In this document: piece after piece, positions 1-64,000 of the stretch | Layout: every line of letters starts with the position of its first letter | How positions within the stretch are numbered: the stretch's first letter is position 1 | From: a virus | DNA: 64,000 nucleotides | Reading direction: 5' to 3' (one strand) | Virus record (IMG/VR): IMGVR_UViG_3300034683_000192 | Span: 96,001 to 160,000 of that record | The notes under the pieces: model-generated | Database searches by the model: none | What the model saw: only the letters and a program-made list of their open reading frames with translations | Told to the model about the DNA's origin: nothing | Program-made: the position numbers and the translations under genes

Positions 1-2
1 AT

Positions 3-845
3 CCAGTAGTTAAATGTTTCGACAATATGACCATCAATGCTGGTCATATCGTACGTCCCACAAATCGATGCAAAGGGATGTTTATTCGTGTTCTCGGGAA
101 TTTGATTGTCAATGGTCAATTGACTATGACTGCCAGAGGTGCAAAAGGCCCTGGTAAATTTGTAGGAATAGCTCATCAAGACGAGATAATTTACTTCAAT
201 CCTACGGATATCTATCCTAAAAATCCAAGATTCACAGTCATCGATAGACTTGGTGGAGCCAGACGAACTTCACCAAACTCACCGGGTTCTCCTGGAGTTA
301 ATGGAGCGTGTGGTGGTGGTGGGTGTGGATCGGTCGAAACTGCATATGGTGCAAGTCGCGGTCTAGGTGGAGAAGGTACTTCATTTTCTGGTGGTCCAGG
401 TGGAGGTGGTTCTCCTCGTGCTGCTGCTGGCGATGGTGCGATAGAAGGTGGCGCAGGCGGTGCCGGTGTTGGGTGGTATTCAGGTACTCGATGGTGGTCT
501 GCTGGTGGTGGAGCAGGAAATCCAGGTGGTGCCGGAAATGGTACGGGAGGAACTGCTGGTGGTAACGGCACTGGCGGTCTGATTATTCTTTTCGTACATG
601 GAAATATCATATTTGGTGCCAACGGAAAAATAATCTCTGGTGGCACCCAAGGTGGAGCAGGTTACGATTCTGGCGGAGGATCTGGTGGCGGAGCCATCCA
701 TATCTTTCATAAGGGTAGTCTTGGTGAACCTGCAAAGATTTCTTGTCCAGGAGGTGCTCCAGGTACACCAGTTGCAACTGGTGGGTATAATGGTACTCCT
801 GGATTTGCTGGAGGAGCTGGGTCTGTTAATATTGTCCAAATATAA
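3..845 (+). CDS. Glycine-rich virion/tail-associated protein, copy 1 (5' truncated by window edge)
   Basis: Frame is open from base 3 (PVVKCFDNMTINAGH...). It matches the paralogs at 25647-26699 and 26776-27888 (TINAGHIVRP.NRCKGMFI, GTGGLI.LFV.G.I, GGGSGGGAIHIFHKG, GSVNIVQI). Confidence 0.7.
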   Translation, partial: PVVKCFDNMTINAGHIVRPTNRCKGMFIRVLGNLIVNGQLTMTARGAKGPGKFVGIAHQDEIIYFNPTDIYPKNPRFTVIDRLGGARRTSPNSPGSPGVNGACGGGGCGSVETAYGASRGLGGEGTSFSGGPGGGGSPRAAAGDGAIEGGAGGAGVGWYSGTRWWSAGGGAGNPGGAGNGTGGTAGGNGTGGLIILFVHGNIIFGANGKIISGGTQGGAGYDSGGGSGGGAIHIFHKGSLGEPAKISCPGGAPGTPVATGGYNGTPGFAGGAGSVNIVQI

Positions 846-850
846 TAGCT

Positions 851-878
851 CTAGAGTCACCCAGTCGGGTGACTCTAG
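851..878. terminator. Hairpin between convergent genes
   Basis: CTAGAGTCACCC-agtc-GGGTGACTCTAG, 12-bp stem. Confidence 0.7.
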
Positions 879-893
879 ATTATACGAGTTAGA

Positions 894-1667
894 TTATTTC
901 AAAAACATCTCGATGAGTCGATGGATATCATCCACAAACCGTGAGTATTGTCGCTTGTACTCGAAGTATTTGGATACTCCGAGTGTAGTGAAGTAATCTC
1001 GATAGAACTGATACTCAATCGAATCTACAGGTATGAGCTTCACAGATCCGTATTTCTGAAGAATGTAGCCGAGTGGAGTACTCGCAGATCTTGGAAAATA
1101 CAGAGCAGTCTGACTTGGTTGAGAGACTTCAAATACACGAACAAGTTCTTCGTCGTGAATTGCACCGTACATGATACCAGCATCCACCTGGATCTTGGAT
1201 AAGTTAGCATCGGTGAGTTGCGATACATCTGTTTCCACCGAAAGATAGTGCAATCGAGCATCATCCACGTGATCGAAAGGCGCAGAGATTGGTAAATTTT
1301 TCAGGAAACTCATCATTGGTTCGTGCACTGGGTGAATACGGCATGTATTTCCAGTGATCGAAACTCTGATGGTATCATTGAGTTTGTGTGTGTTTTGAGA
1401 TTCTCGATATGTGAGTGCTTGAAGATTTCGAAGATCTTCAGGAATACCACGAAGAGTAATGTGCATGTTACCGTATGCAGAGCATCTATCTTGAGGAACA
1501 AATCCAGTACATGCTTCTTCGATGCGTAGTTCACTGAATTGTTCCAAAAGTTTCGCCAACTCCACGAAGTCATCGTCGATCTTCTTGAGGCTAGGATTAG
1601 TACACACGATATTTGCACATTCGCCATCTCTTGAATAATGCCCGCAGGTTGCGCATCTGTAAATCAT
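894..1667 (-). CDS. Hypothetical protein with N-terminal Cys cluster (CATC...C...C)
   Basis: Start reassigned to ATG at 1667 (GGAGG RBS; MIYRCATCGH), which removes the overlap with purZ. Confidence 0.65.
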   Translation of the reverse strand: MIYRCATCGHYSRDGECANIVCTNPSLKKIDDDFVELAKLLEQFSELRIEEACTGFVPQDRCSAYGNMHITLRGIPEDLRNLQALTYRESQNTHKLNDTIRVSITGNTCRIHPVHEPMMSFLKNLPISAPFDHVDDARLHYLSVETDVSQLTDANLSKIQVDAGIMYGAIHDEELVRVFEVSQPSQTALYFPRSASTPLGYILQKYGSVKLIPVDSIEYQFYRDYFTTLGVSKYFEYKRQYSRFVDDIHRLIEMFLK

Positions 1668-1760
1668 GATGTTCCTCCGTTGTAAAATTTGTACTCGTAC
1701 ATGATGGTAATGATCCATCATATTTAACATCGAGTAACTACGATATACATGGAGGGAATC

Positions 1761-2993
1761 ATGTTTGAAAATTTTGTCAAGCCTGGAAAAATCAATATGG
1801 TGATCGATGGTGCATTTGGTAGCACTGGTAAAGGTGCGGTTGCTGCACGTATTGCCATGGACACAGATATCATCCATCTTGCGTGCAGTACCACATCCCC
1901 CAATGCAGGACATACGTTCTATTGGAATAATACCAAATACATCACGCATCTCATTCCGGCTGCTGCGATCATCCATGACAGATGTGGAATTTACATGTCC
2001 GCAGACTCAGTCATCGACTACGATCTACTCATGAAAGAAATGGACGAATTTAACATAGACGATGGTCGATTGTTCATCCATCCTCGTGCATGTGTAATCA
2101 CTGATGAAGATAAAGAAATCGAAGCTCGTCATGGTGGAATCGAAACGATCGCATCCACACAGTCTGGAGTAGGATCTGCTCGTGCGAGAAAGATCTTGAG
2201 AACAGGGCTTCTTGCTGAGAATGATCCAAGACTTAAGGACTATGTCAAGAAATACGACATTCGTCGAGACTTCGGAGAAATCGAAGACTGTAAAGTACTC
2301 GTCGAAACAGGACAAGGTCTAGGTCTCGACATCAATCATGGATATAGCTATCCGTATTGTACATCAAGATCTGTACTTCCAGCAAAGGTTCTTGAGGAAC
2401 TCGCACTACATCCCAAGTATTGTGGGAACATTATGCTCTGTTTTCGGACATTTCCTATCAGAGTGGGCAATCCCACAAGAGACGGAAAAGAAGTAGGATT
2501 CTCTGGTCCTTTCTGGGACGATTCAGTAGAAACATCCTTCGAAGAAATCGGAGTAGATAAAGAACTCACCACCGTCACAAAACGGGTGCGACGTGTTGCT
2601 ACGTTCTCAGTAAAGCAATACGAAGACGCAATTTACACGATTGAACCAACGCACGTAATCATTACGTTCATGAATTACCTCGAAGAGATGGAAGATTTCC
2701 CTATACTTAAGAGAGCCCCAGACTACATCAACGTAGGTCCTTACCCTGATGATATTTGTGCATTTCCTGGGTGGTGCAACGAGATTCCTATCGTTATGAC
2801 CAACAAGAGATTTCAGAAAAGATTGGCGGTACTTCAAGAATGGATTGATGAAGCATATGCCATCAATTCCGCAGTACTTACAAAAACTATGACCATCACT
2901 GATGACGGATACACGGAATTGAAAGAATTGCTCAGAATGCTTATCCAGCGTAAGAGCGATTTGAACTATATGTATCGACATACAAACAAATGA
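1761..2993 (+). CDS. purZ: PurZ-like adenylosuccinate-synthetase family enzyme (putative 2-aminodeoxyadenylosuccinate synthetase, Z-base pathway) with C-terminal extension
   Basis: PurA-fold motifs GAFGSTGKG, PNAGHT, GIETIASTQSGVG, VETGQG, YPYCTSR, RTFPIRVGN, TTVTKRVRR. Ser replaces the catalytic Asp (PurA GDEGKG), and TFMNY replaces TKLD. GGAGG RBS precedes the ATG at 1761. Confidence 0.85.
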   Translation: MFENFVKPGKINMVIDGAFGSTGKGAVAARIAMDTDIIHLACSTTSPNAGHTFYWNNTKYITHLIPAAAIIHDRCGIYMSADSVIDYDLLMKEMDEFNIDDGRLFIHPRACVITDEDKEIEARHGGIETIASTQSGVGSARARKILRTGLLAENDPRLKDYVKKYDIRRDFGEIEDCKVLVETGQGLGLDINHGYSYPYCTSRSVLPAKVLEELALHPKYCGNIMLCFRTFPIRVGNPTRDGKEVGFSGPFWDDSVETSFEEIGVDKELTTVTKRVRRVATFSVKQYEDAIYTIEPTHVIITFMNYLEEMEDFPILKRAPDYINVGPYPDDICAFPGWCNEIPIVMTNKRFQKRLAVLQEWIDEAYAINSAVLTKTMTITDDGYTELKELLRMLIQRKSDLNYMYRHTNK

Positions 2994-3018
2994 CAAAAAA
3001 TAAATACACTCACCACAA

Positions 3019-3048
3019 GAGAGGGAGAGCCCTAGGGCTCTCCCTCTC
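3019..3048. terminator. Perfect 30-bp palindrome / bidirectional terminator
   Basis: GAGAGGGAGAGCCCT|AGGGCTCTCCCTCTC, between convergent purZ and 3069-3908. Confidence 0.75.
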
Positions 3049-3068
3049 ATATCTGTGAAGAATGCCTA

Positions 3069-3908
3069 CTAGAACTCCGGAGTCTCATACTCGAGCTCGA
3101 TTTCCGGGCCGAGTTTATCCACGTAGTGTTCGATGCTGGACGCCGTAGCAACGAATGCTTTCACCATTCCTTGAACATCGACGCCTTCGGCATCCATGGT
3201 GTACGGTACATTGTACATGGTCAGTTCGATGTCGATTTCGACGCCCTCACTCATTCCTTCACCGAAATTGGCGGTCGTGATTTCGATCTCGGACCGACCG
3301 AGAGGAACCAGGATCGTTGAGTCGATCCGCAGAAGAGCGATATTTATCTTTCCGCTCAACCCCAGATCAACCGAAGGCGCACCGTACTGTGGACCAAACT
3401 CGACCGATGTGGTGGTGGAGTTCAGTACCAGGAGCATCGATGTGAGAATTTCATCGAAGTCCATCTTTTCCCAGTTTTCGCTGGGGAATTCCGCAGACGT
3501 ATGCGAAAACGGTATCTGGAGGGTATACGACATTGCGATGTGTACCGTATCTTCACAGTACACCTCAGGATGATGCATCCTGTCGCGGTCGGCTCCGGAA
3601 TTCTTGGGAAGCCCGTTCTCATCGATGGTCATCTGAGGATGCTTCCAAATGGACGTATCCAATTCTTCTCTGGGAATGATCATGATCCTGGGTGCGATGA
3701 ATGCACCCCGGATGGCGTTGCCGATCTGGAAATACTTTTTGTCGAGGTACCCCAGAATTTGCATCATGGCAGCGAACTTTGTGAACTCACTGCCATAAAT
3801 TTTCAGAGCATTGTACCGATGCCCCGTGACGTCGGATACGACGAAGTTGTACCAGTTGTCGTTGTTCGCCGCAACCATTTGCTGAAAGTTGGACCTGATG
3901 ATTTCCAT
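3069..3908 (-). CDS. Hypothetical protein, probably abundant/early
   Basis: 279-aa ORF with GC3-rich codon usage like the chimallin gene; preceded by a TATATTAC motif. Confidence 0.8.
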   Translation of the reverse strand: MEIIRSNFQQMVAANNDNWYNFVVSDVTGHRYNALKIYGSEFTKFAAMMQILGYLDKKYFQIGNAIRGAFIAPRIMIIPREELDTSIWKHPQMTIDENGLPKNSGADRDRMHHPEVYCEDTVHIAMSYTLQIPFSHTSAEFPSENWEKMDFDEILTSMLLVLNSTTTSVEFGPQYGAPSVDLGLSGKINIALLRIDSTILVPLGRSEIEITTANFGEGMSEGVEIDIELTMYNVPYTMDAEGVDVQGMVKAFVATASSIEHYVDKLGPEIELEYETPEF

Positions 3909-4037
3909 GACAGACCTCTTTTGGTGTCAAGTGTTATTTTAAGAAGAGCGAGAAATCGTTCGAGATCGAGTCGCCGAACTTGGACATGGTGGTCTCCATG
4001 TATATTGATTTTGGTGATTGACAGATCGATCAAAAAA

Positions 4038-4045
4038 GTAATATA
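4038..4045 (-). promoter_or_regulatory. TATATTAC phage promoter motif
   Basis: Exact TATATTAC on the minus strand upstream of 3069-3908. The same motif recurs intergenically across the window and matches the phiKZ early promoter consensus. Confidence 0.65.
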
Positions 4046-4060
4046 TACTTGAAATAACTA

Positions 4061-4090
4061 GAGAGACAGGAGGTTTCCCTCCTGTCTCTC
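4061..4090. terminator. Hairpin ending the tRNA/tmRNA operon
   Basis: GAGAGACAGGAGG-tttc-CCTCCTGTCTCTC. Confidence 0.7.
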
Positions 4091-4101
4091 ATGTATTAAA
4101 A

Positions 4102-4191
4102 TGGCGGAAGGAGAGGGATTCGAACCCCCGGTAGGTTTCCCTACGTCGGTTTTCAAAACCGATGCAATTAGCCAGACTCTACCATCCTTCC
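4102..4191 (-). tRNA. tRNA-Ser(UGA)
   Basis: GGAAGGA/TCCTTCC acceptor stem, TCGGT-TTTGAAA-ACCGA anticodon arm, long variable arm, GGTTCGAATCC, encoded CCA. Confidence 0.95.
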
Positions 4192-4202
4192 GTAAATTGC
4201 AT

Positions 4203-4586
4203 CTATTCGGGAGTGCGGAATCCGAGCTTGGAGAATCTCCGCAGATTGTTAATAATCCGCGTTACACCCGCGAGAAGTTCATGAATCAGTCGGACCTTGA
4301 AGACGTCAGCATCAGTAGGAGACGCTGCATATCTGATACGATCTGTGAACTGAAACCCATCGGTGCTTCTCCACAGAACACAACTAAAATCCGTCGTGTC
4401 CATGGTCAGTTCAACCCATACGGTCTGATCAGAGCTGATGGATACATCGAGCTGAAACCAATCCAGAGGATCATTGATATCGTGAATGTTCGCGCAGATC
4501 TCTTCGACGACAGTCTTCGCGATTGTGAACTGTTCTTCGCATGTGAGTTCCCGATGTCGTCCAACACTAGCGATGCTTGCGCACAT
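4203..4586 (-). CDS. Hypothetical protein within the RNA gene cluster
   Basis: 127-aa ORF with AGGAG RBS, filling the gap between tmRNA and tRNA-Ser. Confidence 0.65.
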   Translation of the reverse strand: MCASIASVGRHRELTCEEQFTIAKTVVEEICANIHDINDPLDWFQLDVSISSDQTVWVELTMDTTDFSCVLWRSTDGFQFTDRIRYAASPTDADVFKVRLIHELLAGVTRIINNLRRFSKLGFRTPE

Positions 4587-4614
4587 ATATCTTAATCTCC
4601 TGAAGTTGTAAAGT

Positions 4615-5010
4615 TGGTGGAGCCGGTGGGAATCGAACCCACGTCTTGAACTGGAATCAGAATTGCATCTACGTGTGTATCCTCAGTGTTTTCTGACCCG
4701 AGGCTTGGTCGCTCCTATTTTTCAAAGGTGGGGTACGGAGAACTCCTACCACCTAGGGTTGACAATTTAAATGCGATCACCACTCGCATCGATCCAGATA
4801 AGTTTCGCACTTCTTCTTTATCTGACGTCCAGAGAAGTACGTGCTCCTCTAGGGAGCAGTGGCTCTAGGCGGCGTTCGCGTAAGCGAAGTCGTCACGAGC
4901 GGGAGCAGCAAGAGCGTTGGCAGTTGCTTTCGTTGGGCTTTTTAACGCGGCCAGCCCACCGCGACACGCAGCAGTATCCTATCCAACTCAATCGAAACCA
5001 GGGCGGCCCC
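4615..5010 (-). ncRNA. ssrA: tmRNA (tag ANALAAPARDDFAYANAA*, 4865-4921)
   Basis: 5' GGGGCCG...GGTTTCGA and 3' GGGTTCGATTCCCACCGGCTCCACCA. G3.U wobble alanine acceptor; no anticodon arm; internal tag ORF starts after AACT at GCC AAC and ends in AA-stop; 396 nt. Confidence 0.93.
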
Positions 5011-5019
5011 ACTTTAATT

Positions 5020-5095
5020 TGGCGCGCTCGAGAAGGGTCGAACTTCTGACCAAGAGTTTAGAAGACTCCTGCTCTATCCACTGAGCTACGAGCGC
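5020..5095 (-). tRNA. tRNA-Arg(UCU)
   Basis: GCGCTCG acceptor stem, GGAGT-CTTCTAA-ACTCT anticodon arm, CCA end, 76 nt. Confidence 0.93.
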
Positions 5096-5110
5096 ATGAA
5101 TTGTAAAATT

Positions 5111-5186
5111 TGGTCGGAACGACTGGATTTGAACCAGCGACCCCTGCTCCCAAAGCAGGTGCGCTGCCAGGCTGATCTACGTTCCG
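5111..5186 (-). tRNA. tRNA-Pro(UGG)
   Basis: CGGAACG acceptor stem, CCTGC-TTTGGGA-GCAGG anticodon arm, GGTTCAAATCC, CCA end. Confidence 0.95.
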
Positions 5187-5203
5187 ATAAGGAGAAAGAA
5201 ATT

Positions 5204-5278
5204 TGGAGCGGGGTACGGGATTTGAACCCGCAACAGCTGGGGCGGAGACCCAGTATTCTACCTTTGAATTAACCCCGC
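5204..5278 (-). tRNA. tRNA-Gly(UCC) with non-canonical anticodon loop
   Basis: GCGGGGT/ACCCCGC acceptor, U73 discriminator, CCA end. Anticodon arm CTGGG-TCTCCGC-CCCAG has C33, G37 and C38. Confidence 0.85.
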
Positions 5279-5281
5279 ATC

Positions 5282-5825
5282 TCACATACACTCGCGTTTC
5301 TTGGTAGGAAGACCAAGAAAATTGGCCCATTTACGAACCGCGTTATCACTAACGCCATATTTCTCACCAACTTTCGTCACTGGCATTTGTGAAAGGTCTC
5401 TTCCTAGTTGATCAGCGTCCGGTCGATTCACCTTTCGTGACGACATCTGTGCACACGAGTATGAACAAAATTTTTTCTGTCCTATATCTAGAGATTTTCC
5501 ACACTCCAGACAATGTTTATTCCGTAATGCTTCTTTCGCTACATGTATGGGATTTGGAAGTATTACTCGGGTATCCATCCATTTATGTAATTTTGCATGC
5601 TGGGAGTTACGAAGAATCAGTAAATTTCTTGGGTCGTTGTTACTTTTATTGCAATCAAGATGATGAACTACTTCGTCACTTCGCAATCCTTCAGGAACTG
5701 TGGAATCCGCTACTAGAATGTGTTCGTATACATATCCCTTATAACTTCCAGATCTGATTGCTCTAGGATGCTCTGGAGCATAACACTAATACATATCCTG
5801 AATCTTTTATTATCCGTTTATTCAC
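5282..5825 (-). pseudogene. HNH homing endonuclease with a +1 frameshift near 5783
   Basis: GAGGAG RBS and GTG at 5825 give MNKRIIKDSGYVLV. One extra T then shifts to YAPEHPRA...GYVYEHILV...EVVHHLDCNKSNNDPRNLL (HNH core), followed by a Zn-finger and HTH tail. Confidence 0.8.
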
Positions 5826-5846
5826 CAAATCTTCTCCTCAAATAGT

Positions 5847-6035
5847 AAAAATACGTACTCACCCAAAGACGAACCAATCCACCGGTCATTGTCCTTAGGT
5901 GAGTACGGGTTTCCTCCACGGAGGACGATTCAATCACGGAGCCTATGTGACTGAACCAAGTTGAAGTTTACGTAGCTGGATTGCTCCTGCCCCTCAACCC
6001 TGGGATAACCACTTCCCAGTTAGACTATGATGAAT
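5847..6035 (-). ncRNA. Candidate structured ncRNA / leader (five hairpins, unidentified)
   Basis: Non-coding stretch with consecutive stems: CTGGGA/TCCCAG, GTTGAG...TTCAAC with an internal GGA-GCAA-TCC, TTCAGTCAC/GTGATTGAA, CCTCC/GGAGG, and CGTACTCACC/GGTGAGTACG followed by TATTTTT. A TATACTAC promoter-like motif lies at 6042-6049. Confidence 0.45.
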
Positions 6036-6067
6036 TCCCGTGTAGTATACCCGGAGTATGTTTTTGT

Positions 6068-6373
6068 TTACATCCGGTATGGGAACTTCTCCTCAATTGA
6101 TGCTGTGATGATCCGGATTGCATTGATCCTTTTGTAGTGCCATGCCGCTCTGGCGAACAATCTGTTTCCCGGAACAACTATAGTTACTGACACCTTATCA
6201 GGATCAAGGTAGGTGTGAAGCCTTTTCAGAAATGTCTCGACTGAGCAAGTTCCGTGTAGACGATGTTCGGAATATTCGAGAACTGTCAAATTCTCGATAT
6301 TCGAATTGATGAGGATATGAACCCCTTCAATTTGGTATACTTGCTCTGCGAATTTCTTCAAGCTCACAAGCAT
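6068..6373 (-). CDS. Hypothetical protein
   Basis: 101-aa ORF, tightly packed in a minus-strand operon. Confidence 0.6.
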   Translation of the reverse strand: MLVSLKKFAEQVYQIEGVHILINSNIENLTVLEYSEHRLHGTCSVETFLKRLHTYLDPDKVSVTIVVPGNRLFARAAWHYKRINAIRIITASIEEKFPYRM

Positions 6374-6376
6374 CTG

Positions 6377-6853
6377 CTAGTCTCCTTTGCTCGCGCAGTC
6401 CGGGTGGCGTCTTTCCAGTTCACCAATGAGTTCGTCATCGGTGAATGAGGAAAGCTGTAACTTTCTCGTTCCGACGTTTTTCTTCGGAAGGCTATCGTAG
6501 ATGAGCGCGACTATCGCGGAGGCGATGCCAGTCGCACACATGATAGCAATATATCCGTATACCATCTTGGTCGTGGACGTCACATCCATGGTACTGGGAC
6601 CACAGATGGAAAGTAGTGCCAGCAGCATCGACAGGCCCACGGCGATGCCGAGATACACCATACCTCGGAAACTCAGTCCGTCGTATTGTGCCACTGCGTG
6701 CGGATACAGATGCATCTTTCTTCCCCAGTACTGAGACGTCTGGATTGCGCGATGATTCATGATCGCGAGTTTGCGTGCCTTGCGCAGTCGTTCGAATTTC
6801 CATGCAGCGTATTTTCCGGAGATTTTCTGCCAGAGAAAAGAAAAGATGTTCAT
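6377..6853 (-). CDS. Two-TM membrane protein containing a 23-aa copy of the RNAP beta' bridge helix
   Basis: RKLAIMNHRAIQTSQYWGRKMHL matches RKAAIMNHKAIQTSQYWGRKMHL in 30867-32867. Two hydrophobic segments follow. GGAG RBS. Confidence 0.75.
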   Translation of the reverse strand: MNIFSFLWQKISGKYAAWKFERLRKARKLAIMNHRAIQTSQYWGRKMHLYPHAVAQYDGLSFRGMVYLGIAVGLSMLLALLSICGPSTMDVTSTTKMVYGYIAIMCATGIASAIVALIYDSLPKKNVGTRKLQLSSFTDDELIGELERRHPDCASKGD

Positions 6854-7004
6854 GACTACTCCTCCGATTTGTCAGATGTACGGTAGATGATTCGTTCTTT
6901 GTCACTGAAGATTGAGACGACGAACAGAATAAAGAACCACAGCCGGTAACCATTTCCGAAGATTACCGACAGAAATAACAGAAAACTAAGCATGTGGTCC
7001 TCTC

Positions 7005-7352
7005 TTATTTTTCATCTTTCTCCAAGAACATCGATGGTGCAACCTGAAAAAACTTCCCGAGGCGAACTGCAGTTCTTTTCGTGATCTTGTGAGTTCCAGT
7101 TTCGATCGCAGACAGTAACGACTGGCTCAGTTTCGTTGCATTCGCGACATCCGCCTGTGAAAGATATCTCGATGTACGATATTCCCGTAGCCGCTCATGC
7201 GGTCTTAAATCATCAATCAGAACGGGTGGATTTTCGTTAGACTCCGGTGAAATTAGTTCCACAATGCCGCCAAGTCTGGTGACAAAATTTCGAATAAGCT
7301 TAAGATCAGTATTCGGAATAATGCATCTGATCTCGACGAATCCATCCATCAT
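7005..7352 (-). CDS. XRE-family HTH protein (antitoxin/regulator-like)
   Basis: RLREYRTSRYLSQADVANATKLSQSLLSAIETG...AVRLGKFF is a typical HTH_3 pattern. Confidence 0.8.
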   Translation of the reverse strand: MMDGFVEIRCIIPNTDLKLIRNFVTRLGGIVELISPESNENPPVLIDDLRPHERLREYRTSRYLSQADVANATKLSQSLLSAIETGTHKITKRTAVRLGKFFQVAPSMFLEKDEK

Positions 7353-7362
7353 CGCGATTCTC

Positions 7363-8037
7363 CTAAAATGGTTCTTTCCATTTGACTTTGGTCAGTTCGC
7401 ACAGAAGAGAACACATTCTCCCTTTTGCTGCGTAGAATTCTTCGGTAGTAGGAAGTCTATCAAAATCCGCACGCACCGTGAAGTGATAGTAATCCGGGAT
7501 GTGAGCTATGCTGGCATCGTTGTAGTGTGTACCTGCACGCATCTTTCCGAGATACTTATGTGGTGCACTTTTCTTACCTGCAGGTGATTTGAGATACACC
7601 GGACGGTTCTCGAATCTCGTATCGTGAAATGGACCAATGTCGATTCGTATTCCGGTCTCTGGGGTAAGTTTTACGATTCCTTGAAATGCGAAATTGGAAT
7701 CGAATGCACAGAGAAGGTCGTCATACCCCGAGGATATGATTTTGTTGATGAGTGTGACTATCGTTTCAGAATGAGATACGAATGTCACGTAAGGAGTTGA
7801 ACACGACTTAACATCACCTTTTTCGGAGTGTGCGATATGTCCTTCACAGCTGAACAAGGTGAAAATGTGCTTTTTCCAGAGTGTCGCGATGAGATGTGCA
7901 TGAGCGTCATCCACATGAATGAGTTTCTTCAGTGGTTCGTATATTCTTTCGCAAGTGAACATCGGGCACAGTCCAGAGACTTTTTGTGCACTGACATCAG
8001 AAATAACCGAGTTGCACATTCTACATATCCAGGACAT
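7363..8037 (-). CDS. Hypothetical protein (CxxC; T.FSCEGH motif)
   Basis: 224-aa ORF in the operon. Confidence 0.7.
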   Translation of the reverse strand: MSWICRMCNSVISDVSAQKVSGLCPMFTCERIYEPLKKLIHVDDAHAHLIATLWKKHIFTLFSCEGHIAHSEKGDVKSCSTPYVTFVSHSETIVTLINKIISSGYDDLLCAFDSNFAFQGIVKLTPETGIRIDIGPFHDTRFENRPVYLKSPAGKKSAPHKYLGKMRAGTHYNDASIAHIPDYYHFTVRADFDRLPTTEEFYAAKGRMCSLLCELTKVKWKEPF

Positions 8038-8048
8038 GCCCAGCTCCT

Positions 8049-8435
8049 TTATTCATCGAAGATTGTTGAGACTTCTTTGTAAACCGATTTGGTGACATTC
8101 TCGTACGCCGATGCGTGGATCGTCCGTAGAATTCTACCCACGAAAAATCCGAACATTGCAGCATGCCCCCAGAAGACCAGACAATACCAGAACTTCCAAC
8201 TCATCACAGAATTGAAGCATACCCAGCCACAGACGAACGTGATCGCAGTACCAGTAAGCGCAAGTATGAGAAAAATTACTTGAACTGGATCGATCCTCCC
8301 GGGAGTGAATACCCGGGAGGTTTCCATGACCTGGATGAATTCTTTTTCTTTTGAATCGCTGCTTCTCATGACGTCTTGATACGGTTTGGTCATATGGGGA
8401 GAAGCAATCCAGAGATGGTGACCCATATATGCCAT
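8049..8435 (-). CDS. Hypothetical membrane protein
   Basis: Two hydrophobic segments; packed in the operon. Confidence 0.6.
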   Translation of the reverse strand: MAYMGHHLWIASPHMTKPYQDVMRSSDSKEKEFIQVMETSRVFTPGRIDPVQVIFLILALTGTAITFVCGWVCFNSVMSWKFWYCLVFWGHAAMFGFFVGRILRTIHASAYENVTKSVYKEVSTIFDE

Positions 8436-8438
8436 ATC

Positions 8439-8825
8439 TTACTCCTCAATAAGAAAATGAACGTCGTCAAAATTTGTGCAGTACGTATACAGTTTGATCT
8501 TGTCTTTCAAGATCGTACCGTTCGTACCTTTTGGAGTAGTGACAACAGGGTACCCCTTGAGGTTATCCGGACATCTCATTCTGGTAAGAGTCCCAGTACG
8601 CACCACGGTATATTCCGGATTCACTTTTTCAAGGTCCGCATTGAGTGCATCGGACTGAGGATATGAAATATCCACGATCTTCAGATCGCGCAATTTGTTT
8701 TCAGTATATCGCTGCGCTATTTGTCCTACCACTACCAGAAGAACGACGATGCACAGCAGAATACCAATAAGGATATTCGTATTACGATCACCGATCATCT
8801 TTACGAATTCTGTGGGTTCATCCAC
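8439..8825 (-). CDS. Hypothetical protein with N-terminal TM anchor
   Basis: ILIGILLCIVVLLVVVG segment. Confidence 0.65.
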   Translation of the reverse strand: MDEPTEFVKMIGDRNTNILIGILLCIVVLLVVVGQIAQRYTENKLRDLKIVDISYPQSDALNADLEKVNPEYTVVRTGTLTRMRCPDNLKGYPVVTTPKGTNGTILKDKIKLYTYCTNFDDVHFLIEE

Positions 8826-8894
8826 GAGTAAACTCCGTTTATTCGATTGCGTTGTTCACTATTGGAATGTATGTCTGAAACTTTGAAGAGTTTA

Positions 8895-9329
8895 TTATAC
8901 TCTTACAAGATACGGTAATATTTCTCTTACTTCCATAAGCATTTTCCCTAGTTTATTGAGACCAAATCCAGTTTTGAGACATACTCCCCAGTACTTGTCA
9001 TTGTGCCAATTACCTTCTATGATTGTTCTATTTCCTGTAGCATAAAGTCTATCTGCCAGATAAGGATCAGAGAATTTAGCCATCAGACCGATCATCATAA
9101 TCCTATCTTTGTCTCTGTCGAAAGTAGGACGAATCGTAATAATTCGTCCTAATCGGCGTGCATCTTTTGGTGAGTCTGAATTTAGTATACGTTCAAAGTC
9201 TTCATCGTGAAGAGCTTTGTTTGCTTGATAAAAATGTTCGTTTGTTTTCCACCAAAACCCATGTATACACATTGGACTTTCGTAGAAATTACTTAAGAAT
9301 CGGTATTCTCCACGAAATTGTGAAATCAT
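8895..9329 (-). CDS. NADAR (YbiA-like) family protein
   Basis: FRGEYRFLSNFY, TNEHFYQA.K, AKFS...L..TG...IIEGN..NDKYWGV...G.NKLGKMLMEVRE. Confidence 0.9.
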   Translation of the reverse strand: MISQFRGEYRFLSNFYESPMCIHGFWWKTNEHFYQANKALHDEDFERILNSDSPKDARRLGRIITIRPTFDRDKDRIMMIGLMAKFSDPYLADRLYATGNRTIIEGNWHNDKYWGVCLKTGFGLNKLGKMLMEVREILPYLVRV

Positions 9330-9811
9330 TCGAAATACAATGATTCATCGTACGTGAAGGAGTTACCACAACCAGAACAAAAGAAGGTTTCATTCATCAC
9401 TTCTTCTACTCCTGTAAGTACTTTTTGGTACGAATTATACCACTGTCCATCGATAGTCTGAAACACGGGATACGTGAACAATGCTCCTTTATGTTCAATT
9501 GGTAATCGACAACTTATGATCTTGGATAAACACTTCGGACATTCTACGAGATTTGCGTATCGTAGAAGTACATCACCGTGACATGCTTTTGGTGCACAGA
9601 AACATACGAGATCTTTTCCCCGGAGCTCATGCAGTGATGACATAAGCTCCGGGGTATTCAGAAGACGCAGTTCGTAAAGCTTCACGGAAGTTTCCCGATC
9701 CATGTCTAGACCGAGGGCAAAGGGATTTCCCCATTTCGTGGGACGTCCGATAAACACAGCATTCTTCGGGATTCCGTGAATATGCTTATTAAGAACCTGC
9801 GGTCTCCTCAT
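9326..9811 (-). CDS. DUF4326-family protein with C-terminal Zn ribbon
   Basis: VFIGRPTKWGNPF...ELRGKDLVCFCAPKACHGDVL. Confidence 0.85.
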   Translation of the reverse strand: MRRPQVLNKHIHGIPKNAVFIGRPTKWGNPFALGLDMDRETSVKLYELRLLNTPELMSSLHELRGKDLVCFCAPKACHGDVLLRYANLVECPKCLSKIISCRLPIEHKGALFTYPVFQTIDGQWYNSYQKVLTGVEEVMNETFFCSGCGNSFTYDESLYFE

Positions 9812-10409
9812 CGAATTCTCCTACGATGACTTCCCTGCTGGGAGCGGGAAGAATTTTCAGACGTTTCTTGATAGTCGGAGCATCTGTCATCAGTCTCGAA
9901 AGGTTCTGCTCAACACTGGTGAGAAACCGATTGACGATGTTGGTACCAACTTCATCATCCGTCATCCAGTGAAGCAAGAAATCGGAAAGATTGAAACCAG
10001 TGATCGGAAGCCCGTCCGCAATATCCGGAAGAAACTCACGACGGAATTCTTCGGTCGAAGTATAGACATACCCGGTGGGATGGGCGATATCAAAATACGT
10101 ACCATTCCACCCGATAAATCCATGACCACTGGTAGCGTAGTATTCCACACGCTCTCCGGTGAGTTCGGAGAATGCGATACCTATGGCGACTGCTGCTACC
10201 CCACAATCGCCAGTATTGATCGTCTCTGCAGTTTGATTATGATTGATAAAGATGGTATCCGGCCAGTGACCAGATACTTCACCTTTCAATTTTTTGTGAT
10301 GCATACCAGCCAACATGTTGGCGAGTCTGCTTTCGGTTTCATACATGATGGAGAAATGCCTGATGAGAATTTCCATCAGTTTGCTGTGAGGAATATTGAG
10401 CTTGGCCAC
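9789..10409 (-). CDS. Hypothetical protein
   Basis: 206-aa ORF. GDCG...H pattern is weakly papain-like. Confidence 0.65.
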   Translation of the reverse strand: MAKLNIPHSKLMEILIRHFSIMYETESRLANMLAGMHHKKLKGEVSGHWPDTIFINHNQTAETINTGDCGVAAVAIGIAFSELTGERVEYYATSGHGFIGWNGTYFDIAHPTGYVYTSTEEFRREFLPDIADGLPITGFNLSDFLLHWMTDDEVGTNIVNRFLTSVEQNLSRLMTDAPTIKKRLKILPAPSREVIVGEFDEETAGS

Positions 10410-10411
10410 GA

Positions 10412-11026
10412 TTAGACTCCTTCTGCTCGCATGAATCGGAAGTTTCCTAACACAAATCCGTCATCGGTACCGAAACGATCCAACAAATGGTCGATTGATC
10501 TGACGACCAGCGTATACGGAGCCAGTCGGAAAATTGGTAAAGGACTCATCGTATCCTCTTTATCATGGAGTACTACGAATGGATGAATTCTTCCAGTGGT
10601 CACTACCTCTGGAAAGAATGTCACCAATTCTTTTTTGCCATGAAGTCTGAGTTCGGTGACCTCGGCAATTTCTGGCGCATTCTGTCGACGCAATGTACGC
10701 AATGCACGTCTAAGTGTATTGTGCACTCGCGGAGTGTACGGAATGGTTGCGACTCGAGGTTTGTCGTAGTGGAGAGCATCAAAAAGTCCACCACCATTAC
10801 TATCGCATGGATCGTAATGCATGATCAACTTAGGAATGCTTCTCTTGTAAAAAGAACGGCCAATCATCACTGAACGAGACGGAATATATCTCAACTGTCC
10901 AGTTATTGTCGCTACCCGAAGGTCAGCAGCTTCTGCTGTTGAGGATGCTACCGCTAAAGTTTTCAAATCACCAAAATGGAATTCTGCCTCTACCACGTCA
11001 TTGAACAGATCCAAAATATTTCCCAT
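10412..11026 (-). CDS. Hypothetical protein
   Basis: 204-aa ORF with RBS, first gene after a hairpin. Confidence 0.65.
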   Translation of the reverse strand: MGNILDLFNDVVEAEFHFGDLKTLAVASSTAEAADLRVATITGQLRYIPSRSVMIGRSFYKRSIPKLIMHYDPCDSNGGGLFDALHYDKPRVATIPYTPRVHNTLRRALRTLRRQNAPEIAEVTELRLHGKKELVTFFPEVVTTGRIHPFVVLHDKEDTMSPLPIFRLAPYTLVVRSIDHLLDRFGTDDGFVLGNFRFMRAEGV

Positions 11027-11040
11027 AGCGATTCCTTTTT

Positions 11041-11072
11041 ACAGGAGAGGTACCGATCGGTACCTCTCCTGT
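11041..11072. terminator. Perfect 32-bp palindrome
   Basis: ACAGGAGAGGTACCGA|TCGGTACCTCTCCTGT. Confidence 0.7.
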
Positions 11073-11087
11073 GTATGGATTTCTAGC

Positions 11088-14000
11088 TTATGCCAGAGAT
11101 TGTGGGAACTTGTACCCCTGTTCAGCAAAAGCCCGGACGAGTGCTTCTGCATACTGGGGACGGTAAGCATTCAACTTATCAAACACCACTGGGGTGATGT
11201 CAAGAAGTGCTTTTACCGTACTGATCCCGAGAGGCCGCAGAGCTGAGAGAACAGCGGCCTGACAACCACGAGAGGTACCATCTTTCTGCATGGTCTTTAC
11301 CTTGATATTGCACAAGGCAAAGAACTTCGCGAGGGTTCCATCGGGATTGGTTTCGTAGTACTTTTGAATGTGAGTCCATCCATCAGATTCGGAGTTGATC
11401 TCGATGTTAGACAGAGGGTTATCTGCCTTTTCCGCTTCCTGCAGTTCTTCGACCGCATTAGCAATAGCGTCGAGATCGACATCACTTGCAGTAGTAACCA
11501 CTTCAGGTTCTTGTTCCTTTGTGGATACATCCTCCGCAATGATGTGCGGTTCCTGAATCTTTTTGCTTTCAACGAATTTCTTCAGGAGATTGCGGATCTC
11601 AAAGAATCCATTCGTCGTTTCTTCTGGAATGAAGATTTCCATGAAACTGAGCATGCAGGACAGGAACCAGATTTTCACCGGGTAGTCCTTGATGGTCTGC
11701 ACGCAACGGGTGAACCACTCACCAGTCGTCACCGAGAATTCCGTACAACCACGTGCATTCGCTTCGAAAAGCGCAATCGCACAGAGCAGGTACTTCTCGT
11801 ATGCCGAGTATTCCCTATTACCGAAGTATTCGGGAACTCTGGTGGATATTTCAGGCCACACCGCATCGATGAGACCCACGAGTTTGCCAGCAGAAATGGA
11901 ACCATCGAGTTTCTCGAATTCTTCCATTGTGACAATATCGTAGAATGCCATCAGCGATGTACCAGTCTGAGAGACCGTCGATCGCTTCCCTGCGATGTGA
12001 AGATACATGAGGTAGTCGAGCTGCGGGAAGTAGTGACGGACACATCTGAGAGACACGTATCTGTATACTTCCGGATCATCGAACTTCCTACCGATCGAAC
12101 GTTTGAGGTCTTCGAGATCTCTGGCGATCGATGGGTACTGGATACTGAACTGAGTTATGGCAATCCCGATTCCTGAGAACCTCACAGGAGTAGGATTAAG
12201 CTTGACGCCCTTTTCAGCGAGACCAGTCAAGAAGGTTTCTTCCATTCCAGGAGTCGTCAGGGCTGGCTGAAGTTTCCGATCTTCTTCTTTGATGGAGACT
12301 CGTTCCGATTCGACCACTTCCCGAATGTCCTTCGGAAGGACTTGCGCATCGGGAAAAGTGTACTCGCGGATAAGCGTACCATCGTCATCAGTTCCCATGG
12401 TCAGATTTTCTTGTCCTTCCATGGGTTCAGGAATTTCGTCCTGATTGAGATCGCCAGAATAGTGCTCCTGTGTACCTGGATAATTCCGGCCAAGCGGTTC
12501 CCACGTGTATGTGGTTTCTGTCGTTGGAATTTCGACTTCCATTGTACTGGCAGCTTCTTCCTTGGACTCTTCTACCGATTCAGGAAGTCCCACTTCCGAC
12601 GATTTCGATAGGTGAGCCATGAGCTTGTTCTTTTGTGCATCCCACCAGTCGAGAATGAATTCAGCTTCGATCTGTTCGAATGCTTCATCAATCCACGTCT
12701 TCACCCAGTAGAACGTCTCATCATCAGAATGTTGACGTACCAGCTTCGCGATCAGACAGAACATCGCGATGAAGTACTTCTCATCCGGAGAGGTTTTACG
12801 AGTGTCGTCATGGAAGAACTCATGCATCTTGTCGCTCCCGAAATAGTGGGAGTTGGACATATCACGGAATACCGTGTGAACGAGCTTTGCGTACGTCTGA
12901 CCAAGGAATCCTTCATCAAGACTATGCCCTTCCTCGTGGAGGTACGTCATGATGTCGAATACCAAGAGTCGCAGATCCCCGAAAGAGGTCCCAGAGTAGA
13001 GAAGCAGCGCGATATAATCAAGATCACTCCGTTCGAAGTTTTCCGACTTATCACGAATGATTCCGTACATGATCGAGAGATCTGCTTTGAGTACGAAATT
13101 CGCGCGATGGAGCGCCGTGTATGCTGAAGGGATCTGCTTTACTGCGCGAGTCATCCGATCACGCTCTTCTGCGTATTCTCCTCGCGTACCGAGATAGATC
13201 TCGAAGTTCGGATCACTTCCTCTGAGCATGACGGAATTGTAACTACCGAGAACATAATCGTCCACGATGTGATGGAACCACCACCGGCAACCGGTTACCC
13301 AGAGACTGCAGGTCGAGCATTCGGGGATTGACGATATGCACGACTTCAGCCATGCGGTAACCTTCTGATGATACCCACTGAGCGCAGGATCGTTCGAATT
13401 CGAAGCTGCTTCCACCATGAGGTGGATCATCGCGAGCATGAACCGATGCTTGTGCGTGGTTTTCGAAAAAGATGTCAGCCTATCTGCCGGATTCGGTCCG
13501 ACCAGATCGACGTAGATTCCGAGATGACGGTAGAGCTCTTCCTGTCTGATGACGAACTGCGTGGTTGCGTTGTCAAACAAGTAACTGAAGAATTCTTCGG
13601 TAATCGTGAGATCATCGAGGAATTTCATGGTACGAGTAACGAGCCGAATGTACTCTACTTTTTCCTGAGGAGGATTGTATTTCCATGCGTATATGAGATA
13701 TCCGATTTCCCGCAGGTGATGATTCGGGGGATAGAATCCGATATCTCTGTGCATTTCACGCACATCGAACACGGTAGAGTTCACGAAATCCGCGAGATCG
13801 AGATATCCCTTACTCCGGAATCGTTCGATCGCATCTTCGCGGTAGCTTTCCCGCCGAGCTTCAATTTCTTCTTTGCTCGGGTCAGTCGACAGCACGTCCG
13901 ATGCGGGAAGAATTTCTTCTGGAGCGAGATCTGCTACCAGAGTAGCGCCAGTGTGGATGATGGGAATGATGAAGGTTTCCACCACATTTCTTCGCTCTCT

Positions 14001-15956
14001 GATTTTTCCCATCTGGAATTCGAGGATCATTTCGATAATGGCATCGAGAATGGTATCCTCCGAAACATCCGTACTGAGAGTACCTTCGGCTTCCGCTTTT
14101 TCGAGATCTTCTAGTTCCGCCAGGAATAGATCAGTGAACACTCGTTTGTCCGTACTGTGATAGTCGAACGCACGAGCGCTTGCTGGATATTTGTCGATCT
14201 TCAGCAGAGCAGTCATGATCTGCGCCCACAGATATCTCCGTTTATTCGTGGATGAGACGACGGAGTTGACCTTACTAACGTTGTACAGGTATTCAGTCAC
14301 ATCCTCCGTGATGAACTGCTGACAACAAATCAGACTTTCCAGCGAAATGCCTATCTCCCCGATTTCGATGATATTCGATGACGGATCATTGAAGAAACCG
14401 ATAAGTCGGTCGAAGTCCTCGCTCGTGTTGTCTTTTCCGTCAATAAGGTCACGTACCGTACGACTGAACACGCGTACTTTCGTATTCATGTCAATCGTAC
14501 ACGAGATTGCGATGATGTACGCACGAAGGACCACAGGCAGAATTTTGGAATCCCAGATCTCTTCGTGTAGTGACAACGACATAAGACCTGGAGCGATGTA
14601 CAGATTCGGAATATTCCATTTCTCACCGATATCGACTTTGCGAGTCTCAAGAAGATACTGTTCAGTCCTCCTGATTTCATCGATGAGTTCTTTCACTGTA
14701 CCACAGGACAGCATCCGCCCGAAGCAGCGCTCGATCCTCGCCTTGTCGTAGTCAGTGTCCTCTACGAAATGTTCACCAAAGAAATGCGATTCGAGTGTCT
14801 TCACTGTCGCGAATTTTGTGGAATCATTCCTTCCCCAGACAGTAGAAATGGCGTATATCCACCAAGTCACGATTGGGATCTGCTGGATATTTCCATACCC
14901 GAATTTCGGGATTGTCTTCAGTTCGAGAGGCCGATCTTTCGGAAGAAATTCGTTCAGCTCCTCGATATTGTGGCAGATGATCCGGTGCATTTCTACGAGC
15001 CGATCGACCAGCAGGCTACCACCGAGCTCACGATACTTGTCGTAGAAGTTGTGACCAAGATCGAAAAACTCATTTGTGAGCCACTGTTGATTGCGTATAC
15101 CGAGTCTTCCGGTATTGTATTCAAGGTATGCGCATATCACGAAAAATGCAATAACGTCAAGAATACCTGAATCGTCGATCTTCAGGAATTCTGCAAGTTT
15201 TGCATTTTCTTGACGATTGGTCAGCATCAGTTTCTTCATTTCTTCGGTGACGAATCCGAAACTGACCAAATCATCGTACACCTGAGATGTGGTATCGGGA
15301 GTCGTGGTTTCCGTAAGCACTTCTTCCGCTTTCTTGATGAGACGAAGTACTTTGCGCGGCTTGTTCGCATCGCTCATCGCACTTTTCAGAGATTCGCCTG
15401 CAGAAAAGATCAATTGTCCTGCCGAAGGAGTCTCTTCCTTGGAAATCGGTTCAGATGATCCAGTCAACTCTTTACGGAGTTTGGCATCCGTTTCGGTTCT
15501 GATCGTGCAGATGAGATCCAGAAGATCGTCACGAGTATCGGTAGCCATACTCTTGGCGATTCTGAATCCCACAGATTCTTCAGGGAACAGTTTCTGGAAG
15601 AGTTGGAAATTCGGATTGAATAGATTCGTCAGACCAGCGAAGATCCACGGATCTGCCGGGATGAATCCAGGTATGATGTTACCGATCATGACCTGATGCA
15701 TGCATCCGTATTTTTCCGAAGGAAAGAATGCGAGACCGCATGCGAATGTACCGACACTGGTATCGTCGATGACGTTGGGCATCAGAGGGCACCAGATGAC
15801 ACTGTTATTAGGCATGATCTCTTTCGGACCCACACCTCTACACAGTTCCTCTGCGATGATCTCGGCACCATATTCCGCCGTACTAAAGAACCTGGACAGC
15901 AGATCTTTTTCGATGAGTTCAAGAACATCGTTGATGCTGAACGTATTTTCACTCAT
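11088..15956 (-). CDS. Very large hypothetical protein (~1620 aa) with degenerate internal helical repeats
   Basis: Long uninterrupted ORF; GGAGGA RBS before ATG at 15956 (MSENTF). No recognised family. Confidence 0.85.
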   Translation of the reverse strand: MSENTFSINDVLELIEKDLLSRFFSTAEYGAEIIAEELCRGVGPKEIMPNNSVIWCPLMPNVIDDTSVGTFACGLAFFPSEKYGCMHQVMIGNIIPGFIPADPWIFAGLTNLFNPNFQLFQKLFPEESVGFRIAKSMATDTRDDLLDLICTIRTETDAKLRKELTGSSEPISKEETPSAGQLIFSAGESLKSAMSDANKPRKVLRLIKKAEEVLTETTTPDTTSQVYDDLVSFGFVTEEMKKLMLTNRQENAKLAEFLKIDDSGILDVIAFFVICAYLEYNTGRLGIRNQQWLTNEFFDLGHNFYDKYRELGGSLLVDRLVEMHRIICHNIEELNEFLPKDRPLELKTIPKFGYGNIQQIPIVTWWIYAISTVWGRNDSTKFATVKTLESHFFGEHFVEDTDYDKARIERCFGRMLSCGTVKELIDEIRRTEQYLLETRKVDIGEKWNIPNLYIAPGLMSLSLHEEIWDSKILPVVLRAYIIAISCTIDMNTKVRVFSRTVRDLIDGKDNTSEDFDRLIGFFNDPSSNIIEIGEIGISLESLICCQQFITEDVTEYLYNVSKVNSVVSSTNKRRYLWAQIMTALLKIDKYPASARAFDYHSTDKRVFTDLFLAELEDLEKAEAEGTLSTDVSEDTILDAIIEMILEFQMGKIRERRNVVETFIIPIIHTGATLVADLAPEEILPASDVLSTDPSKEEIEARRESYREDAIERFRSKGYLDLADFVNSTVFDVREMHRDIGFYPPNHHLREIGYLIYAWKYNPPQEKVEYIRLVTRTMKFLDDLTITEEFFSYLFDNATTQFVIRQEELYRHLGIYVDLVGPNPADRLTSFSKTTHKHRFMLAMIHLMVEAASNSNDPALSGYHQKVTAWLKSCISSIPECSTCSLWVTGCRWWFHHIVDDYVLGSYNSVMLRGSDPNFEIYLGTRGEYAEERDRMTRAVKQIPSAYTALHRANFVLKADLSIMYGIIRDKSENFERSDLDYIALLLYSGTSFGDLRLLVFDIMTYLHEEGHSLDEGFLGQTYAKLVHTVFRDMSNSHYFGSDKMHEFFHDDTRKTSPDEKYFIAMFCLIAKLVRQHSDDETFYWVKTWIDEAFEQIEAEFILDWWDAQKNKLMAHLSKSSEVGLPESVEESKEEAASTMEVEIPTTETTYTWEPLGRNYPGTQEHYSGDLNQDEIPEPMEGQENLTMGTDDDGTLIREYTFPDAQVLPKDIREVVESERVSIKEEDRKLQPALTTPGMEETFLTGLAEKGVKLNPTPVRFSGIGIAITQFSIQYPSIARDLEDLKRSIGRKFDDPEVYRYVSLRCVRHYFPQLDYLMYLHIAGKRSTVSQTGTSLMAFYDIVTMEEFEKLDGSISAGKLVGLIDAVWPEISTRVPEYFGNREYSAYEKYLLCAIALFEANARGCTEFSVTTGEWFTRCVQTIKDYPVKIWFLSCMLSFMEIFIPEETTNGFFEIRNLLKKFVESKKIQEPHIIAEDVSTKEQEPEVVTTASDVDLDAIANAVEELQEAEKADNPLSNIEINSESDGWTHIQKYYETNPDGTLAKFFALCNIKVKTMQKDGTSRGCQAAVLSALRPLGISTVKALLDITPVVFDKLNAYRPQYAEALVRAFAEQGYKFPQSLA

Positions 15957-16041
15957 GGGTTTCCATCCTCCACAGATGTAGTTGAGCTTAGTGTATACGT
16001 ATGTCGTGATGATGTCATTCCTGACATGCACACGAATCTTC

Positions 16042-16335
16042 TCACCGGTCGTCGTCAGATTCGATGCAGTAACTGTCTTCTTCTTCACGCTCGCAGACGA
16101 TGTACCCTGATCCTTCAAGTACACCAATCATCGCTTCGTAATTCAGAATCCCATCAGCATCTTCTGAATCGTAGGTGATGATGAGTACTGACGTAGATCC
16201 CGAAGTGGTTTCACCTGAGTCATCATCAGTGCTACCAGGAAATACGTAAGTATCTTCGACGCCATCTTTGGTCACAAAGATGACAATCGGATAAGTCTGT
16301 TCAATTTTTTCCTGAAACAAAAGCATATCGAACAT
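16042..16335 (-). CDS. Small acidic hypothetical protein
   Basis: 97-aa ORF with AGGAG RBS. Confidence 0.6.
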   Translation of the reverse strand: MFDMLLFQEKIEQTYPIVIFVTKDGVEDTYVFPGSTDDDSGETTSGSTSVLIITYDSEDADGILNYEAMIGVLEGSGYIVCEREEEDSYCIESDDDR

Positions 16336-16378
16336 GAAAGGCTCCTTGTTGAAAAAGTTGATGGTTTCACTATATTAG

Positions 16379-16406
16379 CCGTAGGTACACAATTGTGTAC
16401 CTACGG
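16379..16406. terminator. Perfect 28-bp palindrome
   Basis: CCGTAGGTACACAA|TTGTGTACCTACGG. Confidence 0.65.
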
Positions 16407-16423
16407 TGTATTGATTCGATAGA

Positions 16424-17182
16424 TCAGTCTTCGTCAAGAACGAAGCTATCACACTTTGGATCTACCAGGAAATAGACTTCCTTTCCAAGTGAGAGAGCTT
16501 TGAAAATTTCGTCACATGTCGAAACACCGATACGACCATTCGGATATCCTGGTTCAACAGGGTTTACGACATAGATCGCATCACTTGCGACGATCTTCCA
16601 GAAGTGGAGTTTGTCCAGACGTTTCTTGATCGGACCAGACATGTCGATATCGCCACAATGACCGAATACTCGTCCAGTCGAAATGGTAATATTTCCTTCG
16701 AGCGTGAGCTGGTGCTCCACGTCATCAAAGACTGCTTTGTGTTTCGAAGATCCACACAGAGTAACGATCTTCGGTCGTACACCAGATGGATAGGGATTGG
16801 CAGTAATTTTCACGATCTCTCCGGACAGAAGCGATTCGAGAGTTCGAATGTTCGGAAGGGTAGGAGTTTGGAATTCTTCAGTACTGAATGAGAGTTTTCC
16901 TACCGAATTGATGATCCCGCTATGAGAAATGAGAATTGCGAAATCTTCTTCTGGCATACCACAAACAATACCAGAGAAACACTGCATCAGCCTGCGAATA
17001 TCGAAGAGAAACGACGAATAATCGAAGTTTCTCGAAGTGATGGAGATATCGAGACAGACCGTACCTTTTTCACTTTCGGATTTTGTGATATTGTAATCTT
17101 TCCCGAGACGCCACAGAAGTTGCTGAATCTTCTGCTCCCAGGTATCTTTGTAGATGATGAAAATAAAACTCAGAGGTCCCAT
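16424..17182 (-). CDS. Protein with C-terminal DUF4406/nucleoside-deoxyribosyltransferase-like Rossmann domain
   Basis: IVTLCGSS...QLTLEGNITIS...LDKLHFWKI..SDAIYVVN...IGVST..EI..A..LGKEVYF. RBS supports ATG at 17182. Confidence 0.65.
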   Translation of the reverse strand: MGPLSFIFIIYKDTWEQKIQQLLWRLGKDYNITKSESEKGTVCLDISITSRNFDYSSFLFDIRRLMQCFSGIVCGMPEEDFAILISHSGIINSVGKLSFSTEEFQTPTLPNIRTLESLLSGEIVKITANPYPSGVRPKIVTLCGSSKHKAVFDDVEHQLTLEGNITISTGRVFGHCGDIDMSGPIKKRLDKLHFWKIVASDAIYVVNPVEPGYPNGRIGVSTCDEIFKALSLGKEVYFLVDPKCDSFVLDED

Positions 17183-17195
17183 ACATTTTCCTCCC

Positions 17196-17564
17196 TTAGA
17201 AGTTTCGAATGTACACAAGCTCACAGCGATTGGATAATATCTCGTACCTGGTAAATTTTCGCAGCCATTCTTGGCGTTTACACGGAGGAATGTCAGTATG
17301 AATAGGCAATCCTTCGTATACACCAAATGATTTGATTATGTTTTTTGGTACATCAAGTTCCACAAAAATACGATATTCCGTACCAAAAAGCATTCGGCAG
17401 AAATTTCGAATATCTTCAAGGAACTCTTCATCAGTATCACTACACTTTCCAGAAAAGAGAGTAATCAATAAGTAACTTTCGTACTTAATGTTGCAGACTT
17501 TCGAAGTCAATACTTGTAATTCAGTACAGTACTGACTCGGGACAAATCCGGCGATTTTCGCCAT
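17196..17564 (-). CDS. Hypothetical protein
   Basis: 122-aa ORF with GGAGGAG RBS, downstream of a TATATTAC motif. Confidence 0.65.
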   Translation of the reverse strand: MAKIAGFVPSQYCTELQVLTSKVCNIKYESYLLITLFSGKCSDTDEEFLEDIRNFCRMLFGTEYRIFVELDVPKNIIKSFGVYEGLPIHTDIPPCKRQEWLRKFTRYEILSNRCELVYIRNF

Positions 17565-17606
17565 TGGTATCTCCTCCCACAGGGATTTGATTGACAGTCC
17601 AAACTT

Positions 17607-17614
17607 GTAATATA
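17607..17614 (-). promoter_or_regulatory. TATATTAC promoter motif
   Basis: Exact motif, intergenic. Confidence 0.6.
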
Positions 17615-17636
17615 TAGATGCATTTCTAACGAGAAC

Positions 17637-17664
17637 CCTAGGGTGCGGATTACCGCACCCTAGG
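17637..17664. terminator. Terminator hairpin after nrdD
   Basis: CCTAGGGTGCGG-atta-CCGCACCCTAGG. Confidence 0.7.
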
Positions 17665-17679
17665 TATTTTCAGTGCAAA

Positions 17680-20600
17680 CTATTCTTCAGTGTCGATTCC
17701 TGGAATCTTGATCTTGTCGGCGATGCTCTCGTAGGTATTGCGCATGGTCGATTCCTGCGCTTTACCCTTATTCCATCTGGACACTGGAGTATAGAACCCG
17801 ACGACTCTGGAGTAAGTCTCAGCACCACAGCCACATTTCGGGCAAGCATCAACTTTTCCAGGAAGATATCCATGTGATGCACACACAGAATAATCCGGAG
17901 AAATCGTGATGTACGGAATGTGGTAATTCGTGCAAAGCTTCTTGACCAAGTTCTTTACGACATTGTGATCTTTGATCGCTTCACCAAGAAGAACATGAAG
18001 TACTGTACCACCAGTGTAAATGGTCTGCAGACCATCCTGATGTTCAAATACTTCGATGATGTCGTCACTGTAATCGACAGGTACCTGAGTCGAGTTGGTG
18101 TAAAACGGCTCGGCACCGAGAATCTTGGAAGAAGCTGTGATGATGTCAGGATACTTCTTCGAGTTCAGTTTGGCAAGACGATAGCAGACACCTTCAGCTG
18201 GAGTTGCTTCCAGGTTGTAAAGGTATCCTGTTTCCTGCTTGAACTGATCACATTTGTCACGCATGAACCGAAGAACCTTCTCAGCAAATGCTTTGCCTCT
18301 TTCGGTAGTGATCGGTTCACCGAAGAGATTGAGGCATGCTTCATTACCACCGACGAGGCCGATCGTCGAGAAGTGATTGTGGAAGTATTCTCCATGTCTT
18401 GCAAAAGAGTCCTGAAGGTATACCTTCGAGAACGGGTAAAGACCAAGCTTTGTCTGCTGTTCGACGAAAGTCCGCTTGTCTTCGAGAAGTTCCTTCGCGA
18501 TATGCATGTACTTGTCAAGGTATTCGAAGAACTTGGATTCATCGCCCTTGGCAAGATATGCGAACAGCGGAAGGTTCTGAGTAACCACCCCAACGGAACC
18601 AGTCATGGGGTTGGCATTGAAGATACCACCACTTCTCTGACGCAGTTCGTTGTTGTCAAGCTGAAGATGGCAGTTATGCGTGACCATACCACCTTCTTTG
18701 AGCTCGAAGAGATGGTCATCGGATCCGACGGAGATGCAGTACGCGTAAGGTGCGGTTTTCTTCTGCTTCTCGATTTTCGTGATCGGAACCATGATGAACT
18801 CACCATGTACGAATGCACCCTTGGGGAGAGTGGAGAGATCTCTTCCAGTAATGCTGTACGGAACGAAAGCACCCACTTCGAGAGTATCCGCACTATACGT
18901 GCGCATATCTGTAAGCTCATGTTTTCCTTCCGTGTTCTTCTTGAGATACATTCGAGGTTGTTGATGGTTGTTCTCGAATGTAACTCCATCTGGATCATAC
19001 GCTGTCTTTACGGTAACAAATCCGTCAGGAGAAACCGCAACGACCCCAGTGACAGGAATTTCTTTTCCATTCAATCTGACGTAGTAGCCATCACCATTCA
19101 CGTAATGTCCATCAGGATCGCATCTATTTATCAGGTGATGATGAATCGAACTGATATCCATGATCAGCCAATTACCATTCATCTTGATGGAGATCTTCTC
19201 GTCAGGATGAAGCGGACACATGGATCTGATATCTTCAGGATTGAGATCTGAGTTCACGAAGTTCGTGAAATAGGGAGCACCGTATTTTGCTGCAAGCATC
19301 CACAGTGCATCGAGATTTTCGTTATCCCAGTTGAACTCTTTGGTGATGTTGTAGTTCGGAATTGGGAAAGAGAACTGGCGACCGGATGCATCTCCCTTGA
19401 GCATGACTTCACAGAATGCTCGGTTGAACATATCCATTTCTTCCTGAAAATCCCCGTAGGTATCGGAATCATGGAATTGTCCACCATGAATCACAGGTTC
19501 ATTCTTCATGTACGAAGGAACCGTAAGATCCATTGAAACATTCGTGAAGGGGCAATTTCCGGTAATGAAAGGAACACCGTTTTCTGCCTTGCAAATAAAC
19601 GTACCGGTATCAGTAGTCGGGCACCAGACCACCCCATCAAAATCAACGACATCGGACGTCACTGACGCATGTGACTTTTTGTACACAGTCACAGTGTCAG
19701 TACACGACAGCTGACGATTTCTCTTTGATCCGTATCCTGACAGCACGAGTAGAGACTGAATACACTCCGCCATGTAATCATTTTTCTTACCGATACGAAT
19801 ACGACCATTTGGCTCAATGTGCCCATCTGCATGAATCATCGTTTCGAGAAGAATTTCAATCTGTTCCACCGAAGCGTGGTTGATGAAATCCAAGGGAATG
19901 GCTTCTCGGTTTCCGCCAGTGTATTCCAAGATTTTCTTGGCGTAATCTCCCTTCACATCGAACCGATATACTTCATCGCCGTATCCACCACCGCCAGCGG
20001 TATTTGCGTACCAGTCCGCATCCAGACGAATGAGAAGATTTGCGACTTCGTGTGCATATTTTTTCGGTGACTGGTAGATACGAAGTCTGCTGCTGCGAAG
20101 ATCCATATGGCAGTCAGTAAGTGCCCATCCAAGCAGTCGGATTTCGTCGTTGGTCATGTCAACACCACGACGATTTACACGACCGGCAAGAGGGATATCG
20201 ATCGGTGTACGATACTTCTGATAAATATCTCCAGAAGTTTCGATTACGTAACTCGACGAGTTGAATTTACGTCGAATTGTGCGGTGATCGGGTGTGGTAA
20301 GAATATTCAATTTTCTTCCATGGAAATTGATCATCTTTCCACTGTAATCATAAACATTGACTCGCGTCAGTACATCAAGACGAATTTCTCCGGTATCTTT
20401 ATCGAACACGTAGATCGGATCTCCGATTCGAAGTTCGTCATGACTTTTCCACCCTTCTGGAGTAAGACAGGTGTACGTGTCAGGTACGCACTGGAAGCCT
20501 ACTCTGGTCTTAGTCGTCATGTTGTGGAAGAATTGCTGAAGCTTCTGCTTCACTTCTTTATACGTCAGACCATCATAACGAATGAATGGTGCGAGATAGG

Positions 20601-21294
20601 TATCGAAGTTACTGAATGCCTGAGCACCAGCTGCTTCACCTTGCATGGTAAAGAGGAAGTTCCAGCACTGGCCGAGAGCCACATCGAAATGCTTCGCAGG
20701 TCCAGCATCATTGGCGCCTTCGACACCACCGAAACCTACGAGAAGCACCTGCTTGATGTCCCACCCACAGCAGTAGGGAGCAAGCAGATTGAGATCGTGA
20801 ATATGCAAGAAACCATCGACGTGAGCAGCTCTGGCATCAGGAGAATAAATTTCGTTCAGCCAGTAGAGAGACATCGCCTTAGCGGCAACGTAATGATTGA
20901 GTCCCTGCAGGGAATACCCCATATTGGAGTTTTCCTTGATAGACCATTCTTCCTTACCAAGGTATTCCTTGACAAGGTTGATGAGTGCTGAATCGGAAAG
21001 ATTACGTACATCTTCACGATGCTGACGATAGATGATGTACTTTTTTGCTGTACCGTAATGTCGTGCGTACATGAGCGCACGTTCGACGAAATTCTGGATA
21101 TCTTCGATGGTAATGACATTCGACGAATCGAACTCATTCTGTATGTCATACAGAACAAGGTCAGTGATCTTGACTGCGTCCACTGATTCACCAGACGAAG
21201 CAGCTGCTTTCGAAATGGCGATTTCGATCTTCTTACGATCGAACGGTACTGCAGTCTTTCCGTCGCGTTTCATCACAGTCGTCGGCTGAAGCAT
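17680..21294 (-). CDS. nrdD: Anaerobic (class III) ribonucleoside-triphosphate reductase with ATP cone and two inteins
   Basis: N-terminal ATP cone (VMKRDG..VPFDRKKIE), YCCGW, QAFSNFDT, FPIPNYN, RSMC/CHLQLD, YNLEATPAEG, C-terminal Zn site and YSRVVGFY glycyl-radical loop. GGAG RBS at ATG 21294. Confidence 0.95.
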   Translation of the reverse strand: MLQPTTVMKRDGKTAVPFDRKKIEIAISKAAASSGESVDAVKITDLVLYDIQNEFDSSNVITIEDIQNFVERALMYARHYGTAKKYIIYRQHREDVRNLSDSALINLVKEYLGKEEWSIKENSNMGYSLQGLNHYVAAKAMSLYWLNEIYSPDARAAHVDGFLHIHDLNLLAPYCCGWDIKQVLLVGFGGVEGANDAGPAKHFDVALGQCWNFLFTMQGEAAGAQAFSNFDTYLAPFIRYDGLTYKEVKQKLQQFFHNMTTKTRVGFQCVPDTYTCLTPEGWKSHDELRIGDPIYVFDKDTGEIRLDVLTRVNVYDYSGKMINFHGRKLNILTTPDHRTIRRKFNSSSYVIETSGDIYQKYRTPIDIPLAGRVNRRGVDMTNDEIRLLGWALTDCHMDLRSSRLRIYQSPKKYAHEVANLLIRLDADWYANTAGGGGYGDEVYRFDVKGDYAKKILEYTGGNREAIPLDFINHASVEQIEILLETMIHADGHIEPNGRIRIGKKNDYMAECIQSLLVLSGYGSKRNRQLSCTDTVTVYKKSHASVTSDVVDFDGVVWCPTTDTGTFICKAENGVPFITGNCPFTNVSMDLTVPSYMKNEPVIHGGQFHDSDTYGDFQEEMDMFNRAFCEVMLKGDASGRQFSFPIPNYNITKEFNWDNENLDALWMLAAKYGAPYFTNFVNSDLNPEDIRSMCPLHPDEKISIKMNGNWLIMDISSIHHHLINRCDPDGHYVNGDGYYVRLNGKEIPVTGVVAVSPDGFVTVKTAYDPDGVTFENNHQQPRMYLKKNTEGKHELTDMRTYSADTLEVGAFVPYSITGRDLSTLPKGAFVHGEFIMVPITKIEKQKKTAPYAYCISVGSDDHLFELKEGGMVTHNCHLQLDNNELRQRSGGIFNANPMTGSVGVVTQNLPLFAYLAKGDESKFFEYLDKYMHIAKELLEDKRTFVEQQTKLGLYPFSKVYLQDSFARHGEYFHNHFSTIGLVGGNEACLNLFGEPITTERGKAFAEKVLRFMRDKCDQFKQETGYLYNLEATPAEGVCYRLAKLNSKKYPDIITASSKILGAEPFYTNSTQVPVDYSDDIIEVFEHQDGLQTIYTGGTVLHVLLGEAIKDHNVVKNLVKKLCTNYHIPYITISPDYSVCASHGYLPGKVDACPKCGCGAETYSRVVGFYTPVSRWNKGKAQESTMRNTYESIADKIKIPGIDTEE
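18673..19215 (-). mobile_element. Intein 2 in NrdD, mini-intein (~181 aa), apparently Pro-initiated
   Basis: RSMC|PLHPDEKI...AYCISV...HLF...MVTHN|CHLQLD, no endonuclease. Removing P...N restores the RSMCC.L.LD active-site motif. Confidence 0.85.
19555..20490 (-). mobile_element. Intein 1 in NrdD with LAGLIDADG homing endonuclease (312 aa)
   Basis: Begins CVPDTYTCLTPEGW, has TPDHR block B and LAGLIDADG-like LLGWALTDC / LETMIHADG, and ends VWCPTT...ITGN followed by Cys+1. Confidence 0.9.
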
Positions 21295-21416
21295 GAGTAA
21301 GTCTCCATGAATGTTGGTATGGGAGATAAGTGGCAGATGGAACATAGCATACCTTGTTAAGTAGGAAGATAAAATCGAAGTCAGAACAAAAAAGAAATTG
21401 ACCCATTTTAAGGAGA

Positions 21417-21451
21417 CTAGGAGAGAGATACGTCCTGTATCTCTCTCCTAG
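21417..21451. terminator. Hairpin
   Basis: CTAGGAGAGAGATAC-gtcct-GTATCTCTCTCCTAG. Confidence 0.65.
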
Positions 21452-21599
21452 CTGATTCCTTAATACGAGTAATTCTTTGCTTCCTGAGTACATGAGTAAA
21501 CGTACCGTGCGAGAAGGAAGCGCGTGATGCGTCCACTATTCGTGGAGTTTATTGTCCTGACAGACTAATACTGAGAGTGTGTTTTGTGTGACCTTAAAA

Positions 21600-21953
21600 C
21601 TAATTCCGGCACTGTAAGCGGTAGTCTGTCGTGGTCGGGGGCTTCTTATGCATGAACACGGATTCTCTGGCAGGTATACCAATCAGTTCCGTGTACCGCA
21701 TACTCCGCATTCCTGTCCTGAGTACCTCGATGGTGAGGCACCGGCTGACGTCAATGGCAGCAAGAATATGCTCACCATCCATCAGATCGAGATGCGGAAG
21801 AAACCCGGGAAGATTACTCTTCACCAATTTGAGCTCAAGCTCGATTTTCGGATACCGTTTGCGGACATCCATGACCGAGTCATTGAGCTCTCTCAAAATG
21901 TCATTGAGGGTGCTCATAAAGACCTCGAAAGTTAGAAGTTTAAGAAGGTTCAC
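21600..21953 (-). CDS. Hypothetical protein
   Basis: 117-aa ORF; true start probably the internal MSTL. Lies downstream of a TATATTAC motif. Confidence 0.6.
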   Translation of the reverse strand: MNLLKLLTFEVFMSTLNDILRELNDSVMDVRKRYPKIELELKLVKSNLPGFLPHLDLMDGEHILAAIDVSRCLTIEVLRTGMRSMRYTELIGIPARESVFMHKKPPTTTDYRLQCRN

Positions 21954-21957
21954 AGTA

Positions 21958-21965
21958 GTAATATA
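21958..21965 (-). promoter_or_regulatory. TATATTAC promoter motif (extended TATATTACTACTGTGAA)
   Basis: Exact motif; shares the downstream TGTGAA with the 22565 and 57070 sites. Confidence 0.65.
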
Positions 21966-22193
21966 TTTCTAAGAGCTACATGAATGACAATAATACTATA
22001 CTAGTTTCGAGAGTGTTCAGGGTTTCATTCTCGAAGCGCCTTACGTTCCTGGCGTAAGGTACTTTCTTCTTTGCAGACCGGTAAGTTGTCGGAGCCTCCC
22101 AACTGCAGGTGGGTCTTCGGACCCATCTGCAAAAAAAAAATAAACTTTATGCTGCACTCTGTGTGGAAGGGAGAAGGGTTTCCCCTTCTTCCC

Positions 22194-22505
22194 TTACCAC
22201 GACAGGGCACCGTTCCACACGATGGCGGCAGAATCGTTGTTCACGTTGCGCACGCGATTGTATGCACCACAGATCTGCGAAAGGCGGCTATTGGTGTAGC
22301 TGAGCATGCGCGCAGCTTCTTCATACGGAAGTTCCATTTCGCAGGTACGTCCGTCAACGGTGACGGCAACGGCGAACAGACTGTTGTTGTTAGCGGCGAT
22401 GCGACGCATTTCCACGGTATACTCGATCTCACGTTCGACCGTGTTGACCATACCGATGAGCTGACGGCCAAGGCGGCCGAACAGAGTGTTAAGAGCGCGG
22501 ATCAT
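22194..22505 (-). CDS. Hypothetical protein, probably early/abundant
   Basis: AGGAG RBS, GC3-rich codons, promoter variant TACATTAC at 22565-22572. Confidence 0.75.
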   Translation of the reverse strand: MIRALNTLFGRLGRQLIGMVNTVEREIEYTVEMRRIAANNNSLFAVAVTVDGRTCEMELPYEEAARMLSYTNSRLSQICGAYNRVRNVNNDSAAIVWNGALSW

Positions 22506-22564
22506 GATGGACTCCTGTGTTTGTTTTGGTTAGTTTAGAAGCCCTTTTAAGCTTCTTCACAGGA

Positions 22565-22572
22565 GTAATGTA
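22565..22572 (-). promoter_or_regulatory. TACATTAC promoter variant
   Basis: TATACATTACTCCTGTGAA, aligned with the 21958 and 57070 sites. Confidence 0.55.
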
Positions 22573-22601
22573 TAAACGACTAAAGATGAATGACATTTTT
22601 A

Positions 22602-22630
22602 AGGAGGATCCCCGCAAGGGGATCACTCCT
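22602..22630. terminator. Hairpin
   Basis: AGGAGGATCCCC-gcaa-GGGGATCACTCCT. Confidence 0.65.
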
Positions 22631-23181
22631 TAAATTTGGTGTCTTCGTGATCTTAGATATTTCTGGACTGCCAGTCGGGCATCCCAATATACTCGTTTCT
22701 TCGCTGACGCATATTTAAGCTGAATGCTTGCTTGTTTTTTGTGTGTATCAGTTCCATCCGTTTCGAGCTTTACTAATAACTTAGAAAAGCTCTCGCACGA
22801 TTGAATGCTTTTGGATAAAATGTCATCAAGTTCTCCTAGTATCTTACTAGGAGGACCATACATGGACTGGTGACCACATAGCTGACATCTTCGATTATAT
22901 TCAATCATAAAACACGCTCTATACGCAACGTATTTTGCTGTAGTCTGAACAAGTTTATCCTGTTCAGGTAATGTATATTCATTTACTATCGCTTTTTGTA
23001 ACTCAGCGATATGTCGTTCTTCTTCTACCATGAGATTTACTAGTTTCTCATGCATATCCTGCAATTCTGGACTAAGTGTAACTGCAGTCTTTTTTGATTT
23101 AGGAAAAATGTAGTGGAACAATATTACCACTACTCCTGACAAGATGCCGATGGTAATGAATAATACATCATCCATTGTCAT
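22630..23181 (-). CDS. Hypothetical protein with N-terminal TM helix
   Basis: 183-aa ORF. Confidence 0.65.
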   Translation of the reverse strand: MTMDDVLFITIGILSGVVVILFHYIFPKSKKTAVTLSPELQDMHEKLVNLMVEEERHIAELQKAIVNEYTLPEQDKLVQTTAKYVAYRACFMIEYNRRCQLCGHQSMYGPPSKILGELDDILSKSIQSCESFSKLLVKLETDGTDTHKKQASIQLKYASAKKRVYWDARLAVQKYLRSRRHQI

Positions 23182-23282
23182 GGATCTTGATCCTCGTGTG
23201 AAAGTACGTGTAGTGTATCGTTACAGATGATGGTCAATAGAAATATAGGAGGAATCCGCCAGATAGGCGGATCCTCTTTGAG

Positions 23283-24557
23283 TTAATGTCGCATATTGAG
23301 ATCGTCGATCAGTGAATCAATACAGTAAATATCTCTTCGTGTTTGATCACATACCGACGGATCCAGATAATTGTTCTCAGTGTAATACTTGTGACCAAGC
23401 ATATCCGGAGTGGGTACATCCGATGCAAACTGTTTGAATACGAATGACCGAAGTGAGAAGTATGACTTCTTCAGATCTTCTGGGTAAATAGTTCGTCCTT
23501 TGTCATAGCTCATCGAGATCAGAGTTTCGACAAAGTATCTATTGTTCAAATGCCCAGGACCCATAATAGCACTCCAGCCACTGGCGAATGCCATGTTCAT
23601 TGGATACTTTCGAGCAATATCTTTACATGCATCCTCCGCTATACCTGATCCAGTCAAACGGTACAACGTCGCAGCATTGAAGAAGTTACTGTGCGCTGTA
23701 AACCAAGATACAAGATACACTCGTCCAAGAAAGATCGAAAGATCTCCTGGACTAGTGATGAGTAGCGGGAAGTAACATACCAGAAGTACTCGGTAGAACC
23801 AAAGGTATTTCTTTTCCCATGTGATTTCATATCCTAGTCTGAACCATGTAAGAAGTCGAATTACATCTGGTCCAAGTCCAAACCAACGATAGAGATACCC
23901 CCGATCATCGTCAGCTTTGACTCTACCTAATTCACATGCAGCGTTTCCGAAATGAAGGAGATGTCCTTTGTTTCCATGTCTATCGGTACGACGAAATGTA
24001 GTCTGTTCGAAAAGATTGACTAGCTTCGCCAGATCGGATTTGGTTAGTTCTACAGAAGGATGATCGTTACGTATCACTTCTGTGAGCCATGCCATTAGAC
24101 CAACAACCATATCACCAGAGAAATTCACAGTAGTGTATCTATCTGGATGATTGTTTGGATATCTGCCGATATATCCATCATCACCTACATACGACAGAAG
24201 TAGTCTGTGTAGTCGATATATGTAGTTTTCTATATCTGGTGGGACAATCTTGGATGTACCTAATGCGCCCATCTTCTTTTGTGTCGAAAAATATCGAATA
24301 AGTGACGATGCGTAAAGTCCGAGCCACTTAAACGAATCTCCATCGTCAGTCAGTTTGAGAAAATCGTAGTTATAGATCCTGTGATTGAATTCTGAATTCT
24401 TCTGGAGTTTAAATCCATACGTTTTAGCTGAACGCATCAGCGAATAAGTGATGGATGGAAACCACAGACACCGACTCACGACAGATATCACTACCTTCAC
24501 AGGTTGAAGCAAAATGATATCTATCATGAAGAACAGAATGAGTAATACGTAATTCAT
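23283..24557 (-). CDS. Hypothetical protein
   Basis: 424-aa ORF with hydrophobic N-terminus. Confidence 0.75.
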   Translation of the reverse strand: MNYVLLILFFMIDIILLQPVKVVISVVSRCLWFPSITYSLMRSAKTYGFKLQKNSEFNHRIYNYDFLKLTDDGDSFKWLGLYASSLIRYFSTQKKMGALGTSKIVPPDIENYIYRLHRLLLSYVGDDGYIGRYPNNHPDRYTTVNFSGDMVVGLMAWLTEVIRNDHPSVELTKSDLAKLVNLFEQTTFRRTDRHGNKGHLLHFGNAACELGRVKADDDRGYLYRWFGLGPDVIRLLTWFRLGYEITWEKKYLWFYRVLLVCYFPLLITSPGDLSIFLGRVYLVSWFTAHSNFFNAATLYRLTGSGIAEDACKDIARKYPMNMAFASGWSAIMGPGHLNNRYFVETLISMSYDKGRTIYPEDLKKSYFSLRSFVFKQFASDVPTPDMLGHKYYTENNYLDPSVCDQTRRDIYCIDSLIDDLNMRH

Positions 24558-24576
24558 TGTCCACCTGATCCTTTGA

Positions 24577-25122
24577 TTAGTCGGATATGCGGACCGCCCC
24601 CGGCCTCATAGGATCGATGTAGTAAATTCGAACATTTTTTCGTTCAGCGTACTGAAGACATGCGTATGTTCCTCCAGTATTCTTACCATCGATGTGTACT
24701 GCAATTACGAAGGATGAATTATTTACCATCCACGCATTACGTGCGTGCATTTTCCATGCTGCATATGGATCAGGATTTACGTCAACTATGTCATCAGCAG
24801 CTTCACACAACTGATGAAATTTTTTCTGAATATGTGGAGGCCACTTGATGTGCTGTGAAGGAAATGGTCGAGCAATGATCGACTTGATATCAGAAAAAGT
24901 TTCACGTATATCGTGTACTTCTTCTGCTGCCCACTGATCCACACCCAATGCTCCACCAGTAATGAAGGTTCTGATGTTGTAGGTATGGTACATGGTAAGG
25001 ATAGCAGTTCTCAAAAGTTCTTTGATGTTGAACTCAACGTCTCGTTCAGTGAAACCGAGCTCCTGAAGAGCAGCTGGGCGATGTCCAGTAAAACAGACTG
25101 AGTATTCTGGGTCAATATGCAT
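24577..25122 (-). CDS. SLOG superfamily protein (YspA/DUF1273-like)
   Basis: VCFTGHRP, FITGGALGVDQWAAE, RNAWMVNNS...GGT..CL.YA. Confidence 0.85.
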   Translation of the reverse strand: MHIDPEYSVCFTGHRPAALQELGFTERDVEFNIKELLRTAILTMYHTYNIRTFITGGALGVDQWAAEEVHDIRETFSDIKSIIARPFPSQHIKWPPHIQKKFHQLCEAADDIVDVNPDPYAAWKMHARNAWMVNNSSFVIAVHIDGKNTGGTYACLQYAERKNVRIYYIDPMRPGAVRISD

Positions 25123-25125
25123 CTC

Positions 25126-25593
25126 TTACTCCAAGAGGTAAACATGGTTACAGGCATCTTTCAAATGCCTGATAATTTCTCGTCTAACTACATTCCAATC
25201 CAATCCACCATATCCACACCCTAGCTTGGGAATGGCGATAGAATGTATCTCTCTAGATACTATTTCTTCTCTGAGAGCTATTAAACCTTTGGTTATGTAG
25301 GACACATCAGAAGGATCTTTCCAATGAAGTTTCGTTGGAAAGTTAATGATAAAATTCGGAGTTTGTTTAGTAGAAGTAATGAACACATACATAATTCCAG
25401 GACGTAAGGTATTATTCATGCAGGCCTTAGCATATTCACGAAACATCTCAGGATATTTCAATCGAAATTGTCTAGCTAATCCGGCGCCCATTACTCCGAC
25501 ACAATTTACGGGATTGACAATTGCGTCGGTTTTCATGGTAAAGATATCTTGAGAAATTAAGCTATGGAACATGGTTTGCCTCCGACATGACAT
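25126..25593 (-). CDS. Macrodomain ADP-ribosylglycohydrolase (DarG/Poa1-like)
   Basis: DAIVNPVNCVGVMGAGLA.QF..KYP, IINFPTK.HW, SIAIPKLGCGYGGLDW. Confidence 0.9.
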   Translation of the reverse strand: MSCRRQTMFHSLISQDIFTMKTDAIVNPVNCVGVMGAGLARQFRLKYPEMFREYAKACMNNTLRPGIMYVFITSTKQTPNFIINFPTKLHWKDPSDVSYITKGLIALREEIVSREIHSIAIPKLGCGYGGLDWNVVRREIIRHLKDACNHVYLLE

Positions 25594-25607
25594 AGGGATA
25601 CATTGTA

Positions 25608-25637
25608 AGAGGGGACATCCTTTCGGATGTCCCCTCT
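25608..25637. terminator. Hairpin
   Basis: AGAGGGGACATCC-tttc-GGATGTCCCCTCT. Confidence 0.65.
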
Positions 25638-25646
25638 ACGATTCTA

Positions 25647-26699
25647 CTACATTTGAACAATATTGACGGTACCATTTCCACCTTTACCACCGGCGACATT
25701 TCCCGTACCACCATTTCCGCCATTGGCAACGATCTTGGAAATATCGTTGATACTTCCCTTGTGGAAGATATGAATGGCTCCGCCACCAGATCCACCACCA
25801 CCGACTTTATGTGTCCCACCAGAACCATTACCACCAGCAACACCATTGGCTTCAATTGCTCCGGCAGGTCCTATGATGATATCACCATCGACAAAAAGGA
25901 TCATCAACCCTCCGGTACCAGTTCCTCCAGCAGTACCACCAGTACCACTTACGAGAATCTTTCCGTGTGTTCCACCAGGATTCCCAGCACCTCCCCCTGC
26001 AGTTCTTCCGTATCTACCACCATCAGTATCTTTGGCTACGCCATTCCCACCTTTTCCACCGTCAACTGCACCATCTTGTGCAGATCCTGAGTTACCATAG
26101 AGGTTCACTCCACCACCACCAGTGCCGCCGGAAAATGATGTACCTGCGTTCCCGCGACCAGCATTACCAGATCCTCCACCACCAGTAGTTCTTCCACCAG
26201 AGCCACCACCGCCACAGGCACCATTTACACCAATGTTTCCATTGGCACGCGATGAGTTTGCAGGGTATGCGGAAATAGCTCCACCAGTAGGACCAATGAA
26301 GGGGATATTTTCTGGAGTAAAGATATCACTACTGTGGAAATAGACTACTTTGTTTTCGTGATCTATTCCTACGAATTTTCCAGGAACATTGGCACCCCTC
26401 GCAGACATCGAAAGGCGACCATTCACAGTCAGATTTCCTCTGATGTGAATGTATAACCCCATACATCTGTTCGAGGGTCTCACGAGATGACCAGCATTGA
26501 CAGTAAAATCGTCAAATGTAAGAAGAACTGGATCTCCATCAAGAATGGATGCAAATTCGTCAGTAGTAGTGACACCAGTAGAAACGAAATTACCTGCCGA
26601 TTCTGGAAAACTTAATGCACGTTCGGCAGGAAGAAGAGGCTCTGCGTATTTTTTACGCAACTTATATCCGGCGTCTGTAAGTTCAATAGCTATCGGCAT
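25647..26699 (-). CDS. Glycine-rich virion/tail-associated protein, copy 2
   Basis: Paralog of 26776-27888 and 3-845, with conserved N- and C-terminal blocks and a variable Gly-rich middle. Confidence 0.75.
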   Translation of the reverse strand: MPIAIELTDAGYKLRKKYAEPLLPAERALSFPESAGNFVSTGVTTTDEFASILDGDPVLLTFDDFTVNAGHLVRPSNRCMGLYIHIRGNLTVNGRLSMSARGANVPGKFVGIDHENKVVYFHSSDIFTPENIPFIGPTGGAISAYPANSSRANGNIGVNGACGGGGSGGRTTGGGGSGNAGRGNAGTSFSGGTGGGGVNLYGNSGSAQDGAVDGGKGGNGVAKDTDGGRYGRTAGGGAGNPGGTHGKILVSGTGGTAGGTGTGGLMILFVDGDIIIGPAGAIEANGVAGGNGSGGTHKVGGGGSGGGAIHIFHKGSINDISKIVANGGNGGTGNVAGGKGGNGTVNIVQM

Positions 26700-26775
26700 G
26701 AATATTCTCCGGTGGATTTAGTTAATGGACATAGTATTCCTGAAAGGAGATCCCTATGGGATCTCCTCTGTGCCG

Positions 26776-27888
26776 CTATATTTGTACTATATTGACAGAT
26801 CCATTCCCACCTTTACCTCCAATCGAAGGGGCAGATGGCGATGTTCCACCATTTCCACCAATTGCTTTAATCTTTGTCGGATCATTGATTGTACCTTTAT
26901 GGAAGATGTGAATTGATCCACCTCCGGAGCCTCCTCCACCAGGACCATTATGACTGGTTCCAGTAGGACGACCAGCTCCACCAGCAGATCCATTGGAGTT
27001 GATTTCTCCTGAAGCTCCAAAAATAATCTTTCCACCAACAATAAGGACAATCAGCCCACCTGTACCAGTCTCACCGGGAGCACACAATCCAGGTCTAGCG
27101 GTAGCTCCACCGGGATTCCCTGCACCACCAGGAGCAGATGTCAGTGTTATTCCGAGTGATGTTGCAGGGTTGTATACAAATTTACCATCTCCACCCTTAC
27201 CAGCATTTTCTCCAGCATTTTCACAGATGGCCGATGCTTCATAACCAGTCGCACCACCACTCCCAGATCCACCAGAGAAAGAGGTACCTGCACCGCCATT
27301 ACCAGATTTTGCATATGCTGCAGTATATCCGGTACGGTTGGGAACACTTGCCATCGCACCACCCGATCCACCACCACCAGAACATCTGGATTTGATTCCG
27401 CCAGCAATACCCAATGCATATGCATTTCCTGCGGTAGGACGTGATGCAGCAACTCCTACCGCACCTACTCCACCTACGGCAGGAATGACATATACTTCGG
27501 GAACTGCGCTATATTTGTCTTGATCAGTGAATGCAAAAAATTTGTTAGCAGGATCAATATTCACGAACTTACCCGGAGCATTCGCTCCTCTGGAGGTCAT
27601 AGTCAATAGACCATTGATGGTAAGATCACCTTCGATGTAAATAAACATTCCTTTGCATCGATTTTTGGGTCGAACAATATGACCAGCATTGATGGTCATA
27701 TTTTTGAAAGAAAGAACAACTGGATCTCCATCTACAGTAGATTCAAATTCATCTGTGGTAGTAACTCCGGATGAAATAAAATCTTCAGTAGGAATGGAAA
27801 ATTTGAATCCAGGATCTGCGATCAATTCGCCAGCATATCTTGCCTGTAATGCACTACCAGCATTAGGAAGTTCAATCGCTAAGGGCAT
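26776..27888 (-). CDS. Glycine-rich virion/tail-associated protein, copy 3
   Basis: Same conserved blocks; shares its upstream leader sequence with copy 2. Confidence 0.75.
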   Translation of the reverse strand: MPLAIELPNAGSALQARYAGELIADPGFKFSIPTEDFISSGVTTTDEFESTVDGDPVVLSFKNMTINAGHIVRPKNRCKGMFIYIEGDLTINGLLTMTSRGANAPGKFVNIDPANKFFAFTDQDKYSAVPEVYVIPAVGGVGAVGVAASRPTAGNAYALGIAGGIKSRCSGGGGSGGAMASVPNRTGYTAAYAKSGNGGAGTSFSGGSGSGGATGYEASAICENAGENAGKGGDGKFVYNPATSLGITLTSAPGGAGNPGGATARPGLCAPGETGTGGLIVLIVGGKIIFGASGEINSNGSAGGAGRPTGTSHNGPGGGGSGGGSIHIFHKGTINDPTKIKAIGGNGGTSPSAPSIGGKGGNGSVNIVQI

Positions 27889-27944
27889 GAGAATTCTCCA
27901 GTGGATTTTGATTTAAGAACATAGTATTTTGAACAAAAAATAAA

Positions 27945-27974
27945 CAGATGGAGGGCGTTTCCGCCCTCCATCTG
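27945..27974. terminator. Hairpin after helicase
   Basis: CAGATGGAGGGCG-tttc-CGCCCTCCATCTG. Confidence 0.65.
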
Positions 27975-27976
27975 CA

Positions 27977-29452
27977 CTACGCACGAAGCGTTTCTGCACT
28001 GTACTTCAAGGCTCTGTGTCTATATACGCGAGCTCTCGATTGGTAGTGAGCTATTTGTCTGCTAAGATTTCCATTGTAGATATCTACGAATTCTGGAATG
28101 TTACCACTCTTAAGAACACGTAAACGTCCGAGTCTCTGTTCTGCTCCAGGTTCACTACCATCTGAATCCGTACGAATGACCGTGCGAAGCATGGCAATGT
28201 CAGTCCCTGTACCACATGCTTTAGGATTCCCGATGATGATGTCGGAAATCTCTTTATTCTCTTCGGGATCGTCCCCAAAGAATGTATTCACTTTAAGATC
28301 AGGAAATTCACATTCCAGATATCGCTTGATCATTTCACCGAATGCACGAGTGAACCCAAATATCAGTAACTTTTCTCCAGGTTCTTTAACTCGCATGTAG
28401 TGTATATTGATTATTGGAATAAGTACATTCCGTAAGAATCTTTGTCTTACTTTCGGGTTATTCTGAATATACCCTTCGTATCTCGGATGAGAATAGCCGT
28501 GAAATGTATTGAACATCGATTCTTTTGGAATGTCCAGAAAATATTGATATCCTGTCACATTAACGTATTTGTGGTATTCCCCACCACTCACGAGCATTGA
28601 GTCGGGATAAATCAGATCGAATATTGCTCGTTCACTTCTCTTGCTTCTCTTAGGCGTAGCAGAGAGATATCCATTGTGCTGAATAATAGACAAAAGATCG
28701 ATTGTGACCAGTGTATGAAAACAAAGATGAAATTCATCGAAGAATTTTGCGCCAATCCCATAGTGCTTCTGAAAGTCCTCCCAAGTGGGCATTCCTTCAT
28801 AGCTACCAAGACCCTGGGCAAATGCTTTAAGCGTGTCTAATGACGCTATGAATATCTTTGGCATCAATTCAGATGCCATGAGTCTGATGACCGAGTTTGC
28901 TCCTTTAAGAACATAGACGTCATCTTCTTTGATATCTAATTGCTCAAGAACGGCATTTTTCCACTGATCAAGTAGACCATCCGAGACGATCATAGATGCC
29001 ACACCCATCTTTACGATAGCGGCATTGGCACTGAATGTCTTTCCTTTTCCTGTCTGCAAATCTGACCCACGCATAGGTAGGTTTTCATTTGCCAGATGAT
29101 CCACTACAGGAACTTGATATTCTCGAACTTCCCAGCCTTTGCGTAATTTGATGCATATTTTTCTTGGAGGAGCTACTTCTCCTTCAAACACTTCGTAGGG
29201 TATTTTTTGGAAAGTCAAGGAATCTTCAATAGAAGAAAGAAGCTGTCTAGGAACTCGCATTTCTCCATTTACGCGATCGTAAATGTAATATCTGTTCAGC
29301 AGTACAAACTTTCTGGAATTCTTATCGAATTCCATTTCTCGGCACTTATCAAGTACCCGGCGTATATCCCCTTTTCCATTCGCAACATCTCCGTTTTTTG
29401 AGCAACGGATTGCTACAAATGTGGGGTATACCGTTATGCACACAGGATCCAT
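27977..29452 (-). CDS. SF2 (DExH) helicase, positional counterpart of phiKZ gp75
   Basis: Walker A LQTGKGKT, Walker B FFDEFH, motif III LSATP, motif VI QRLGRLR; follows the beta'-C subunit. Confidence 0.9.
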   Translation of the reverse strand: MDPVCITVYPTFVAIRCSKNGDVANGKGDIRRVLDKCREMEFDKNSRKFVLLNRYYIYDRVNGEMRVPRQLLSSIEDSLTFQKIPYEVFEGEVAPPRKICIKLRKGWEVREYQVPVVDHLANENLPMRGSDLQTGKGKTFSANAAIVKMGVASMIVSDGLLDQWKNAVLEQLDIKEDDVYVLKGANSVIRLMASELMPKIFIASLDTLKAFAQGLGSYEGMPTWEDFQKHYGIGAKFFDEFHLCFHTLVTIDLLSIIQHNGYLSATPKRSKRSERAIFDLIYPDSMLVSGGEYHKYVNVTGYQYFLDIPKESMFNTFHGYSHPRYEGYIQNNPKVRQRFLRNVLIPIINIHYMRVKEPGEKLLIFGFTRAFGEMIKRYLECEFPDLKVNTFFGDDPEENKEISDIIIGNPKACGTGTDIAMLRTVIRTDSDGSEPGAEQRLGRLRVLKSGNIPEFVDIYNGNLSRQIAHYQSRARVYRHRALKYSAETLRA

Positions 29453-29535
29453 TAATAATCCTCGGTTAAAGGTTACATAAAATTTGCATACTGTTTGTAG
29501 AGATACACCGGGAGATTTCTCTCCCGGTGCAAGAA

Positions 29536-30294
29536 TCAGTCGACGATGATCCAGTCGGAATCAGCGGTCTTCTTCCACTTGAGAGGAAGAGAGAACACCT
29601 GACAAAGATAGACCAGAGAGTTGATGATCTGTGCTGCCATCACGTCAGAATTGATGGGACGATTATCCTTCTTGTTGGTGAGGTATTGATGCCACACCGA
29701 AAGATGGATAAACAACGTATTTACGTCGTCATCGTCTTCGTCGAGATCTTCGTGACGTATGTCGTACAGTTCCGCAGGAACGACCGCTGTATAGGTAAAG
29801 ATAGTTTCCTGCATGACAGGATAGACTCCGAGACCCTCAGCGACGAGCTTTGATGCATCTTCGTTGGATACACCTTTAAGTTCTGCGGTAAACAATACGC
29901 GATTCTCGCGATTTCTTTCTTCGATACCTCGGACAATCTCAGCGTATCGTTTTTTGGCAGCTGCTATCTCTTCAGGAGTTGCGCAGATTTCATTTGCCCA
30001 AATCGATACTTCTTTATCGCCGACTTTGACGACGGATGAAGAAGGAATATTGGGGTCAGTGACATTATCACCAGCAAACCCCTCGATTTCATCGGACATG
30101 CGCCCTACTGATTTGGAGAGATCTTCTTTGGCCGCAGGATGCATATCAACGTAGATGACATCCTTGGTAACCTCGTGTGTGACGACAAGTTTACCTTTGG
30201 TGGTATCCACATAGATCGGATCATCCTTACGATCTGTACCTTCCAAGGAAAAATCATCCTCGGAGACAATGTTAAGTTTTGCCATACTGTCCAC
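29536..30294 (-). CDS. Hypothetical acidic protein
   Basis: 252-aa ORF. Confidence 0.7.
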   Translation of the reverse strand: MDSMAKLNIVSEDDFSLEGTDRKDDPIYVDTTKGKLVVTHEVTKDVIYVDMHPAAKEDLSKSVGRMSDEIEGFAGDNVTDPNIPSSSVVKVGDKEVSIWANEICATPEEIAAAKKRYAEIVRGIEERNRENRVLFTAELKGVSNEDASKLVAEGLGVYPVMQETIFTYTAVVPAELYDIRHEDLDEDDDDVNTLFIHLSVWHQYLTNKKDNRPINSDVMAAQIINSLVYLCQVFSLPLKWKKTADSDWIIVD

Positions 30295-30298
30295 TCAC

Positions 30299-30793
30299 TT
30301 ATTCGGGGAGATTATCGACCTTCGGCCGATTCACGCCATTGATCGCCCACTGAAGAACACCACCGAGGAATTCCCAGAGTTTCGGGCGAATTCTTCCTGC
30401 GCAAACCGATTTTCCGATCTCGTGAGAGAAAGTCTTGATATTCACGGAAGAGGATGCTTCAGTATGTACGTAACCATGCCTGGTCATGACTTCGAGAAGA
30501 GAGATCTTCTTCTCGTATCCTTCAGTCGGGTGATACATGTTCGTTTCGGTATCCCTGACCAGACACACGAAATTCTCGACGTCCGTTTCGAGAATTGAGA
30601 GATTTTCTACATCGACTTCATCGGGTCGAGTTTCAAGCTCAAAGTACCGCTGAGCGATCACACTTGCAGGTGCCCAGGATACGTATCCGTCGATGTATGT
30701 AACTTTGTAACCAGGTTCACCAGTCTCGAAGTGTGCCTGAGGTTCAGCAGTGATGAGATTGATACCGATCAGATATTTCTTTTCCGAAGACAT
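30299..30793 (-). CDS. Phage protein with GY.V.Y.DGY.SW domain plus N4 gp49/Sf6 gp66-like domain
   Basis: PGYKVTYIDGYVSWAP and HGYV..EASSSV...F..EIG...A...LWEFLG patterns. Confidence 0.6.
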   Translation of the reverse strand: MSSEKKYLIGINLITAEPQAHFETGEPGYKVTYIDGYVSWAPASVIAQRYFELETRPDEVDVENLSILETDVENFVCLVRDTETNMYHPTEGYEKKISLLEVMTRHGYVHTEASSSVNIKTFSHEIGKSVCAGRIRPKLWEFLGGVLQWAINGVNRPKVDNLPE

Positions 30794-30866
30794 ATATGTT
30801 CCTTTGTTTTGTGGTTACAAAAAGAATAAGGCTCCGTACCCACAAAGGATACGGAGCCCCGATATC

Positions 30867-32867
30867 TTACCGAATCCAATCGTAGGAGAGACCGTAGTTC
30901 CGGTCAAACGCACCCACAACTCTGGAGACGGTATACATCGTCGGATCCGCGAATCTCTTCTTGTGTTCTTCGTACGAGAATTGTCCAGAGTACGTCCTGT
31001 TATGGATGATATCTGGAGTATTCCCGAAAATCACATGATCCAGATCTTCCACTATCGGAATATCCCACCGATCCTTATCGGTGATCATGTGTGCTTTCAA
31101 AATCATCTCGAGATGGAGAATGTTCGTCTTTGGAACTTTCGACCAGACAAGGTCGCAGAAGTGATCGAGCGCTTGTCCGAATGATTTGTATTTCGACAAT
31201 CCATTGCTCTCGAGGAATTTGATAACCGAGAGAACATAGGCATACGTCGAGTCGTTGACGATCGCTGCACGAAAGATCGGTATGGTCGGGATATCCTGCA
31301 TAGGAATCCACAGAACATTTTCATCGACCACGAGATCGATGTACTTTTCCTTCATGTACAGAAGAAACTCCATCGTCAGAAATGGCTTTTGACCATCGAC
31401 AATGAGAGGAAATTCTGACATGATACCAGATGGATCTTTCACCAGAATCGAGGATATGCTACTGAATCGATCTTCTGGAAGTGCAGCATCTTCTGTCAAT
31501 TCCAAAAGGTCGGACTGTGTTCCGTAGAAGTCATCGAAAAGAATCCCTACGGACCACGGCTCTTTGACATTTTTGAATTCAGGAGTCAGATGAATACCAT
31601 CTTCTTTTCGAACCAGAAAGTCTGTCGCTTGTGTCGGAATCACGTACAGTTGTGACAGAGTCTTGATCAGGTGTTTTGTTGAGAGAATCATCTGGGATAC
31701 CTGGGACACCACTTCCGATGCCGAGTTAATCCCGATGTTAATCCCGTTACTGTTCTTGAATTCGAATCCCTGAAGGAACTTGGGATACTCTTCAGAGATC
31801 CCTCGAACCGACAAGTTACGAAGAAGAAGTCCACCGCAGACCATGCATACGCCATCAGTATGACGACAACCACCAGGAGTGATCATGTTTACTTCATGGT
31901 CGATGAAGGACTTGATGTTTCTGCTCGTGAGAGGAATGATGCTACCATCATCCAGAATGATGAATTTTCCGACATAGTTCTTTGCGAAGCTTGCGCGAAT
32001 AGTGCGCCTGATCGTCTTGTGTGCTCCACAATCCGGCATATATGCCCGGAGAAGTTCCGCTGTGATAAGGTGCATCTTTCTGCCCCAATACTGAGACGTC
32101 TGGATGGCCTTATGGTTCATGATGGCAGCTTTTCTACCTGCCTGAGATTCGATAGCGAGATCGACTATGTTCTGCATCCCGGAAACGACAGAACCTTTCA
32201 CGGGACGAGGAATGACTTTGTCGTTGACTTCAGTACGAAGCCCAAGAGCAATGAGCACTTGCTGCAATTGGTTAGCATTCAGAATGTCTGCTTGTTGCCA
32301 ATGCAAAAGTGCTTCATTTTTGAGTAGACCTCTTGTACCAAGAGCTTTGCACAACTTTTCTTTGGCATCAGAGATCGTTTGTTCAATGACATTTGTTCCG
32401 TACTTGTTATCCAGATCAACCGAGATGATGGGTTTGATTACTGGATCTTGCACGATCTCAACGAGATCGACGATGGATATCCCGCAGTGATGTTCTGCAA
32501 GTTCCATCGTACCGAAGTCATCAAGATAGTTGATGCAATGCCAGAGTCTCCAAGTAAATTCATCGAGACCTCGTTCGTCGAGATCCAAATATATGTCGCC
32601 GTATACTTCAGACAAGATGGACTGGCAAACGGATTTGCTGAACACCTTGAATTCGTGCATATGCCTTTTCAGTACAGGCATGCCCATGCTGCGGTAGATT
32701 TCCCAAATAGGGAGATTGACGAGTACTTGCTGAATAAGGTGTTCACTTACACCATCGGCAAATTCTACGTCCACCCATCCTTGTGGATGTCGGTGTTTGG
32801 AGATGATTTCCTTTGCAAATGCATACGACATGTCTTCTTGTCTGATTAACATGCGCGTGCCTCCCAA
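30867..32867 (-). CDS. Non-virion RNA polymerase beta'-like subunit, C-terminal part (phiKZ gp74-like)
   Basis: Bridge helix ESQAGRKAAIMNHKAIQTSQYWGRKMHL, Zn cysteines (C...CRHTDGVC..CGG), trigger loop SQMILSTKHL. Confidence 0.88.
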   Translation of the reverse strand: MGGTRMLIRQEDMSYAFAKEIISKHRHPQGWVDVEFADGVSEHLIQQVLVNLPIWEIYRSMGMPVLKRHMHEFKVFSKSVCQSILSEVYGDIYLDLDERGLDEFTWRLWHCINYLDDFGTMELAEHHCGISIVDLVEIVQDPVIKPIISVDLDNKYGTNVIEQTISDAKEKLCKALGTRGLLKNEALLHWQQADILNANQLQQVLIALGLRTEVNDKVIPRPVKGSVVSGMQNIVDLAIESQAGRKAAIMNHKAIQTSQYWGRKMHLITAELLRAYMPDCGAHKTIRRTIRASFAKNYVGKFIILDDGSIIPLTSRNIKSFIDHEVNMITPGGCRHTDGVCMVCGGLLLRNLSVRGISEEYPKFLQGFEFKNSNGINIGINSASEVVSQVSQMILSTKHLIKTLSQLYVIPTQATDFLVRKEDGIHLTPEFKNVKEPWSVGILFDDFYGTQSDLLELTEDAALPEDRFSSISSILVKDPSGIMSEFPLIVDGQKPFLTMEFLLYMKEKYIDLVVDENVLWIPMQDIPTIPIFRAAIVNDSTYAYVLSVIKFLESNGLSKYKSFGQALDHFCDLVWSKVPKTNILHLEMILKAHMITDKDRWDIPIVEDLDHVIFGNTPDIIHNRTYSGQFSYEEHKKRFADPTMYTVSRVVGAFDRNYGLSYDWIR

Positions 32868-34990
32868 GGGTCATCTCTTCGTACCATAGCTTCATCTCCA
32901 CCAATCTCGATACCACAAACCGTGAGAAGTTGATTCGTCACAGCGAGCATCGTATTGCTTTTCGTGAGTTGATCCTCATCAAAGTCGAGCCAATCGAGAC
33001 GAGTAGGTCTATCCATAGTCAACAACTGCTCGTTGAGAGCGTTGGTTGCTTCCGGAGAGTTGGCATACATCGTCAAGATCCGATAAGACAGCTTACCGAT
33101 GGCCATCGTCAGAAGACGATATTCATCTTCACCCAGTCTGATCGGAACCATACCAATCGGAGACTGAGATTTTGCTTTCTTATGCTTTGCTCTTACTGGT
33201 ACTCCGAGCTGGTTGACGTACGTCATACCGCACGATCTAGCGTGCGGAATTTTGCAGAGGATGTAGATGTACTTTCGCGCTATCCACATCGGTCTGATCG
33301 TACGAACTCTCCGAATTACGTTACCATCACTGTCAAGCTGATTGAACTCGACAGGTGTAGGCTTCACGTCATACTTCTTAACCATGTACTCCACCCACTC
33401 AGGGGTGATGGTCTCGAGAGTCGGAGGAATGACCAGAATCGGGTATCCCCGTTTACGGATTTCCCGCATGTACTGTTTGATACGCTTTGGCGTATTCACT
33501 GTCCGTGCAACGAGATCTGCGTATACCTCGTTAACATCAGCGAAGAACCCTAAGAGATCCTCAAACTGCTGTTCATCGTCATACTGTCGCTCTTCCCATC
33601 TGCGCATGACACACCCTGCAACGAAATTGATGAACTGCTCATAGAGCTGTCCCAAGTTCATGCGGTTAACCACCGCTTCGGGTGCAATGATGATATCTGC
33701 TACAGTCCCGTAATCATCTACGGGCATGTGCTCTTTCTTTCTGATTTCACTGATAACGCCTTTACCACCTTCACGTCCTGATGACTTGTTCCCAAGTGAT
33801 ACGACGTTGTCGTACTTGTAGGTGATAACGAGACGTGTGAACTGAATTGGTTCTCCCTTGAATGAGAACTTCGGAACAGTGCGAATTTCTTTGACTCGCT
33901 CTCTGTTAGCAGCGAGAATCAGTTTCGCACGTTCGACGAGTGATGAAAATTCAGGAGAAGGGGATCTGCTTTTCTTCTTGCACTCGTTTTCGTATACCTG
34001 AACGACCGTGCGATGAAATGCAAGTCCGTTGTCGATATACTTTTCAAGCTGAGCGAAAATGTTCTGGGGTGTCTTCACCTGACGATTGAAGTTTCGGTAG
34101 ACATCAATGTCGATGACAGTTGCACCCGGTTCTGCAAATCGAATATCGTCATGACTGAACTGCGGTTCGCAGAGCGCCATATCGGTCATGTCGCTGATCA
34201 TTGAAGATTCGTTGACTGTACGGAATCCACAGATGATTCCATCGTCACGAACTCGCTCGTGGATATCCGGCATGAACTTGTAATCATCACCAGTCGAATA
34301 AAGGTTCAGAGGAACCATATTCTTTTCGATGTCGATCACGAGAGTTCTGATCCCAAGAGTCCCCAGTCTCTTTGCAAGTTCATCAGAAATGCAGAATGCA
34401 TCTTCGACTGTTTCTTTTGCCGACATGTAGCACACGTTGGCATTGACGCCGAGACAATACTTGGAGTTTTGAACCGCAGGTGAATTGGTAAGTGTGATTC
34501 CTTTCGGAATACCGACACCAGCTCGTATGAAGTTGTCATTTACCCGATTTGCATAGCCGAAGCCATCCGCGCATTTCGTGTATCTGGAAACTTCTTTGTA
34601 GTGGACTTGTCCATCTTCGTCACCCACATAAACGACGACCATCGATGGATTGAACAGAATCGGATCAGCTCCGATCTGTGTGCGATATTTCGGAATGACT
34701 GCTACTGTGGTAGCTGCCTGTTCCATACGAGTGTCGTTGAATGTGTAATCTGCGAAATGTCTTTCGTATCCAGTACAAATTGCAGGTACCTCTGCACCAG
34801 CAGGAATAGGCGCCTGGACGATGTTACTGGAATACATCCCCATACGCTGAGACGTGATGAATTGTACGAACGGGACCAAGTTCGTTTTGGTCCCGAGTAA
34901 TCGGATGTCAGTCGAGAGATCTCGCATGAGTGGATATCTCTCAACAAATTCATCCCAATACTCTGGGATCGGAAACTCGGAGTTCCGCAT
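32846..34990 (-). CDS. Non-virion RNA polymerase beta-like subunit, C-terminal part (phiKZ gp71-73-like)
   Basis: TSQRMGMYSSNIVQA, GVNANVCYM...EDAFCISDE, GNKSSGREGGKGVIS, DIII.PE.VVNRMNLGQLYEQ, PIRLGEDE. Start at MRNSEF. Confidence 0.92.
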   Translation of the reverse strand: MRNSEFPIPEYWDEFVERYPLMRDLSTDIRLLGTKTNLVPFVQFITSQRMGMYSSNIVQAPIPAGAEVPAICTGYERHFADYTFNDTRMEQAATTVAVIPKYRTQIGADPILFNPSMVVVYVGDEDGQVHYKEVSRYTKCADGFGYANRVNDNFIRAGVGIPKGITLTNSPAVQNSKYCLGVNANVCYMSAKETVEDAFCISDELAKRLGTLGIRTLVIDIEKNMVPLNLYSTGDDYKFMPDIHERVRDDGIICGFRTVNESSMISDMTDMALCEPQFSHDDIRFAEPGATVIDIDVYRNFNRQVKTPQNIFAQLEKYIDNGLAFHRTVVQVYENECKKKSRSPSPEFSSLVERAKLILAANRERVKEIRTVPKFSFKGEPIQFTRLVITYKYDNVVSLGNKSSGREGGKGVISEIRKKEHMPVDDYGTVADIIIAPEAVVNRMNLGQLYEQFINFVAGCVMRRWEERQYDDEQQFEDLLGFFADVNEVYADLVARTVNTPKRIKQYMREIRKRGYPILVIPPTLETITPEWVEYMVKKYDVKPTPVEFNQLDSDGNVIRRVRTIRPMWIARKYIYILCKIPHARSCGMTYVNQLGVPVRAKHKKAKSQSPIGMVPIRLGEDEYRLLTMAIGKLSYRILTMYANSPEATNALNEQLLTMDRPTRLDWLDFDEDQLTKSNTMLAVTNQLLTVCGIEIGGDEAMVRRDDPWEARAC

Positions 34991-35044
34991 TTTTAAACAT
35001 CTCCTGAGTTTGCAGATTATTGAATGAGGCAAGGATGCAAACAA

Positions 35045-35052
35045 GTAATATA
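35045..35052 (-). promoter_or_regulatory. TATATTAC promoter motif upstream of RNAP beta
   Basis: Exact motif. Confidence 0.6.
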
Positions 35053-35087
35053 TACCCACACCTCTTTTGGGAATCTAGGAGTTCGTT

Positions 35088-35441
35088 ATGATCGTTACCG
35101 ACCTTATTCAACGCCCGATGTCCGAACTCGAAGATATTGCTATCGAGTGGAGACTTTTCATAGAAGATCATCGGACCCTCATTATCTCCGAATCGACGCA
35201 AACTGAACTTACAGATGATATCATCGCCATGTACGAAAATAGACCAGAAGATTACATGGACTATTTGAAGCTTCCGCGCAGTATCACATGGATCATGCTC
35301 TGGCTTAATGGTTTTGGCAATGCGAATGATTTTCATCCACAGAAGACATTAATTGTACCGAGTATAAACACAATACGTACACTCCGTGAAGAGTACCGCA
35401 CATTCATTTCAGATCTTCAAAAGGTAGCAGTAACTGGGTAA
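35088..35441 (+). CDS. Putative baseplate wedge-like (T4 gp53/LysM-like) virion protein
   Basis: Y..RPEDY...WIMLWLNG...DF...TL.VP pattern. Confidence 0.5.
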   Translation: MIVTDLIQRPMSELEDIAIEWRLFIEDHRTLIISESTQTELTDDIIAMYENRPEDYMDYLKLPRSITWIMLWLNGFGNANDFHPQKTLIVPSINTIRTLREEYRTFISDLQKVAVTG

Positions 35442-35445
35442 CGAA

Positions 35446-35475
35446 TCTCTAGGGACGCATGAGCGTCCCTAGAGA
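35446..35475. terminator. Bidirectional hairpin between convergent genes
   Basis: TCTCTAGGGACGC-atga-GCGTCCCTAGAGA. Confidence 0.7.
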
Positions 35476-35485
35476 AATGTGGGCG

Positions 35486-36094
35486 TTATGCCCAAACATC
35501 GACGATGATCGGATATCCAAGAAGAAGCCAGCTGGCTGGCACATTCGTCAGTGTATCGAAAAGCATCGGATGAAACACTTCAGTAAACAGTGCGCCACCC
35601 TTACTGAATGTATGTGTGGACTCTGTAAGGTCTTCACACCGAATCACCATGGCATTAAGAATTCTGCCACGGATAGTAGGAAGAACCATCGGGTCGATCA
35701 CTGCATGCAATCGACATTCCATTCCGATAAATCGATCCGCTATTCCTGTAGCACTGTCACGAGAAAGAGTTTTCTGAACAGTTCCCAGACTCTCGATCTT
35801 GAGCATCTGATCTGGTACAAGTTCTTTGAGATACTTGTCATGAATCTCGAACCCACCAGTTAATTTGAGCTGTTCAAGTTCTTTTTTGGTATGCTCAGTA
35901 AGAATGAACTTGATCTTTGTCAGCTCTTCGAGGTATTTTTCCTGAGTGATCTTACCAGTATTTATCGGAAGGATGAGACTGAGTTCTTTCCGACTCTCCC
36001 ACCAGTGGTCGGGTTCTTTGATTACTTTGGTAATCTTGAGAAAATGTGGTTGACGTACAATAATGTCTCGTGATTTGTCGGATGAGTGCCACAT
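35486..36094 (-). CDS. Hypothetical protein
   Basis: 202-aa ORF. Confidence 0.7.
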   Translation of the reverse strand: MWHSSDKSRDIIVRQPHFLKITKVIKEPDHWWESRKELSLILPINTGKITQEKYLEELTKIKFILTEHTKKELEQLKLTGGFEIHDKYLKELVPDQMLKIESLGTVQKTLSRDSATGIADRFIGMECRLHAVIDPMVLPTIRGRILNAMVIRCEDLTESTHTFSKGGALFTEVFHPMLFDTLTNVPASWLLLGYPIIVDVWA

Positions 36095-36099
36095 TTACT

Positions 36100-37224
36100 T
36101 TACTCTCCACGATTCTTATTCATGATTGATTCTTGCGCCAAAGCTCTGACTGCATCAGCCTGAGGACATCCAAGCTGATCCATACACGACGCAATGATCG
36201 TTAGAGCTTGACTTACCTGCTCCCATGCAGAGCAATGTCTGTTGGCTGCTCCGCCTCCTCCAGTATTTGGGGAGTTATTAGGAGTAGATCCTCGACCATT
36301 TTCTACATCTGTAGAAGGAGATCCGTATGTGCTATCTCCTGCTCCTGTAGAATAAGACTCCGCTTGTACATTTTTAGCGACGATGGTATCTGCTTCCATG
36401 GCACCCTTAATGCCTACACATTGTGCCTCGATGATCGCAGTACCATCAGCCTTCAAGAGAAGATTGTTTGCTTTCCAGACAGTAGTACCATCACCAGTTG
36501 TATTACTGGTAGTGATCACTGGAATATCCAGCACTAGCTGTCTGCCAGCTTTCATCAAGATATCTTCAGGTGCGATCTGTATGATACTTTTCTGTGCTAG
36601 ATCTATTATCGATCCATCTCGGTTTCTCATCCGTACTCGAGGAAGTTCCGAGTCTATGAGTATTTCATTGTTAGAGTCGTCACATACGACGAATCTATTA
36701 TTCTCCGGATCAAGTGCCAGGAAGTACGCATATTCTTCTCCATTAGCCTTGCTTGTACGAAGAAGAACACGTTTATGATGTTTTGTATCCAATTCAATGC
36801 AATATGTATTTTCGTCAGTCAGTGCAGCAATTGGTCCTGGGGCTCCACTGATACGGAAATTGAGTCGTTCAGGTCCACGAAGATTATCATCGCGACCTAT
36901 CGCGTCCCAGTAGTAATCATCCGCATCGGCATACTTCCATACCCAGACTTGTTCGTTCTTCCTGATATCTGGAGGATACGCTCTATTGGGATTCCCGATA
37001 TAGGTAGCCTCTACTGTATTGGTAGTAGTGGCACTTCCCTTATATCCCGTGAGTTCGTTCCCTATTTCTCGTGGATCGTCTACCGACCGGACATCTCCAG
37101 TGACAAAAGGAAGCATTTCCTTAAGATACACTTTGATGACACGAGAATCGGATTCTTTATCTTCTAACACAATACCCACAAATTGCGAGAATTGATTTCC
37201 ATTCGTTGAAGAATAATCAGGCAT
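36100..37224 (-). CDS. Putative baseplate central spike (gp5/gpV-like OB fold plus beta-helix)
   Basis: GIVLEDK..DSRVIKVY...PPDIRKNEQVWVW...YYW OB-like N-terminus and repeating beta-strand middle; start at MPDYSS. Confidence 0.55.
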   Translation of the reverse strand: MPDYSSTNGNQFSQFVGIVLEDKESDSRVIKVYLKEMLPFVTGDVRSVDDPREIGNELTGYKGSATTTNTVEATYIGNPNRAYPPDIRKNEQVWVWKYADADDYYWDAIGRDDNLRGPERLNFRISGAPGPIAALTDENTYCIELDTKHHKRVLLRTSKANGEEYAYFLALDPENNRFVVCDDSNNEILIDSELPRVRMRNRDGSIIDLAQKSIIQIAPEDILMKAGRQLVLDIPVITTSNTTGDGTTVWKANNLLLKADGTAIIEAQCVGIKGAMEADTIVAKNVQAESYSTGAGDSTYGSPSTDVENGRGSTPNNSPNTGGGGAANRHCSAWEQVSQALTIIASCMDQLGCPQADAVRALAQESIMNKNRGE

Positions 37225-37284
37225 GATGGTATCTCCTTCAAAGAATGATCGAACACTGAAAAATAAATACACACAATAAAGAAA

Positions 37285-37316
37285 GGAGAGAGATCCCGGT
37301 AAGGGGATCTCTCTCC
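37285..37316. terminator. Hairpin
   Basis: GGAGAGAGATCCC...GGGATCTCTCTCC. Confidence 0.65.
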
Positions 37317-37328
37317 ATTGTGGTCAGA

Positions 37329-38570
37329 CTAAAATGCGGCTCTGCTGCGATAACCACGACGATAATCGCGATCGTCGTAATCTTCGCGAGAATCGCGTGC
37401 CCACGATTCGCTCGATCTGCTGTAACTCCTACGACGATCGTAGTCCCGATCATCTCTGTAATCACGTCGATCGCGGTAGTCTCTACGACCACGGTCACGA
37501 TCTCGGTAATCTCGATCATCACGGTCATCGCGGTAGTCCCGCCGTTCCCACGATGCTTCTCGCCGGGGTTCTCTTCGATCATCGCGGTAATCGCGATCAC
37601 GCTCACGTGGATCGCGGTCGCGATCTCTGTCACGATCATCTAGAGGATCCCTCAGCGATTCTCTCGGAGGAGCAACCTTTCTGGTAGCGACAGGCTTTTC
37701 CATCTTGTCCTTGACGGACTTTCCGAGGCTGATCGAAGATGACCATTGACACATCTTGTGATAGATGTCGATCCTCGAAAGATGCGGTTCGATGAGTTTC
37801 AGATCACCGGAAATATCCAGATCTCGATCACTCACCGCATCCTCGGTGGTAATTTCGACTGCGACTGCCAGAGCAGACCACGCTCTGAACCACACGTCCA
37901 GATAGGTACGCAGTTGCGGGCAGACGAGTTCAGTTGTCGTAGCCTGATAGACCTCAGGTACCGGCTTGTCCGTATCGAACAGAGCACGTACGAGATCCTT
38001 CAGTACTGCCCAGGTCTTCTTGCGGACCTTGGTGGACGGAATCGCTTTCTGATAATCCTCGGAAGGATCTTCGATCCCAAGGATCAGTTTGGTAGTCTTG
38101 GTGGTGGGATTGTAGTACAGCGAGCAGAACCCGTCGTTGCACTTGTCGAGGATGTAATCGAGTTCGACGATCATCTTCGCATCAGCTCGACCAGCGACCG
38201 CTTTCGTGTACTTCACGAGATCCGGATACGGGCACGGCTCTTCGGTGCTTGCGAACTTGAGGATGGTCTTGATGACTGACCCGAGATTTTCGCTCAGGAT
38301 GACGCTGAGCACACGATAGAACCAGTTTCTGTCCGCAGACGCAGTAACGCCTTCCGCGAACGGGTTGATGATCACTGCATCCGGATGATCCGGATTCACC
38401 GTATAGGTGTAGAGAATGCCTGTAGCATCTCCGGCGATCTGTACCTGGATGGGGTCACTCTGTGATTGGACCCAATGGACTTTTCCGGTGGCGTCGACGA
38501 CGAGGTGACCGCCAAGTTCAAGAATGCCAGTGATGAAGGACTGGACATCCTTGTGGGTAAATTCAGCCAT
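37329..38570 (-). CDS. Core-block protein with ~100-aa Arg/Asp mixed-charge C-terminal tail
   Basis: Globular N-terminus, then DDRDRDRDRDPRERDRDYRDDRR...RDYDRRRSYSRSS...; AGGAG RBS. Confidence 0.85.
   Translation of the reverse strand: MAEFTHKDVQSFITGILELGGHLVVDATGKVHWVQSQSDPIQVQIAGDATGILYTYTVNPDHPDAVIINPFAEGVTASADRNWFYRVLSVILSENLGSVIKTILKFASTEEPCPYPDLVKYTKAVAGRADAKMIVELDYILDKCNDGFCSLYYNPTTKTTKLILGIEDPSEDYQKAIPSTKVRKKTWAVLKDLVRALFDTDKPVPEVYQATTTELVCPQLRTYLDVWFRAWSALAVAVEITTEDAVSDRDLDISGDLKLIEPHLSRIDIYHKMCQWSSSISLGKSVKDKMEKPVATRKVAPPRESLRDPLDDRDRDRDRDPRERDRDYRDDRREPRREASWERRDYRDDRDDRDYRDRDRGRRDYRDRRDYRDDRDYDRRRSYSRSSESWARDSREDYDDRDYRRGYRSRAAF
37345..37650 (-). repeat. Imperfect RD/RDY codon repeats (low complexity)
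   Basis: Repeated CGCGAT/GATCGT/GACTAC units encoding RD and RDY; not a CRISPR array. Confidence 0.8.
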
Positions 38571-38597
38571 GTGCTGGTTCTCCTTCTCCAGATGTAC

Positions 38598-40136
38598 TTA
38601 AATGCGATATGAGTTGGCCATGTCGTCCATGGTCCCCACGTAACTTACGAGGGTATCCAAACTTTCTGCGTTGTGTTCTTTGTGCTCCAAGCTTCCCACC
38701 ATCGGAGTGATGAGCGGAGCCATTGCCCCATGATGAACCAGCCATCCATCTGCATCGTCGTCGTAGTCGAGCAACTGCAGCTGCATGACGGTGTAGTTGT
38801 TCATGGTGAAACTCACAGTCAAGTCAAAATGCCCGCAGTGATGCAAGACGAGACTGAAGAGATCTTTTTCGATATGAGTAAGACAAGCTTCCCACTTCGC
38901 ACGTACTGCATCAGGGGATTCCTGAATCATCGTACCGAGCATCTGAACTTCGACGATAGGTTGGTCATCCAACCGTGAAGTTGAGACAGGATTGCATGAG
39001 CAGTAACGGAACGCTACGTCACACAATCCGTAATACGAAAATGCCGAAGGCATGTTTGCTTGGAGGAACGACGACCAAACCTGACGCAGCGATGGATTAT
39101 GAACTCCATCATCCACTTCAAGCGGAGCATCGAATGGGATCTCGAATGTATGGATGTTGTTGCGCAAGGAAGGATATTCCCTGAACAGTTCACCGAGTGT
39201 GACCTGCTTGTTGACATCGAGCCCGAACTGTAGCGTAGGTACGCCATCATCGATGTTTCGCAGAACGACGCTTCGGTCAAGATCCGCAGTATCGAATCGG
39301 TGATGCGAATGAAGTCCGGATACTCCACCGATATTCGAATTGTGCAGAGCACGAAGACCCTTGTACACTGTGTCGAGCTGTCTGACAGGACTTCGAACAC
39401 TCGTATCGATGAGATGTGCACCGGGATGAATTCCGGAATCTATTCTGGAATAGAAATCCGTATCCATGATCGTCCCATCACCAGCAGATACCTTCCCATT
39501 GAGAAGGGTTTTCGGAGTGAGGAGATAATCTCGATTACCACCGAGCTGCGACACACTGGAAGGAAGAATCACATCGGTATCTTGCGCAGTACGCAAGACG
39601 TCAATGCTCCCAGCAGGACGAGCAATGGAGTTTACCGAACCATGCGTCATGTGAGTGATCAGCAGAAGCGCTTCATCGTTGAACGTTCTTCTGCCGAAGT
39701 TTTCTGTGTAAGGAGACGCATCCCCATTGATGGGAAGAACGTATCCGATATAAACCAGCCGAGAGTTTGTCCCACGTTCACCTCGGCGACTACGAATCGG
39801 TGCATTGTCGATGGTCAGCATGAACGACCAGAGTTCTTCGTAATGTCGTTGGGACACACGAATGGATCTGCTGGAAGGGAGAATCACGTGAGGCGTTTCC
39901 TCCACTCCGAGAATTCCTCTGGGAGCTGCATCACCGATACTTCTCGGATCTCCATCGAGATAGTCGGCAACTTTCGAGATGTAGTCATGATCGAAGTTGA
40001 ACAGAGACGGACGTATTGCTACTTCCGGCAACTGCTGCGCAGGAAACAAGTAGAGAACTGCGTTGCTCTTACTTGTCGACCAGGTCGTACGTCCTACAGT
40101 ACGGCTAGGTCTCATACGGTCTTCGATTCCAAACAT
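38598..40136 (-). CDS. Conserved Chimalliviridae core protein (positional counterpart of phiKZ gp70)
   Basis: 512-aa ORF, second gene after the gp68-like subunit; assignment by synteny. Confidence 0.6.
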   Translation of the reverse strand: MFGIEDRMRPSRTVGRTTWSTSKSNAVLYLFPAQQLPEVAIRPSLFNFDHDYISKVADYLDGDPRSIGDAAPRGILGVEETPHVILPSSRSIRVSQRHYEELWSFMLTIDNAPIRSRRGERGTNSRLVYIGYVLPINGDASPYTENFGRRTFNDEALLLITHMTHGSVNSIARPAGSIDVLRTAQDTDVILPSSVSQLGGNRDYLLTPKTLLNGKVSAGDGTIMDTDFYSRIDSGIHPGAHLIDTSVRSPVRQLDTVYKGLRALHNSNIGGVSGLHSHHRFDTADLDRSVVLRNIDDGVPTLQFGLDVNKQVTLGELFREYPSLRNNIHTFEIPFDAPLEVDDGVHNPSLRQVWSSFLQANMPSAFSYYGLCDVAFRYCSCNPVSTSRLDDQPIVEVQMLGTMIQESPDAVRAKWEACLTHIEKDLFSLVLHHCGHFDLTVSFTMNNYTVMQLQLLDYDDDADGWLVHHGAMAPLITPMVGSLEHKEHNAESLDTLVSYVGTMDDMANSYRI

Positions 40137-40154
40137 GCAGAAGGCCTCCGTGGG

Positions 40155-41384
40155 TTATTGTTCAACGAGAGATTTGGATACCAGCGGAACGATCGCGAAA
40201 TCCGCGTGGTAGATGAATTCGAATACATTCGTGCGCATCGTAATCAGAAGTTCCCCATCAATGACAAGGAGTTCGATACGGAGCACTTCACTGGCTTCTT
40301 CGTCAGAATGATCGAGAAGTTCCCCTATACCAGCAGAAGCATTGATTTCGTCAAATGTATCCTGAATGACACCTTCGACGAATTCGCTGTTAAGTAGAAA
40401 CTCTTCGACTTTCATCAGGAAGCTGATTTCTTTGGCTTCCGTGGTCTGAATTTTCTGATAAAGATTCGAGAGAACTGTCTCATCCTGAACCTCGTTCCAT
40501 GCATATCCATCGAATCTGAACGCAATCTTGATCACGTCGTATCCCGACGAAATAAGAATTTCGTACAGATCCATGAATCCGCTGATCTCGGTAATACCAC
40601 TCGAAGGAATTTGTGCGAGATTCTTTTTGACCTGCATCGTCTCTCGCAAATCGATCCATTCATTGTCCGTACGAATTTCCGGACAAATCTTTTCTTCGAT
40701 TTCTTTCGGAGAGATAGATGCTTTCTTGGTAAATTCCGAGAAGATGAGATTGTGACTCAGATCAATCGCAGGGGTTTCCACGATTTTGTCCAGCAACTCG
40801 TCGAGATGATCTTCACTATCGAATATACCATCTCGCAACCTCACATTCATGAGGTGTGCACGATCTTCGATTTCGTATGGAACTATTACTGAATCGCACA
40901 TCCCGGAATTTTCCAGTATCGATGTGATTCGTGGAAATCTTGTCAATTCTGCGGTAGGATGATATTCGAGAATACCTTCGCGTACCTTTCGAAAAATATG
41001 CTTTGCTCTGGGAATCACTTTACGTGTTCCGGGCTTGCCGTATAGCCGTCTCACTGCGTTGATGCCATGGATATTCAGGTACGGCAATGCCCCTGTATCC
41101 GAGGCCGTCCTTGGGTATACCAAGGTCATCACAGGATAAATCCTGTCAGCGAAACGCTCCGTAGATTCTGCAATTGCGATATGCCTCACGAGTAGATCAT
41201 CGACGATGTGCGTAAACACATACTTATCGAGATCGACTTCCGTCTCGAATCTTCCTCCGATCATGTATTCTGCAGCATGCCGAAGAAAGCTGAGAAAGTG
41301 GTTTTGCTCTCTCCAGATCCCGGTGAGGGTTTCCAGAGATAAACCACCAGCATGAAAGATTGGGGTTTTTCGAACAAGGATCAT
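40155..41384 (-). CDS. Positional counterpart of phiKZ gp69 (PicA/Imp1 nuclear import factor candidate)
   Basis: 409-aa ORF overlapping the stop of the gp68-like gene; assignment rests on synteny only. Confidence 0.5.
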   Translation of the reverse strand: MILVRKTPIFHAGGLSLETLTGIWREQNHFLSFLRHAAEYMIGGRFETEVDLDKYVFTHIVDDLLVRHIAIAESTERFADRIYPVMTLVYPRTASDTGALPYLNIHGINAVRRLYGKPGTRKVIPRAKHIFRKVREGILEYHPTAELTRFPRITSILENSGMCDSVIVPYEIEDRAHLMNVRLRDGIFDSEDHLDELLDKIVETPAIDLSHNLIFSEFTKKASISPKEIEEKICPEIRTDNEWIDLRETMQVKKNLAQIPSSGITEISGFMDLYEILISSGYDVIKIAFRFDGYAWNEVQDETVLSNLYQKIQTTEAKEISFLMKVEEFLLNSEFVEGVIQDTFDEINASAGIGELLDHSDEEASEVLRIELLVIDGELLITMRTNVFEFIYHADFAIVPLVSKSLVEQ

Positions 41385-42976
41385 TCGATTTTTCCCTTAA
41401 CGTAGGTGAATGAGACAAATTTCATGAGGTCGATCATGATCTTCTGGAAATCATGAATCGCTACCCCATTCTTTCCTTCAGTTCCTATCATCTCCCACAC
41501 GGCAGGTGCAGTATTGTACGTCATGGTTCGTTGAACCAGAGTCGATGCAATATTTTTGAGTTTGGCATTCCACTCCTTCTCGCCGAATCCGGCAGGGAGA
41601 AGTTTCTTGCACTCAGTATACTCAAATGCGTTTTGCCATGCGTTATTGAAAATCAGATCCGATGGTTGAGATTCTCTCGGGGTCTCTGTCAGGTTTGCTG
41701 TCAGAATGTGTGCCAGTGTAGCACTACCCGAGGATGCCAAAATGAACTGGAAAGTGGCAGCCATATCACTTACCACAGCAGCATTTAGCATCGAAATTCC
41801 TGATCCTCCCCCGATCATAGGTCCGTAGTACATCGAGAGAAGATAGAGAGAAATGTCGTGGATGATCACCGGATTTCTTCGATAATACGCACGAGCAGAT
41901 TCAAGCATTTCAGGATCAATTTCTTCATCCCTTGCTACTTTCTTCCACACGTTATTTGCCACGACTGAAATGATGATAGGAGTATCCGCAGTCTTTGCTG
42001 ACTGTCTGGATTCTGCTTCCATTCTGGAAGTATTCCCTTCATCTTTTTCTTGATCGACTGGGTCAGTGATAATCTTTGCTGCGTTATTCGCAGCAATGTT
42101 CTTTTGTTGTGAATCAGCTGCACCTGTACCACAGCATGCGAGATACTTGATGATATTCCCATCTTCTTTGTGAAGAGAGACACACACGAGCCGTTTTACG
42201 ACTGCTGTATCCACTGCATGTCTGGCTGCACGTGCCAACGTGTTGCCGTTGTACATTGCAGTGGCATCACCTTTGTGATAGCCACTGACGAGTTTGGTGA
42301 GATAGCGATGAAGCTTCAGCAGAAGCTGCTGATACGTACGAGAATGAAGTTTCGTCAGAATCGCACGTGCGTGTGATTCTTTATATTCGTTGTCGATGAC
42401 TTTGCTGTACTTGAAAATGAACGCTCCCATGATAGGAGAGATGAGTTTCATGAATACCGCAATAGCAGTCACAAGTACTGCTTCATCGTGGTGAAATGTC
42501 ATCTCCGGAGTATCTTGAGGGCGAGAACCTGCATCATCCATCTTAGCGACAGGAATGCAGTCTTTGACGTAAGTCTCAGTTCTTTTGCAGAGGTTGATTT
42601 CTCGATCCAACCGATCGAGAATATCTCCTACTTTATCTTCAACTTCTTCGATGTCTGATGCATCATCTGCACCATTGCGAATGAGTAGATGCGATTCGAG
42701 AAATGCATAGGCAATCTTCTCATGTTCTTCGACTGTGAATGATCTCAGGAAATGATTCACTGGGTCGTAGGCGACTTCTGGACCAGTCCCTATATCTCCG
42801 GACTCAGGATCATATTCCCTTCTGCGTGTGGTGAATGCAGAAAACGTCCGAATGTTGAAGAGCATGAGTTCTTCAATACCAGGAAGATCCGGTATTTCAA
42901 ACCCACCACACACCATCCGGATGTATGGGTTTTGTGAGCTAAACCCATCCACAGGTTCAAAATGCAGCATGACCAC
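41381..42976 (-). CDS. Non-virion RNAP specificity subunit (phiKZ gp68-like, sigma-like)
   Basis: 531 aa, helical, in the expected position after the SbcD/SSB genes; size and position fit gp68. Confidence 0.65.
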   Translation of the reverse strand: MVMLHFEPVDGFSSQNPYIRMVCGGFEIPDLPGIEELMLFNIRTFSAFTTRRREYDPESGDIGTGPEVAYDPVNHFLRSFTVEEHEKIAYAFLESHLLIRNGADDASDIEEVEDKVGDILDRLDREINLCKRTETYVKDCIPVAKMDDAGSRPQDTPEMTFHHDEAVLVTAIAVFMKLISPIMGAFIFKYSKVIDNEYKESHARAILTKLHSRTYQQLLLKLHRYLTKLVSGYHKGDATAMYNGNTLARAARHAVDTAVVKRLVCVSLHKEDGNIIKYLACCGTGAADSQQKNIAANNAAKIITDPVDQEKDEGNTSRMEAESRQSAKTADTPIIISVVANNVWKKVARDEEIDPEMLESARAYYRRNPVIIHDISLYLLSMYYGPMIGGGSGISMLNAAVVSDMAATFQFILASSGSATLAHILTANLTETPRESQPSDLIFNNAWQNAFEYTECKKLLPAGFGEKEWNAKLKNIASTLVQRTMTYNTAPAVWEMIGTEGKNGVAIHDFQKIMIDLMKFVSFTYVKGKIE

Positions 42977-43065
42977 TCCTGTCTTATCTGTCGATCCTAC
43001 ATGGACCGTGTCGCGCTCATGTCATATTCAAAGCATGTCGGAATTTACATGATCACTCCAAGTAG

Positions 43066-43073
43066 GTAATATA
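43066..43073 (-). promoter_or_regulatory. TATATTAC promoter motif upstream of the gp68-like operon
   Basis: Exact motif. Confidence 0.6.
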
Positions 43074-43077
43074 TACC

Positions 43078-43629
43078 TTACTCATTGTTGGGTTCGGTAC
43101 GTATTCTCTTTTTCAACTCACGAAGAGTATCCTCTTTCGACAGTCCGAGTTCTTTTTCAAGATACTCGAAATTTTCCATGATCTGAGAAATGAATTTTTC
43201 GCGAATGGTTTGGAGAAGGTTCGTCGACGACGTACGTTCTCCCAAAAATTCAGTTGAAAGTTCATTAGGATCACACCTACGTCTGGTATGCATGACTTTA
43301 GCTATGGCAGCACCGACTTCATGAACCGCAGAAATCGTCTCAACTCCTTTGGAGATATCGTAATAAAAATTCAATGATACACTTATTCCATTACGGATTC
43401 GGTGCAGATCGTCGAGAGATAGTTTTTCCAATTCAGCCAATAACCCATCGATGGACAACAACGCAAGATCGCGATATTTGGTTATCCCATCTCCGAATTT
43501 GAACGCACACACTTCATCCAGTAACTCAACGCAGATCAATTGGTTTAGGACTACTGGGTCCAGTATTTTCCATTCTTGCGTTGTGCTTACCAACACACTT
43601 GGTCGACTCATTTGATCTCTCATGACCAA
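43078..43629 (-). CDS. Hypothetical protein
   Basis: 183-aa ORF. Confidence 0.65.
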   Translation of the reverse strand: MVMRDQMSRPSVLVSTTQEWKILDPVVLNQLICVELLDEVCAFKFGDGITKYRDLALLSIDGLLAELEKLSLDDLHRIRNGISVSLNFYYDISKGVETISAVHEVGAAIAKVMHTRRRCDPNELSTEFLGERTSSTNLLQTIREKFISQIMENFEYLEKELGLSKEDTLRELKKRIRTEPNNE

Positions 43630-43641
43630 TCTCCTGTACAG

Positions 43642-43965
43642 CTATTTCGTGCGTGATTTGCCGTTGCAACAAGACGATGAGGTAACTTCTATGACCGCAT
43701 CAAGAACTCGTGCGTAATTGGGCAGCGTCGTTCTCGGTACTGCCATCACAAGACTACATTTTACGATATCTGCATCGACAGGAGATAGAGTCTTAAGATA
43801 CTCGACCATATCGCCACGTGTCTTAACTTCTAAGTCCAGATATTTTGTCTTTCCATCTCCAACGCAGAAAAATACTTCGTCCTCTCCGACAACTATCGTC
43901 GGTTCTCCATTCGAAGGTACATACTCTCCCTCTATTGCTATCACATCTTTGACTTGAAGTTTCAT
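43642..43965 (-). CDS. Hypothetical protein
   Basis: 107-aa ORF with AGGAGG RBS. Confidence 0.7.
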   Translation of the reverse strand: MKLQVKDVIAIEGEYVPSNGEPTIVVGEDEVFFCVGDGKTKYLDLEVKTRGDMVEYLKTLSPVDADIVKCSLVMAVPRTTLPNYARVLDAVIEVTSSSCCNGKSRTK

Positions 43966-43977
43966 TGGTATTCCTCC

Positions 43978-44592
43978 TTACCATTTGTTGATTCGTTTAT
44001 ACCTACGATTATGCATCGATTTCAATCGATTGATCCGTTTCTCTTCTTCGAGAGGATCATACGCAGGCTCTTCACATTTCGGACAGCGAAAGACCTGCGC
44101 TTGGTCTAGCGTCGAAACAATAGAGCTTCCTCTGAGTTTGGATATGGACATACCCATGTCAGAATTTCCAATAACCAGGACTCCACCATTTGGGAATTGG
44201 TACAGCTCATTACACTCGTCGGTTTCATGATCGCTAGATTTGTACTGATTTTCCATTTCTTTGGCAACTCGATCAAACTCATCTTCAGTGAGAATAACGA
44301 CTTCGTCGCAGATGTCGTGTACTATCGCAGTGTGCATGAATTTGATCATAAGCATCGTGTTGATGATCCCAGACTTCCCACATTGTCGGATTACCGTAAC
44401 ATCGTCCGTGTTCATGGGATCTGCGACTACACGACCATTTTCATCGATTACAGAAATGACCTGAGTATTTTCAGAATCTACTGAAACCGATTTGAGATAT
44501 TTACTCTCGTACGTTCCGTTGTAGGCTTCCTCCAAACTGACCGGTCCGAGAATTTTCTGCGCATCTACGGTCGTAAATATGATTCTGACCAT
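43978..44592 (-). CDS. Hypothetical protein
   Basis: 204-aa ORF with GGAG RBS. Confidence 0.7.
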   Translation of the reverse strand: MVRIIFTTVDAQKILGPVSLEEAYNGTYESKYLKSVSVDSENTQVISVIDENGRVVADPMNTDDVTVIRQCGKSGIINTMLMIKFMHTAIVHDICDEVVILTEDEFDRVAKEMENQYKSSDHETDECNELYQFPNGGVLVIGNSDMGMSISKLRGSSIVSTLDQAQVFRCPKCEEPAYDPLEEEKRINRLKSMHNRRYKRINKW

Positions 44593-44605
44593 TGGTATAT
44601 CTCCA

Positions 44606-44881
44606 TCATTTGGTGATCAGTGAAAATGCAACAACCCCAGTCATTATTCCAAGCATGCATGAACCTATCCCAGACACAACACGTGCTTCATGCATCTCGA
44701 TTGTTTCTTTCTTAAGCCGTCGGGTTATCATCGACAATACCCCAGCAGCGAACGTACCGAGTGCTATTCCGGTAAGAATCGTCACTGGCTGAAAATGATC
44801 TTCCACCAACAATCCCAGAGTCAGCATCACTGCATACGGAATACAAAGGAGTGATGCCGAATATACGTTTATTGCATTCAT
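44606..44881 (-). CDS. Small membrane protein
   Basis: Three hydrophobic segments. Confidence 0.6.
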   Translation of the reverse strand: MNAINVYSASLLCIPYAVMLTLGLLVEDHFQPVTILTGIALGTFAAGVLSMITRRLKKETIEMHEARVVSGIGSCMLGIMTGVVAFSLITK

Positions 44882-44909
44882 ATCGGCTCCTTCGGGTGTC
44901 TAGCGTATC

Positions 44910-45266
44910 TTAGATTTCGTAAAATACAGAGATAATCGCCAGACAGACAAAGGCGATCGTATTCATGAGATCCACTGGATCACTTCGTTCAAAGTCATCG
45001 TTCACGTATTCAATTACGGAAACAATTCCCGTAGCCATTGCAAATATGTAAAGGAGTGTTGTTGACGCATTGACGATATATTTACCACTCATCATACCCG
45101 ATCCGACAATACACAGGTATCCGAGTACACCACTTACCCAGAATCTGGTATAATTGGAACTGTCTTTGTGCGTGGTCTGGTACCACAATTCCACGATGGC
45201 ACCAATGATGAAAATTACAATACCCATGGTGTGAATGGGCTCGATAAGAAAAGTCACGTCAATCAT
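44910..45266 (-). CDS. Small multi-TM membrane protein
   Basis: Four hydrophobic segments; AGGAG RBS. Confidence 0.65.
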   Translation of the reverse strand: MIDVTFLIEPIHTMGIVIFIIGAIVELWYQTTHKDSSNYTRFWVSGVLGYLCIVGSGMMSGKYIVNASTTLLYIFAMATGIVSVIEYVNDDFERSDPVDLMNTIAFVCLAIISVFYEI

Positions 45267-45320
45267 GCTAAACTCCTGTCAGTTAAAGGTTATAGTAAAC
45301 TTACAATATATTTTTCGATA

Positions 45321-45351
45321 CATCCTAGGGCCCTTACGGGACCCTAGGATG
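45321..45351. terminator. Hairpin
   Basis: CATCCTAGGG...CCCTAGGATG. Confidence 0.65.
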
Positions 45352-45369
45352 CGGAGTTTCTTCTGGTAA

Positions 45370-45993
45370 CTAGTAGATCATGTCATCAAGACTGTCATCC
45401 GCGGCTGTCTGTTGCGCGGGAGGAGCAGATGGAGCAGAAGAACCACCAGAATTCTTCGATGCATTGGATCCACCACGAGGCGGCTGAACCGTACGGCACT
45501 TGATCGCGACGATTTCCCACGACGACATGATGAATCGGCACAGTTCCTTCGCGGATCTGCGGCTGCGTACCGTGGGACTGTTGTCTTCGGATGAGATCTC
45601 GACAGCACTGTTACCCTTGATCGGAAACAGTTCAGGAGCCTGTCCTTCGAAAACAACTTCGATGAAGATGATGCCGTGTTCATCCTTACCGAGGATGATG
45701 GTACAGTCTCTCTTGTACGTAGGACGCGGCTGAGCCTGAGCATCCCACTTCGACAGAATGATAGACGTCTTGGCACCGGGTGCTGCAGTCAGAAGAGCTT
45801 GCATGACTTCGCCCATAGCGAGACGAGTTTCATTCGCGATGACAATGCTCTTCGGACGTTCACCACGGCCTTTTCCCTGAAAGATCGTGAGAGTGGTATT
45901 TCCATTCCATGCGCCGAAGTGGAGTTCAGACTGCCCACTCGCGCTGCGGAACTTACGGACACCATTCGGATTGAAATCTCCGACATTGGCCAT
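45370..45993 (-). CDS. Putative single-stranded DNA-binding protein (core block)
   Basis: Beta-rich domain, G/S/P/A linker and acidic aromatic-ending tail (DDSLDDMIY), typical of SSBs. Confidence 0.55.
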   Translation of the reverse strand: MANVGDFNPNGVRKFRSASGQSELHFGAWNGNTTLTIFQGKGRGERPKSIVIANETRLAMGEVMQALLTAAPGAKTSIILSKWDAQAQPRPTYKRDCTIILGKDEHGIIFIEVVFEGQAPELFPIKGNSAVEISSEDNSPTVRSRRSAKELCRFIMSSWEIVAIKCRTVQPPRGGSNASKNSGGSSAPSAPPAQQTAADDSLDDMIY

Positions 45994-46003
45994 GACGTAC
46001 TCC

Positions 46004-46912
46004 TTAGAATTTGACCGTAGTAAGCATAGGTCTCATGACAAGACCAGATGCAACAGCATCCTCGATTATTGATGCTTCAGATCGAGAAATCCATCGGTGG
46101 GATTCTGCTCTCTCTAATAGCAGTGCCTTAGTCTTTCTTTTTGCCATTGGTTCCACGAGGATATTGTCACCGAATAGCAAATGTGTAGCTGAGTTAAATG
46201 GGACGGTATCGACCTTAAATACCTTTTTCCCAAAGCTTTCCAGAGATTTGATTTCTCCGGTAAAACTCTCGATTAGTGTAAACTTTTTGACATACCGTGC
46301 AAGATGAAGGTCGACGGCTTGTCTGCTGATCATCCCAATTCTTAAATCGAGGAGACCTAGCGTACTTTTGATTTTACCTAAAGTCATTTTCTCTTTGATG
46401 CTATTCATCACAAAAGAGAAAATATCCTGATGTGGAAAAGTTCTATTGGTTCCGGCATGCATAGTCACACATGTCATATTGCCGAATTGTGTGGCAACAT
46501 CCGGTTTCATCGTGCGAGGAAAGTGCGCTTTTTCTATATCTTGTTGAATCTTAAGGATCCTGAGTTGTTCTTTGTTCGGAATTCTTCGATGTACATTAGG
46601 AAGCGCATCGTAGTGTGGAACATACAGCACAAAGTGCGGATATGGTGAGGATACGCTAAGTACCTCTAAGTATTCATGGAATGCGGCTATGATGTTATCG
46701 ATATCCTCGAATGTCCATTTTGCAACTTCATCGTCTCGCGTACCCTTACCGAGATTGTTCCTGATGAGGGTATCGAGATTTACCAGAATAACATCCCACA
46801 CTGGAGGATTTCTTCCAAATGCCAGAGATTTCAAAGTATCCAGAATTTTGAAGGTTCCAGTACCTCGAATTTTATCTGGTTGCGAATTTTCGAACATCAT
46901 GGGATTACTCAC
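46004..46912 (-). CDS. Conserved core protein, possible 5'-3' exonuclease/RNase H-like fold
   Basis: VNLDTLIRN, HLARY...LIESFTG, ATHLLFGD; lies directly after the SbcD-like gene. Confidence 0.55.
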   Translation of the reverse strand: MSNPMMFENSQPDKIRGTGTFKILDTLKSLAFGRNPPVWDVILVNLDTLIRNNLGKGTRDDEVAKWTFEDIDNIIAAFHEYLEVLSVSSPYPHFVLYVPHYDALPNVHRRIPNKEQLRILKIQQDIEKAHFPRTMKPDVATQFGNMTCVTMHAGTNRTFPHQDIFSFVMNSIKEKMTLGKIKSTLGLLDLRIGMISRQAVDLHLARYVKKFTLIESFTGEIKSLESFGKKVFKVDTVPFNSATHLLFGDNILVEPMAKRKTKALLLERAESHRWISRSEASIIEDAVASGLVMRPMLTTVKF

Positions 46913-48053
46913 TTAGAATTTCGCGTATTCTTTCCGCGGTTATAGGTGATGTACCATATACCGTCTGGAGATGAAGAAACACATGTTCATGAATATTGGA
47001 TTCATCAACTACAAATTCTTCTGTAGATAACTGCAGATCAAAATCTGTACTGATGATCTTTCTTTGTATATCGTCTTTCTTTGTGGATAAACCAGTAATC
47101 GAGAGATTGGTTCCATACGTTTGATTAGCGCACTGAATAAGGATCATTCTCTTTTCCGTATCTTCGTGTGCTATTCTCAAATGTCCGTATGGATTTTCTC
47201 CAAACTTCTTCTTAATCTGATCATGCATGTCAAGAAGAAGTTCATCGATGTCTCCGTTATTCGATTTAGGATAAATCGTAAAGAAGTACATCGCTTCAGT
47301 ATTTTCTTTGAAAGTCATTTTCCACTTATCATCAGCTAACCGAGTAAGTGTTAGATAACCTTTCTTTTCCTCTTCTCCATGATTTAATCGTTCAAAGCTC
47401 CCCACATACACAACATTTTTGTGTACTGAATGCGTATGAACATGACCCACTAGTACCTTCCCCTTGACCCATCCTTCGAACTGTTTCGCTCGATAAGTAC
47501 GAGCAGGTTCTTTAGGTATGCCTTTGGGAAGGACATGATCAAAATATCCATGAGCTATGACTAGATCAACATACGTCCATCCGGACTTTTCCATCGTTTC
47601 GTGTACAAGATCCAAAATCTCTTCACTTGTCTTGTATGGAAGATCGTCTGGAATGAACAGCAATCGAAGATCCATATCAGGAATGTATTCGATCGCGACA
47701 TGATCGTAGTATTTGAGATCTGCCATCATGTCTGCGTATGTCAAATTGAGAGTATTTACTGTGGCAAGTTGACCTCTATCGTGGCTCCATGTACCACGAA
47801 GAATTCTGACCTTTACAGAATACTCTCGAGCAATGCGAAGTAGTTCGCCTATCGCAAGAAGTGCTTCCTGTGTTTGAACATGATCGAGAAGAAGTAGCTT
47901 ATCAAAAAGATCACCAGCAAATATCAGCAGTTTTGCTTGTTTGATATCTTCGTGTACGTCACGCAAATCGTAGCGTATTTTTCCTGCAGTGATCTTCGGA
48001 TGCCCAAAATGAACATCCGAGATCACTACAGCGTCGTAGATTTTTTCCATCAC
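46905..48053 (-). CDS. Mre11/SbcD-like metallophosphoesterase nuclease
   Basis: ISDVHFG, FAGDLFD, LRGTWSHD, AHG, GHVH, YVGSFER. Confidence 0.88.
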   Translation of the reverse strand: MMEKIYDAVVISDVHFGHPKITAGKIRYDLRDVHEDIKQAKLLIFAGDLFDKLLLLDHVQTQEALLAIGELLRIAREYSVKVRILRGTWSHDRGQLATVNTLNLTYADMMADLKYYDHVAIEYIPDMDLRLLFIPDDLPYKTSEEILDLVHETMEKSGWTYVDLVIAHGYFDHVLPKGIPKEPARTYRAKQFEGWVKGKVLVGHVHTHSVHKNVVYVGSFERLNHGEEEKKGYLTLTRLADDKWKMTFKENTEAMYFFTIYPKSNNGDIDELLLDMHDQIKKKFGENPYGHLRIAHEDTEKRMILIQCANQTYGTNLSITGLSTKKDDIQRKIISTDFDLQLSTEEFVVDESNIHEHVFLHLQTVYGTSPITAERIREILSE

Positions 48054-48655
48054 TATTCGTCAGAGGATTCGAAGAAATCCTCTACCGACTGTTCAGGTGA
48101 ATCAATTTGTGCTTCCGATTCTTCCGGAAGATTCTTGACGAGTTCCGCATATTTTTCAGGATTCGTCTTCTTCAGAACCCCAAGAGACAGTTTGATGACA
48201 GCAGATTGTGCAGCTGCCAGCTTCCGCGGGTTATGCCCCTGGGATTGTACGAATTCTCGTGCGAGAATGTAGTACGCTTTCGTGTTATCGTCATGCGTTT
48301 CATTCTCGTTCTTGTTGTGGAGATATTCGAGACTGCCAGACTTCATCGAGTCGATGAGCGATGTCGGCATTCTTTCAGGAGGAATGGTAAATACCACGTT
48401 ATCCTGATTGGTCGGATCCATCGGAGATCCGTCATGATAGACGGTGATGAACTTAGTGATGTCGAATCTTTCCTCGTATTCTGCTCGGAGGATCCGCATA
48501 CTCTGCATTTCCGCTTCAGGAATAGATTCCTTGTTTCGGAAAAGCGGAGCGAATCTTGCGAACTCCGAAAGATATACTCTCGACTTTTCAAGTTCGACTT
48601 CTTGAATTGTCTTGAGCATCTCCTGAAATTCTCGACGGTTTTCTTCGTAGCTCAT
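48053..48655 (-). CDS. Conserved hypothetical core protein
   Basis: 200-aa ORF coupled to its neighbours. Confidence 0.7.
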   Translation of the reverse strand: MSYEENRREFQEMLKTIQEVELEKSRVYLSEFARFAPLFRNKESIPEAEMQSMRILRAEYEERFDITKFITVYHDGSPMDPTNQDNVVFTIPPERMPTSLIDSMKSGSLEYLHNKNENETHDDNTKAYYILAREFVQSQGHNPRKLAAAQSAVIKLSLGVLKKTNPEKYAELVKNLPEESEAQIDSPEQSVEDFFESSDE

Positions 48656-49086
48656 ATCTTCGTTCCTTTGAGCGAGAGTTCAAGTATTGAGTTTTGATTG
48701 ACTTTGATCATTGCGTCAGTAAGAACCAAAGAATCGACATTACTCGAATCAGTGACCGTTACACGTACTTCGAGATTGTACGACCCATCAGTTTCTTTTT
48801 CGGTAGAGGTTACTTCTACCCGAATATTTCCATTTGGAAAATATCTGGTAAGAATATCACCGAGCTGGTTCTGGTACGCAGAACAGAGCGCGTCTGGGTT
48901 ATCGCCATATTGCGCCTGCAATTCGCGAAGCGACAACTTGATTCCAGGATAGAGATCGGTATCTTTTCCTGGTTGTGCGGTGGTATGTCTGATGACATAC
49001 GCAGTAACATCCTGTATGGAAGTGATTATTCCAACAGATGCACTAAGAGTCGGAATGCATGGAATAGGATCAGTCGTCTGGCTCAT
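48652..49086 (-). CDS. Conserved core protein, possibly virion (gp25-like fold)
   Basis: SL.ELQAQYGDNP.ALC...Q..L..IL.RYF...VEV pattern; start at MSQTTD with GAGGAG RBS. Confidence 0.55.
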   Translation of the reverse strand: MSQTTDPIPCIPTLSASVGIITSIQDVTAYVIRHTTAQPGKDTDLYPGIKLSLRELQAQYGDNPDALCSAYQNQLGDILTRYFPNGNIRVEVTSTEKETDGSYNLEVRVTVTDSSNVDSLVLTDAMIKVNQNSILELSLKGTKI

Positions 49087-49167
49087 GGGCTTTCTCCTCA
49101 AAGAAAAATGAATATAAACGTGAGGTATAGAATCGAGGGGACCCTAGACGGGTATCCCCTCGATTCA

Positions 49168-49836
49168 TTAGCCCCGGATGTTATCGAGATCAGTGGGATC
49201 GAGGTACGTCGTTTCAACGACCTCTTCCATGAGTCTACGAGCACGATCCAGTGAGATGACTTCGTCTGGCGTAAGATCCACGTCATCGTGATCTTCCGTA
49301 TCGACGAATATGAGAATATCTTCTTCAGGAACTCCACGAAGTTCCGCAAGTTCTTTGCGCAGTTCTTTATCTTCTTCGTTCAGGAATTTGTCAGGGTCAT
49401 CCAAATGAACGACTCCGTTGCGATCGATGAGTCGATCGTACATTTCTTTCTTCTGCACTAACTCATCAGCAGTATATCCATACCCACTGATTCGACCTTG
49501 CTTCAGTAGAGAGAATACGGGATCCGTGGTGATTGTCGGGATGATCATGCAGGGAGGAAGTTCCCTGAGTTCCTCGATATCGTCGATCCAGATGATATCG
49601 TCCGTACGCAGAAGCTTTCTTGCTACGAGATTGACAGCACGACTCGCTTCACGAATCGGCACTATGTACTTCGAAAGAAATGAATCGTACTGTCTACCGT
49701 ATCGGTCATCTTTCGACCCGAAATAGGTAGAACCAGTCAGTCGGTTGATCTGCTGAATAAGAGCAGCATCTCCTCTCGTACCAAGGAGACTCGACATCGG
49801 TGGGATGCTGCTCAGTTCGGTGAGGTTACTCAACAT
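49168..49836 (-). CDS. Conserved hypothetical core protein
   Basis: 222-aa ORF ending DPTDLDNIRG; GAGGAG RBS; TATATTAC upstream. Confidence 0.7.
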   Translation of the reverse strand: MLSNLTELSSIPPMSSLLGTRGDAALIQQINRLTGSTYFGSKDDRYGRQYDSFLSKYIVPIREASRAVNLVARKLLRTDDIIWIDDIEELRELPPCMIIPTITTDPVFSLLKQGRISGYGYTADELVQKKEMYDRLIDRNGVVHLDDPDKFLNEEDKELRKELAELRGVPEEDILIFVDTEDHDDVDLTPDEVISLDRARRLMEEVVETTYLDPTDLDNIRG

Positions 49837-49876
49837 CAGTTCTCCTCAAACTTTTAAAGTTCCGATACTCATCAAA

Positions 49877-49884
49877 GTAATATA
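49877..49884 (-). promoter_or_regulatory. TATATTAC promoter motif
   Basis: Exact motif, intergenic. Confidence 0.6.
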
Positions 49885-49930
49885 TTCCTATTCCTTTGAC
49901 GAGCACAGAATGGTTATGTGTTATCTTCTT

Positions 49931-50269
49931 CTACATGAACTCGTCGTCGACATTGATCTCTACTTCGATTAATGCTACTCCAGTAGGAGTCTTTACTACT
50001 TTGCATGACAAATATCGCACACAAGGATCTTCTGCGTAAATGCTAAGATATCCCTTATTTCCAGCAAGTCCGATTCGAACTTCACCATCGAGAAGAGCTT
50101 CTCTGAACCAAGCTGGATACTTCTCTGACATTATTTCAGCCTTATCTTCTTCTCGTATTGGACCGAAAATAAACTCAGTAATCTGTGAACTCATGATGCT
50201 CTCCATATGCTGAGTGTTATGACAGCAAAACAAATCACGATCGATATAATTGAGTTTGGGGATCTCCAC
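49931..50269 (-). CDS. Hypothetical protein
   Basis: 112-aa ORF; true start probably internal. Confidence 0.5.
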   Translation of the reverse strand: MEIPKLNYIDRDLFCCHNTQHMESIMSSQITEFIFGPIREEDKAEIMSEKYPAWFREALLDGEVRIGLAGNKGYLSIYAEDPCVRYLSCKVVKTPTGVALIEVEINVDDEFM

Positions 50270-50295
50270 CCTAAGATAGAGATCCCCAAATTGAA

Positions 50296-51231
50296 CTATT
50301 TCTTTTCGTCGTGATAACCAAGACCCTCTATTAGAGAATTCAATTTCATCAGACGATCATTGGCCACCTTGATGTATTTTTCATTACCAGGATGGCTCCA
50401 AAGATCAACCAAAGTCTCACGGATAGCAATAGCTTCTCTGCGATGGCCTGCGAGAGCTTTCTTGGACAGCTTCGGATAGACGTTTCTTTGCTGTCCTTCC
50501 CAGCCACGAATTCTCGATTGGAACATCACGTCGAGGTGATTTACGAGTTGACCTTCTTTCTTGTCCATGGCGATACCAGTAATAAAGTACCGGTATTCCA
50601 CAGTATCTCCACGGAACAGATACGTTTGTTCAATCCAACAATCTATTCCGGGAATCCCTAGGCATGATTGCATGGAATGTAGTACGTGTGCACGACAAAT
50701 GAACAAATCAAATATCGCATACGGATACTTGAGAAGATCTTTCATCGTGCGTTCCGTGTGTGGAATTTTCTTTAATTCGCACACATCGGATTCGCATCTT
50801 GCTGAGATGATTTTATCTGTAGCGTCCTTTTTGACTGGAGGACTTACGCACATGCTGAGAGGATCTACGAGTTCGACACCTTGTGGTTTGATTTCCATGA
50901 GCACATTGAGAAGCGCTCTTCTGCAGAGTGGAGGCATGCGAAAATCGATACCGCCTTTGATATCGATACTGGGGCGCATGCGTTTGATCGCAGTCTGCGG
51001 ATCGGAGACTTCGACCTGACGAACTTCGGATGTCTTTGACCATCCGACAATTGGTGAATTCATCCGTACAGCGAAAAATGTACGAATAGATTTGACGCAA
51101 TATTCTGCGTCACTGAAGAATGTCGCGAGAGCTTCCCTGAAACCATCGCTGACGGTAGAATCAGCGAGAGAATCGATTGTCGTTTTGTACGACTCGAAAA
51201 TTTTGGGATACGAAATCTTGTCAGAAAACAT
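50296..51231 (-). CDS. Hypothetical protein
   Basis: 311-aa ORF with AGGAG RBS. Confidence 0.7.
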   Translation of the reverse strand: MFSDKISYPKIFESYKTTIDSLADSTVSDGFREALATFFSDAEYCVKSIRTFFAVRMNSPIVGWSKTSEVRQVEVSDPQTAIKRMRPSIDIKGGIDFRMPPLCRRALLNVLMEIKPQGVELVDPLSMCVSPPVKKDATDKIISARCESDVCELKKIPHTERTMKDLLKYPYAIFDLFICRAHVLHSMQSCLGIPGIDCWIEQTYLFRGDTVEYRYFITGIAMDKKEGQLVNHLDVMFQSRIRGWEGQQRNVYPKLSKKALAGHRREAIAIRETLVDLWSHPGNEKYIKVANDRLMKLNSLIEGLGYHDEKK

Positions 51232-51342
51232 GGGTTTCTCCTTTGTGGTGACTATTGACCGCCAAATGAGGTTAATGAAGCTTCTGGCCTAATGACGCTT
51301 ATATTGTTACTGGTGGGAGGAATTTCCTCCCACCAGATACAA

Positions 51343-51510
51343 TCACGAATTTTCTTTGTATGTGCATTCAGCAAATTCCCAGACGCACTGGTCAGCCATG
51401 TCCTGCTTTTCTTGTTCAGTCATGGCATTCCATTTTTCGTCATCGACTTCAATCGTAGTTTCTCGTTCTGAGCACATGTACCCTGTGGATACAATAACTT
51501 TTATTTCCAC
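51343..51510 (-). CDS. Small acidic protein missed by the ORF track (55 aa)
   Basis: AGGAG RBS, GTG start, MEIKVIVSTGYMCSERETTIEVDDEKWNAMTEQEKQDMADQCVWEFAECTYKENS*; fills the gap exactly. Confidence 0.7.
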   Translation of the reverse strand: MEIKVIVSTGYMCSERETTIEVDDEKWNAMTEQEKQDMADQCVWEFAECTYKENS

Positions 51511-51521
51511 GAGCTAAACTC

Positions 51522-52037
51522 CTAGGGTTTCCACCACCCAAACAGCTGTTTAATATTCTCTTTGAGTGATGATTCACGATTCTTTTGTTCGAGTTTTGTA
51601 AGAAGCTCAGAATTCTCCTTACGAAGATCCTTTACTTCTTGCATTATGCATGAATTGTAGAACCCTACGACATTGATGAATAAGTATTCTTCGACATCGT
51701 GGAGGTATACAAAATCGCCCTCTGGTGAGGTATATTTTTTCAATCGATGGCTGTCGCTAGGTAATGGTAGACCTGGGTCTATTTTCCATGCTGGGGAAAC
51801 GTATCGAGTACGAAGCTCGATGATTCGTGAAGGATCTTCGATATATCCTAAGATTTTCCAATCATCTTCCGTTCTGACATATGCGACATACGTCATCTGG
51901 TTATTATCATCTCGTGCACCGACGATAATGACTGACCATTCCGGAGGAGAGAAGTACTTAAGAGTAGATTCATTCGTAGTGTAGTACACATCAGTATGCA
52001 TCACTCTTATTTCTTCGCACGTAATGTTTTTAGACAT
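51522..52037 (-). CDS. Hypothetical protein
   Basis: 171-aa ORF with GGAG RBS. Confidence 0.65.
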   Translation of the reverse strand: MSKNITCEEIRVMHTDVYYTTNESTLKYFSPPEWSVIIVGARDDNNQMTYVAYVRTEDDWKILGYIEDPSRIIELRTRYVSPAWKIDPGLPLPSDSHRLKKYTSPEGDFVYLHDVEEYLFINVVGFYNSCIMQEVKDLRKENSELLTKLEQKNRESSLKENIKQLFGWWKP

Positions 52038-52051
52038 TTCGCTCTCCAGAA

Positions 52052-52477
52052 TCAGTTCTTTTTGAATTCTTCGTTCAAATATTCCTTGAACAGTTCTTTT
52101 GCTGCATCAGGAATTTCTCGAACAATCTCACTATTCGTCACAGTAGGTACCACGCGAATAGCGATCATTTGATTGGTGCTTGGGAGTACCCAAGTCACTA
52201 TCCAGCATAATGCACCGATCACCGCGAATCGGATGATTGTCTTGTCAGATATCTTGTCGTCGTTGAATTCTTGAGCCTGTTTTCTGTGGTATTCGGGTTC
52301 CGAGGTGGTCGGATTATCTGCGTGGTTGTTATGTTTTTTGATCTTTTCGTTCATCTCGTTATTGTGGAACATCCCGAAAACAGCAAGTACTAGAGTAAGT
52401 ACCCCGGCAATAGCGAGTATGAGTCGAATTCCATCGAGTTTCAGAATCCAGTAAACTTCCCACGCGGTCATTTTCAT
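52052..52477 (-). CDS. Membrane protein
   Basis: Two TM segments; W...KLD.I N-terminus. Confidence 0.65.
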   Translation of the reverse strand: MKMTAWEVYWILKLDGIRLILAIAGVLTLVLAVFGMFHNNEMNEKIKKHNNHADNPTTSEPEYHRKQAQEFNDDKISDKTIIRFAVIGALCWIVTWVLPSTNQMIAIRVVPTVTNSEIVREIPDAAKELFKEYLNEEFKKN

Positions 52478-52827
52478 TCTCCTTCGATACGAATGTTTGC
52501 AGCAGAAAGCAAATCCCGGAAATAATCGACGAATTCATTGGTACCTACAGGCGATGCTTCCATTAGCTTTACGCCTTGAAAATACAAAACTCGTGAAGTA
52601 TCGATCGATACGACATTACTGACGTATTCGATCGTCATATTGATTGCCGCAGAAATAGCGGTCCCAGTGAGATCTTCTGTGGATTTCAGTACTGGGCACA
52701 GTCGATGAAGGAATTCTTCAGTGTACGGTACATTTGAACGCAATCGCGTTGACAGATCAGAAAGATGGATACAAAGATCTATGAATTCATCTTCTGTTCT
52801 ACCGATGAGAAATTGTTTGGTGTACAT
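52474..52827 (-). CDS. Hypothetical protein
   Basis: Coupled ORF. Confidence 0.6.
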   Translation of the reverse strand: MYTKQFLIGRTEDEFIDLCIHLSDLSTRLRSNVPYTEEFLHRLCPVLKSTEDLTGTAISAAINMTIEYVSNVVSIDTSRVLYFQGVKLMEASPVGTNEFVDYFRDLLSAANIRIEGE

Positions 52828-52841
52828 GATTTTGTCCTGAA

Positions 52842-53120
52842 TTACAGATGAAACGCACGGAGTCTGGACAAGATCCGCTGAAGAGGAGCAGCTTCATTTA
52901 TGTTGAAGGTGTCCGCAACTGGAATGTTCTGATTGATAAAATTCACGGCGAATTCGTGAACTTCTTCGACTGTGTTACAAACCAGACGAATCTGATGTTC
53001 TGCGGTCTGTGCTGCATGATCTCCGAGTATCGTTTTGATGTATCGTGAGGCAACCTGCACAGACTCTTTAAGTGCATCATTCATCACAATCTTTCTCCTC
53101 TTTAGGATTGCAGTACGCAA
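52842..53120 (-). CDS. Hypothetical protein
   Basis: Coupled ORF; probable start at MNDALK. Confidence 0.55.
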   Translation of the reverse strand: MRTAILKRRKIVMNDALKESVQVASRYIKTILGDHAAQTAEHQIRLVCNTVEEVHEFAVNFINQNIPVADTFNINEAAPLQRILSRLRAFHL

Positions 53121-53268
53121 GAGAATCTAACACGATTTTTTGTTTGTAACGAGTTTTCACTGTCGTGAGTATTTCCGGTAAGGGTTGTTTCATATCGTCG
53201 ACATTTTTCATAGTCAAACGAGTACCATCGGCATAAATGGTTCGAATGTCTATGGGAATATCTTTCAT
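53077..53268 (-). CDS. Small hypothetical protein
   Basis: MKDIPID start after AGGA. Confidence 0.45.
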   Translation of the reverse strand: MKDIPIDIRTIYADGTRLTMKNVDDMKQPLPEILTTVKTRYKQKIVLDSLAYCNPKEEKDCDE

Positions 53269-53618
53269 TGGAGTTTCCTTGTTGCGCAATGTGTATCAAG
53301 TTCTTCGAAATACTTTTCTGCTTCGCGCATTGACAAAGAATTTATCGCGTCACTTTGATCAGGATTGTGGTGCATGAGCTTTACTGCTTTACCGCTCAAG
53401 ATAACGGCAAGTACCATCCTTTTCATTGCCTCGTAAACCATATCTTCATCGATGCCATCGTTGGTGCGAAGAGAATTCAAGTATTCGCGAATACACTCGA
53501 CGATTTTGTCACTGGGATAATCCACGAGCGTCAAGAATTTCTTCGTCAATTTGTCGTCATCTTCAGCGTGGTACAACTTACAAAGTTCATCCACGAGATC
53601 GAGAGGAATTCTGATCAT
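53265..53618 (-). CDS. Hypothetical protein
   Basis: 117-aa ORF. Confidence 0.6.
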   Translation of the reverse strand: MIRIPLDLVDELCKLYHAEDDDKLTKKFLTLVDYPSDKIVECIREYLNSLRTNDGIDEDMVYEAMKRMVLAVILSGKAVKLMHHNPDQSDAINSLSMREAEKYFEELDTHCATRKLQ

Positions 53619-53638
53619 ATCGTTTTACCTATTTAAAG

Positions 53639-53666
53639 AGGAGGATCCCCTCAAAGGGATCCTCCT
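53639..53666. terminator. Hairpin after RNAP beta'-N
   Basis: AGGAGGATCCC...GGGATCCTCCT. Confidence 0.65.
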
Positions 53667-53674
53667 TCCTGTTA

Positions 53675-55198
53675 TTACATTTCGAACCTAACGTGTTTTG
53701 GCGTATCCATACCACACGAAAGGAATGAGTTGATGTGAACTGTCGCCTGGTTTGTAGGCATAACGAGTCCACCAACTGCCAAATCGGATTTCGACAGAAT
53801 AGTCATCCTTGGATGAAGATTCTGAAGAAATGGCACCATCCCCATTTCTTTGATGAAGAGGATGTACATTTCGTCACCATCAAAGTCAGCATTCGGGGCT
53901 TTGCAGATACGCGCAGAAATGGAGATTGTTTCATCCGCCATATCTGTTTTGACTTTGGTCATGTAAAGGAGCTGAATGGCTCCTAGGACCAGAGTCGGAT
54001 TTCGTCCGACCAAAAGAGGTAGTCCCTTATAAGGACACTCTTCGATCAGTTTCATGATGATGCGGTGAATATCTTCGTCGAACACTACAAGTCCTCGCAT
54101 GTACTTTGCGAGTGCCTCGTTGAGTGTATGTGGTCGTTTAACTTTGTATCCTGGGGATTCTTCCACAGGAATGAAAGATCGATTCATGAGAACATTAAGG
54201 ATCTCTCCTTTAAGTGCTCCCATTGCAATTTTCATAGGGATATAGATTTCATCCCCTTCATGTGGACTGACGATTGGTACAATGACTGAACGTGCAGAGA
54301 AGTGGACTCTAGCGCCCATGTTGTGGCGACGAGCCTGTGCAAATTTGTCACCGAATTTCTTTTCGATGATGTTTTCAGTATAAGCGATGAGACTTTCGTA
54401 GACTTTCCACAACTGTCTGTCGACGTACGTTTTGTCAGTCAGACATCTCTTCGATTCGTATGCGAGTGTGGACAAGTCAGATGCTGCTGACATCATGTGG
54501 CCTGCAGCGTTGTCAATAGCTTTCATCTTGCACTCTTTCGCGATTGGCGTAAGTACAGGATGAAGTGAAGGAAATTTGCGTATCCACATCAAGTGTTTGT
54601 ATTGCTCATACATGTCTTTGACGTGGCATAAATCTTTCTTGCTCTTCGTCAACTTGTATGTGTTGAAGAAGAAGTCCATGATTTCGTCTGTATGTTTCTC
54701 GAAATAGCGAAATCCTTGAGCACGGATGTGTGACCGCACACCGTGAGGAAGTTCTTCTGTAGGATCAAGGATTGCTTGGAGAAGAGGAATTTTTCGTACT
54801 TTCGATTTGGGTTTTTCGGACTTTACTTTGCCGAGCCATCTCGAAAGAACTGCGTAAAATACTGGATGCATGATCGATGGGAGATGATCAGGGAAGATGA
54901 GCCAGTTAACGCAGCCGAGTTTGCTCGTAAACTCTGTTGAGACAGTAGTTTTGCAGATCGGACAAACGTATCCTGCGTAGAAGTTCCCCCGATACTCCTT
55001 ACACTCACAAGTAGCTACGAAACCAAGCTCAGGCTCAATATCGTAGAAGAGCTGTGAGATTCTTTCTTGAGTAAGCTTCTTTCCTGTAAGATCAGAATCG
55101 TTAAGAGCTTTTGCTCCTATCGATTCAGAATGAAGTTTCTCAAAATCTGTTAGCCGTACCCTATTTCGTTTGAGATACGGACTTTTCTTTCCACTCAC
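53675..55198 (-). CDS. Non-virion RNA polymerase beta'-like catalytic subunit, N-terminal part (phiKZ gp55-like)
   Basis: Zn finger CEC...CPIC, ARVHFSARSVIVP, GRNPTL...AIQ, catalytic NADFDGDEM. GGAGG RBS. Confidence 0.95.
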   Translation of the reverse strand: MSGKKSPYLKRNRVRLTDFEKLHSESIGAKALNDSDLTGKKLTQERISQLFYDIEPELGFVATCECKEYRGNFYAGYVCPICKTTVSTEFTSKLGCVNWLIFPDHLPSIMHPVFYAVLSRWLGKVKSEKPKSKVRKIPLLQAILDPTEELPHGVRSHIRAQGFRYFEKHTDEIMDFFFNTYKLTKSKKDLCHVKDMYEQYKHLMWIRKFPSLHPVLTPIAKECKMKAIDNAAGHMMSAASDLSTLAYESKRCLTDKTYVDRQLWKVYESLIAYTENIIEKKFGDKFAQARRHNMGARVHFSARSVIVPIVSPHEGDEIYIPMKIAMGALKGEILNVLMNRSFIPVEESPGYKVKRPHTLNEALAKYMRGLVVFDEDIHRIIMKLIEECPYKGLPLLVGRNPTLVLGAIQLLYMTKVKTDMADETISISARICKAPNADFDGDEMYILFIKEMGMVPFLQNLHPRMTILSKSDLAVGGLVMPTNQATVHINSFLSCGMDTPKHVRFEM

Positions 55199-55248
55199 AG
55201 ATACTTACCTCCTAGACCGAAAAATTAAACCCTTTGGTCTAAAGAAAC

Positions 55249-55282
55249 AAGGGGAGGGACCCTTTGAAGGACCCCTCCCCTT
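55249..55282. terminator. Hairpin after chimallin
   Basis: AAGGGGAGGG...CCCTCCCCTT. Confidence 0.65.
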
Positions 55283-55316
55283 CGAACCGTTTCCTTAAGG
55301 CGTTTTCGTGTGTGGA

Positions 55317-56966
55317 CTATCTGTGACGGATGGTGCGACCACCCCAGATGCCAGAGCCCTGGCGAATGCTCTGCCCACGACGAGTGTGGATGGACGTACG
55401 ACCCATGATCGCAGAGATGTTGCGACCGCGGTCGAAGTAGGCGCCGATGCTGATGGGAGCATTGGTGTTGTAGTCGGTACGAACGCGCAGCGAGCTGCCG
55501 GCGGCCTTCATGATGGCTTCGAGCGCATCTTCACGCAGCGGGCACATGTAGGTCATGTACAGCGGCTGGACATTCTTGTAGCCGAGGTCACGAATGGAGT
55601 CGATCCGGCGCAGCGCATCGTTGTCGTAGGTGAGGAAGTCCCCGAGCAGACGACGATCGCTGGTAGCCTGAATGGCATCGAAGTAGTCGATTTCGCGGGA
55701 ATCGACCATGCGGCCTTCCTTGTTCACCAGAGTGGTGAGCATGCCGATCGGCTTGTCGAACATGGTATCCGGACCGTCAGTGATGTGATTGCTTCCGAAG
55801 AATTCAGCGAAGTCTTCGAGAATCGGGCCCTGCATCTTTTCGTTGGCCATGGCATACATGCCGGGCAGGGTCACGCGACCGGGCTGGATGTCGACCACGA
55901 CGATCGGTTCGAACATGCGGTCACGGACGAAGCGATTGAGCTGATCGATGTTGGTAAGTTCTTCGGGACGACCATCTTCATCGAACCACAGATTGCCGAG
56001 GTTCGGGCTGTTCGGGCCGAAGGATTGGAACGGAGACAGCCAGCCCTTATGGGTGATGGCGTAGTCCAGGAAGTTGGCCAGCAGAACGGGGAACATCCGA
56101 GAATGACGGATGTAGGAGGCCCATTCGGTGAGGTGCAGGATCGGCTGGTACATGAGGTCGCGGCCTTCGTAGACTTCATAGAAGTCCGTGAAACCGCCCA
56201 TGGCGCCGAGTTCGATGTATTCGTCGCGACGATCACGATCATCACGATTACGATCACGGTCGCGAACATCGCGATCACGATCGTCCGTCAGCATGTTCAT
56301 GACGATGCCGACGTCGATGCGGCCGAGCACCTTGTGCGGGGTCAGCGCGCCGATGACGTCGTGTACACGGTTGGGATCGGTGACGATGTCGTAGCGGCAT
56401 TCCTTCACCATCTTGTAGGTGATGTCGCTGTAGAGACCGCCGGTGAGTGCTTCCTTCACCGTGTCGAACCACTGGGTCGGCTTTTCGTAGTCGCCACGCA
56501 GAACGACGTAGACGTCCAGCAGCGATTCGGCATTGCCGATTTCCAGAGCGATGCGGAATTCGTCATGCACGCGGGAGACGTAGTCTTCGGTACCGCCGCG
56601 ATAAGCATCGGGGCGCATGTGTTCTTCGAAGATCAGCGCGACGGCGATGCCGTCCTTGACGAACAGTTCGGCGCTGGCGGCGGGCATACGCACGCTCGTG
56701 ATGCCGAGTTCCGGAGCCTTGGTGAAGGATTCCTTCAGCTGCGTCAGGAAGGTCGTACCTTCCGGCGACAGTGCCTGGTGCTGAGCCTTGCTGCGCACGT
56801 AGTGGATGAGCGATGCACCGCTCGAACCAGACGAGGAGGAAGCTGCACGTTCGGCGCGAGTGTCGTCCTGAACGGGCGACACGTTGTCATGAACGGATCC
56901 CACAGGGGATGCGATCGGATGACCCTGGGTCTTGTCATTGTCATCGATGGCGAATTCAACGGGCAT
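55317..56966 (-). CDS. chmA: Chimallin (phage nuclear shell protein), divergent
   Basis: Directly upstream of the beta'-N subunit, as in all Chimalliviridae. 549 aa with a disordered N-terminus. Blocks align by eye, from memory, to 201phi2-1 gp105 (RIDVGI~RADIVV, MGGFTDF~VAMFTNL, LANF...GWLSPF~LSNAF...AWARPF, NLGNL~DIGAL, PIVVVDI~PVFQIDL, VDSREID~RDRRDLD). GC3-rich codons and an early promoter. Confidence 0.78.
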   Translation of the reverse strand: MPVEFAIDDNDKTQGHPIASPVGSVHDNVSPVQDDTRAERAASSSSGSSGASLIHYVRSKAQHQALSPEGTTFLTQLKESFTKAPELGITSVRMPAASAELFVKDGIAVALIFEEHMRPDAYRGGTEDYVSRVHDEFRIALEIGNAESLLDVYVVLRGDYEKPTQWFDTVKEALTGGLYSDITYKMVKECRYDIVTDPNRVHDVIGALTPHKVLGRIDVGIVMNMLTDDRDRDVRDRDRNRDDRDRRDEYIELGAMGGFTDFYEVYEGRDLMYQPILHLTEWASYIRHSRMFPVLLANFLDYAITHKGWLSPFQSFGPNSPNLGNLWFDEDGRPEELTNIDQLNRFVRDRMFEPIVVVDIQPGRVTLPGMYAMANEKMQGPILEDFAEFFGSNHITDGPDTMFDKPIGMLTTLVNKEGRMVDSREIDYFDAIQATSDRRLLGDFLTYDNDALRRIDSIRDLGYKNVQPLYMTYMCPLREDALEAIMKAAGSSLRVRTDYNTNAPISIGAYFDRGRNISAIMGRTSIHTRRGQSIRQGSGIWGGRTIRHR

Positions 56967-57069
56967 CGGAGTCTCCTTGATGCAGTTGGTTGGTTTACGT
57001 TCCTGGCCAGAACTTATTAGTAGTTTTACCTAGATCGTACCAATTACAATCTAAGCAGGGTTCACAATA

Positions 57070-57077
57070 GTGATATA
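57070..57077 (-). promoter_or_regulatory. TATATCAC promoter variant driving chimallin
   Basis: ATATATCACTATTGTGAA, near-identical to the 21958 site. Confidence 0.6.
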
Positions 57078-57177
57078 TATGCACATTTCCCTTGGGGATT
57101 TGAGCACATGATATGCAACCCGTGTACGAAATGACATGGTCGCTTGACCCGCCTCATTATGTAGGAGGAAGGTATAC

Positions 57178-58341
57178 ATGCTACAAGACCTCGCGCACCA
57201 CTTCCGTGTGGCATCACCTAAGGTCCTGCCCAAATGGGAGCAGTACGTGGATTTTTTGAAACTTCAGAAGCGCATACTCAAAACACGCTTCTTGAATCTT
57301 GACGGATTTGAGTCGAGAGGATTCTTCATACTGAAGCAGATCCTTAAGACTCTCGATCCAGATATAGAGTATCTGTCATTACAGTCAAATGACTTTGCAA
57401 GATATCTCAACTATTTCAAAGAAATTCCATCGAATGCTAACGATATATTCGATCCTGCACGATCTGGTAAAGCCTATCGAAAAGCATTCTACAAGAAAGG
57501 ATTATTCGCACCGAACGAATACATTTGTCCGGTATCCGATGTTGACCACATCAAAACTCTTCCTCTCGAAGGATCGTGGGAAGAGTGGAGTAAGGTCAAA
57601 CCTATGCAAATATGGTATCACGATACTGACGAGTATACTCTCGACATATTTCAAGGACAAGTAGTTACGAAATACACACATCCGAATTTCTCGATGATCT
57701 GTCTCGATACTACTGCTCTTCTTTTCAAATACTTCAAATATCTGACGATGGATGTACCCCAAGAAGAAGGAACAAAGAACTTCCATACATTCATCTATAA
57801 ACACGTCTATCCATTTATCATGGATGATCTACTCGAAATATGGTTATTCAACAGAATAACTCATATAGCAAATCTCGTTACTGAAGGACCTTCCACTGCC
57901 AACTTAGTCCATATAGCACCATCATCCGATCGAGCATTCGGGTACGTGGGAAGCAGGTATGGAGAAGCAATGGAATCTCTTTACAGTGCGATGGAAGATG
58001 TCAAAAATGGTACAATTAACGTGAATTCAATCTTCTGTGCAAAATTGCTCCCGAGTGGATCAATAGTGGATAGAATGAATTACGCCAATGAGTATCTCGA
58101 TATTCCGAATACTGTACAATACAAACATGCGATTCTTTTGAGGGACATGCCGATCATTGATCTCATGGTAACCATGCACTCGTGGAGACCTGACGTCACC
58201 ATCTATCAATCTCTCAGAAGAGATCTCAATATTTACCTGAGAAGAATGAAAATGAATCGTATATGGCAGAGAATCTATGATTCGTCCGTACGGACGAAAG
58301 TAGAAGATTGGATTGAAAATTCGCAAAAGAAAATCGAGTAA
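57178..58341 (+). CDS. Conserved hypothetical protein divergent from chimallin
   Basis: 387-aa ORF with AGGAGG RBS; position typical of the conserved gene next to chimallin. Confidence 0.75.
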   Translation: MLQDLAHHFRVASPKVLPKWEQYVDFLKLQKRILKTRFLNLDGFESRGFFILKQILKTLDPDIEYLSLQSNDFARYLNYFKEIPSNANDIFDPARSGKAYRKAFYKKGLFAPNEYICPVSDVDHIKTLPLEGSWEEWSKVKPMQIWYHDTDEYTLDIFQGQVVTKYTHPNFSMICLDTTALLFKYFKYLTMDVPQEEGTKNFHTFIYKHVYPFIMDDLLEIWLFNRITHIANLVTEGPSTANLVHIAPSSDRAFGYVGSRYGEAMESLYSAMEDVKNGTINVNSIFCAKLLPSGSIVDRMNYANEYLDIPNTVQYKHAILLRDMPIIDLMVTMHSWRPDVTIYQSLRRDLNIYLRRMKMNRIWQRIYDSSVRTKVEDWIENSQKKIE

Positions 58342-58354
58342 TTGAAATGTGAAG

Positions 58355-58380
58355 AGAGGATGGTCTAATGACCATCCTCT
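58355..58380. terminator. Hairpin
   Basis: AGAGGATGGTC-taat-GACCATCCTCT. Confidence 0.65.
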
Positions 58381-58636
58381 TTAGTAGAAACTTTATGTTT
58401 ATCTGTATATCTACGAGATCCTTTGATGGATCTCGTTTATCATTTTCCTCTTTCTTTTATCCTCCCCACCACCCACCCTATAGAGGGTGTTTCCTTATTT
58501 AAATACTAAATACAAAATAAGGAAGTGTCTCACAGATATGCAGACTTCGTCTGCCTCCCATTTTCTCCGAAGAGAAATGTTCGCAAAATATAGATAGTCT
58601 CTGTAAAAAAATACAAAAGTTCATTCTGTAGAGAAA

Positions 58637-58663
58637 TCTAGGGGAGACACTGTCTCCCCTAGA
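58637..58663. terminator. Hairpin
   Basis: TCTAGGGGAGACA-c-TGTCTCCCCTAGA. Confidence 0.65.
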
Positions 58664-58670
58664 TGAAATG

Positions 58671-59492
58671 TTATTTCTCCGCATATTCCATGAGAATCGT
58701 GTTCAGAGTTTTCCCATTCCAGGATTCTCGGGTACATGACTTAAGCGCATTGTTGATGTACTCAGCGACTTCGGGATTGTTGAGTTCGGAAAGTTCATCA
58801 ACTATTATTGCCAGTACGAGACCCTGATCCATATCACTTACCCGAGAGAACTCCTTCCTTACGAAGTTCGGATTGACGGTATCCTTCACGTGCACGAATC
58901 CGTCATTTATGAGAAGCTCGGGAAATTGTGTCACGTCGTCGGGGTGCATACGAATCGTGCAGGTATCGATCTGCTGATCCACATTACCGGGTTCCATCCA
59001 TGTGTGTACTCGGATAGTACGAAGAGGAAACTTGGAATCCTCCGTCGGAATGATGATCAGCTTCTTGGAATTTGGATCATCTTCTTTGAGTTCCCGGATG
59101 TGACGATATGCCGAACAAAAATCCGAGAATACCAGAACGAACTCAGGATGTACCCGATTGTGATTGGTAACACCCACATTGTACGGGTATCTCGAATGAA
59201 AATCCAGAATGAAACCAACCCCGAGGATTGGTTCGAGTTCGTAGGGGCCGCACAAGAAGTCGCAACGCGTGCAACTGATTATTTCAGGATTCATTGCTCC
59301 AATCTTCATCTTTACAAATTCGATGATTTCGTCGAGAACTAATTCAACTGTACCATCTTCCATTTGACGGCGAATTGTTATACGTTCGTATTCATCATTC
59401 AGAAGTACTGAAGTGAATTGCTCGACCTGCCCACAAAGATCTGTCGTACCGCACTGCGGACACACGGAAATACGTCTACCTGCGACATCCAT
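58671..59492 (-). CDS. Hypothetical protein with Zn ribbon (CPQC...CTRC)
   Basis: Start at MDVAGRR after GGAG RBS. Confidence 0.7.
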   Translation of the reverse strand: MDVAGRRISVCPQCGTTDLCGQVEQFTSVLLNDEYERITIRRQMEDGTVELVLDEIIEFVKMKIGAMNPEIISCTRCDFLCGPYELEPILGVGFILDFHSRYPYNVGVTNHNRVHPEFVLVFSDFCSAYRHIRELKEDDPNSKKLIIIPTEDSKFPLRTIRVHTWMEPGNVDQQIDTCTIRMHPDDVTQFPELLINDGFVHVKDTVNPNFVRKEFSRVSDMDQGLVLAIIVDELSELNNPEVAEYINNALKSCTRESWNGKTLNTILMEYAEK

Positions 59493-59502
59493 GAGATTCT
59501 CC

Positions 59503-59775
59503 TTATTTTTTCTTGAGAGTTGCGGCTGCCACCAGTCGATTGTCTCGTTCGATGTACGCCATGAGAACATCGCCTTCAGCGTCGATGGTCACGACTGTGG
59601 ATGCAAACCTTGCGGTCTGTGACAAAGTAGGAAGTTCTCCATGATGGCGCATGTACATCCTGGTGGCGAGTAGGGCATCGTGCACCCATGACCGATTGGC
59701 CATGTCCGGTTCAAGTATTTCTATCGACTGTAATTCACCAAGAGAGGCGAGGCTCTCTTTCGTGCGGACGAACAT
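59503..59775 (-). CDS. Hypothetical protein
   Basis: 90-aa coupled ORF. Confidence 0.6.
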   Translation of the reverse strand: MFVRTKESLASLGELQSIEILEPDMANRSWVHDALLATRMYMRHHGELPTLSQTARFASTVVTIDAEGDVLMAYIERDNRLVAAATLKKK

Positions 59776-59778
59776 GTA

Positions 59779-60186
59779 CTACCCCCGTACTGCTTCCATG
59801 GAAGTGATTCCTTCGTATCCGACGAACTCAGGAATGTGGATGTTCGTCTTGGTCATTGCGGTGATCATGCAGACCAGATCATTCCCGCGGCCGACATAGA
59901 CCTCGAGGTAGTATTCGGTGATTTGATCGTAACGATCCTTATCACCGTCACCGAGTTCAATGACGGAGACATCCACATCCAACCATTCGAATGCATTGAA
60001 CCAGTAATTCGTGACGGTACCTCTACGCAGCTGCTCCATCGCAGCACGGAAGATGTTTATACCGATCATTCTGGTAATGGTCGGACAAAAGGACTCGATC
60101 TTCGTCGGAACTGCGAAGTTCATCAGCACCTGAAGGGCCTTCTGCTTTTCTTCCGTATCCGTCTTGCAAGTCACTTTCATTCGCAT
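59779..60186 (-). CDS. Hypothetical protein, probably early
   Basis: AGGAGG RBS, GC3-rich, TATATTAC upstream. Confidence 0.7.
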   Translation of the reverse strand: MRMKVTCKTDTEEKQKALQVLMNFAVPTKIESFCPTITRMIGINIFRAAMEQLRRGTVTNYWFNAFEWLDVDVSVIELGDGDKDRYDQITEYYLEVYVGRGNDLVCMITAMTKTNIHIPEFVGYEGITSMEAVRG

Positions 60187-60229
60187 ATGTCATTCCTCCT
60201 ACTGAATGAATAGTTTACGTTCTAATTCG

Positions 60230-60237
60230 GTAATATA
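60230..60237 (-). promoter_or_regulatory. TATATTAC promoter motif
   Basis: Exact motif, intergenic. Confidence 0.6.
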
Positions 60238-60274
60238 TACTCAATCTAGGTATGATTAATACTTACAAACAATC

Positions 60275-60306
60275 TCTAGATGGTCCCCGTGAGGAGACCA
60301 TCTAGA
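60275..60306. terminator. Hairpin ending the structural operon
   Basis: TCTAGATGGTC...GACCATCTAGA. Confidence 0.65.
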
Positions 60307-60310
60307 TACA

Positions 60311-61648
60311 CTAATCGTCGGTCGGAGAGAGCCGAAGTACGTAGGCTGTGTCAACTGTGTAAATGTACTTACTCTTTCTATCGAAGATGCGTGTAGTCGA
60401 TCTCACGGATTCAACTACACCTTCAGTCGTCTGGTACTGACTGTCTTTATCAAAGTGATAATGAACTCGTTCACCAGGAATGAAAGTAAACGGTTCGGAC
60501 ATCAGCCATCCAGAGGAAAGAATCGTACAATCGTATTCTGCCATTTGACTGGCTAGAACGTATGCGTTGTTTGTCGATGATTCGTAGAATGCACCTTGAG
60601 ATTGTGCAGACATGCTTCTGTTTGCTGCAAGTCCACATCCTAAGATGTTCTTATCTGAAAATGTTCCTTTTGCTCCGTTGGTAGTTCTACCAATATCTAG
60701 AGCCATATCTGTGCGAGTGGTTACTCGGTAAGTACCGAATATCTCTGCACCTTTAGTGGCCATATCTACAGACTGCACATCTACGTTATTCACGAGATGC
60801 ATCACGTCGCCATCTTTGTAGTGATATCCTTTCATCCCTAAGTATTTCGATGAAGGGACGTTGTAGATGTGTGTTACTTCTGGCTTGATTGATTTGTCTG
60901 GTTTTGTCTCGTATGGTGGATAGATGTAGAATACACCACCTGTATAGTAGTGCGCTACGCCCTTACTATAGATTCCGAAGTTCTCTTGAATATACTCGAA
61001 GATCGTGGTAAGATCGTGCATTGGTGGAATAAGAAATGACTTCCTTCTCTGTTTGTTGTGAGGAGGAATCATCGAAATATTCTTTATTCCCAATGCGTTG
61101 AGTACGTAGTAAATGACATCGAGTACTGTACAATCCTTAAGAAGAGCATTGATCTGTTTCTTCCTTAAATCGTACAAGTCTTTTTCGATAAGTTGAACTG
61201 ACATGGATATCATTCGTCCATGTACAGATTCTGGAGTGTAATGTTCATCAGATTCGAGCATCGCTGATTTAGTGTACTGCTTAAGCAAATCACCAGCATT
61301 AGCGATGACAACTCTGTAGGTAAAACTTATTGGAAGACTACCGTCGATGATTTCAAATGGATCCAGATTGACTCTTGTGTATTTTACGGTACACAAGAGA
61401 TCTTGATAATTCTCACACAGAAGGATTGCTTCTGGCGCCGTTATTTCTAGGACCATCTGAATTTCATCTGCGAACTTTCTGACGAAATCCTGATGAACCT
61501 CTATTGTCGGAACATACCTCAACTGTATGTTCACTGAAGGATTTGAAGAAGAATATAGAGTACAGTCCATGATAAAGTAGTTGGATTCTACTTTAGTTAG
61601 TACGCTCTCTACATTCTTCTCCATGATGCGGCTCATCGGAGTAATCAT
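60311..61648 (-). CDS. phiKZ-like virion structural protein (baseplate hub-like)
   Basis: IPP...L..IFEYIQE.FGIYS.G...YY...FYIYPPY...W..SEPF.F.PG pattern typical of phiKZ-like structural proteins. Confidence 0.6.
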   Translation of the reverse strand: MITPMSRIMEKNVESVLTKVESNYFIMDCTLYSSSNPSVNIQLRYVPTIEVHQDFVRKFADEIQMVLEITAPEAILLCENYQDLLCTVKYTRVNLDPFEIIDGSLPISFTYRVVIANAGDLLKQYTKSAMLESDEHYTPESVHGRMISMSVQLIEKDLYDLRKKQINALLKDCTVLDVIYYVLNALGIKNISMIPPHNKQRRKSFLIPPMHDLTTIFEYIQENFGIYSKGVAHYYTGGVFYIYPPYETKPDKSIKPEVTHIYNVPSSKYLGMKGYHYKDGDVMHLVNNVDVQSVDMATKGAEIFGTYRVTTRTDMALDIGRTTNGAKGTFSDKNILGCGLAANRSMSAQSQGAFYESSTNNAYVLASQMAEYDCTILSSGWLMSEPFTFIPGERVHYHFDKDSQYQTTEGVVESVRSTTRIFDRKSKYIYTVDTAYVLRLSPTDD

Positions 61649-62085
61649 GCGTTATGCGCCTGCTGAAGAAGTGTGGCAAATGGAGATTTCTCAAACCTTT
61701 TCTGGTCAGGATACATCTTCGCCAATATCTCCGCCTTTGTACACATGACTTTGTAGAGCTCGTGTGCTTTCTTGTTGAATTCGAGTATTGCTCGATCTCG
61801 TGGTTTCTCTTCGTGCATGTGTTCAAGATACCACTTGAGATTTCTCTTGATGTCGACGATATCCCCATTATAGAGAATGGTAAACGGGATCTTATTGAAA
61901 TGCAGATCGACGAGATGAACTATCGCGTAAAGTCCACGACAGGTCTCACCATCGATTGGACTGTAGACAGGACCTGCGGTATTCTCAGCAAAAAAATACG
62001 GAGAGAGTACTCCGTAGTTTGCAGGAACATCTCCTATTAGGTACCCACGATAATTGACGTGGTCGACTATGGACGCGAAATACAT
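61645..62085 (-). CDS. Conserved hypothetical protein in the structural operon
   Basis: Coupled ORF. Confidence 0.6.
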   Translation of the reverse strand: MYFASIVDHVNYRGYLIGDVPANYGVLSPYFFAENTAGPVYSPIDGETCRGLYAIVHLVDLHFNKIPFTILYNGDIVDIKRNLKWYLEHMHEEKPRDRAILEFNKKAHELYKVMCTKAEILAKMYPDQKRFEKSPFATLLQQAHNA

Positions 62086-63356
62086 CTGGATTTTCCTCGG
62101 AGTGTATTGATCGCCACATTTGCAAGTTCAATATAGATTGGGTATGTGTAAAACATCATCATGTCCGACATATGCTGAGTATCTTTGACTAGTGTCAGTA
62201 CTTCAGTCGGATTGATTGCACGATCGGTGATGTAGGTATAGAGAATCCTTTCAAGAGGAGTCATGCTGTCTTTGTTTCTCGTGTAGAATGCATTGCTCAG
62301 TACGTAGTATTCTTCGCCTTCTGGATCGAGTGCGATATACCATCGATTGATGAGTGCGGTATGGTCAACTGCCAGTGCATTCGCAGCGAGATATTTCTTT
62401 TTGAATTTGGGTACAATTAGAGAAAACGTTTCGAGTATATCCGTTTTGAACTGGTACCAAATGGAGTCATCGTAATCCTGCAGACGACGGAAGATTTGTT
62501 GAGGTCGCATCTTCACTTCTTTGTACGTAAGCAGTTTCTTCATGAATTCGCCTACGTAAGGATCATACACTCCATCAGGTCGTACAAATGCTCTCCAATC
62601 TTCATTGAAGAACTTTCGAATATAGAGTTTTATCAGAGCTGCTCTGATTTGCTCAAACGACATTACGTCGAGGTACGTCTGCTCTTTGAGAAGTGTGTAT
62701 GTGTCGTTTCCGGGGTAGGATACTTTTTCGAAGATGAATGTTTCTCTTACCCCAGAATCCAACCGACGGATGATCAGATCAGTAGCAAGATTCAGGATCT
62801 CGAAACCGATCTTGTAACAGCGATTCTGTCTGTAAGTCATTGGGGTCTTATCATTGACCTTGAACTCACCGACATTTCCATCATCGAGCTGCATCAAGAA
62901 CTGATCACCGACGTTCGGTTCAAATCCAGGATAAACGACAGCTTCACCATTCAGATCGAAACTATTGTCTTCTGGATTGAATGTCGGCTGAAGAGAATCC
63001 TGCAGTCTCATTTCAAAGTGCAGAATCTTGGTAAAGTCCTTATGTACAGGATTCCCCATGGGCTGTATGTCCGCTGGGGAAGTGCGAATATCCTGCTCTG
63101 GCTGATTCACGTGGTAATACGTGACCGTGACAGGAATACCCTCGACATACGTCATGAGATCCCGAAAGGTATTCTCGTATTGATCTATGTTGAGCGCAGT
63201 CCTTGTAGAGAAGGTATTCGATATGTGCGCAAGTGCAGCTAAGTCACCGTCGGTGGTGACATTATCGTTGTTCGGAATGATCCGGTCAGTTTCTTTAAGT
63301 TCTGTATTTTGCGACGATGTCGCCGATGAGTTGCCGGAGCGGCCGATAAGAGTCAT
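62067..63356 (-). CDS. phiKZ-like virion structural protein (neck/head-tail adaptor-like)
   Basis: YVEG.PVTVTYY...FTKI..FEMRLQ...GEAVVYPGFEPNVGD.F....DG..G.F.V pattern; start near MTLIGR. Confidence 0.6.
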   Translation of the reverse strand: MTLIGRSGNSSATSSQNTELKETDRIIPNNDNVTTDGDLAALAHISNTFSTRTALNIDQYENTFRDLMTYVEGIPVTVTYYHVNQPEQDIRTSPADIQPMGNPVHKDFTKILHFEMRLQDSLQPTFNPEDNSFDLNGEAVVYPGFEPNVGDQFLMQLDDGNVGEFKVNDKTPMTYRQNRCYKIGFEILNLATDLIIRRLDSGVRETFIFEKVSYPGNDTYTLLKEQTYLDVMSFEQIRAALIKLYIRKFFNEDWRAFVRPDGVYDPYVGEFMKKLLTYKEVKMRPQQIFRRLQDYDDSIWYQFKTDILETFSLIVPKFKKKYLAANALAVDHTALINRWYIALDPEGEEYYVLSNAFYTRNKDSMTPLERILYTYITDRAINPTEVLTLVKDTQHMSDMMMFYTYPIYIELANVAINTLRGKSRCISRP

Positions 63357-63999
63357 TGAGACCTCCGAGGACGTTGAATTTCGGATCCTTGATTGTACCA
63401 GTGGAAGTATCCACGAGTCCATTATCCAGTAGATTCTGAATCTGTTTGGACACAGTAAAGAACGGCCACTTGTCAAGGATTAGATCGTACCACTCAGGAT
63501 TGAGAAACCGAATGTCCGTGATTTCATAAAGAACGATTCGGTATTGTTTGTGGATATTGAATCCAGGAAACTTAAGAGTGAGGTCCTCTGTAAGTTCGAG
63601 TTGTTCGACTTCTATCGGAATATCGTTCGCAAAAACCTCAATACGGACGAGACAATCATCTCTGAATGATTTTTGTCCTTGCCGTTTGAGTACTTCTACG
63701 ATAGTCGGATGAAGTCTGTATCCTTCATCAGTGTCGAGTATTCCAGATAGATTCTCTGCTGTCATCTCGCCTGGAGTTTCATTGACGATACATCCAGCGA
63801 TAAGAAATTCCCGATACGACTTTTTGTAAACAATTCCTCTAGGAATCATCCAATCGTCGTAATAAGGAAGAACGATAGGAGTTGGACGAGGTCCAATGTT
63901 CTGAACTCGAAATTGTTCTTCCTGTTCTTTCTCCGGGAAAGTTCCATCGAGATTTCTGAAGGGAATATCTGTATCCCTTTTAAGGATCAGAAATTCAGG
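63295..63999 (-). CDS. phiKZ-like virion structural protein (5' part beyond the window)
   Basis: Frame is open to the right edge (PEFLILK...PYYDDWMIP...). Confidence 0.6.
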   Translation of the reverse strand, partial: PEFLILKRDTDIPFRNLDGTFPEKEQEEQFRVQNIGPRPTPIVLPYYDDWMIPRGIVYKKSYREFLIAGCIVNETPGEMTAENLSGILDTDEGYRLHPTIVEVLKRQGQKSFRDDCLVRIEVFANDIPIEVEQLELTEDLTLKFPGFNIHKQYRIVLYEITDIRFLNPEWYDLILDKWPFFTVSKQIQNLLDNGLVDTSTGTIKDPKFNVLGGLNDSYRPLRQLIGDIVAKYRT

Positions 64000-64000
64000 A

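Follow-up and report, generated by a model that had tools for sequence, protein, structure and literature searches.

To our knowledge, genomes containing 2-aminoadenine (Z) have until now been associated with small siphoviruses and podoviruses bearing a compact purZ-datZ-mazZ-dpoZ cluster, and nucleus-forming phages are thought to protect ordinary DNA by a protein shell. The PurZ enzymes of S-2L (7ODX), phiVC8 (6FM1), and Salmonella phage PMBT28, from genomes of 38 to 68 kb, combine a serine-bearing P-loop (GSTGKG), a TTVT aspartate loop, a Val-loop insertion, and an ATP-type base pocket of Phe, Asn, and Tyr. The PurZ0 enzymes of the Gordonia phages Archimedes (7VF6) and Ghobes are also PurA-derived phage Z-synthesis enzymes with Ser in place of the catalytic Asp, but they read GSEAKG in the P-loop and retain Asp in the GTP motif (..ADQ); PurZ0 phages have no DatZ, and dATP/dGTP hydrolases of other kinds, DutZ and DUF5664, serve them instead. 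Among PurA enzymes, that of Pyrococcus horikoshii (5K7X/2D7U) has a short architecture, retains the catalytic Asp, and takes IMP as its substrate. The nucleus-forming jumbo phages of the Chimalliviridae (phiKZ, 201phi2-1, Goslar, and PhiPA3) are characterized by the chimallin fold and by split RNA polymerase (RNAP) beta genes, with chimallin adjoining an RNAP subunit gene.

Here we describe a PurZ-type enzyme encoded by a phage that also encodes a candidate chimallin. The window, by which we mean the whole 64,000-nt stretch analyzed, is positions 96,001 to 160,000 of one linear IMG/VR record of 199,880 bp (G000; about 73% complete according to CheckV). Its purZ product shares all of the S-2L, phiVC8, and PMBT28 features named above, but it is only 32 to 35% identical to those enzymes, carries a 75-aa C-terminal extension, and has Thr at residue 302; the G000 phage is about 200 kb or more, and it lacks DatZ, MazZ/DUF550, and DpoZ beside purZ or elsewhere in the 199,880 bp. 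Unlike PurZ0, the enzyme reads GSTGKG and ..MNY, and unlike the Pyrococcus PurA, with which it shares the short architecture, it has the PurZ-specific substitutions. G000 resembles the Chimalliviridae in the chimallin fold, the split RNAP beta genes, and the adjacency of chimallin to one of these; it differs in that its candidate chimallin resembles none of the known ones in sequence, in the lack of a Pfam tubulin (PhuZ) match, and in encoding PurZ, since no deposited phiKZ-like phage was matched in PurZ searches.

Among deposited phages, 83 records have a PurZ match with an E value of 1e-15 or better, and the 45 matches listed of these 83 all come from genomes of 68 kb or less and are at most 35% identical to the G000 PurZ, which agrees with the remark in an initial annotation of this DNA that Z-genome phages are small. 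A full-text literature search found no paper combining PurZ or adenylosuccinate with chimallin; papers pairing PurZ or aminoadenine with "jumbo" were, judged by title, on other subjects, and none was found that links PurZ to jumbo phages. The word "jumbo" is also absent from a 2026 census of NCBI viral PurZ and PurZ0 sequences, which distinguishes seven groups (PMC12884076).

The purZ gene and its surroundings

The following features, given in window coordinates, are referred to below.

894..1669, minus strand: divergent neighbor gene with no assigned function, from the ORF list (ATG 1669 likely start, GGAGG upstream)
1751..1756, plus strand: Shine-Dalgarno-like GGAGGG, 4 nt 5' of ATG 1761, read directly from the sequence
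1761..2993, plus strand: purZ, predicted 410-aa succino-amino-deoxyadenylate synthase-type enzyme (NF038379, PHROG 1211, PDB matches, residues, trees)
3020..3047, no strand assigned: palindromic hairpin with a perfect 13-bp stem, between purZ and a convergent 279-aa gene at 3069-3908
17680..21345, minus strand: NrdD, class III (anaerobic) ribonucleotide reductase (phrog_487, E 1e-85)
30867..32867, minus strand: phiKZ-type split RNAP beta-family subunit (phrog_3015, E 5e-81)
32846..35059, minus strand: phiKZ-type split RNAP beta-family subunit (phrog_3295, E 6e-131)
53675..55198, minus strand: phiKZ-type split RNAP beta-family subunit, adjoining the chimallin gene (phrog_2987, E 3e-73)
55317..56966, minus strand: chimallin-fold protein of 549 aa, candidate phage-nucleus shell protein (AF2 model, Foldseek, VIA-align)

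The purZ frame, from an ORF reading of the 64,000-nt window, runs on the plus strand from 1749 or 1761 to 2993 (414 or 410 codons). We take ATG 1761 as the probable start in preference to 1749 because of the GGAGGG at 1751-1756 and because the nearest orthologue, also of 410 aa, has an identical N terminus and length. Downstream, the hairpin at 3020-3047 may be terminator-like; a consensus terminator scan passed over it because it has no T-run. Upstream, the minus-strand ORF as listed spans 894-1976, but it would not overlap purZ, since its likely start is ATG 1669 and not 1976. The protein encoded at 894..1669 has no Pfam match, and most of its gene (1018-1708) is deleted in variants from other samples, with the joint 1017>1709 present in two samples.

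purZ, one of a small number of plus-strand genes, is located where insertions and deletions make the sequence variable. Its position relative to nrdD is kept in relatives, as judged from synteny with a second IMG/VR genome (G006) and contig L004. All TATATTAC motifs are on the minus strand, and none lies upstream of purZ. A dUTPase gene and a dTMP kinase gene are located 2.4 to 3.5 kb upstream of purZ, and both products score above canonical equivalog cutoffs; these two genes are not common to the relatives, and we do not count them as members of a Z pathway.

Enzyme assignment and active site

The only Pfam family matched by the purZ product is PF00709, the PurA superfamily. Among NCBIfam models, the PurZ model NF038379 ranks first (215.2 bits), ahead of archaeal PurA (PRK04293, 164 bits), the family of the Pyrococcus enzyme, and bacterial PurA (114 bits); though the best model, its score falls below the curated NF038379 cutoff of 300 bits. 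PHROGs places the protein in phrog_1211, the PurZ family. The best two matches in the PDB are the PurZ structures of S-2L (7ODX, E 1.4e-38) and phiVC8 (6FM1, E 9e-36), with Archimedes PurZ0 (7VF6, E 5e-26), Pyrococcus PurA (E 5e-25), and E. coli PurA (E 2e-10) ranking lower. In a careful maximum-likelihood analysis of 29 sequences, with two canonical PurAs as the root, the enzyme joins the PurZs of S-2L, phiVC8, PMBT28, and Ochrobactrum phage OH in one clade (support 100/100), PurZ0 forms a clade of its own (100/99), and PurA is far removed from the enzyme (100/100); larger quick trees agree with this placement. Grouping of the enzyme with PurZ0 was rejected by the AU test (p 0.0006). IMG/VR contains 366 PurZ relatives of this protein.

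Alignment with E. coli PurA reproduces the three PurZ-type changes on a PurA fold that the initial annotation had read from the sequence, at exactly the coordinates it gave. GDEGKG of PurA becomes GSTGKG, with Ser replacing the catalytic Asp13; this Ser21 is encoded by AGC at 1821-1823, within GAFGSTGKG. GATTGRRRR becomes TTVTKRVRR (residues 270 to 278, positions 2568-2594), in which both Gly positions are replaced, by Thr and Lys. TKLD, finally, becomes TFMN (residues 302 to 305, positions 2664-2675). Ser in place of the catalytic Asp has been used as a criterion for PurZ (PMC12884076), and the Ser P-loop is found in 120 of the 120 nearest metagenomic homologues.

The contacts of S-2L PurZ with dGMP, aspartate, and (d)ATP have been set out from its structure (PMC8342488), and we mapped the residues involved by alignment onto the purZ product. 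Nearly all are kept: in the N-terminal half F19-G20-S21, N48-A49-G50-H51-T52, S132-T133, R147, Q185, and Y199-C200-T201, and in the remainder R234-V235, TTVT 270-273, R277-R278, F303, N305, Y306, and G326-P327. The PurZ-type loop insertion is present at 236-247, after R234-V235, the Val following the PIR motif; in S-2L PurZ this insertion pushes Val against C2', where it clashes with a 2'-OH (PMC8342488). The alignment contains the dGMP pocket, the TTVT aspartate loop, and the features by which a 2'-OH is excluded, together with an ATP/dATP-type base pocket (T302-F303-M304-N305-Y306) in which Phe and Asn stand for the Lys and Asp of TKLD and are followed by Tyr; F303 and Y306 match the phiVC8 PurZ markers F295 and Y298. 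The single departure from the S-2L contact set is Thr302 in place of an adenine-contacting Asn, which is the residue at this position in >90% of relatives, in S-2L, and in the nearest relative. The C-terminal extension (residues about 335 to 410) is shared in the alignment by the purZ product and its nearest relative only, and it has no match in Pfam or Atlas.

These comparisons support the PurZ-type assignment that the initial annotation had proposed, and the enzyme is neither PurA nor PurZ0. It is almost certainly a catalytically competent PurZ, and PurZ activity is likely.

Chimallin fold, related genomes, and helper genes

The initial annotation had reported a phiKZ-type multisubunit RNAP and a chimallin in the same window. 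The polymerase is borne out by PHROGs and by tblastn, in which the subunit encoded at 32846..35059 matched 307 phiKZ-like jumbo phage records, including 201phi2-1, at 26 to 29% identity. The chimallin is upheld by predicted fold and not by sequence. The protein encoded at 55317-56966 showed no sequence similarity to chimallin or to any other annotated protein in Pfam, PHROGs, a PDB phmmer search, or a PDB search with a profile of 79 homologues, and it had no match by tblastn against 50,697 phage records. A word-indexed search for homologues yielded nothing beyond the query protein. An exhaustive HMMER scan recovered a family of 330 representatives. An AlphaFold model built with the 79-homologue alignment reached a pLDDT of 85.7 and a pTM of 0.81 (a single-sequence model, at pLDDT 36.5, was unusable). 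The best nine Foldseek matches of this model are the chimallin/PhuN structures of Goslar, 201phi2-1, and PhiPA3, at E values of 4e-14 to 2e-12, and the first match below these nine has an E value of 9e-3. VIA-align against solved chimallins gave Z scores of 23 to 26 over 412 to 458 residues, compared with a Z of 8 for the next fold, an unrelated GNAT-type domain. Despite the lack of any sequence similarity, the confident model and its structural matches point to a very divergent chimallin-fold protein, and we infer that the G000 phage may form a proteinaceous nucleus. Two other ORFs considered as chimallin candidates gave no match in sequence searches. No Pfam match to tubulin (PF00091), the family of PhuZ, was found in G000 or four relatives; PhuZ is divergent, and it is reported to be dispensable in some members (PMC11724907).

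We tested eleven of the larger IMG/VR PurZ records for chimallin-family and phiKZ RNAP beta genes, and 4 of the 11 have both in addition to PurZ, making at least five genomes with G000. The occurrence of purZ in a chimallin genome, which the initial annotation had described for G000, is thus no one-off. The four additional genomes are as follows.

G006: 221 kb, direct terminal repeats, completeness 100%, PurZ 64% identical to that of G000
G007: 254 kb, linear, completeness 93%, PurZ 53% identical to that of G000
G011: 287 kb, inverted terminal repeats, completeness 100%, PurZ 42% identical to that of G000
G016: 149 kb, linear, completeness 54%, PurZ 40% identical to that of G000

A search of IMG/VR with the RNAP alignment returned G006 only, and a chimallin profile had no match in five MAGs with PurZ-like genes. 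Collinearity between G000 and G006 extends from end to end, with purZ in the same place and the same relative orientation near nrdD; the one part of G006 without a counterpart in G000 is 26-68 kb, and the ends of the G000 contig fall there. A third assembly, contig L004, links the same purZ to nrdD. The purZ stretch was found in sequencing runs of 13 studies, from subsurface, anaerobic digester, wastewater, and sludge environments, with no RNA datasets listed among them. Contigs from other samples (digester, sludge, and others) span both purZ junctions, some of these variants lacking 1018-1708 and 5279-5852, and GC content is even across the region; contig-based evidence of this kind is blind to base modification. 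Because the complete G006 is collinear and contigs bridge both purZ junctions, chimerism of the G000 contig, which the initial annotation had considered, is excluded.

In the maximum-likelihood tree the five chimallin-phage PurZs form one clade with four from other large phages (94/90), nested among the PurZs of small phages, and this nesting suggests that PurZ was acquired once and then spread from one large phage to another. We regard purZ as a gene that recurs in this phage lineage and is inherited within it. It is kept with an intact active site across genomes whose other proteins are 30 to 70% identical, a retention that argues for its use by the lineage.

The helper genes of Z synthesis present a different picture. 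The initial annotation had proposed searching the rest of the genome for DatZ (HD), MazZ (MazG), and DUF550, and these did not turn up: searches for MazG, HD, DUF550, YfbR-like/DatZ, DUF5664, NDT, PolA, and PurB found none in the 199,880 bp of the approximately 73% complete G000, and tblastn with the DatZ, MazZ, and DpoZ of phiVC8 and the Ochrobactrum phage had no match there. Neither of the complete relatives, G006 and G011, has DatZ, HD, DUF550, PolA, or PurB; across G000 and the four relatives, PF12917 and PF01966 (DatZ/HD) are absent, PF00476 (PolA/DpoZ) has no match, and PurB was not found. For the family-B polymerase named in the initial annotation there is a weak family-B-like match at about 25-27 kb of the record (25,087-27,228), the only polymerase signal in G000. 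DatZ occurs in 33 of 50 PurZ-bearing IMG/VR records, comprising 33 of the 40 smaller and 0 of the 10 large ones, and this contrast is real and not a failure of sensitivity, since the search method that came up empty here does detect DatZ in those 33.

A MazG-family gene is present in G006, inserted between two genes whose G000 counterparts adjoin directly (window 23283-24557 and 24577-25122). It has no BLAST similarity to the MazZ of S-2L or OH, and we claim no specificity for it. The dUTPase 2.4 kb upstream of purZ was considered as a DutZ of the kind used by PurZ0 phages and rejected, as it passes the cutoff of the canonical dUTP diphosphatase equivalog (117 versus 103 bits), is only 30% identical to Ghobes gp55, and is absent from the four relatives. 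DUF5664-domain proteins, in contrast to G000, score above the Pfam cutoff in G006 and G007. In Z-phages this family hydrolyzes both dATP and dGTP, yielding monophosphates, and prefers dATP tenfold (PMC12884076), so a DUF5664 enzyme would feed PurZ and also lower dATP. The syntenic homologue in G000 (positions 160,918-161,730 of the record, just beyond the window) can be aligned with its counterparts in G006 and G007, but its KY..W, RH, and H.AH motifs are lost and it has no Pfam match; it looks decayed.

Explanations for PurZ in this lineage

The explanation we favor, and consider reasonably probable, is a PurZ-driven and probably partial incorporation of Z. With ATP or dATP donating the phosphate, PurZ would join dGMP and aspartate into N6-succino-2-amino-2'-deoxyadenylate; three host enzymes, PurB, guanylate kinase, and nucleoside-diphosphate kinase, would presumably take this to dZTP; and a divergent family-B-like polymerase of the phage itself would then build 2-aminoadenine into the DNA. 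The carrier is an uncultured phiKZ-like phage of anaerobic, wastewater, or subsurface habitats with a chimallin-fold protein as its candidate shell. Replacement of A would probably be partial and not complete because the phage has neither a DatZ-type dATPase nor a Z-selective PolA, and because the DUF5664 homologue looks decayed. Z in the phage DNA is thus plausible, perhaps only in part, and the absence of DatZ, MazZ/DUF550, DpoZ, and PurB makes full substitution less likely than the initial annotation implied. In favor of incorporation we count a restriction-based virome study in which 28 of 29 enzymes from dZ-modified contigs cluster with PurZ (10.1101/2025.10.22.683976), as well as the DUF5664 domain kept in two close relatives; against it we count the NF038379 score (215 versus 300), Thr302, the absence of the helper genes, the motifs lost from the DUF5664 homologue, and the approximately 73% completeness of G000. 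Against full substitution in particular stands the lack of a DatZ-type dATPase and of a Z-preferring PolA in the phage; the S-2L polymerase is reported to be not selective, with the exclusion of A relying on DatZ (PMC8342488). It is possible, and we put it forward tentatively, that this is a nucleus-forming jumbo lineage with a largely or fully Z genome and a family-B-type polymerase, without DatZ or DpoZ, in which Z and the chimallin shell would provide two layers of protection, for example while DNA is outside the shell.

Ranked second, and in our judgment rather unlikely, is a PurZ that is active mainly on nucleotide pools, draining dGMP and dATP or making dZTP that harms host replication or counters defence, so that packaged DNA would contain little or no Z and the chimallin shell would be the main protection. 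The dATPase action of S-2L PurZ (PMC8342488) fits such a role, as do the lack of DatZ, Z-selective PolA, and PurB in five genomes and the distribution of DatZ among large and smaller PurZ records, whereas the enzymes of dZ-modified contigs belonged to the PurZ clade in all but one of 29 cases (10.1101/2025.10.22.683976), relatives keep a DUF5664 domain that would feed PurZ and remove dATP, and purZ is retained in relatives whose PurZs are only 40 to 64% identical to that of G000. An enzyme whose substrate or product has shifted, for example to a ribonucleotide or a different amino acid, and which serves a purpose other than initiating Z synthesis would account for the score under the curated PurZ cutoff, the unique and matchless 75-aa extension, Thr instead of Asn at residue 302, and the missing helper genes; we consider it improbable in view of the conserved dGMP pocket, the Val235 loop insertion with its clash with a 2'-OH, the TTVT aspartate loop, and the Asn at the 302 equivalent in the nearest relative. 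Far less probable still is an ordinary adenylosuccinate synthetase, acquired to make AMP as an auxiliary metabolic gene product: the Pfam family is that of PurA and some large phage-database contigs do encode canonical PurA (for example a 282-kb "Staphylococcus phage" record), but the replacement of the catalytic Asp by Ser and of the GTP motif TKLD, the distance from PurA in the tree (100/100), and the far lower scores of the PurA models effectively refute this. An assembly artefact, which would have fused the purZ of a small Z-phage to the contig of a jumbo phage, might have been suspected of a metagenome-derived genome with purZ among its few plus-strand genes in a variable, indel-bearing region; it is refuted by the identical gene order and purZ position in the independently assembled, terminally repeated 221-kb G006, by the purZ-nrdD link in L004, by the digester, sludge, and other-sample contigs that cross both junctions, and by the even GC content of the region.

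This analysis adds a structure-based chimallin, the contrast in DatZ between 0 of 10 large and 33 of 40 smaller records, the DUF5664 domain in relatives with its apparent decay in G000, and a further genome of the lineage. The presence of PurZ in at least five chimallin genomes without the canonical helpers would mean either Z-DNA in phages of a much larger class that works by a different mechanism or a second role of PurZ in nucleotide-pool warfare. If Z-DNA in such phages is true, new routes of dATP exclusion and a new type of Z-accepting polymerase would need to exist. Either outcome bears on the sufficiency of phage-nucleus protection, on the design of phage therapy, and on enzymes for making Z-DNA.

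Variable stretches and RNA genes flanking purZ

Besides purZ (1761-2993, plus strand), the window contains a tRNA/tmRNA cluster, two stretches that are variable among samples, and two proteins without Pfam matches. These features are as follows:

27-845, plus strand: glycine-rich protein of ~330 aa, extending upstream of the window into L007
1018-1708: 691-bp stretch that takes in some of the sequence upstream of purZ and most of the divergent neighbor gene
4102-5278, minus strand: four tRNA genes (Ser-TGA, Arg-TCT, Pro-TGG, and Gly-TCC) and a tmRNA gene
5282-5686, minus strand: HNH endonuclease gene (PF13392)
11088-16127, minus strand: 1,679-aa ORF

Contigs from two further samples, one of them an anaerobic digester, lack the 691-bp stretch, so that the glycine-rich gene adjoins purZ there. 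This gene encodes a protein rich in GGxGG-type repeats that had no match in a Pfam search, and the 1,679-aa ORF had none in PHROG or Pfam. The HNH endonuclease gene is likewise missing from contigs of two other samples, in which position 5278 is joined to 5853, and it looks like a mobile insertion. The tRNA/tmRNA cluster lies a short way downstream of purZ, and its 396-nt tmRNA gene specifies the tag peptide ANALAAPARDDFAYANAA; contig depth over the cluster was very high in other samples, probably owing to host-like tRNA sequences. The promoter-like motif TATATTAC occurs 7 times in the whole window versus 1.1 expected, with all 7 occurrences on the minus strand and none upstream of the plus-strand purZ.

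PurZ homologs in other large phages and on genome contigs

A second group of large PurZ-bearing phages (G009, G010, G013, G014, and G015; IMG/VR records of 83 to 161 kb) had no match for the chimallin family or the phiKZ RNAP, and DatZ was not found in these records. In the tree, their PurZ proteins cluster together with those of the chimallin phages. In one of the latter, the 254-kb G007, matches to the chimallin-family gene at 39,519-41,083 (L123/L124) are split over two adjacent frames, which may reflect a frameshift or an assembly error.

Genes of the PurZ clade were also recovered from genome contigs of 0.6 to 1.0 Mb in Bdellovibrionales and Micavibrio-like MAGs (L015, L016, and L019), and these MAG genomes yielded no chimallin-family match. 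Another clade of PurA homologs with a serine P-loop (motif GSEGKG; L023 to L035), found on genome contigs from Mycobacterium, Microbacterium, Hydrogenophaga, Sphingomonas, and Dehalococcoidia assemblies, branches below PurZ0 and PurZ in the trees.

A DUF5664 homolog and the surroundings of MazG

Two further loci relate to the 221-kb relative G006, the first of them also to G007:

G000 160,918-161,730 (L146:918-1730), directly beyond the window end: syntenic homolog of the G006 and G007 DUF5664-domain proteins
24577-25593, minus strand: YpsA/SLOG-family gene and Macro-domain gene, side by side

The MazG gene of G006 adjoins a homolog of the window SLOG gene. The DUF5664 homolog of G000 had no match in a Pfam search and no longer carries the conserved motifs KY..W, RH, and H.AH; it may represent a dATP/dGTP diphosphohydrolase that has decayed or taken on another role.

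Follow-up and report, generated by a model that had tools for sequence, protein, structure and literature searches.

A copy of the RNA polymerase bridge helix within a small predicted membrane protein of a phiKZ-like jumbo phage

An unusual question is posed by this locus: how did a helix from the catalytic core of a phage RNA polymerase (RNAP) come to lie in frame within a small predicted membrane protein of the same phage, and does it still act there as a piece of polymerase or does it serve some other purpose? We analysed a window of 64,000 nucleotides from a phage genome of 199,880 bp. Positions 6707–6775 (minus strand) encode RKLAIMNHRAIQTSQYWGRKMHL, within a 158-codon open reading frame (ORF158; P0001; 6377–6853, minus strand), and positions 32067–32135 (minus strand) encode RKAAIMNHKAIQTSQYWGRKMHL, within a 666-codon ORF (30867–32867, minus strand). 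The two segments are identical at 54 of 69 bases (15 differ) and at 21 of 23 residues, and 8 of the 10 differing codons are synonymous; the duplicate described in the initial annotation is thus real.

The donor (P0002, 666 aa) is the β′C subunit of the non-virion RNAP and an orthologue of phiKZ gp74 (phrog_3015, E = 5 × 10−81; PDB 7ogp_D, E = 3 × 10−88). The gene upstream of it, at 32846–35059, bears an Rpb2_6 domain. Residues 245–267 of β′C form the bridge-helix core that was the source of the copy: the profile of a 25-member β′C family aligns the donor segment with phiKZ ...SGTKALLYNKELLRVTEYFNRKSQL... and also with the E. coli-type β′ bridge helix, in agreement with the earlier reading of the copied segment as the β′ bridge helix. 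Three columns of the donor segment are invariant in the family (Y260, R263 and K264) and several more are nearly so. The copy is homologous by descent to the RNAP bridge helix (phiKZ nvRNAP gp74, PDB 7OGP and 7OGR; E. coli RpoC ~769–805), and keeps the family-invariant Y, R and K together with the near-invariant R, K, I, S and Q, so that the motifs Y..RK and RK...I..SQ are both present. Like the bridge helix, it is predicted to be helical. Unlike RNAP β′, ORF158 has only ~26–33 residues of this ancestry and nothing of the surrounding catalytic architecture, and in place of a helix that spans the cleft of a polymerase the copy is fused to a membrane protein with two transmembrane (TM) helices.

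Self-comparison of the genome with blastn recovers the pair (E = 1.3 × 10−10), and pairwise blastp of ORF158 against β′C gives E = 3 × 10−12 across 26 residues (ORF158 residues 24–49). With hhalign, ORF158 residues 24–56 align to β′C residues 242–274 at 98% probability, which places the widest detectable homology at 6686–6784 (minus strand) around the 23-codon core (ORF158 residues 27–49). Past either end of this core the homology fades over a few codons, which fits a somewhat longer original duplicate with decayed flanks. An all-against-all blastp of the 1070 ORFs of the genome found the copy and its donor to be the sole short, high-identity pair of unrelated proteins; the remaining matches were ordinary paralogue families. 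We rejected the idea that ORF158 as a whole is an RNAP β′ paralogue or pseudogene, as homology in both blastp and hhalign is confined to residues 24–56, with none to other β′ features such as the F-loop, the trigger loop or the Zn/Cys motif, and TM helices make up the remainder.

The window derives from a metagenome contig, a circumstance in which a short internal repeat might be an assembly or chimera artefact. However, the copies differ at those 15 bases, and identical junctions recur where data of at least two further studies were assembled independently. The copy is found in frame in two independent Logan contigs. A third contig, of 210 nt and from a different study's activated-sludge run, carries it too, with flanks that map to 6681–6710 and 6764–6793. 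These contigs sustain the earlier exclusion of an assembly duplication, and we regard an artefact as effectively refuted, with a probability close to nil.

To whose polymerase the copy traces, and how far back, can be read from its differences. Between copy and donor, pS is 0.71; synonymous sites are saturated, and the duplication is therefore old. The nucleotide identity of the copy to the RNAP of its own genome is 54/69, compared with 33–54/69 for the RNAPs of seven relatives, and its amino acid identity is 21/23 to its own RNAP and 20/23 to the next best. The copy also shares states particular to its own RNAP lineage (Ile5, a basic residue 9 where relatives have Glu, and Met21-His-Leu). RNAP alleles of four metagenome runs are 98.6–99% identical to that of the window, and none resembles the copy. 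The only polymorphism in the donor segment among these runs is a silent TAT/TAC difference (Tyr) at 32088, seen in two of the four strains, TAC being the state of the copy. The initial annotation had raised the possibility that the segment was captured from the RNAP allele of a relative; no allele is closer than the phage's own, and the copy has lineage-specific states of its own RNAP, both of which count against this origin. The alignments establish that ~26–33 codons (residues 24–56, core 27–49) derive from the β′C bridge helix of this same phage, duplicated in frame. As its own RNAP is nearest, as the lineage-specific states are shared and as no strain has an RNAP like the copy, the same comparisons place the duplication within this lineage and exclude a recent capture from a sister phage.

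Gene organization and codon evolution establish ORF158 as a real protein-coding gene of this phiKZ-like jumbo phage. Its ATG start lies 5 nt past a GGAGGAG ribosome-binding site (6859–6865, minus strand; read directly from the sequence), and the gene is tightly packed between two others. Directly upstream is ORF45 (6856–6993, minus strand), which encodes a small hydrophobic protein and has its stop codon within the spacer between GGAGGAG and the ORF158 ATG; 3 nt past the ORF158 stop begins ORF101 (6068–6373, minus strand), which encodes a soluble protein. Two full-length orthologues of ORF158 (P0004, 97% identity; P0005, 82% identity), taken from Logan contigs of a digester-type sample (L001 and L002), have the same length and keep the copy. 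The three full-length alleles are equally long, and the comparison with the 82% allele gives an ω of 0.10 at dS 0.95. Both neighbours are kept in L001 and L002, with ω values against L001 of 0.25 for ORF45 and 0.05 for ORF101; the 224-aa gene further upstream was omitted from the dN/dS comparison with L001 because an indel misaligns it.

The product of ORF158 is a lineage-specific protein of 158 aa with two predicted TM helices, at residues ~64–86 (6596–6664, minus strand; Kyte–Doolittle 19-residue window ≤2.34) and ~97–120 (6494–6565, minus strand; ≤2.12). An AlphaFold2 (AF2) model, used for secondary structure only and of low confidence (mean pLDDT 51), has helices over residues 62–83 (low confidence) and 91–121, in addition to a single helix over residues 3–47. 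The 63 N-terminal residues carry a net charge of +10, the loop between the TM helices consists of 11 uncharged residues and the C-terminal tail is charged. From this pattern of charge and hydropathy, ORF158 is predicted to be an inner-membrane protein with both its N and C termini in the cytoplasm. The copy ends 14 residues before the first TM helix, in the predicted cytoplasmic arm, and so precedes the two TM helices as had been noted at first.

Families and models gave few leads as to function. ORF158 has no match to a Pfam, PHROG or PADLOC family, and was rejected as a known defence or anti-defence protein on the PADLOC models; ORF45 and the 224-aa neighbour likewise had no PADLOC match, a helix–turn–helix (HTH) neighbour matched generic HTH models and ORF101 had a marginal match only, to GajB (E = 0.0015). 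Searching the ESM Atlas with ORF158 returned feature scores that were all below 0.9 and TM-scores all below 0.5, and thus no usable lead. A complex prediction for ORF158 with ORF101 scored 0.00, a value that weighs neither for nor against binding. A scan of 5700–8900 for σ70 promoters and terminators gave nothing above shuffled sequences, and the phage-type TATAYTAC motif does not occur directly upstream of ORF158.

To what extent is the copied peptide itself maintained? Comparison of ORF158 with the 82% allele gives dS 0.95, dN 0.098 and ω 0.10 (Nei–Gojobori), a synonymous excess with P = 3 × 10−16. Within the 23 codons of the copy, the window and L001 differ by seven synonymous steps and one residue change (Met21 to Leu); among the orthologues ω for the copy is ~0.05, with a synonymous excess at P = 4 × 10−4. 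The initial annotation had argued for selection on the peptide from the silent differences between copy and donor. That argument is weak, because the synonymous excess could stem from the constrained RNAP branch alone, but its conclusion stands on the comparison of ORF158 with its orthologues. The copy is retained in both full-length orthologues and in the fragment found in another study. The orthologue test, together with this retention in a fourth strain, establishes at the codon level that the copy is kept in its new context by purifying selection acting on ORF158 itself. By the same estimates, constraint on the copy is not special: it is similar to that on residues 1–26 (ω = 0.05) and on the TM region (ω = 0.07), and when all replacement change is assigned to the branch of the copy, ω is ~0.09, equal to the gene-wide value. 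The linker (residues 50–63; pN 0.24 versus 0.04 in the core) and the C-terminal tail evolve faster.

These values also bear on the possibility that the segment is a functionless piece of a sister phage's RNAP, either captured recently or decaying as a pseudogene fragment. Phage genomes are mosaic and the block sits in a variable island, as such an origin would have it. But the copy is kept in four strains, across ORF158 alleles that differ by dS of up to ~1; ω within it is ~0.05; it is nearly identical to no RNAP allele that we have seen; and it is read in frame within a gene whose ribosome-binding site is strong. Neutral capture is therefore effectively refuted, and we give it hardly any weight. 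The two sequence-level outcomes that the initial annotation named as refuting it, loss of the segment from orthologues and near-identity of its DNA to another RNAP gene, were both looked for and neither was seen, which favours the finding.

A different kind of explanation is that the repeat matters as DNA. A homing endonuclease, or some other nuclease that attacks the conserved RNAP site, might have in it an additional target, a decoy or a diverged template for repair; or the repeat might be the footprint of endonuclease-driven recombination. Conserved sites in chimallivirus RNAP genes are targets of homing endonucleases, as for PhiPA3 gp210 (PMC11620839), an HNH endonuclease ORF lies ~1 kb downstream of the copy, and the two copies are direct repeats that differ mostly at silent sites. 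The PhiPA3 system resembles the present case in that it also concerns a part of a jumbo-phage RNAP gene that encodes the catalytic site and is highly conserved, and in that an HNH ORF is within ~1 kb of the copy; it works, however, on DNA at the DD motif of the β subunit of the virion RNAP (PMC11620839), whereas here conservation is at the protein level, the subunit is another one and there is no intron. The copy in the orthologues has seven silent changes, which include the longest shared run and the AGACGTCT palindrome, and the whole of ORF158 is under in-frame purifying selection. Neither a group I intron nor another RNA family occurs nearby, an Rfam search over the 64-kb window having returned tRNAs and a tmRNA only. 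Both mRNAs have the same sense, which excludes antisense pairing. With silent sites in the copy varying freely among orthologues and no intron, a role at the DNA level is very unlikely. We also rejected a homing-endonuclease or group I intron element as such: there is no intron fold, and ORF101 and a non-coding stretch separate the HNH ORF from the copy.

The HNH ORF (5282–5686, minus strand; 134 aa, TTG start) lies between the ORF158 module and a tRNA cluster, and matches phrog_15471 only from position 49 of the 183 of the profile; it may be N-terminally truncated. Downstream of the module the order is HNH ORF, three tRNAs, tmRNA and a fourth tRNA. The tmRNA (4615–5010; Rfam 130 bits; tag ANALAAPARDDFAYANAA) is thus inside a cluster of four tRNAs (Ser-TGA, Arg-TCT, Pro-TGG and Gly-TCC) at 4102–5278 (minus strand).

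We examined how widely ORF158 and its surroundings are distributed. An exhaustive HMMER search of 1.84 billion representatives found no homologue outside its own cluster. Among GenBank phages, tblastn with ORF158 gave no match and blastn with 5000–8200 matched tRNAs only. Scans of IMG/VR with ORF158, with its alignment and with the 224-aa neighbour found no relatives; a pattern scan of JGI metagenomes for the peptide found two RNAP genes only; and a GTDB scan found a single distant RNAP (23% identity). No short proteins bearing the region of β′C residues 215–300 were found. The nearest complete relative (220,982 bp, with terminal repeats; β′C 63% identical) has neither ORF158 nor a second copy of the bridge helix, and the 224-aa and ORF101 neighbours are missing from it as well. 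Four more distant relatives also lack ORF158, which matches nothing in them except the RNAP bridge helix.

The gene content around ORF158 varies between strains. An XRE-type HTH gene (7005–7352, minus strand) stands between the 224-aa gene and ORF45 in the window and in L002 and is absent from L001, in which ORF45 comes straight after the 224-aa gene. Upstream of ORF158 are small TM ORFs at 8049–8435 and 8439–8825, and upstream of these are adjacent genes for NADAR (E = 2 × 10−25) and DUF4326 (E = 2 × 10−21) proteins (8895–9811, minus strand); together with the small TM ORFs, they may constitute an anti-defence or accessory island. On the evidence of gene content, ORF158 belongs to a strain-variable accessory island that is restricted to close strains of this phage, since ORF158 and its neighbours are absent from the relatives, the HTH gene varies and small TM ORFs are nearby.

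Near-identical strains of the phage occur in subsurface, anaerobic-digester, wastewater and activated-sludge metagenomes from at least 11 studies. The L001 allele of the ORF158 island is far more divergent (dS ~1) than the RNAP alleles (98.6–99% identical in four runs). Elsewhere in the genome, we noted a direct repeat of 71 nt (94% identical, ~144 kb apart; window 51234–51304 and genome 2871–2941; mainly non-coding) and an inverted repeat of 68 nt (93%; window 58509–58576 and genome 15584–15648). These two other repeats of ~70 nt lie in intergenic sequence and may be regulatory elements. A four-member paralogue family (~330–370 aa, 40–60% identical) is located at 1–845, 25647–26699 and 26776–27888 of the window and at genome positions 165789–166871. 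Upstream of the gene for β′N (Rpb1_2) is a gene for a protein of 549 aa (55317–56966, minus strand) with no Pfam, PHROG or PDB sequence match. This is the gp54–gp55 order of phiKZ; only the position of the gene beside β′N suggests that it encodes chimallin and that the phage forms a nucleus.

With duplication, coding status and selection in place, the remaining question is what the helix does in ORF158. We lean, with a little more belief than doubt, towards the view that a fragment of the polymerase was exapted as a ready-made long basic helix and now forms part of the cytoplasmic arm, close to the membrane, of an accessory membrane protein. On this account, the stretch of ORF158 that comes from β′C would be part of a long, strongly basic (net +10) helical arm at the N terminus, before the first TM helix. 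This arm would serve the three-gene module of ORF45, ORF158 and ORF101 as a membrane-proximal interaction arm. The module would sit in a variable island, among small genes with membrane and host-interaction functions; superinfection exclusion, or another function at the envelope directed against host or competitor, would be a plausible role. The likeness to RNAP would then reflect inheritance and strong constraint, and would require no contact with the polymerase or with whatever recognizes it.

Small phage inner-membrane proteins offer the nearest comparison for this reading. Class II holins have two TM helices with both termini in the cytoplasm, and Imm and Sp of T4 are immunity and superinfection-exclusion proteins. 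ORF158 is likewise small, with two TM helices, predicted cytoplasmic ends and a charged C-terminal tail; its predicted topology, from hydropathy and charge distribution, is that of a class II holin. As with proteins of the Imm and Sp type, it is an ORFan that lies with other small membrane ORFs in an island that varies between strains, a context that is, by analogy, suggestive of a superinfection-exclusion protein; proteins of that kind have no sequence signature in common. Unlike either group, it has an unusually long basic N-terminal arm of 63 aa, and it has no sequence or profile similarity to such families. We rejected a class II holin, given neighbours without lysin or spanin domains and no holin match in Pfam or PHROG; neighbours that belong to no family leave some doubt. 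Several points count against exaptation as a basic arm: the AF2 model is of low confidence, no family assignment favours any particular membrane function, and the arrival in frame of an internal piece of 70–100 nt from an essential gene is left unexplained.

The pattern of change within the copy also counts against plain exaptation. Every family-invariant or near-invariant residue of the bridge helix is kept, and the positions that do vary in the copy (3, 9 and 21) rank 6, 2 and 1 of 23 in variability among RNAP bridge helices, a match with P = 0.003 by exhaustive enumeration. This hints at constraints like those on a bridge helix; a shared hydrophobic face could also account for it, and if the helix is amphipathic, the variable positions may simply be those on its non-packing side.

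Read as functional, the same pattern would mean that the membrane-tethered copy retains the binding properties of a bridge helix and acts as a mimic, a decoy or a regulator of polymerase assembly, an account that we find unlikely on the sequence evidence, if worth keeping in view. Its partners could be unassembled β or β′N subunits, the trigger-loop helices or nucleic acid, and a decoy could be directed at a host abortive-infection sensor that recognizes nascent β′C peptide. The outcome would be regulation or poisoning of polymerase assembly, either the phage's own or that of a co-infecting relative, or titration of the sensor. Several observations are in keeping with this: 21 of 23 residues were kept despite saturated synonymous sites; all family-invariant residues persist, with change only at the most variable positions of the RNAP family (P = 0.003); the flanks of the duplicate decayed and its core did not (pN 0.24 in linker 50–63 versus 0.04); and the copy is predicted to face the cytoplasm, where RNAP subunits are synthesized. 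In T4, a short stretch from inside an essential phage protein, the Gol peptide, triggers host defence through the Lit protease, a precedent that makes a decoy conceivable by analogy. There, too, a segment of ~25 residues from within an essential, conserved phage protein serves as a stand-alone recognizable unit. Gol, however, acts inside the capsid protein, whereas the copy in ORF158 is separate and tethered, and nothing here indicates a sensor, so the parallel is one of analogy only.

Other considerations weigh against a mimic. Structures of the assembled RNAP, including 7OGP, show the bridge helix buried inside the active-site cleft (PMC7618050), which makes it a poor surface epitope to mimic. 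The copy is no more constrained than the rest of ORF158, and two of its replacements, Leu3 and Arg9, are found in no RNAP of the family alignment. If a chimallin nucleus is built, as synteny suggests, the working nvRNAP would be kept apart from the membrane, and a poison of assembly would strike the phage's own enzyme too. In the literature we found no precedent for a copy or mimic of the bridge helix outside RNAP.

Phage genes are mosaic, and what is reused is normally a whole domain. In the accessory genes of phages, mosaicism below the level of the gene and exaptation are known phenomena; what is unusual in this case is the donor. Just one catalytic helix, buried within an essential enzyme, was copied in frame into a small and unrelated membrane protein, and stayed almost unchanged while silent sites became saturated. 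This is, at a minimum, a clean and datable case of exaptation below the level of the domain, through which part of a jumbo-phage ORFan accessory gene arose. Should the copy still act in the manner of a bridge helix, for example by binding polymerase subunits, nucleic acid or a host sensor, it would point to a previously unknown layer of polymerase control, or of conflict between phage and host or between phages, in nucleus-forming phages. A true mimic would represent a novel type of phage weapon or counter-defence made from a fragment of the catalytic core of an enzyme, and it would offer a defined peptide of 23 residues with which the idea could be tested.
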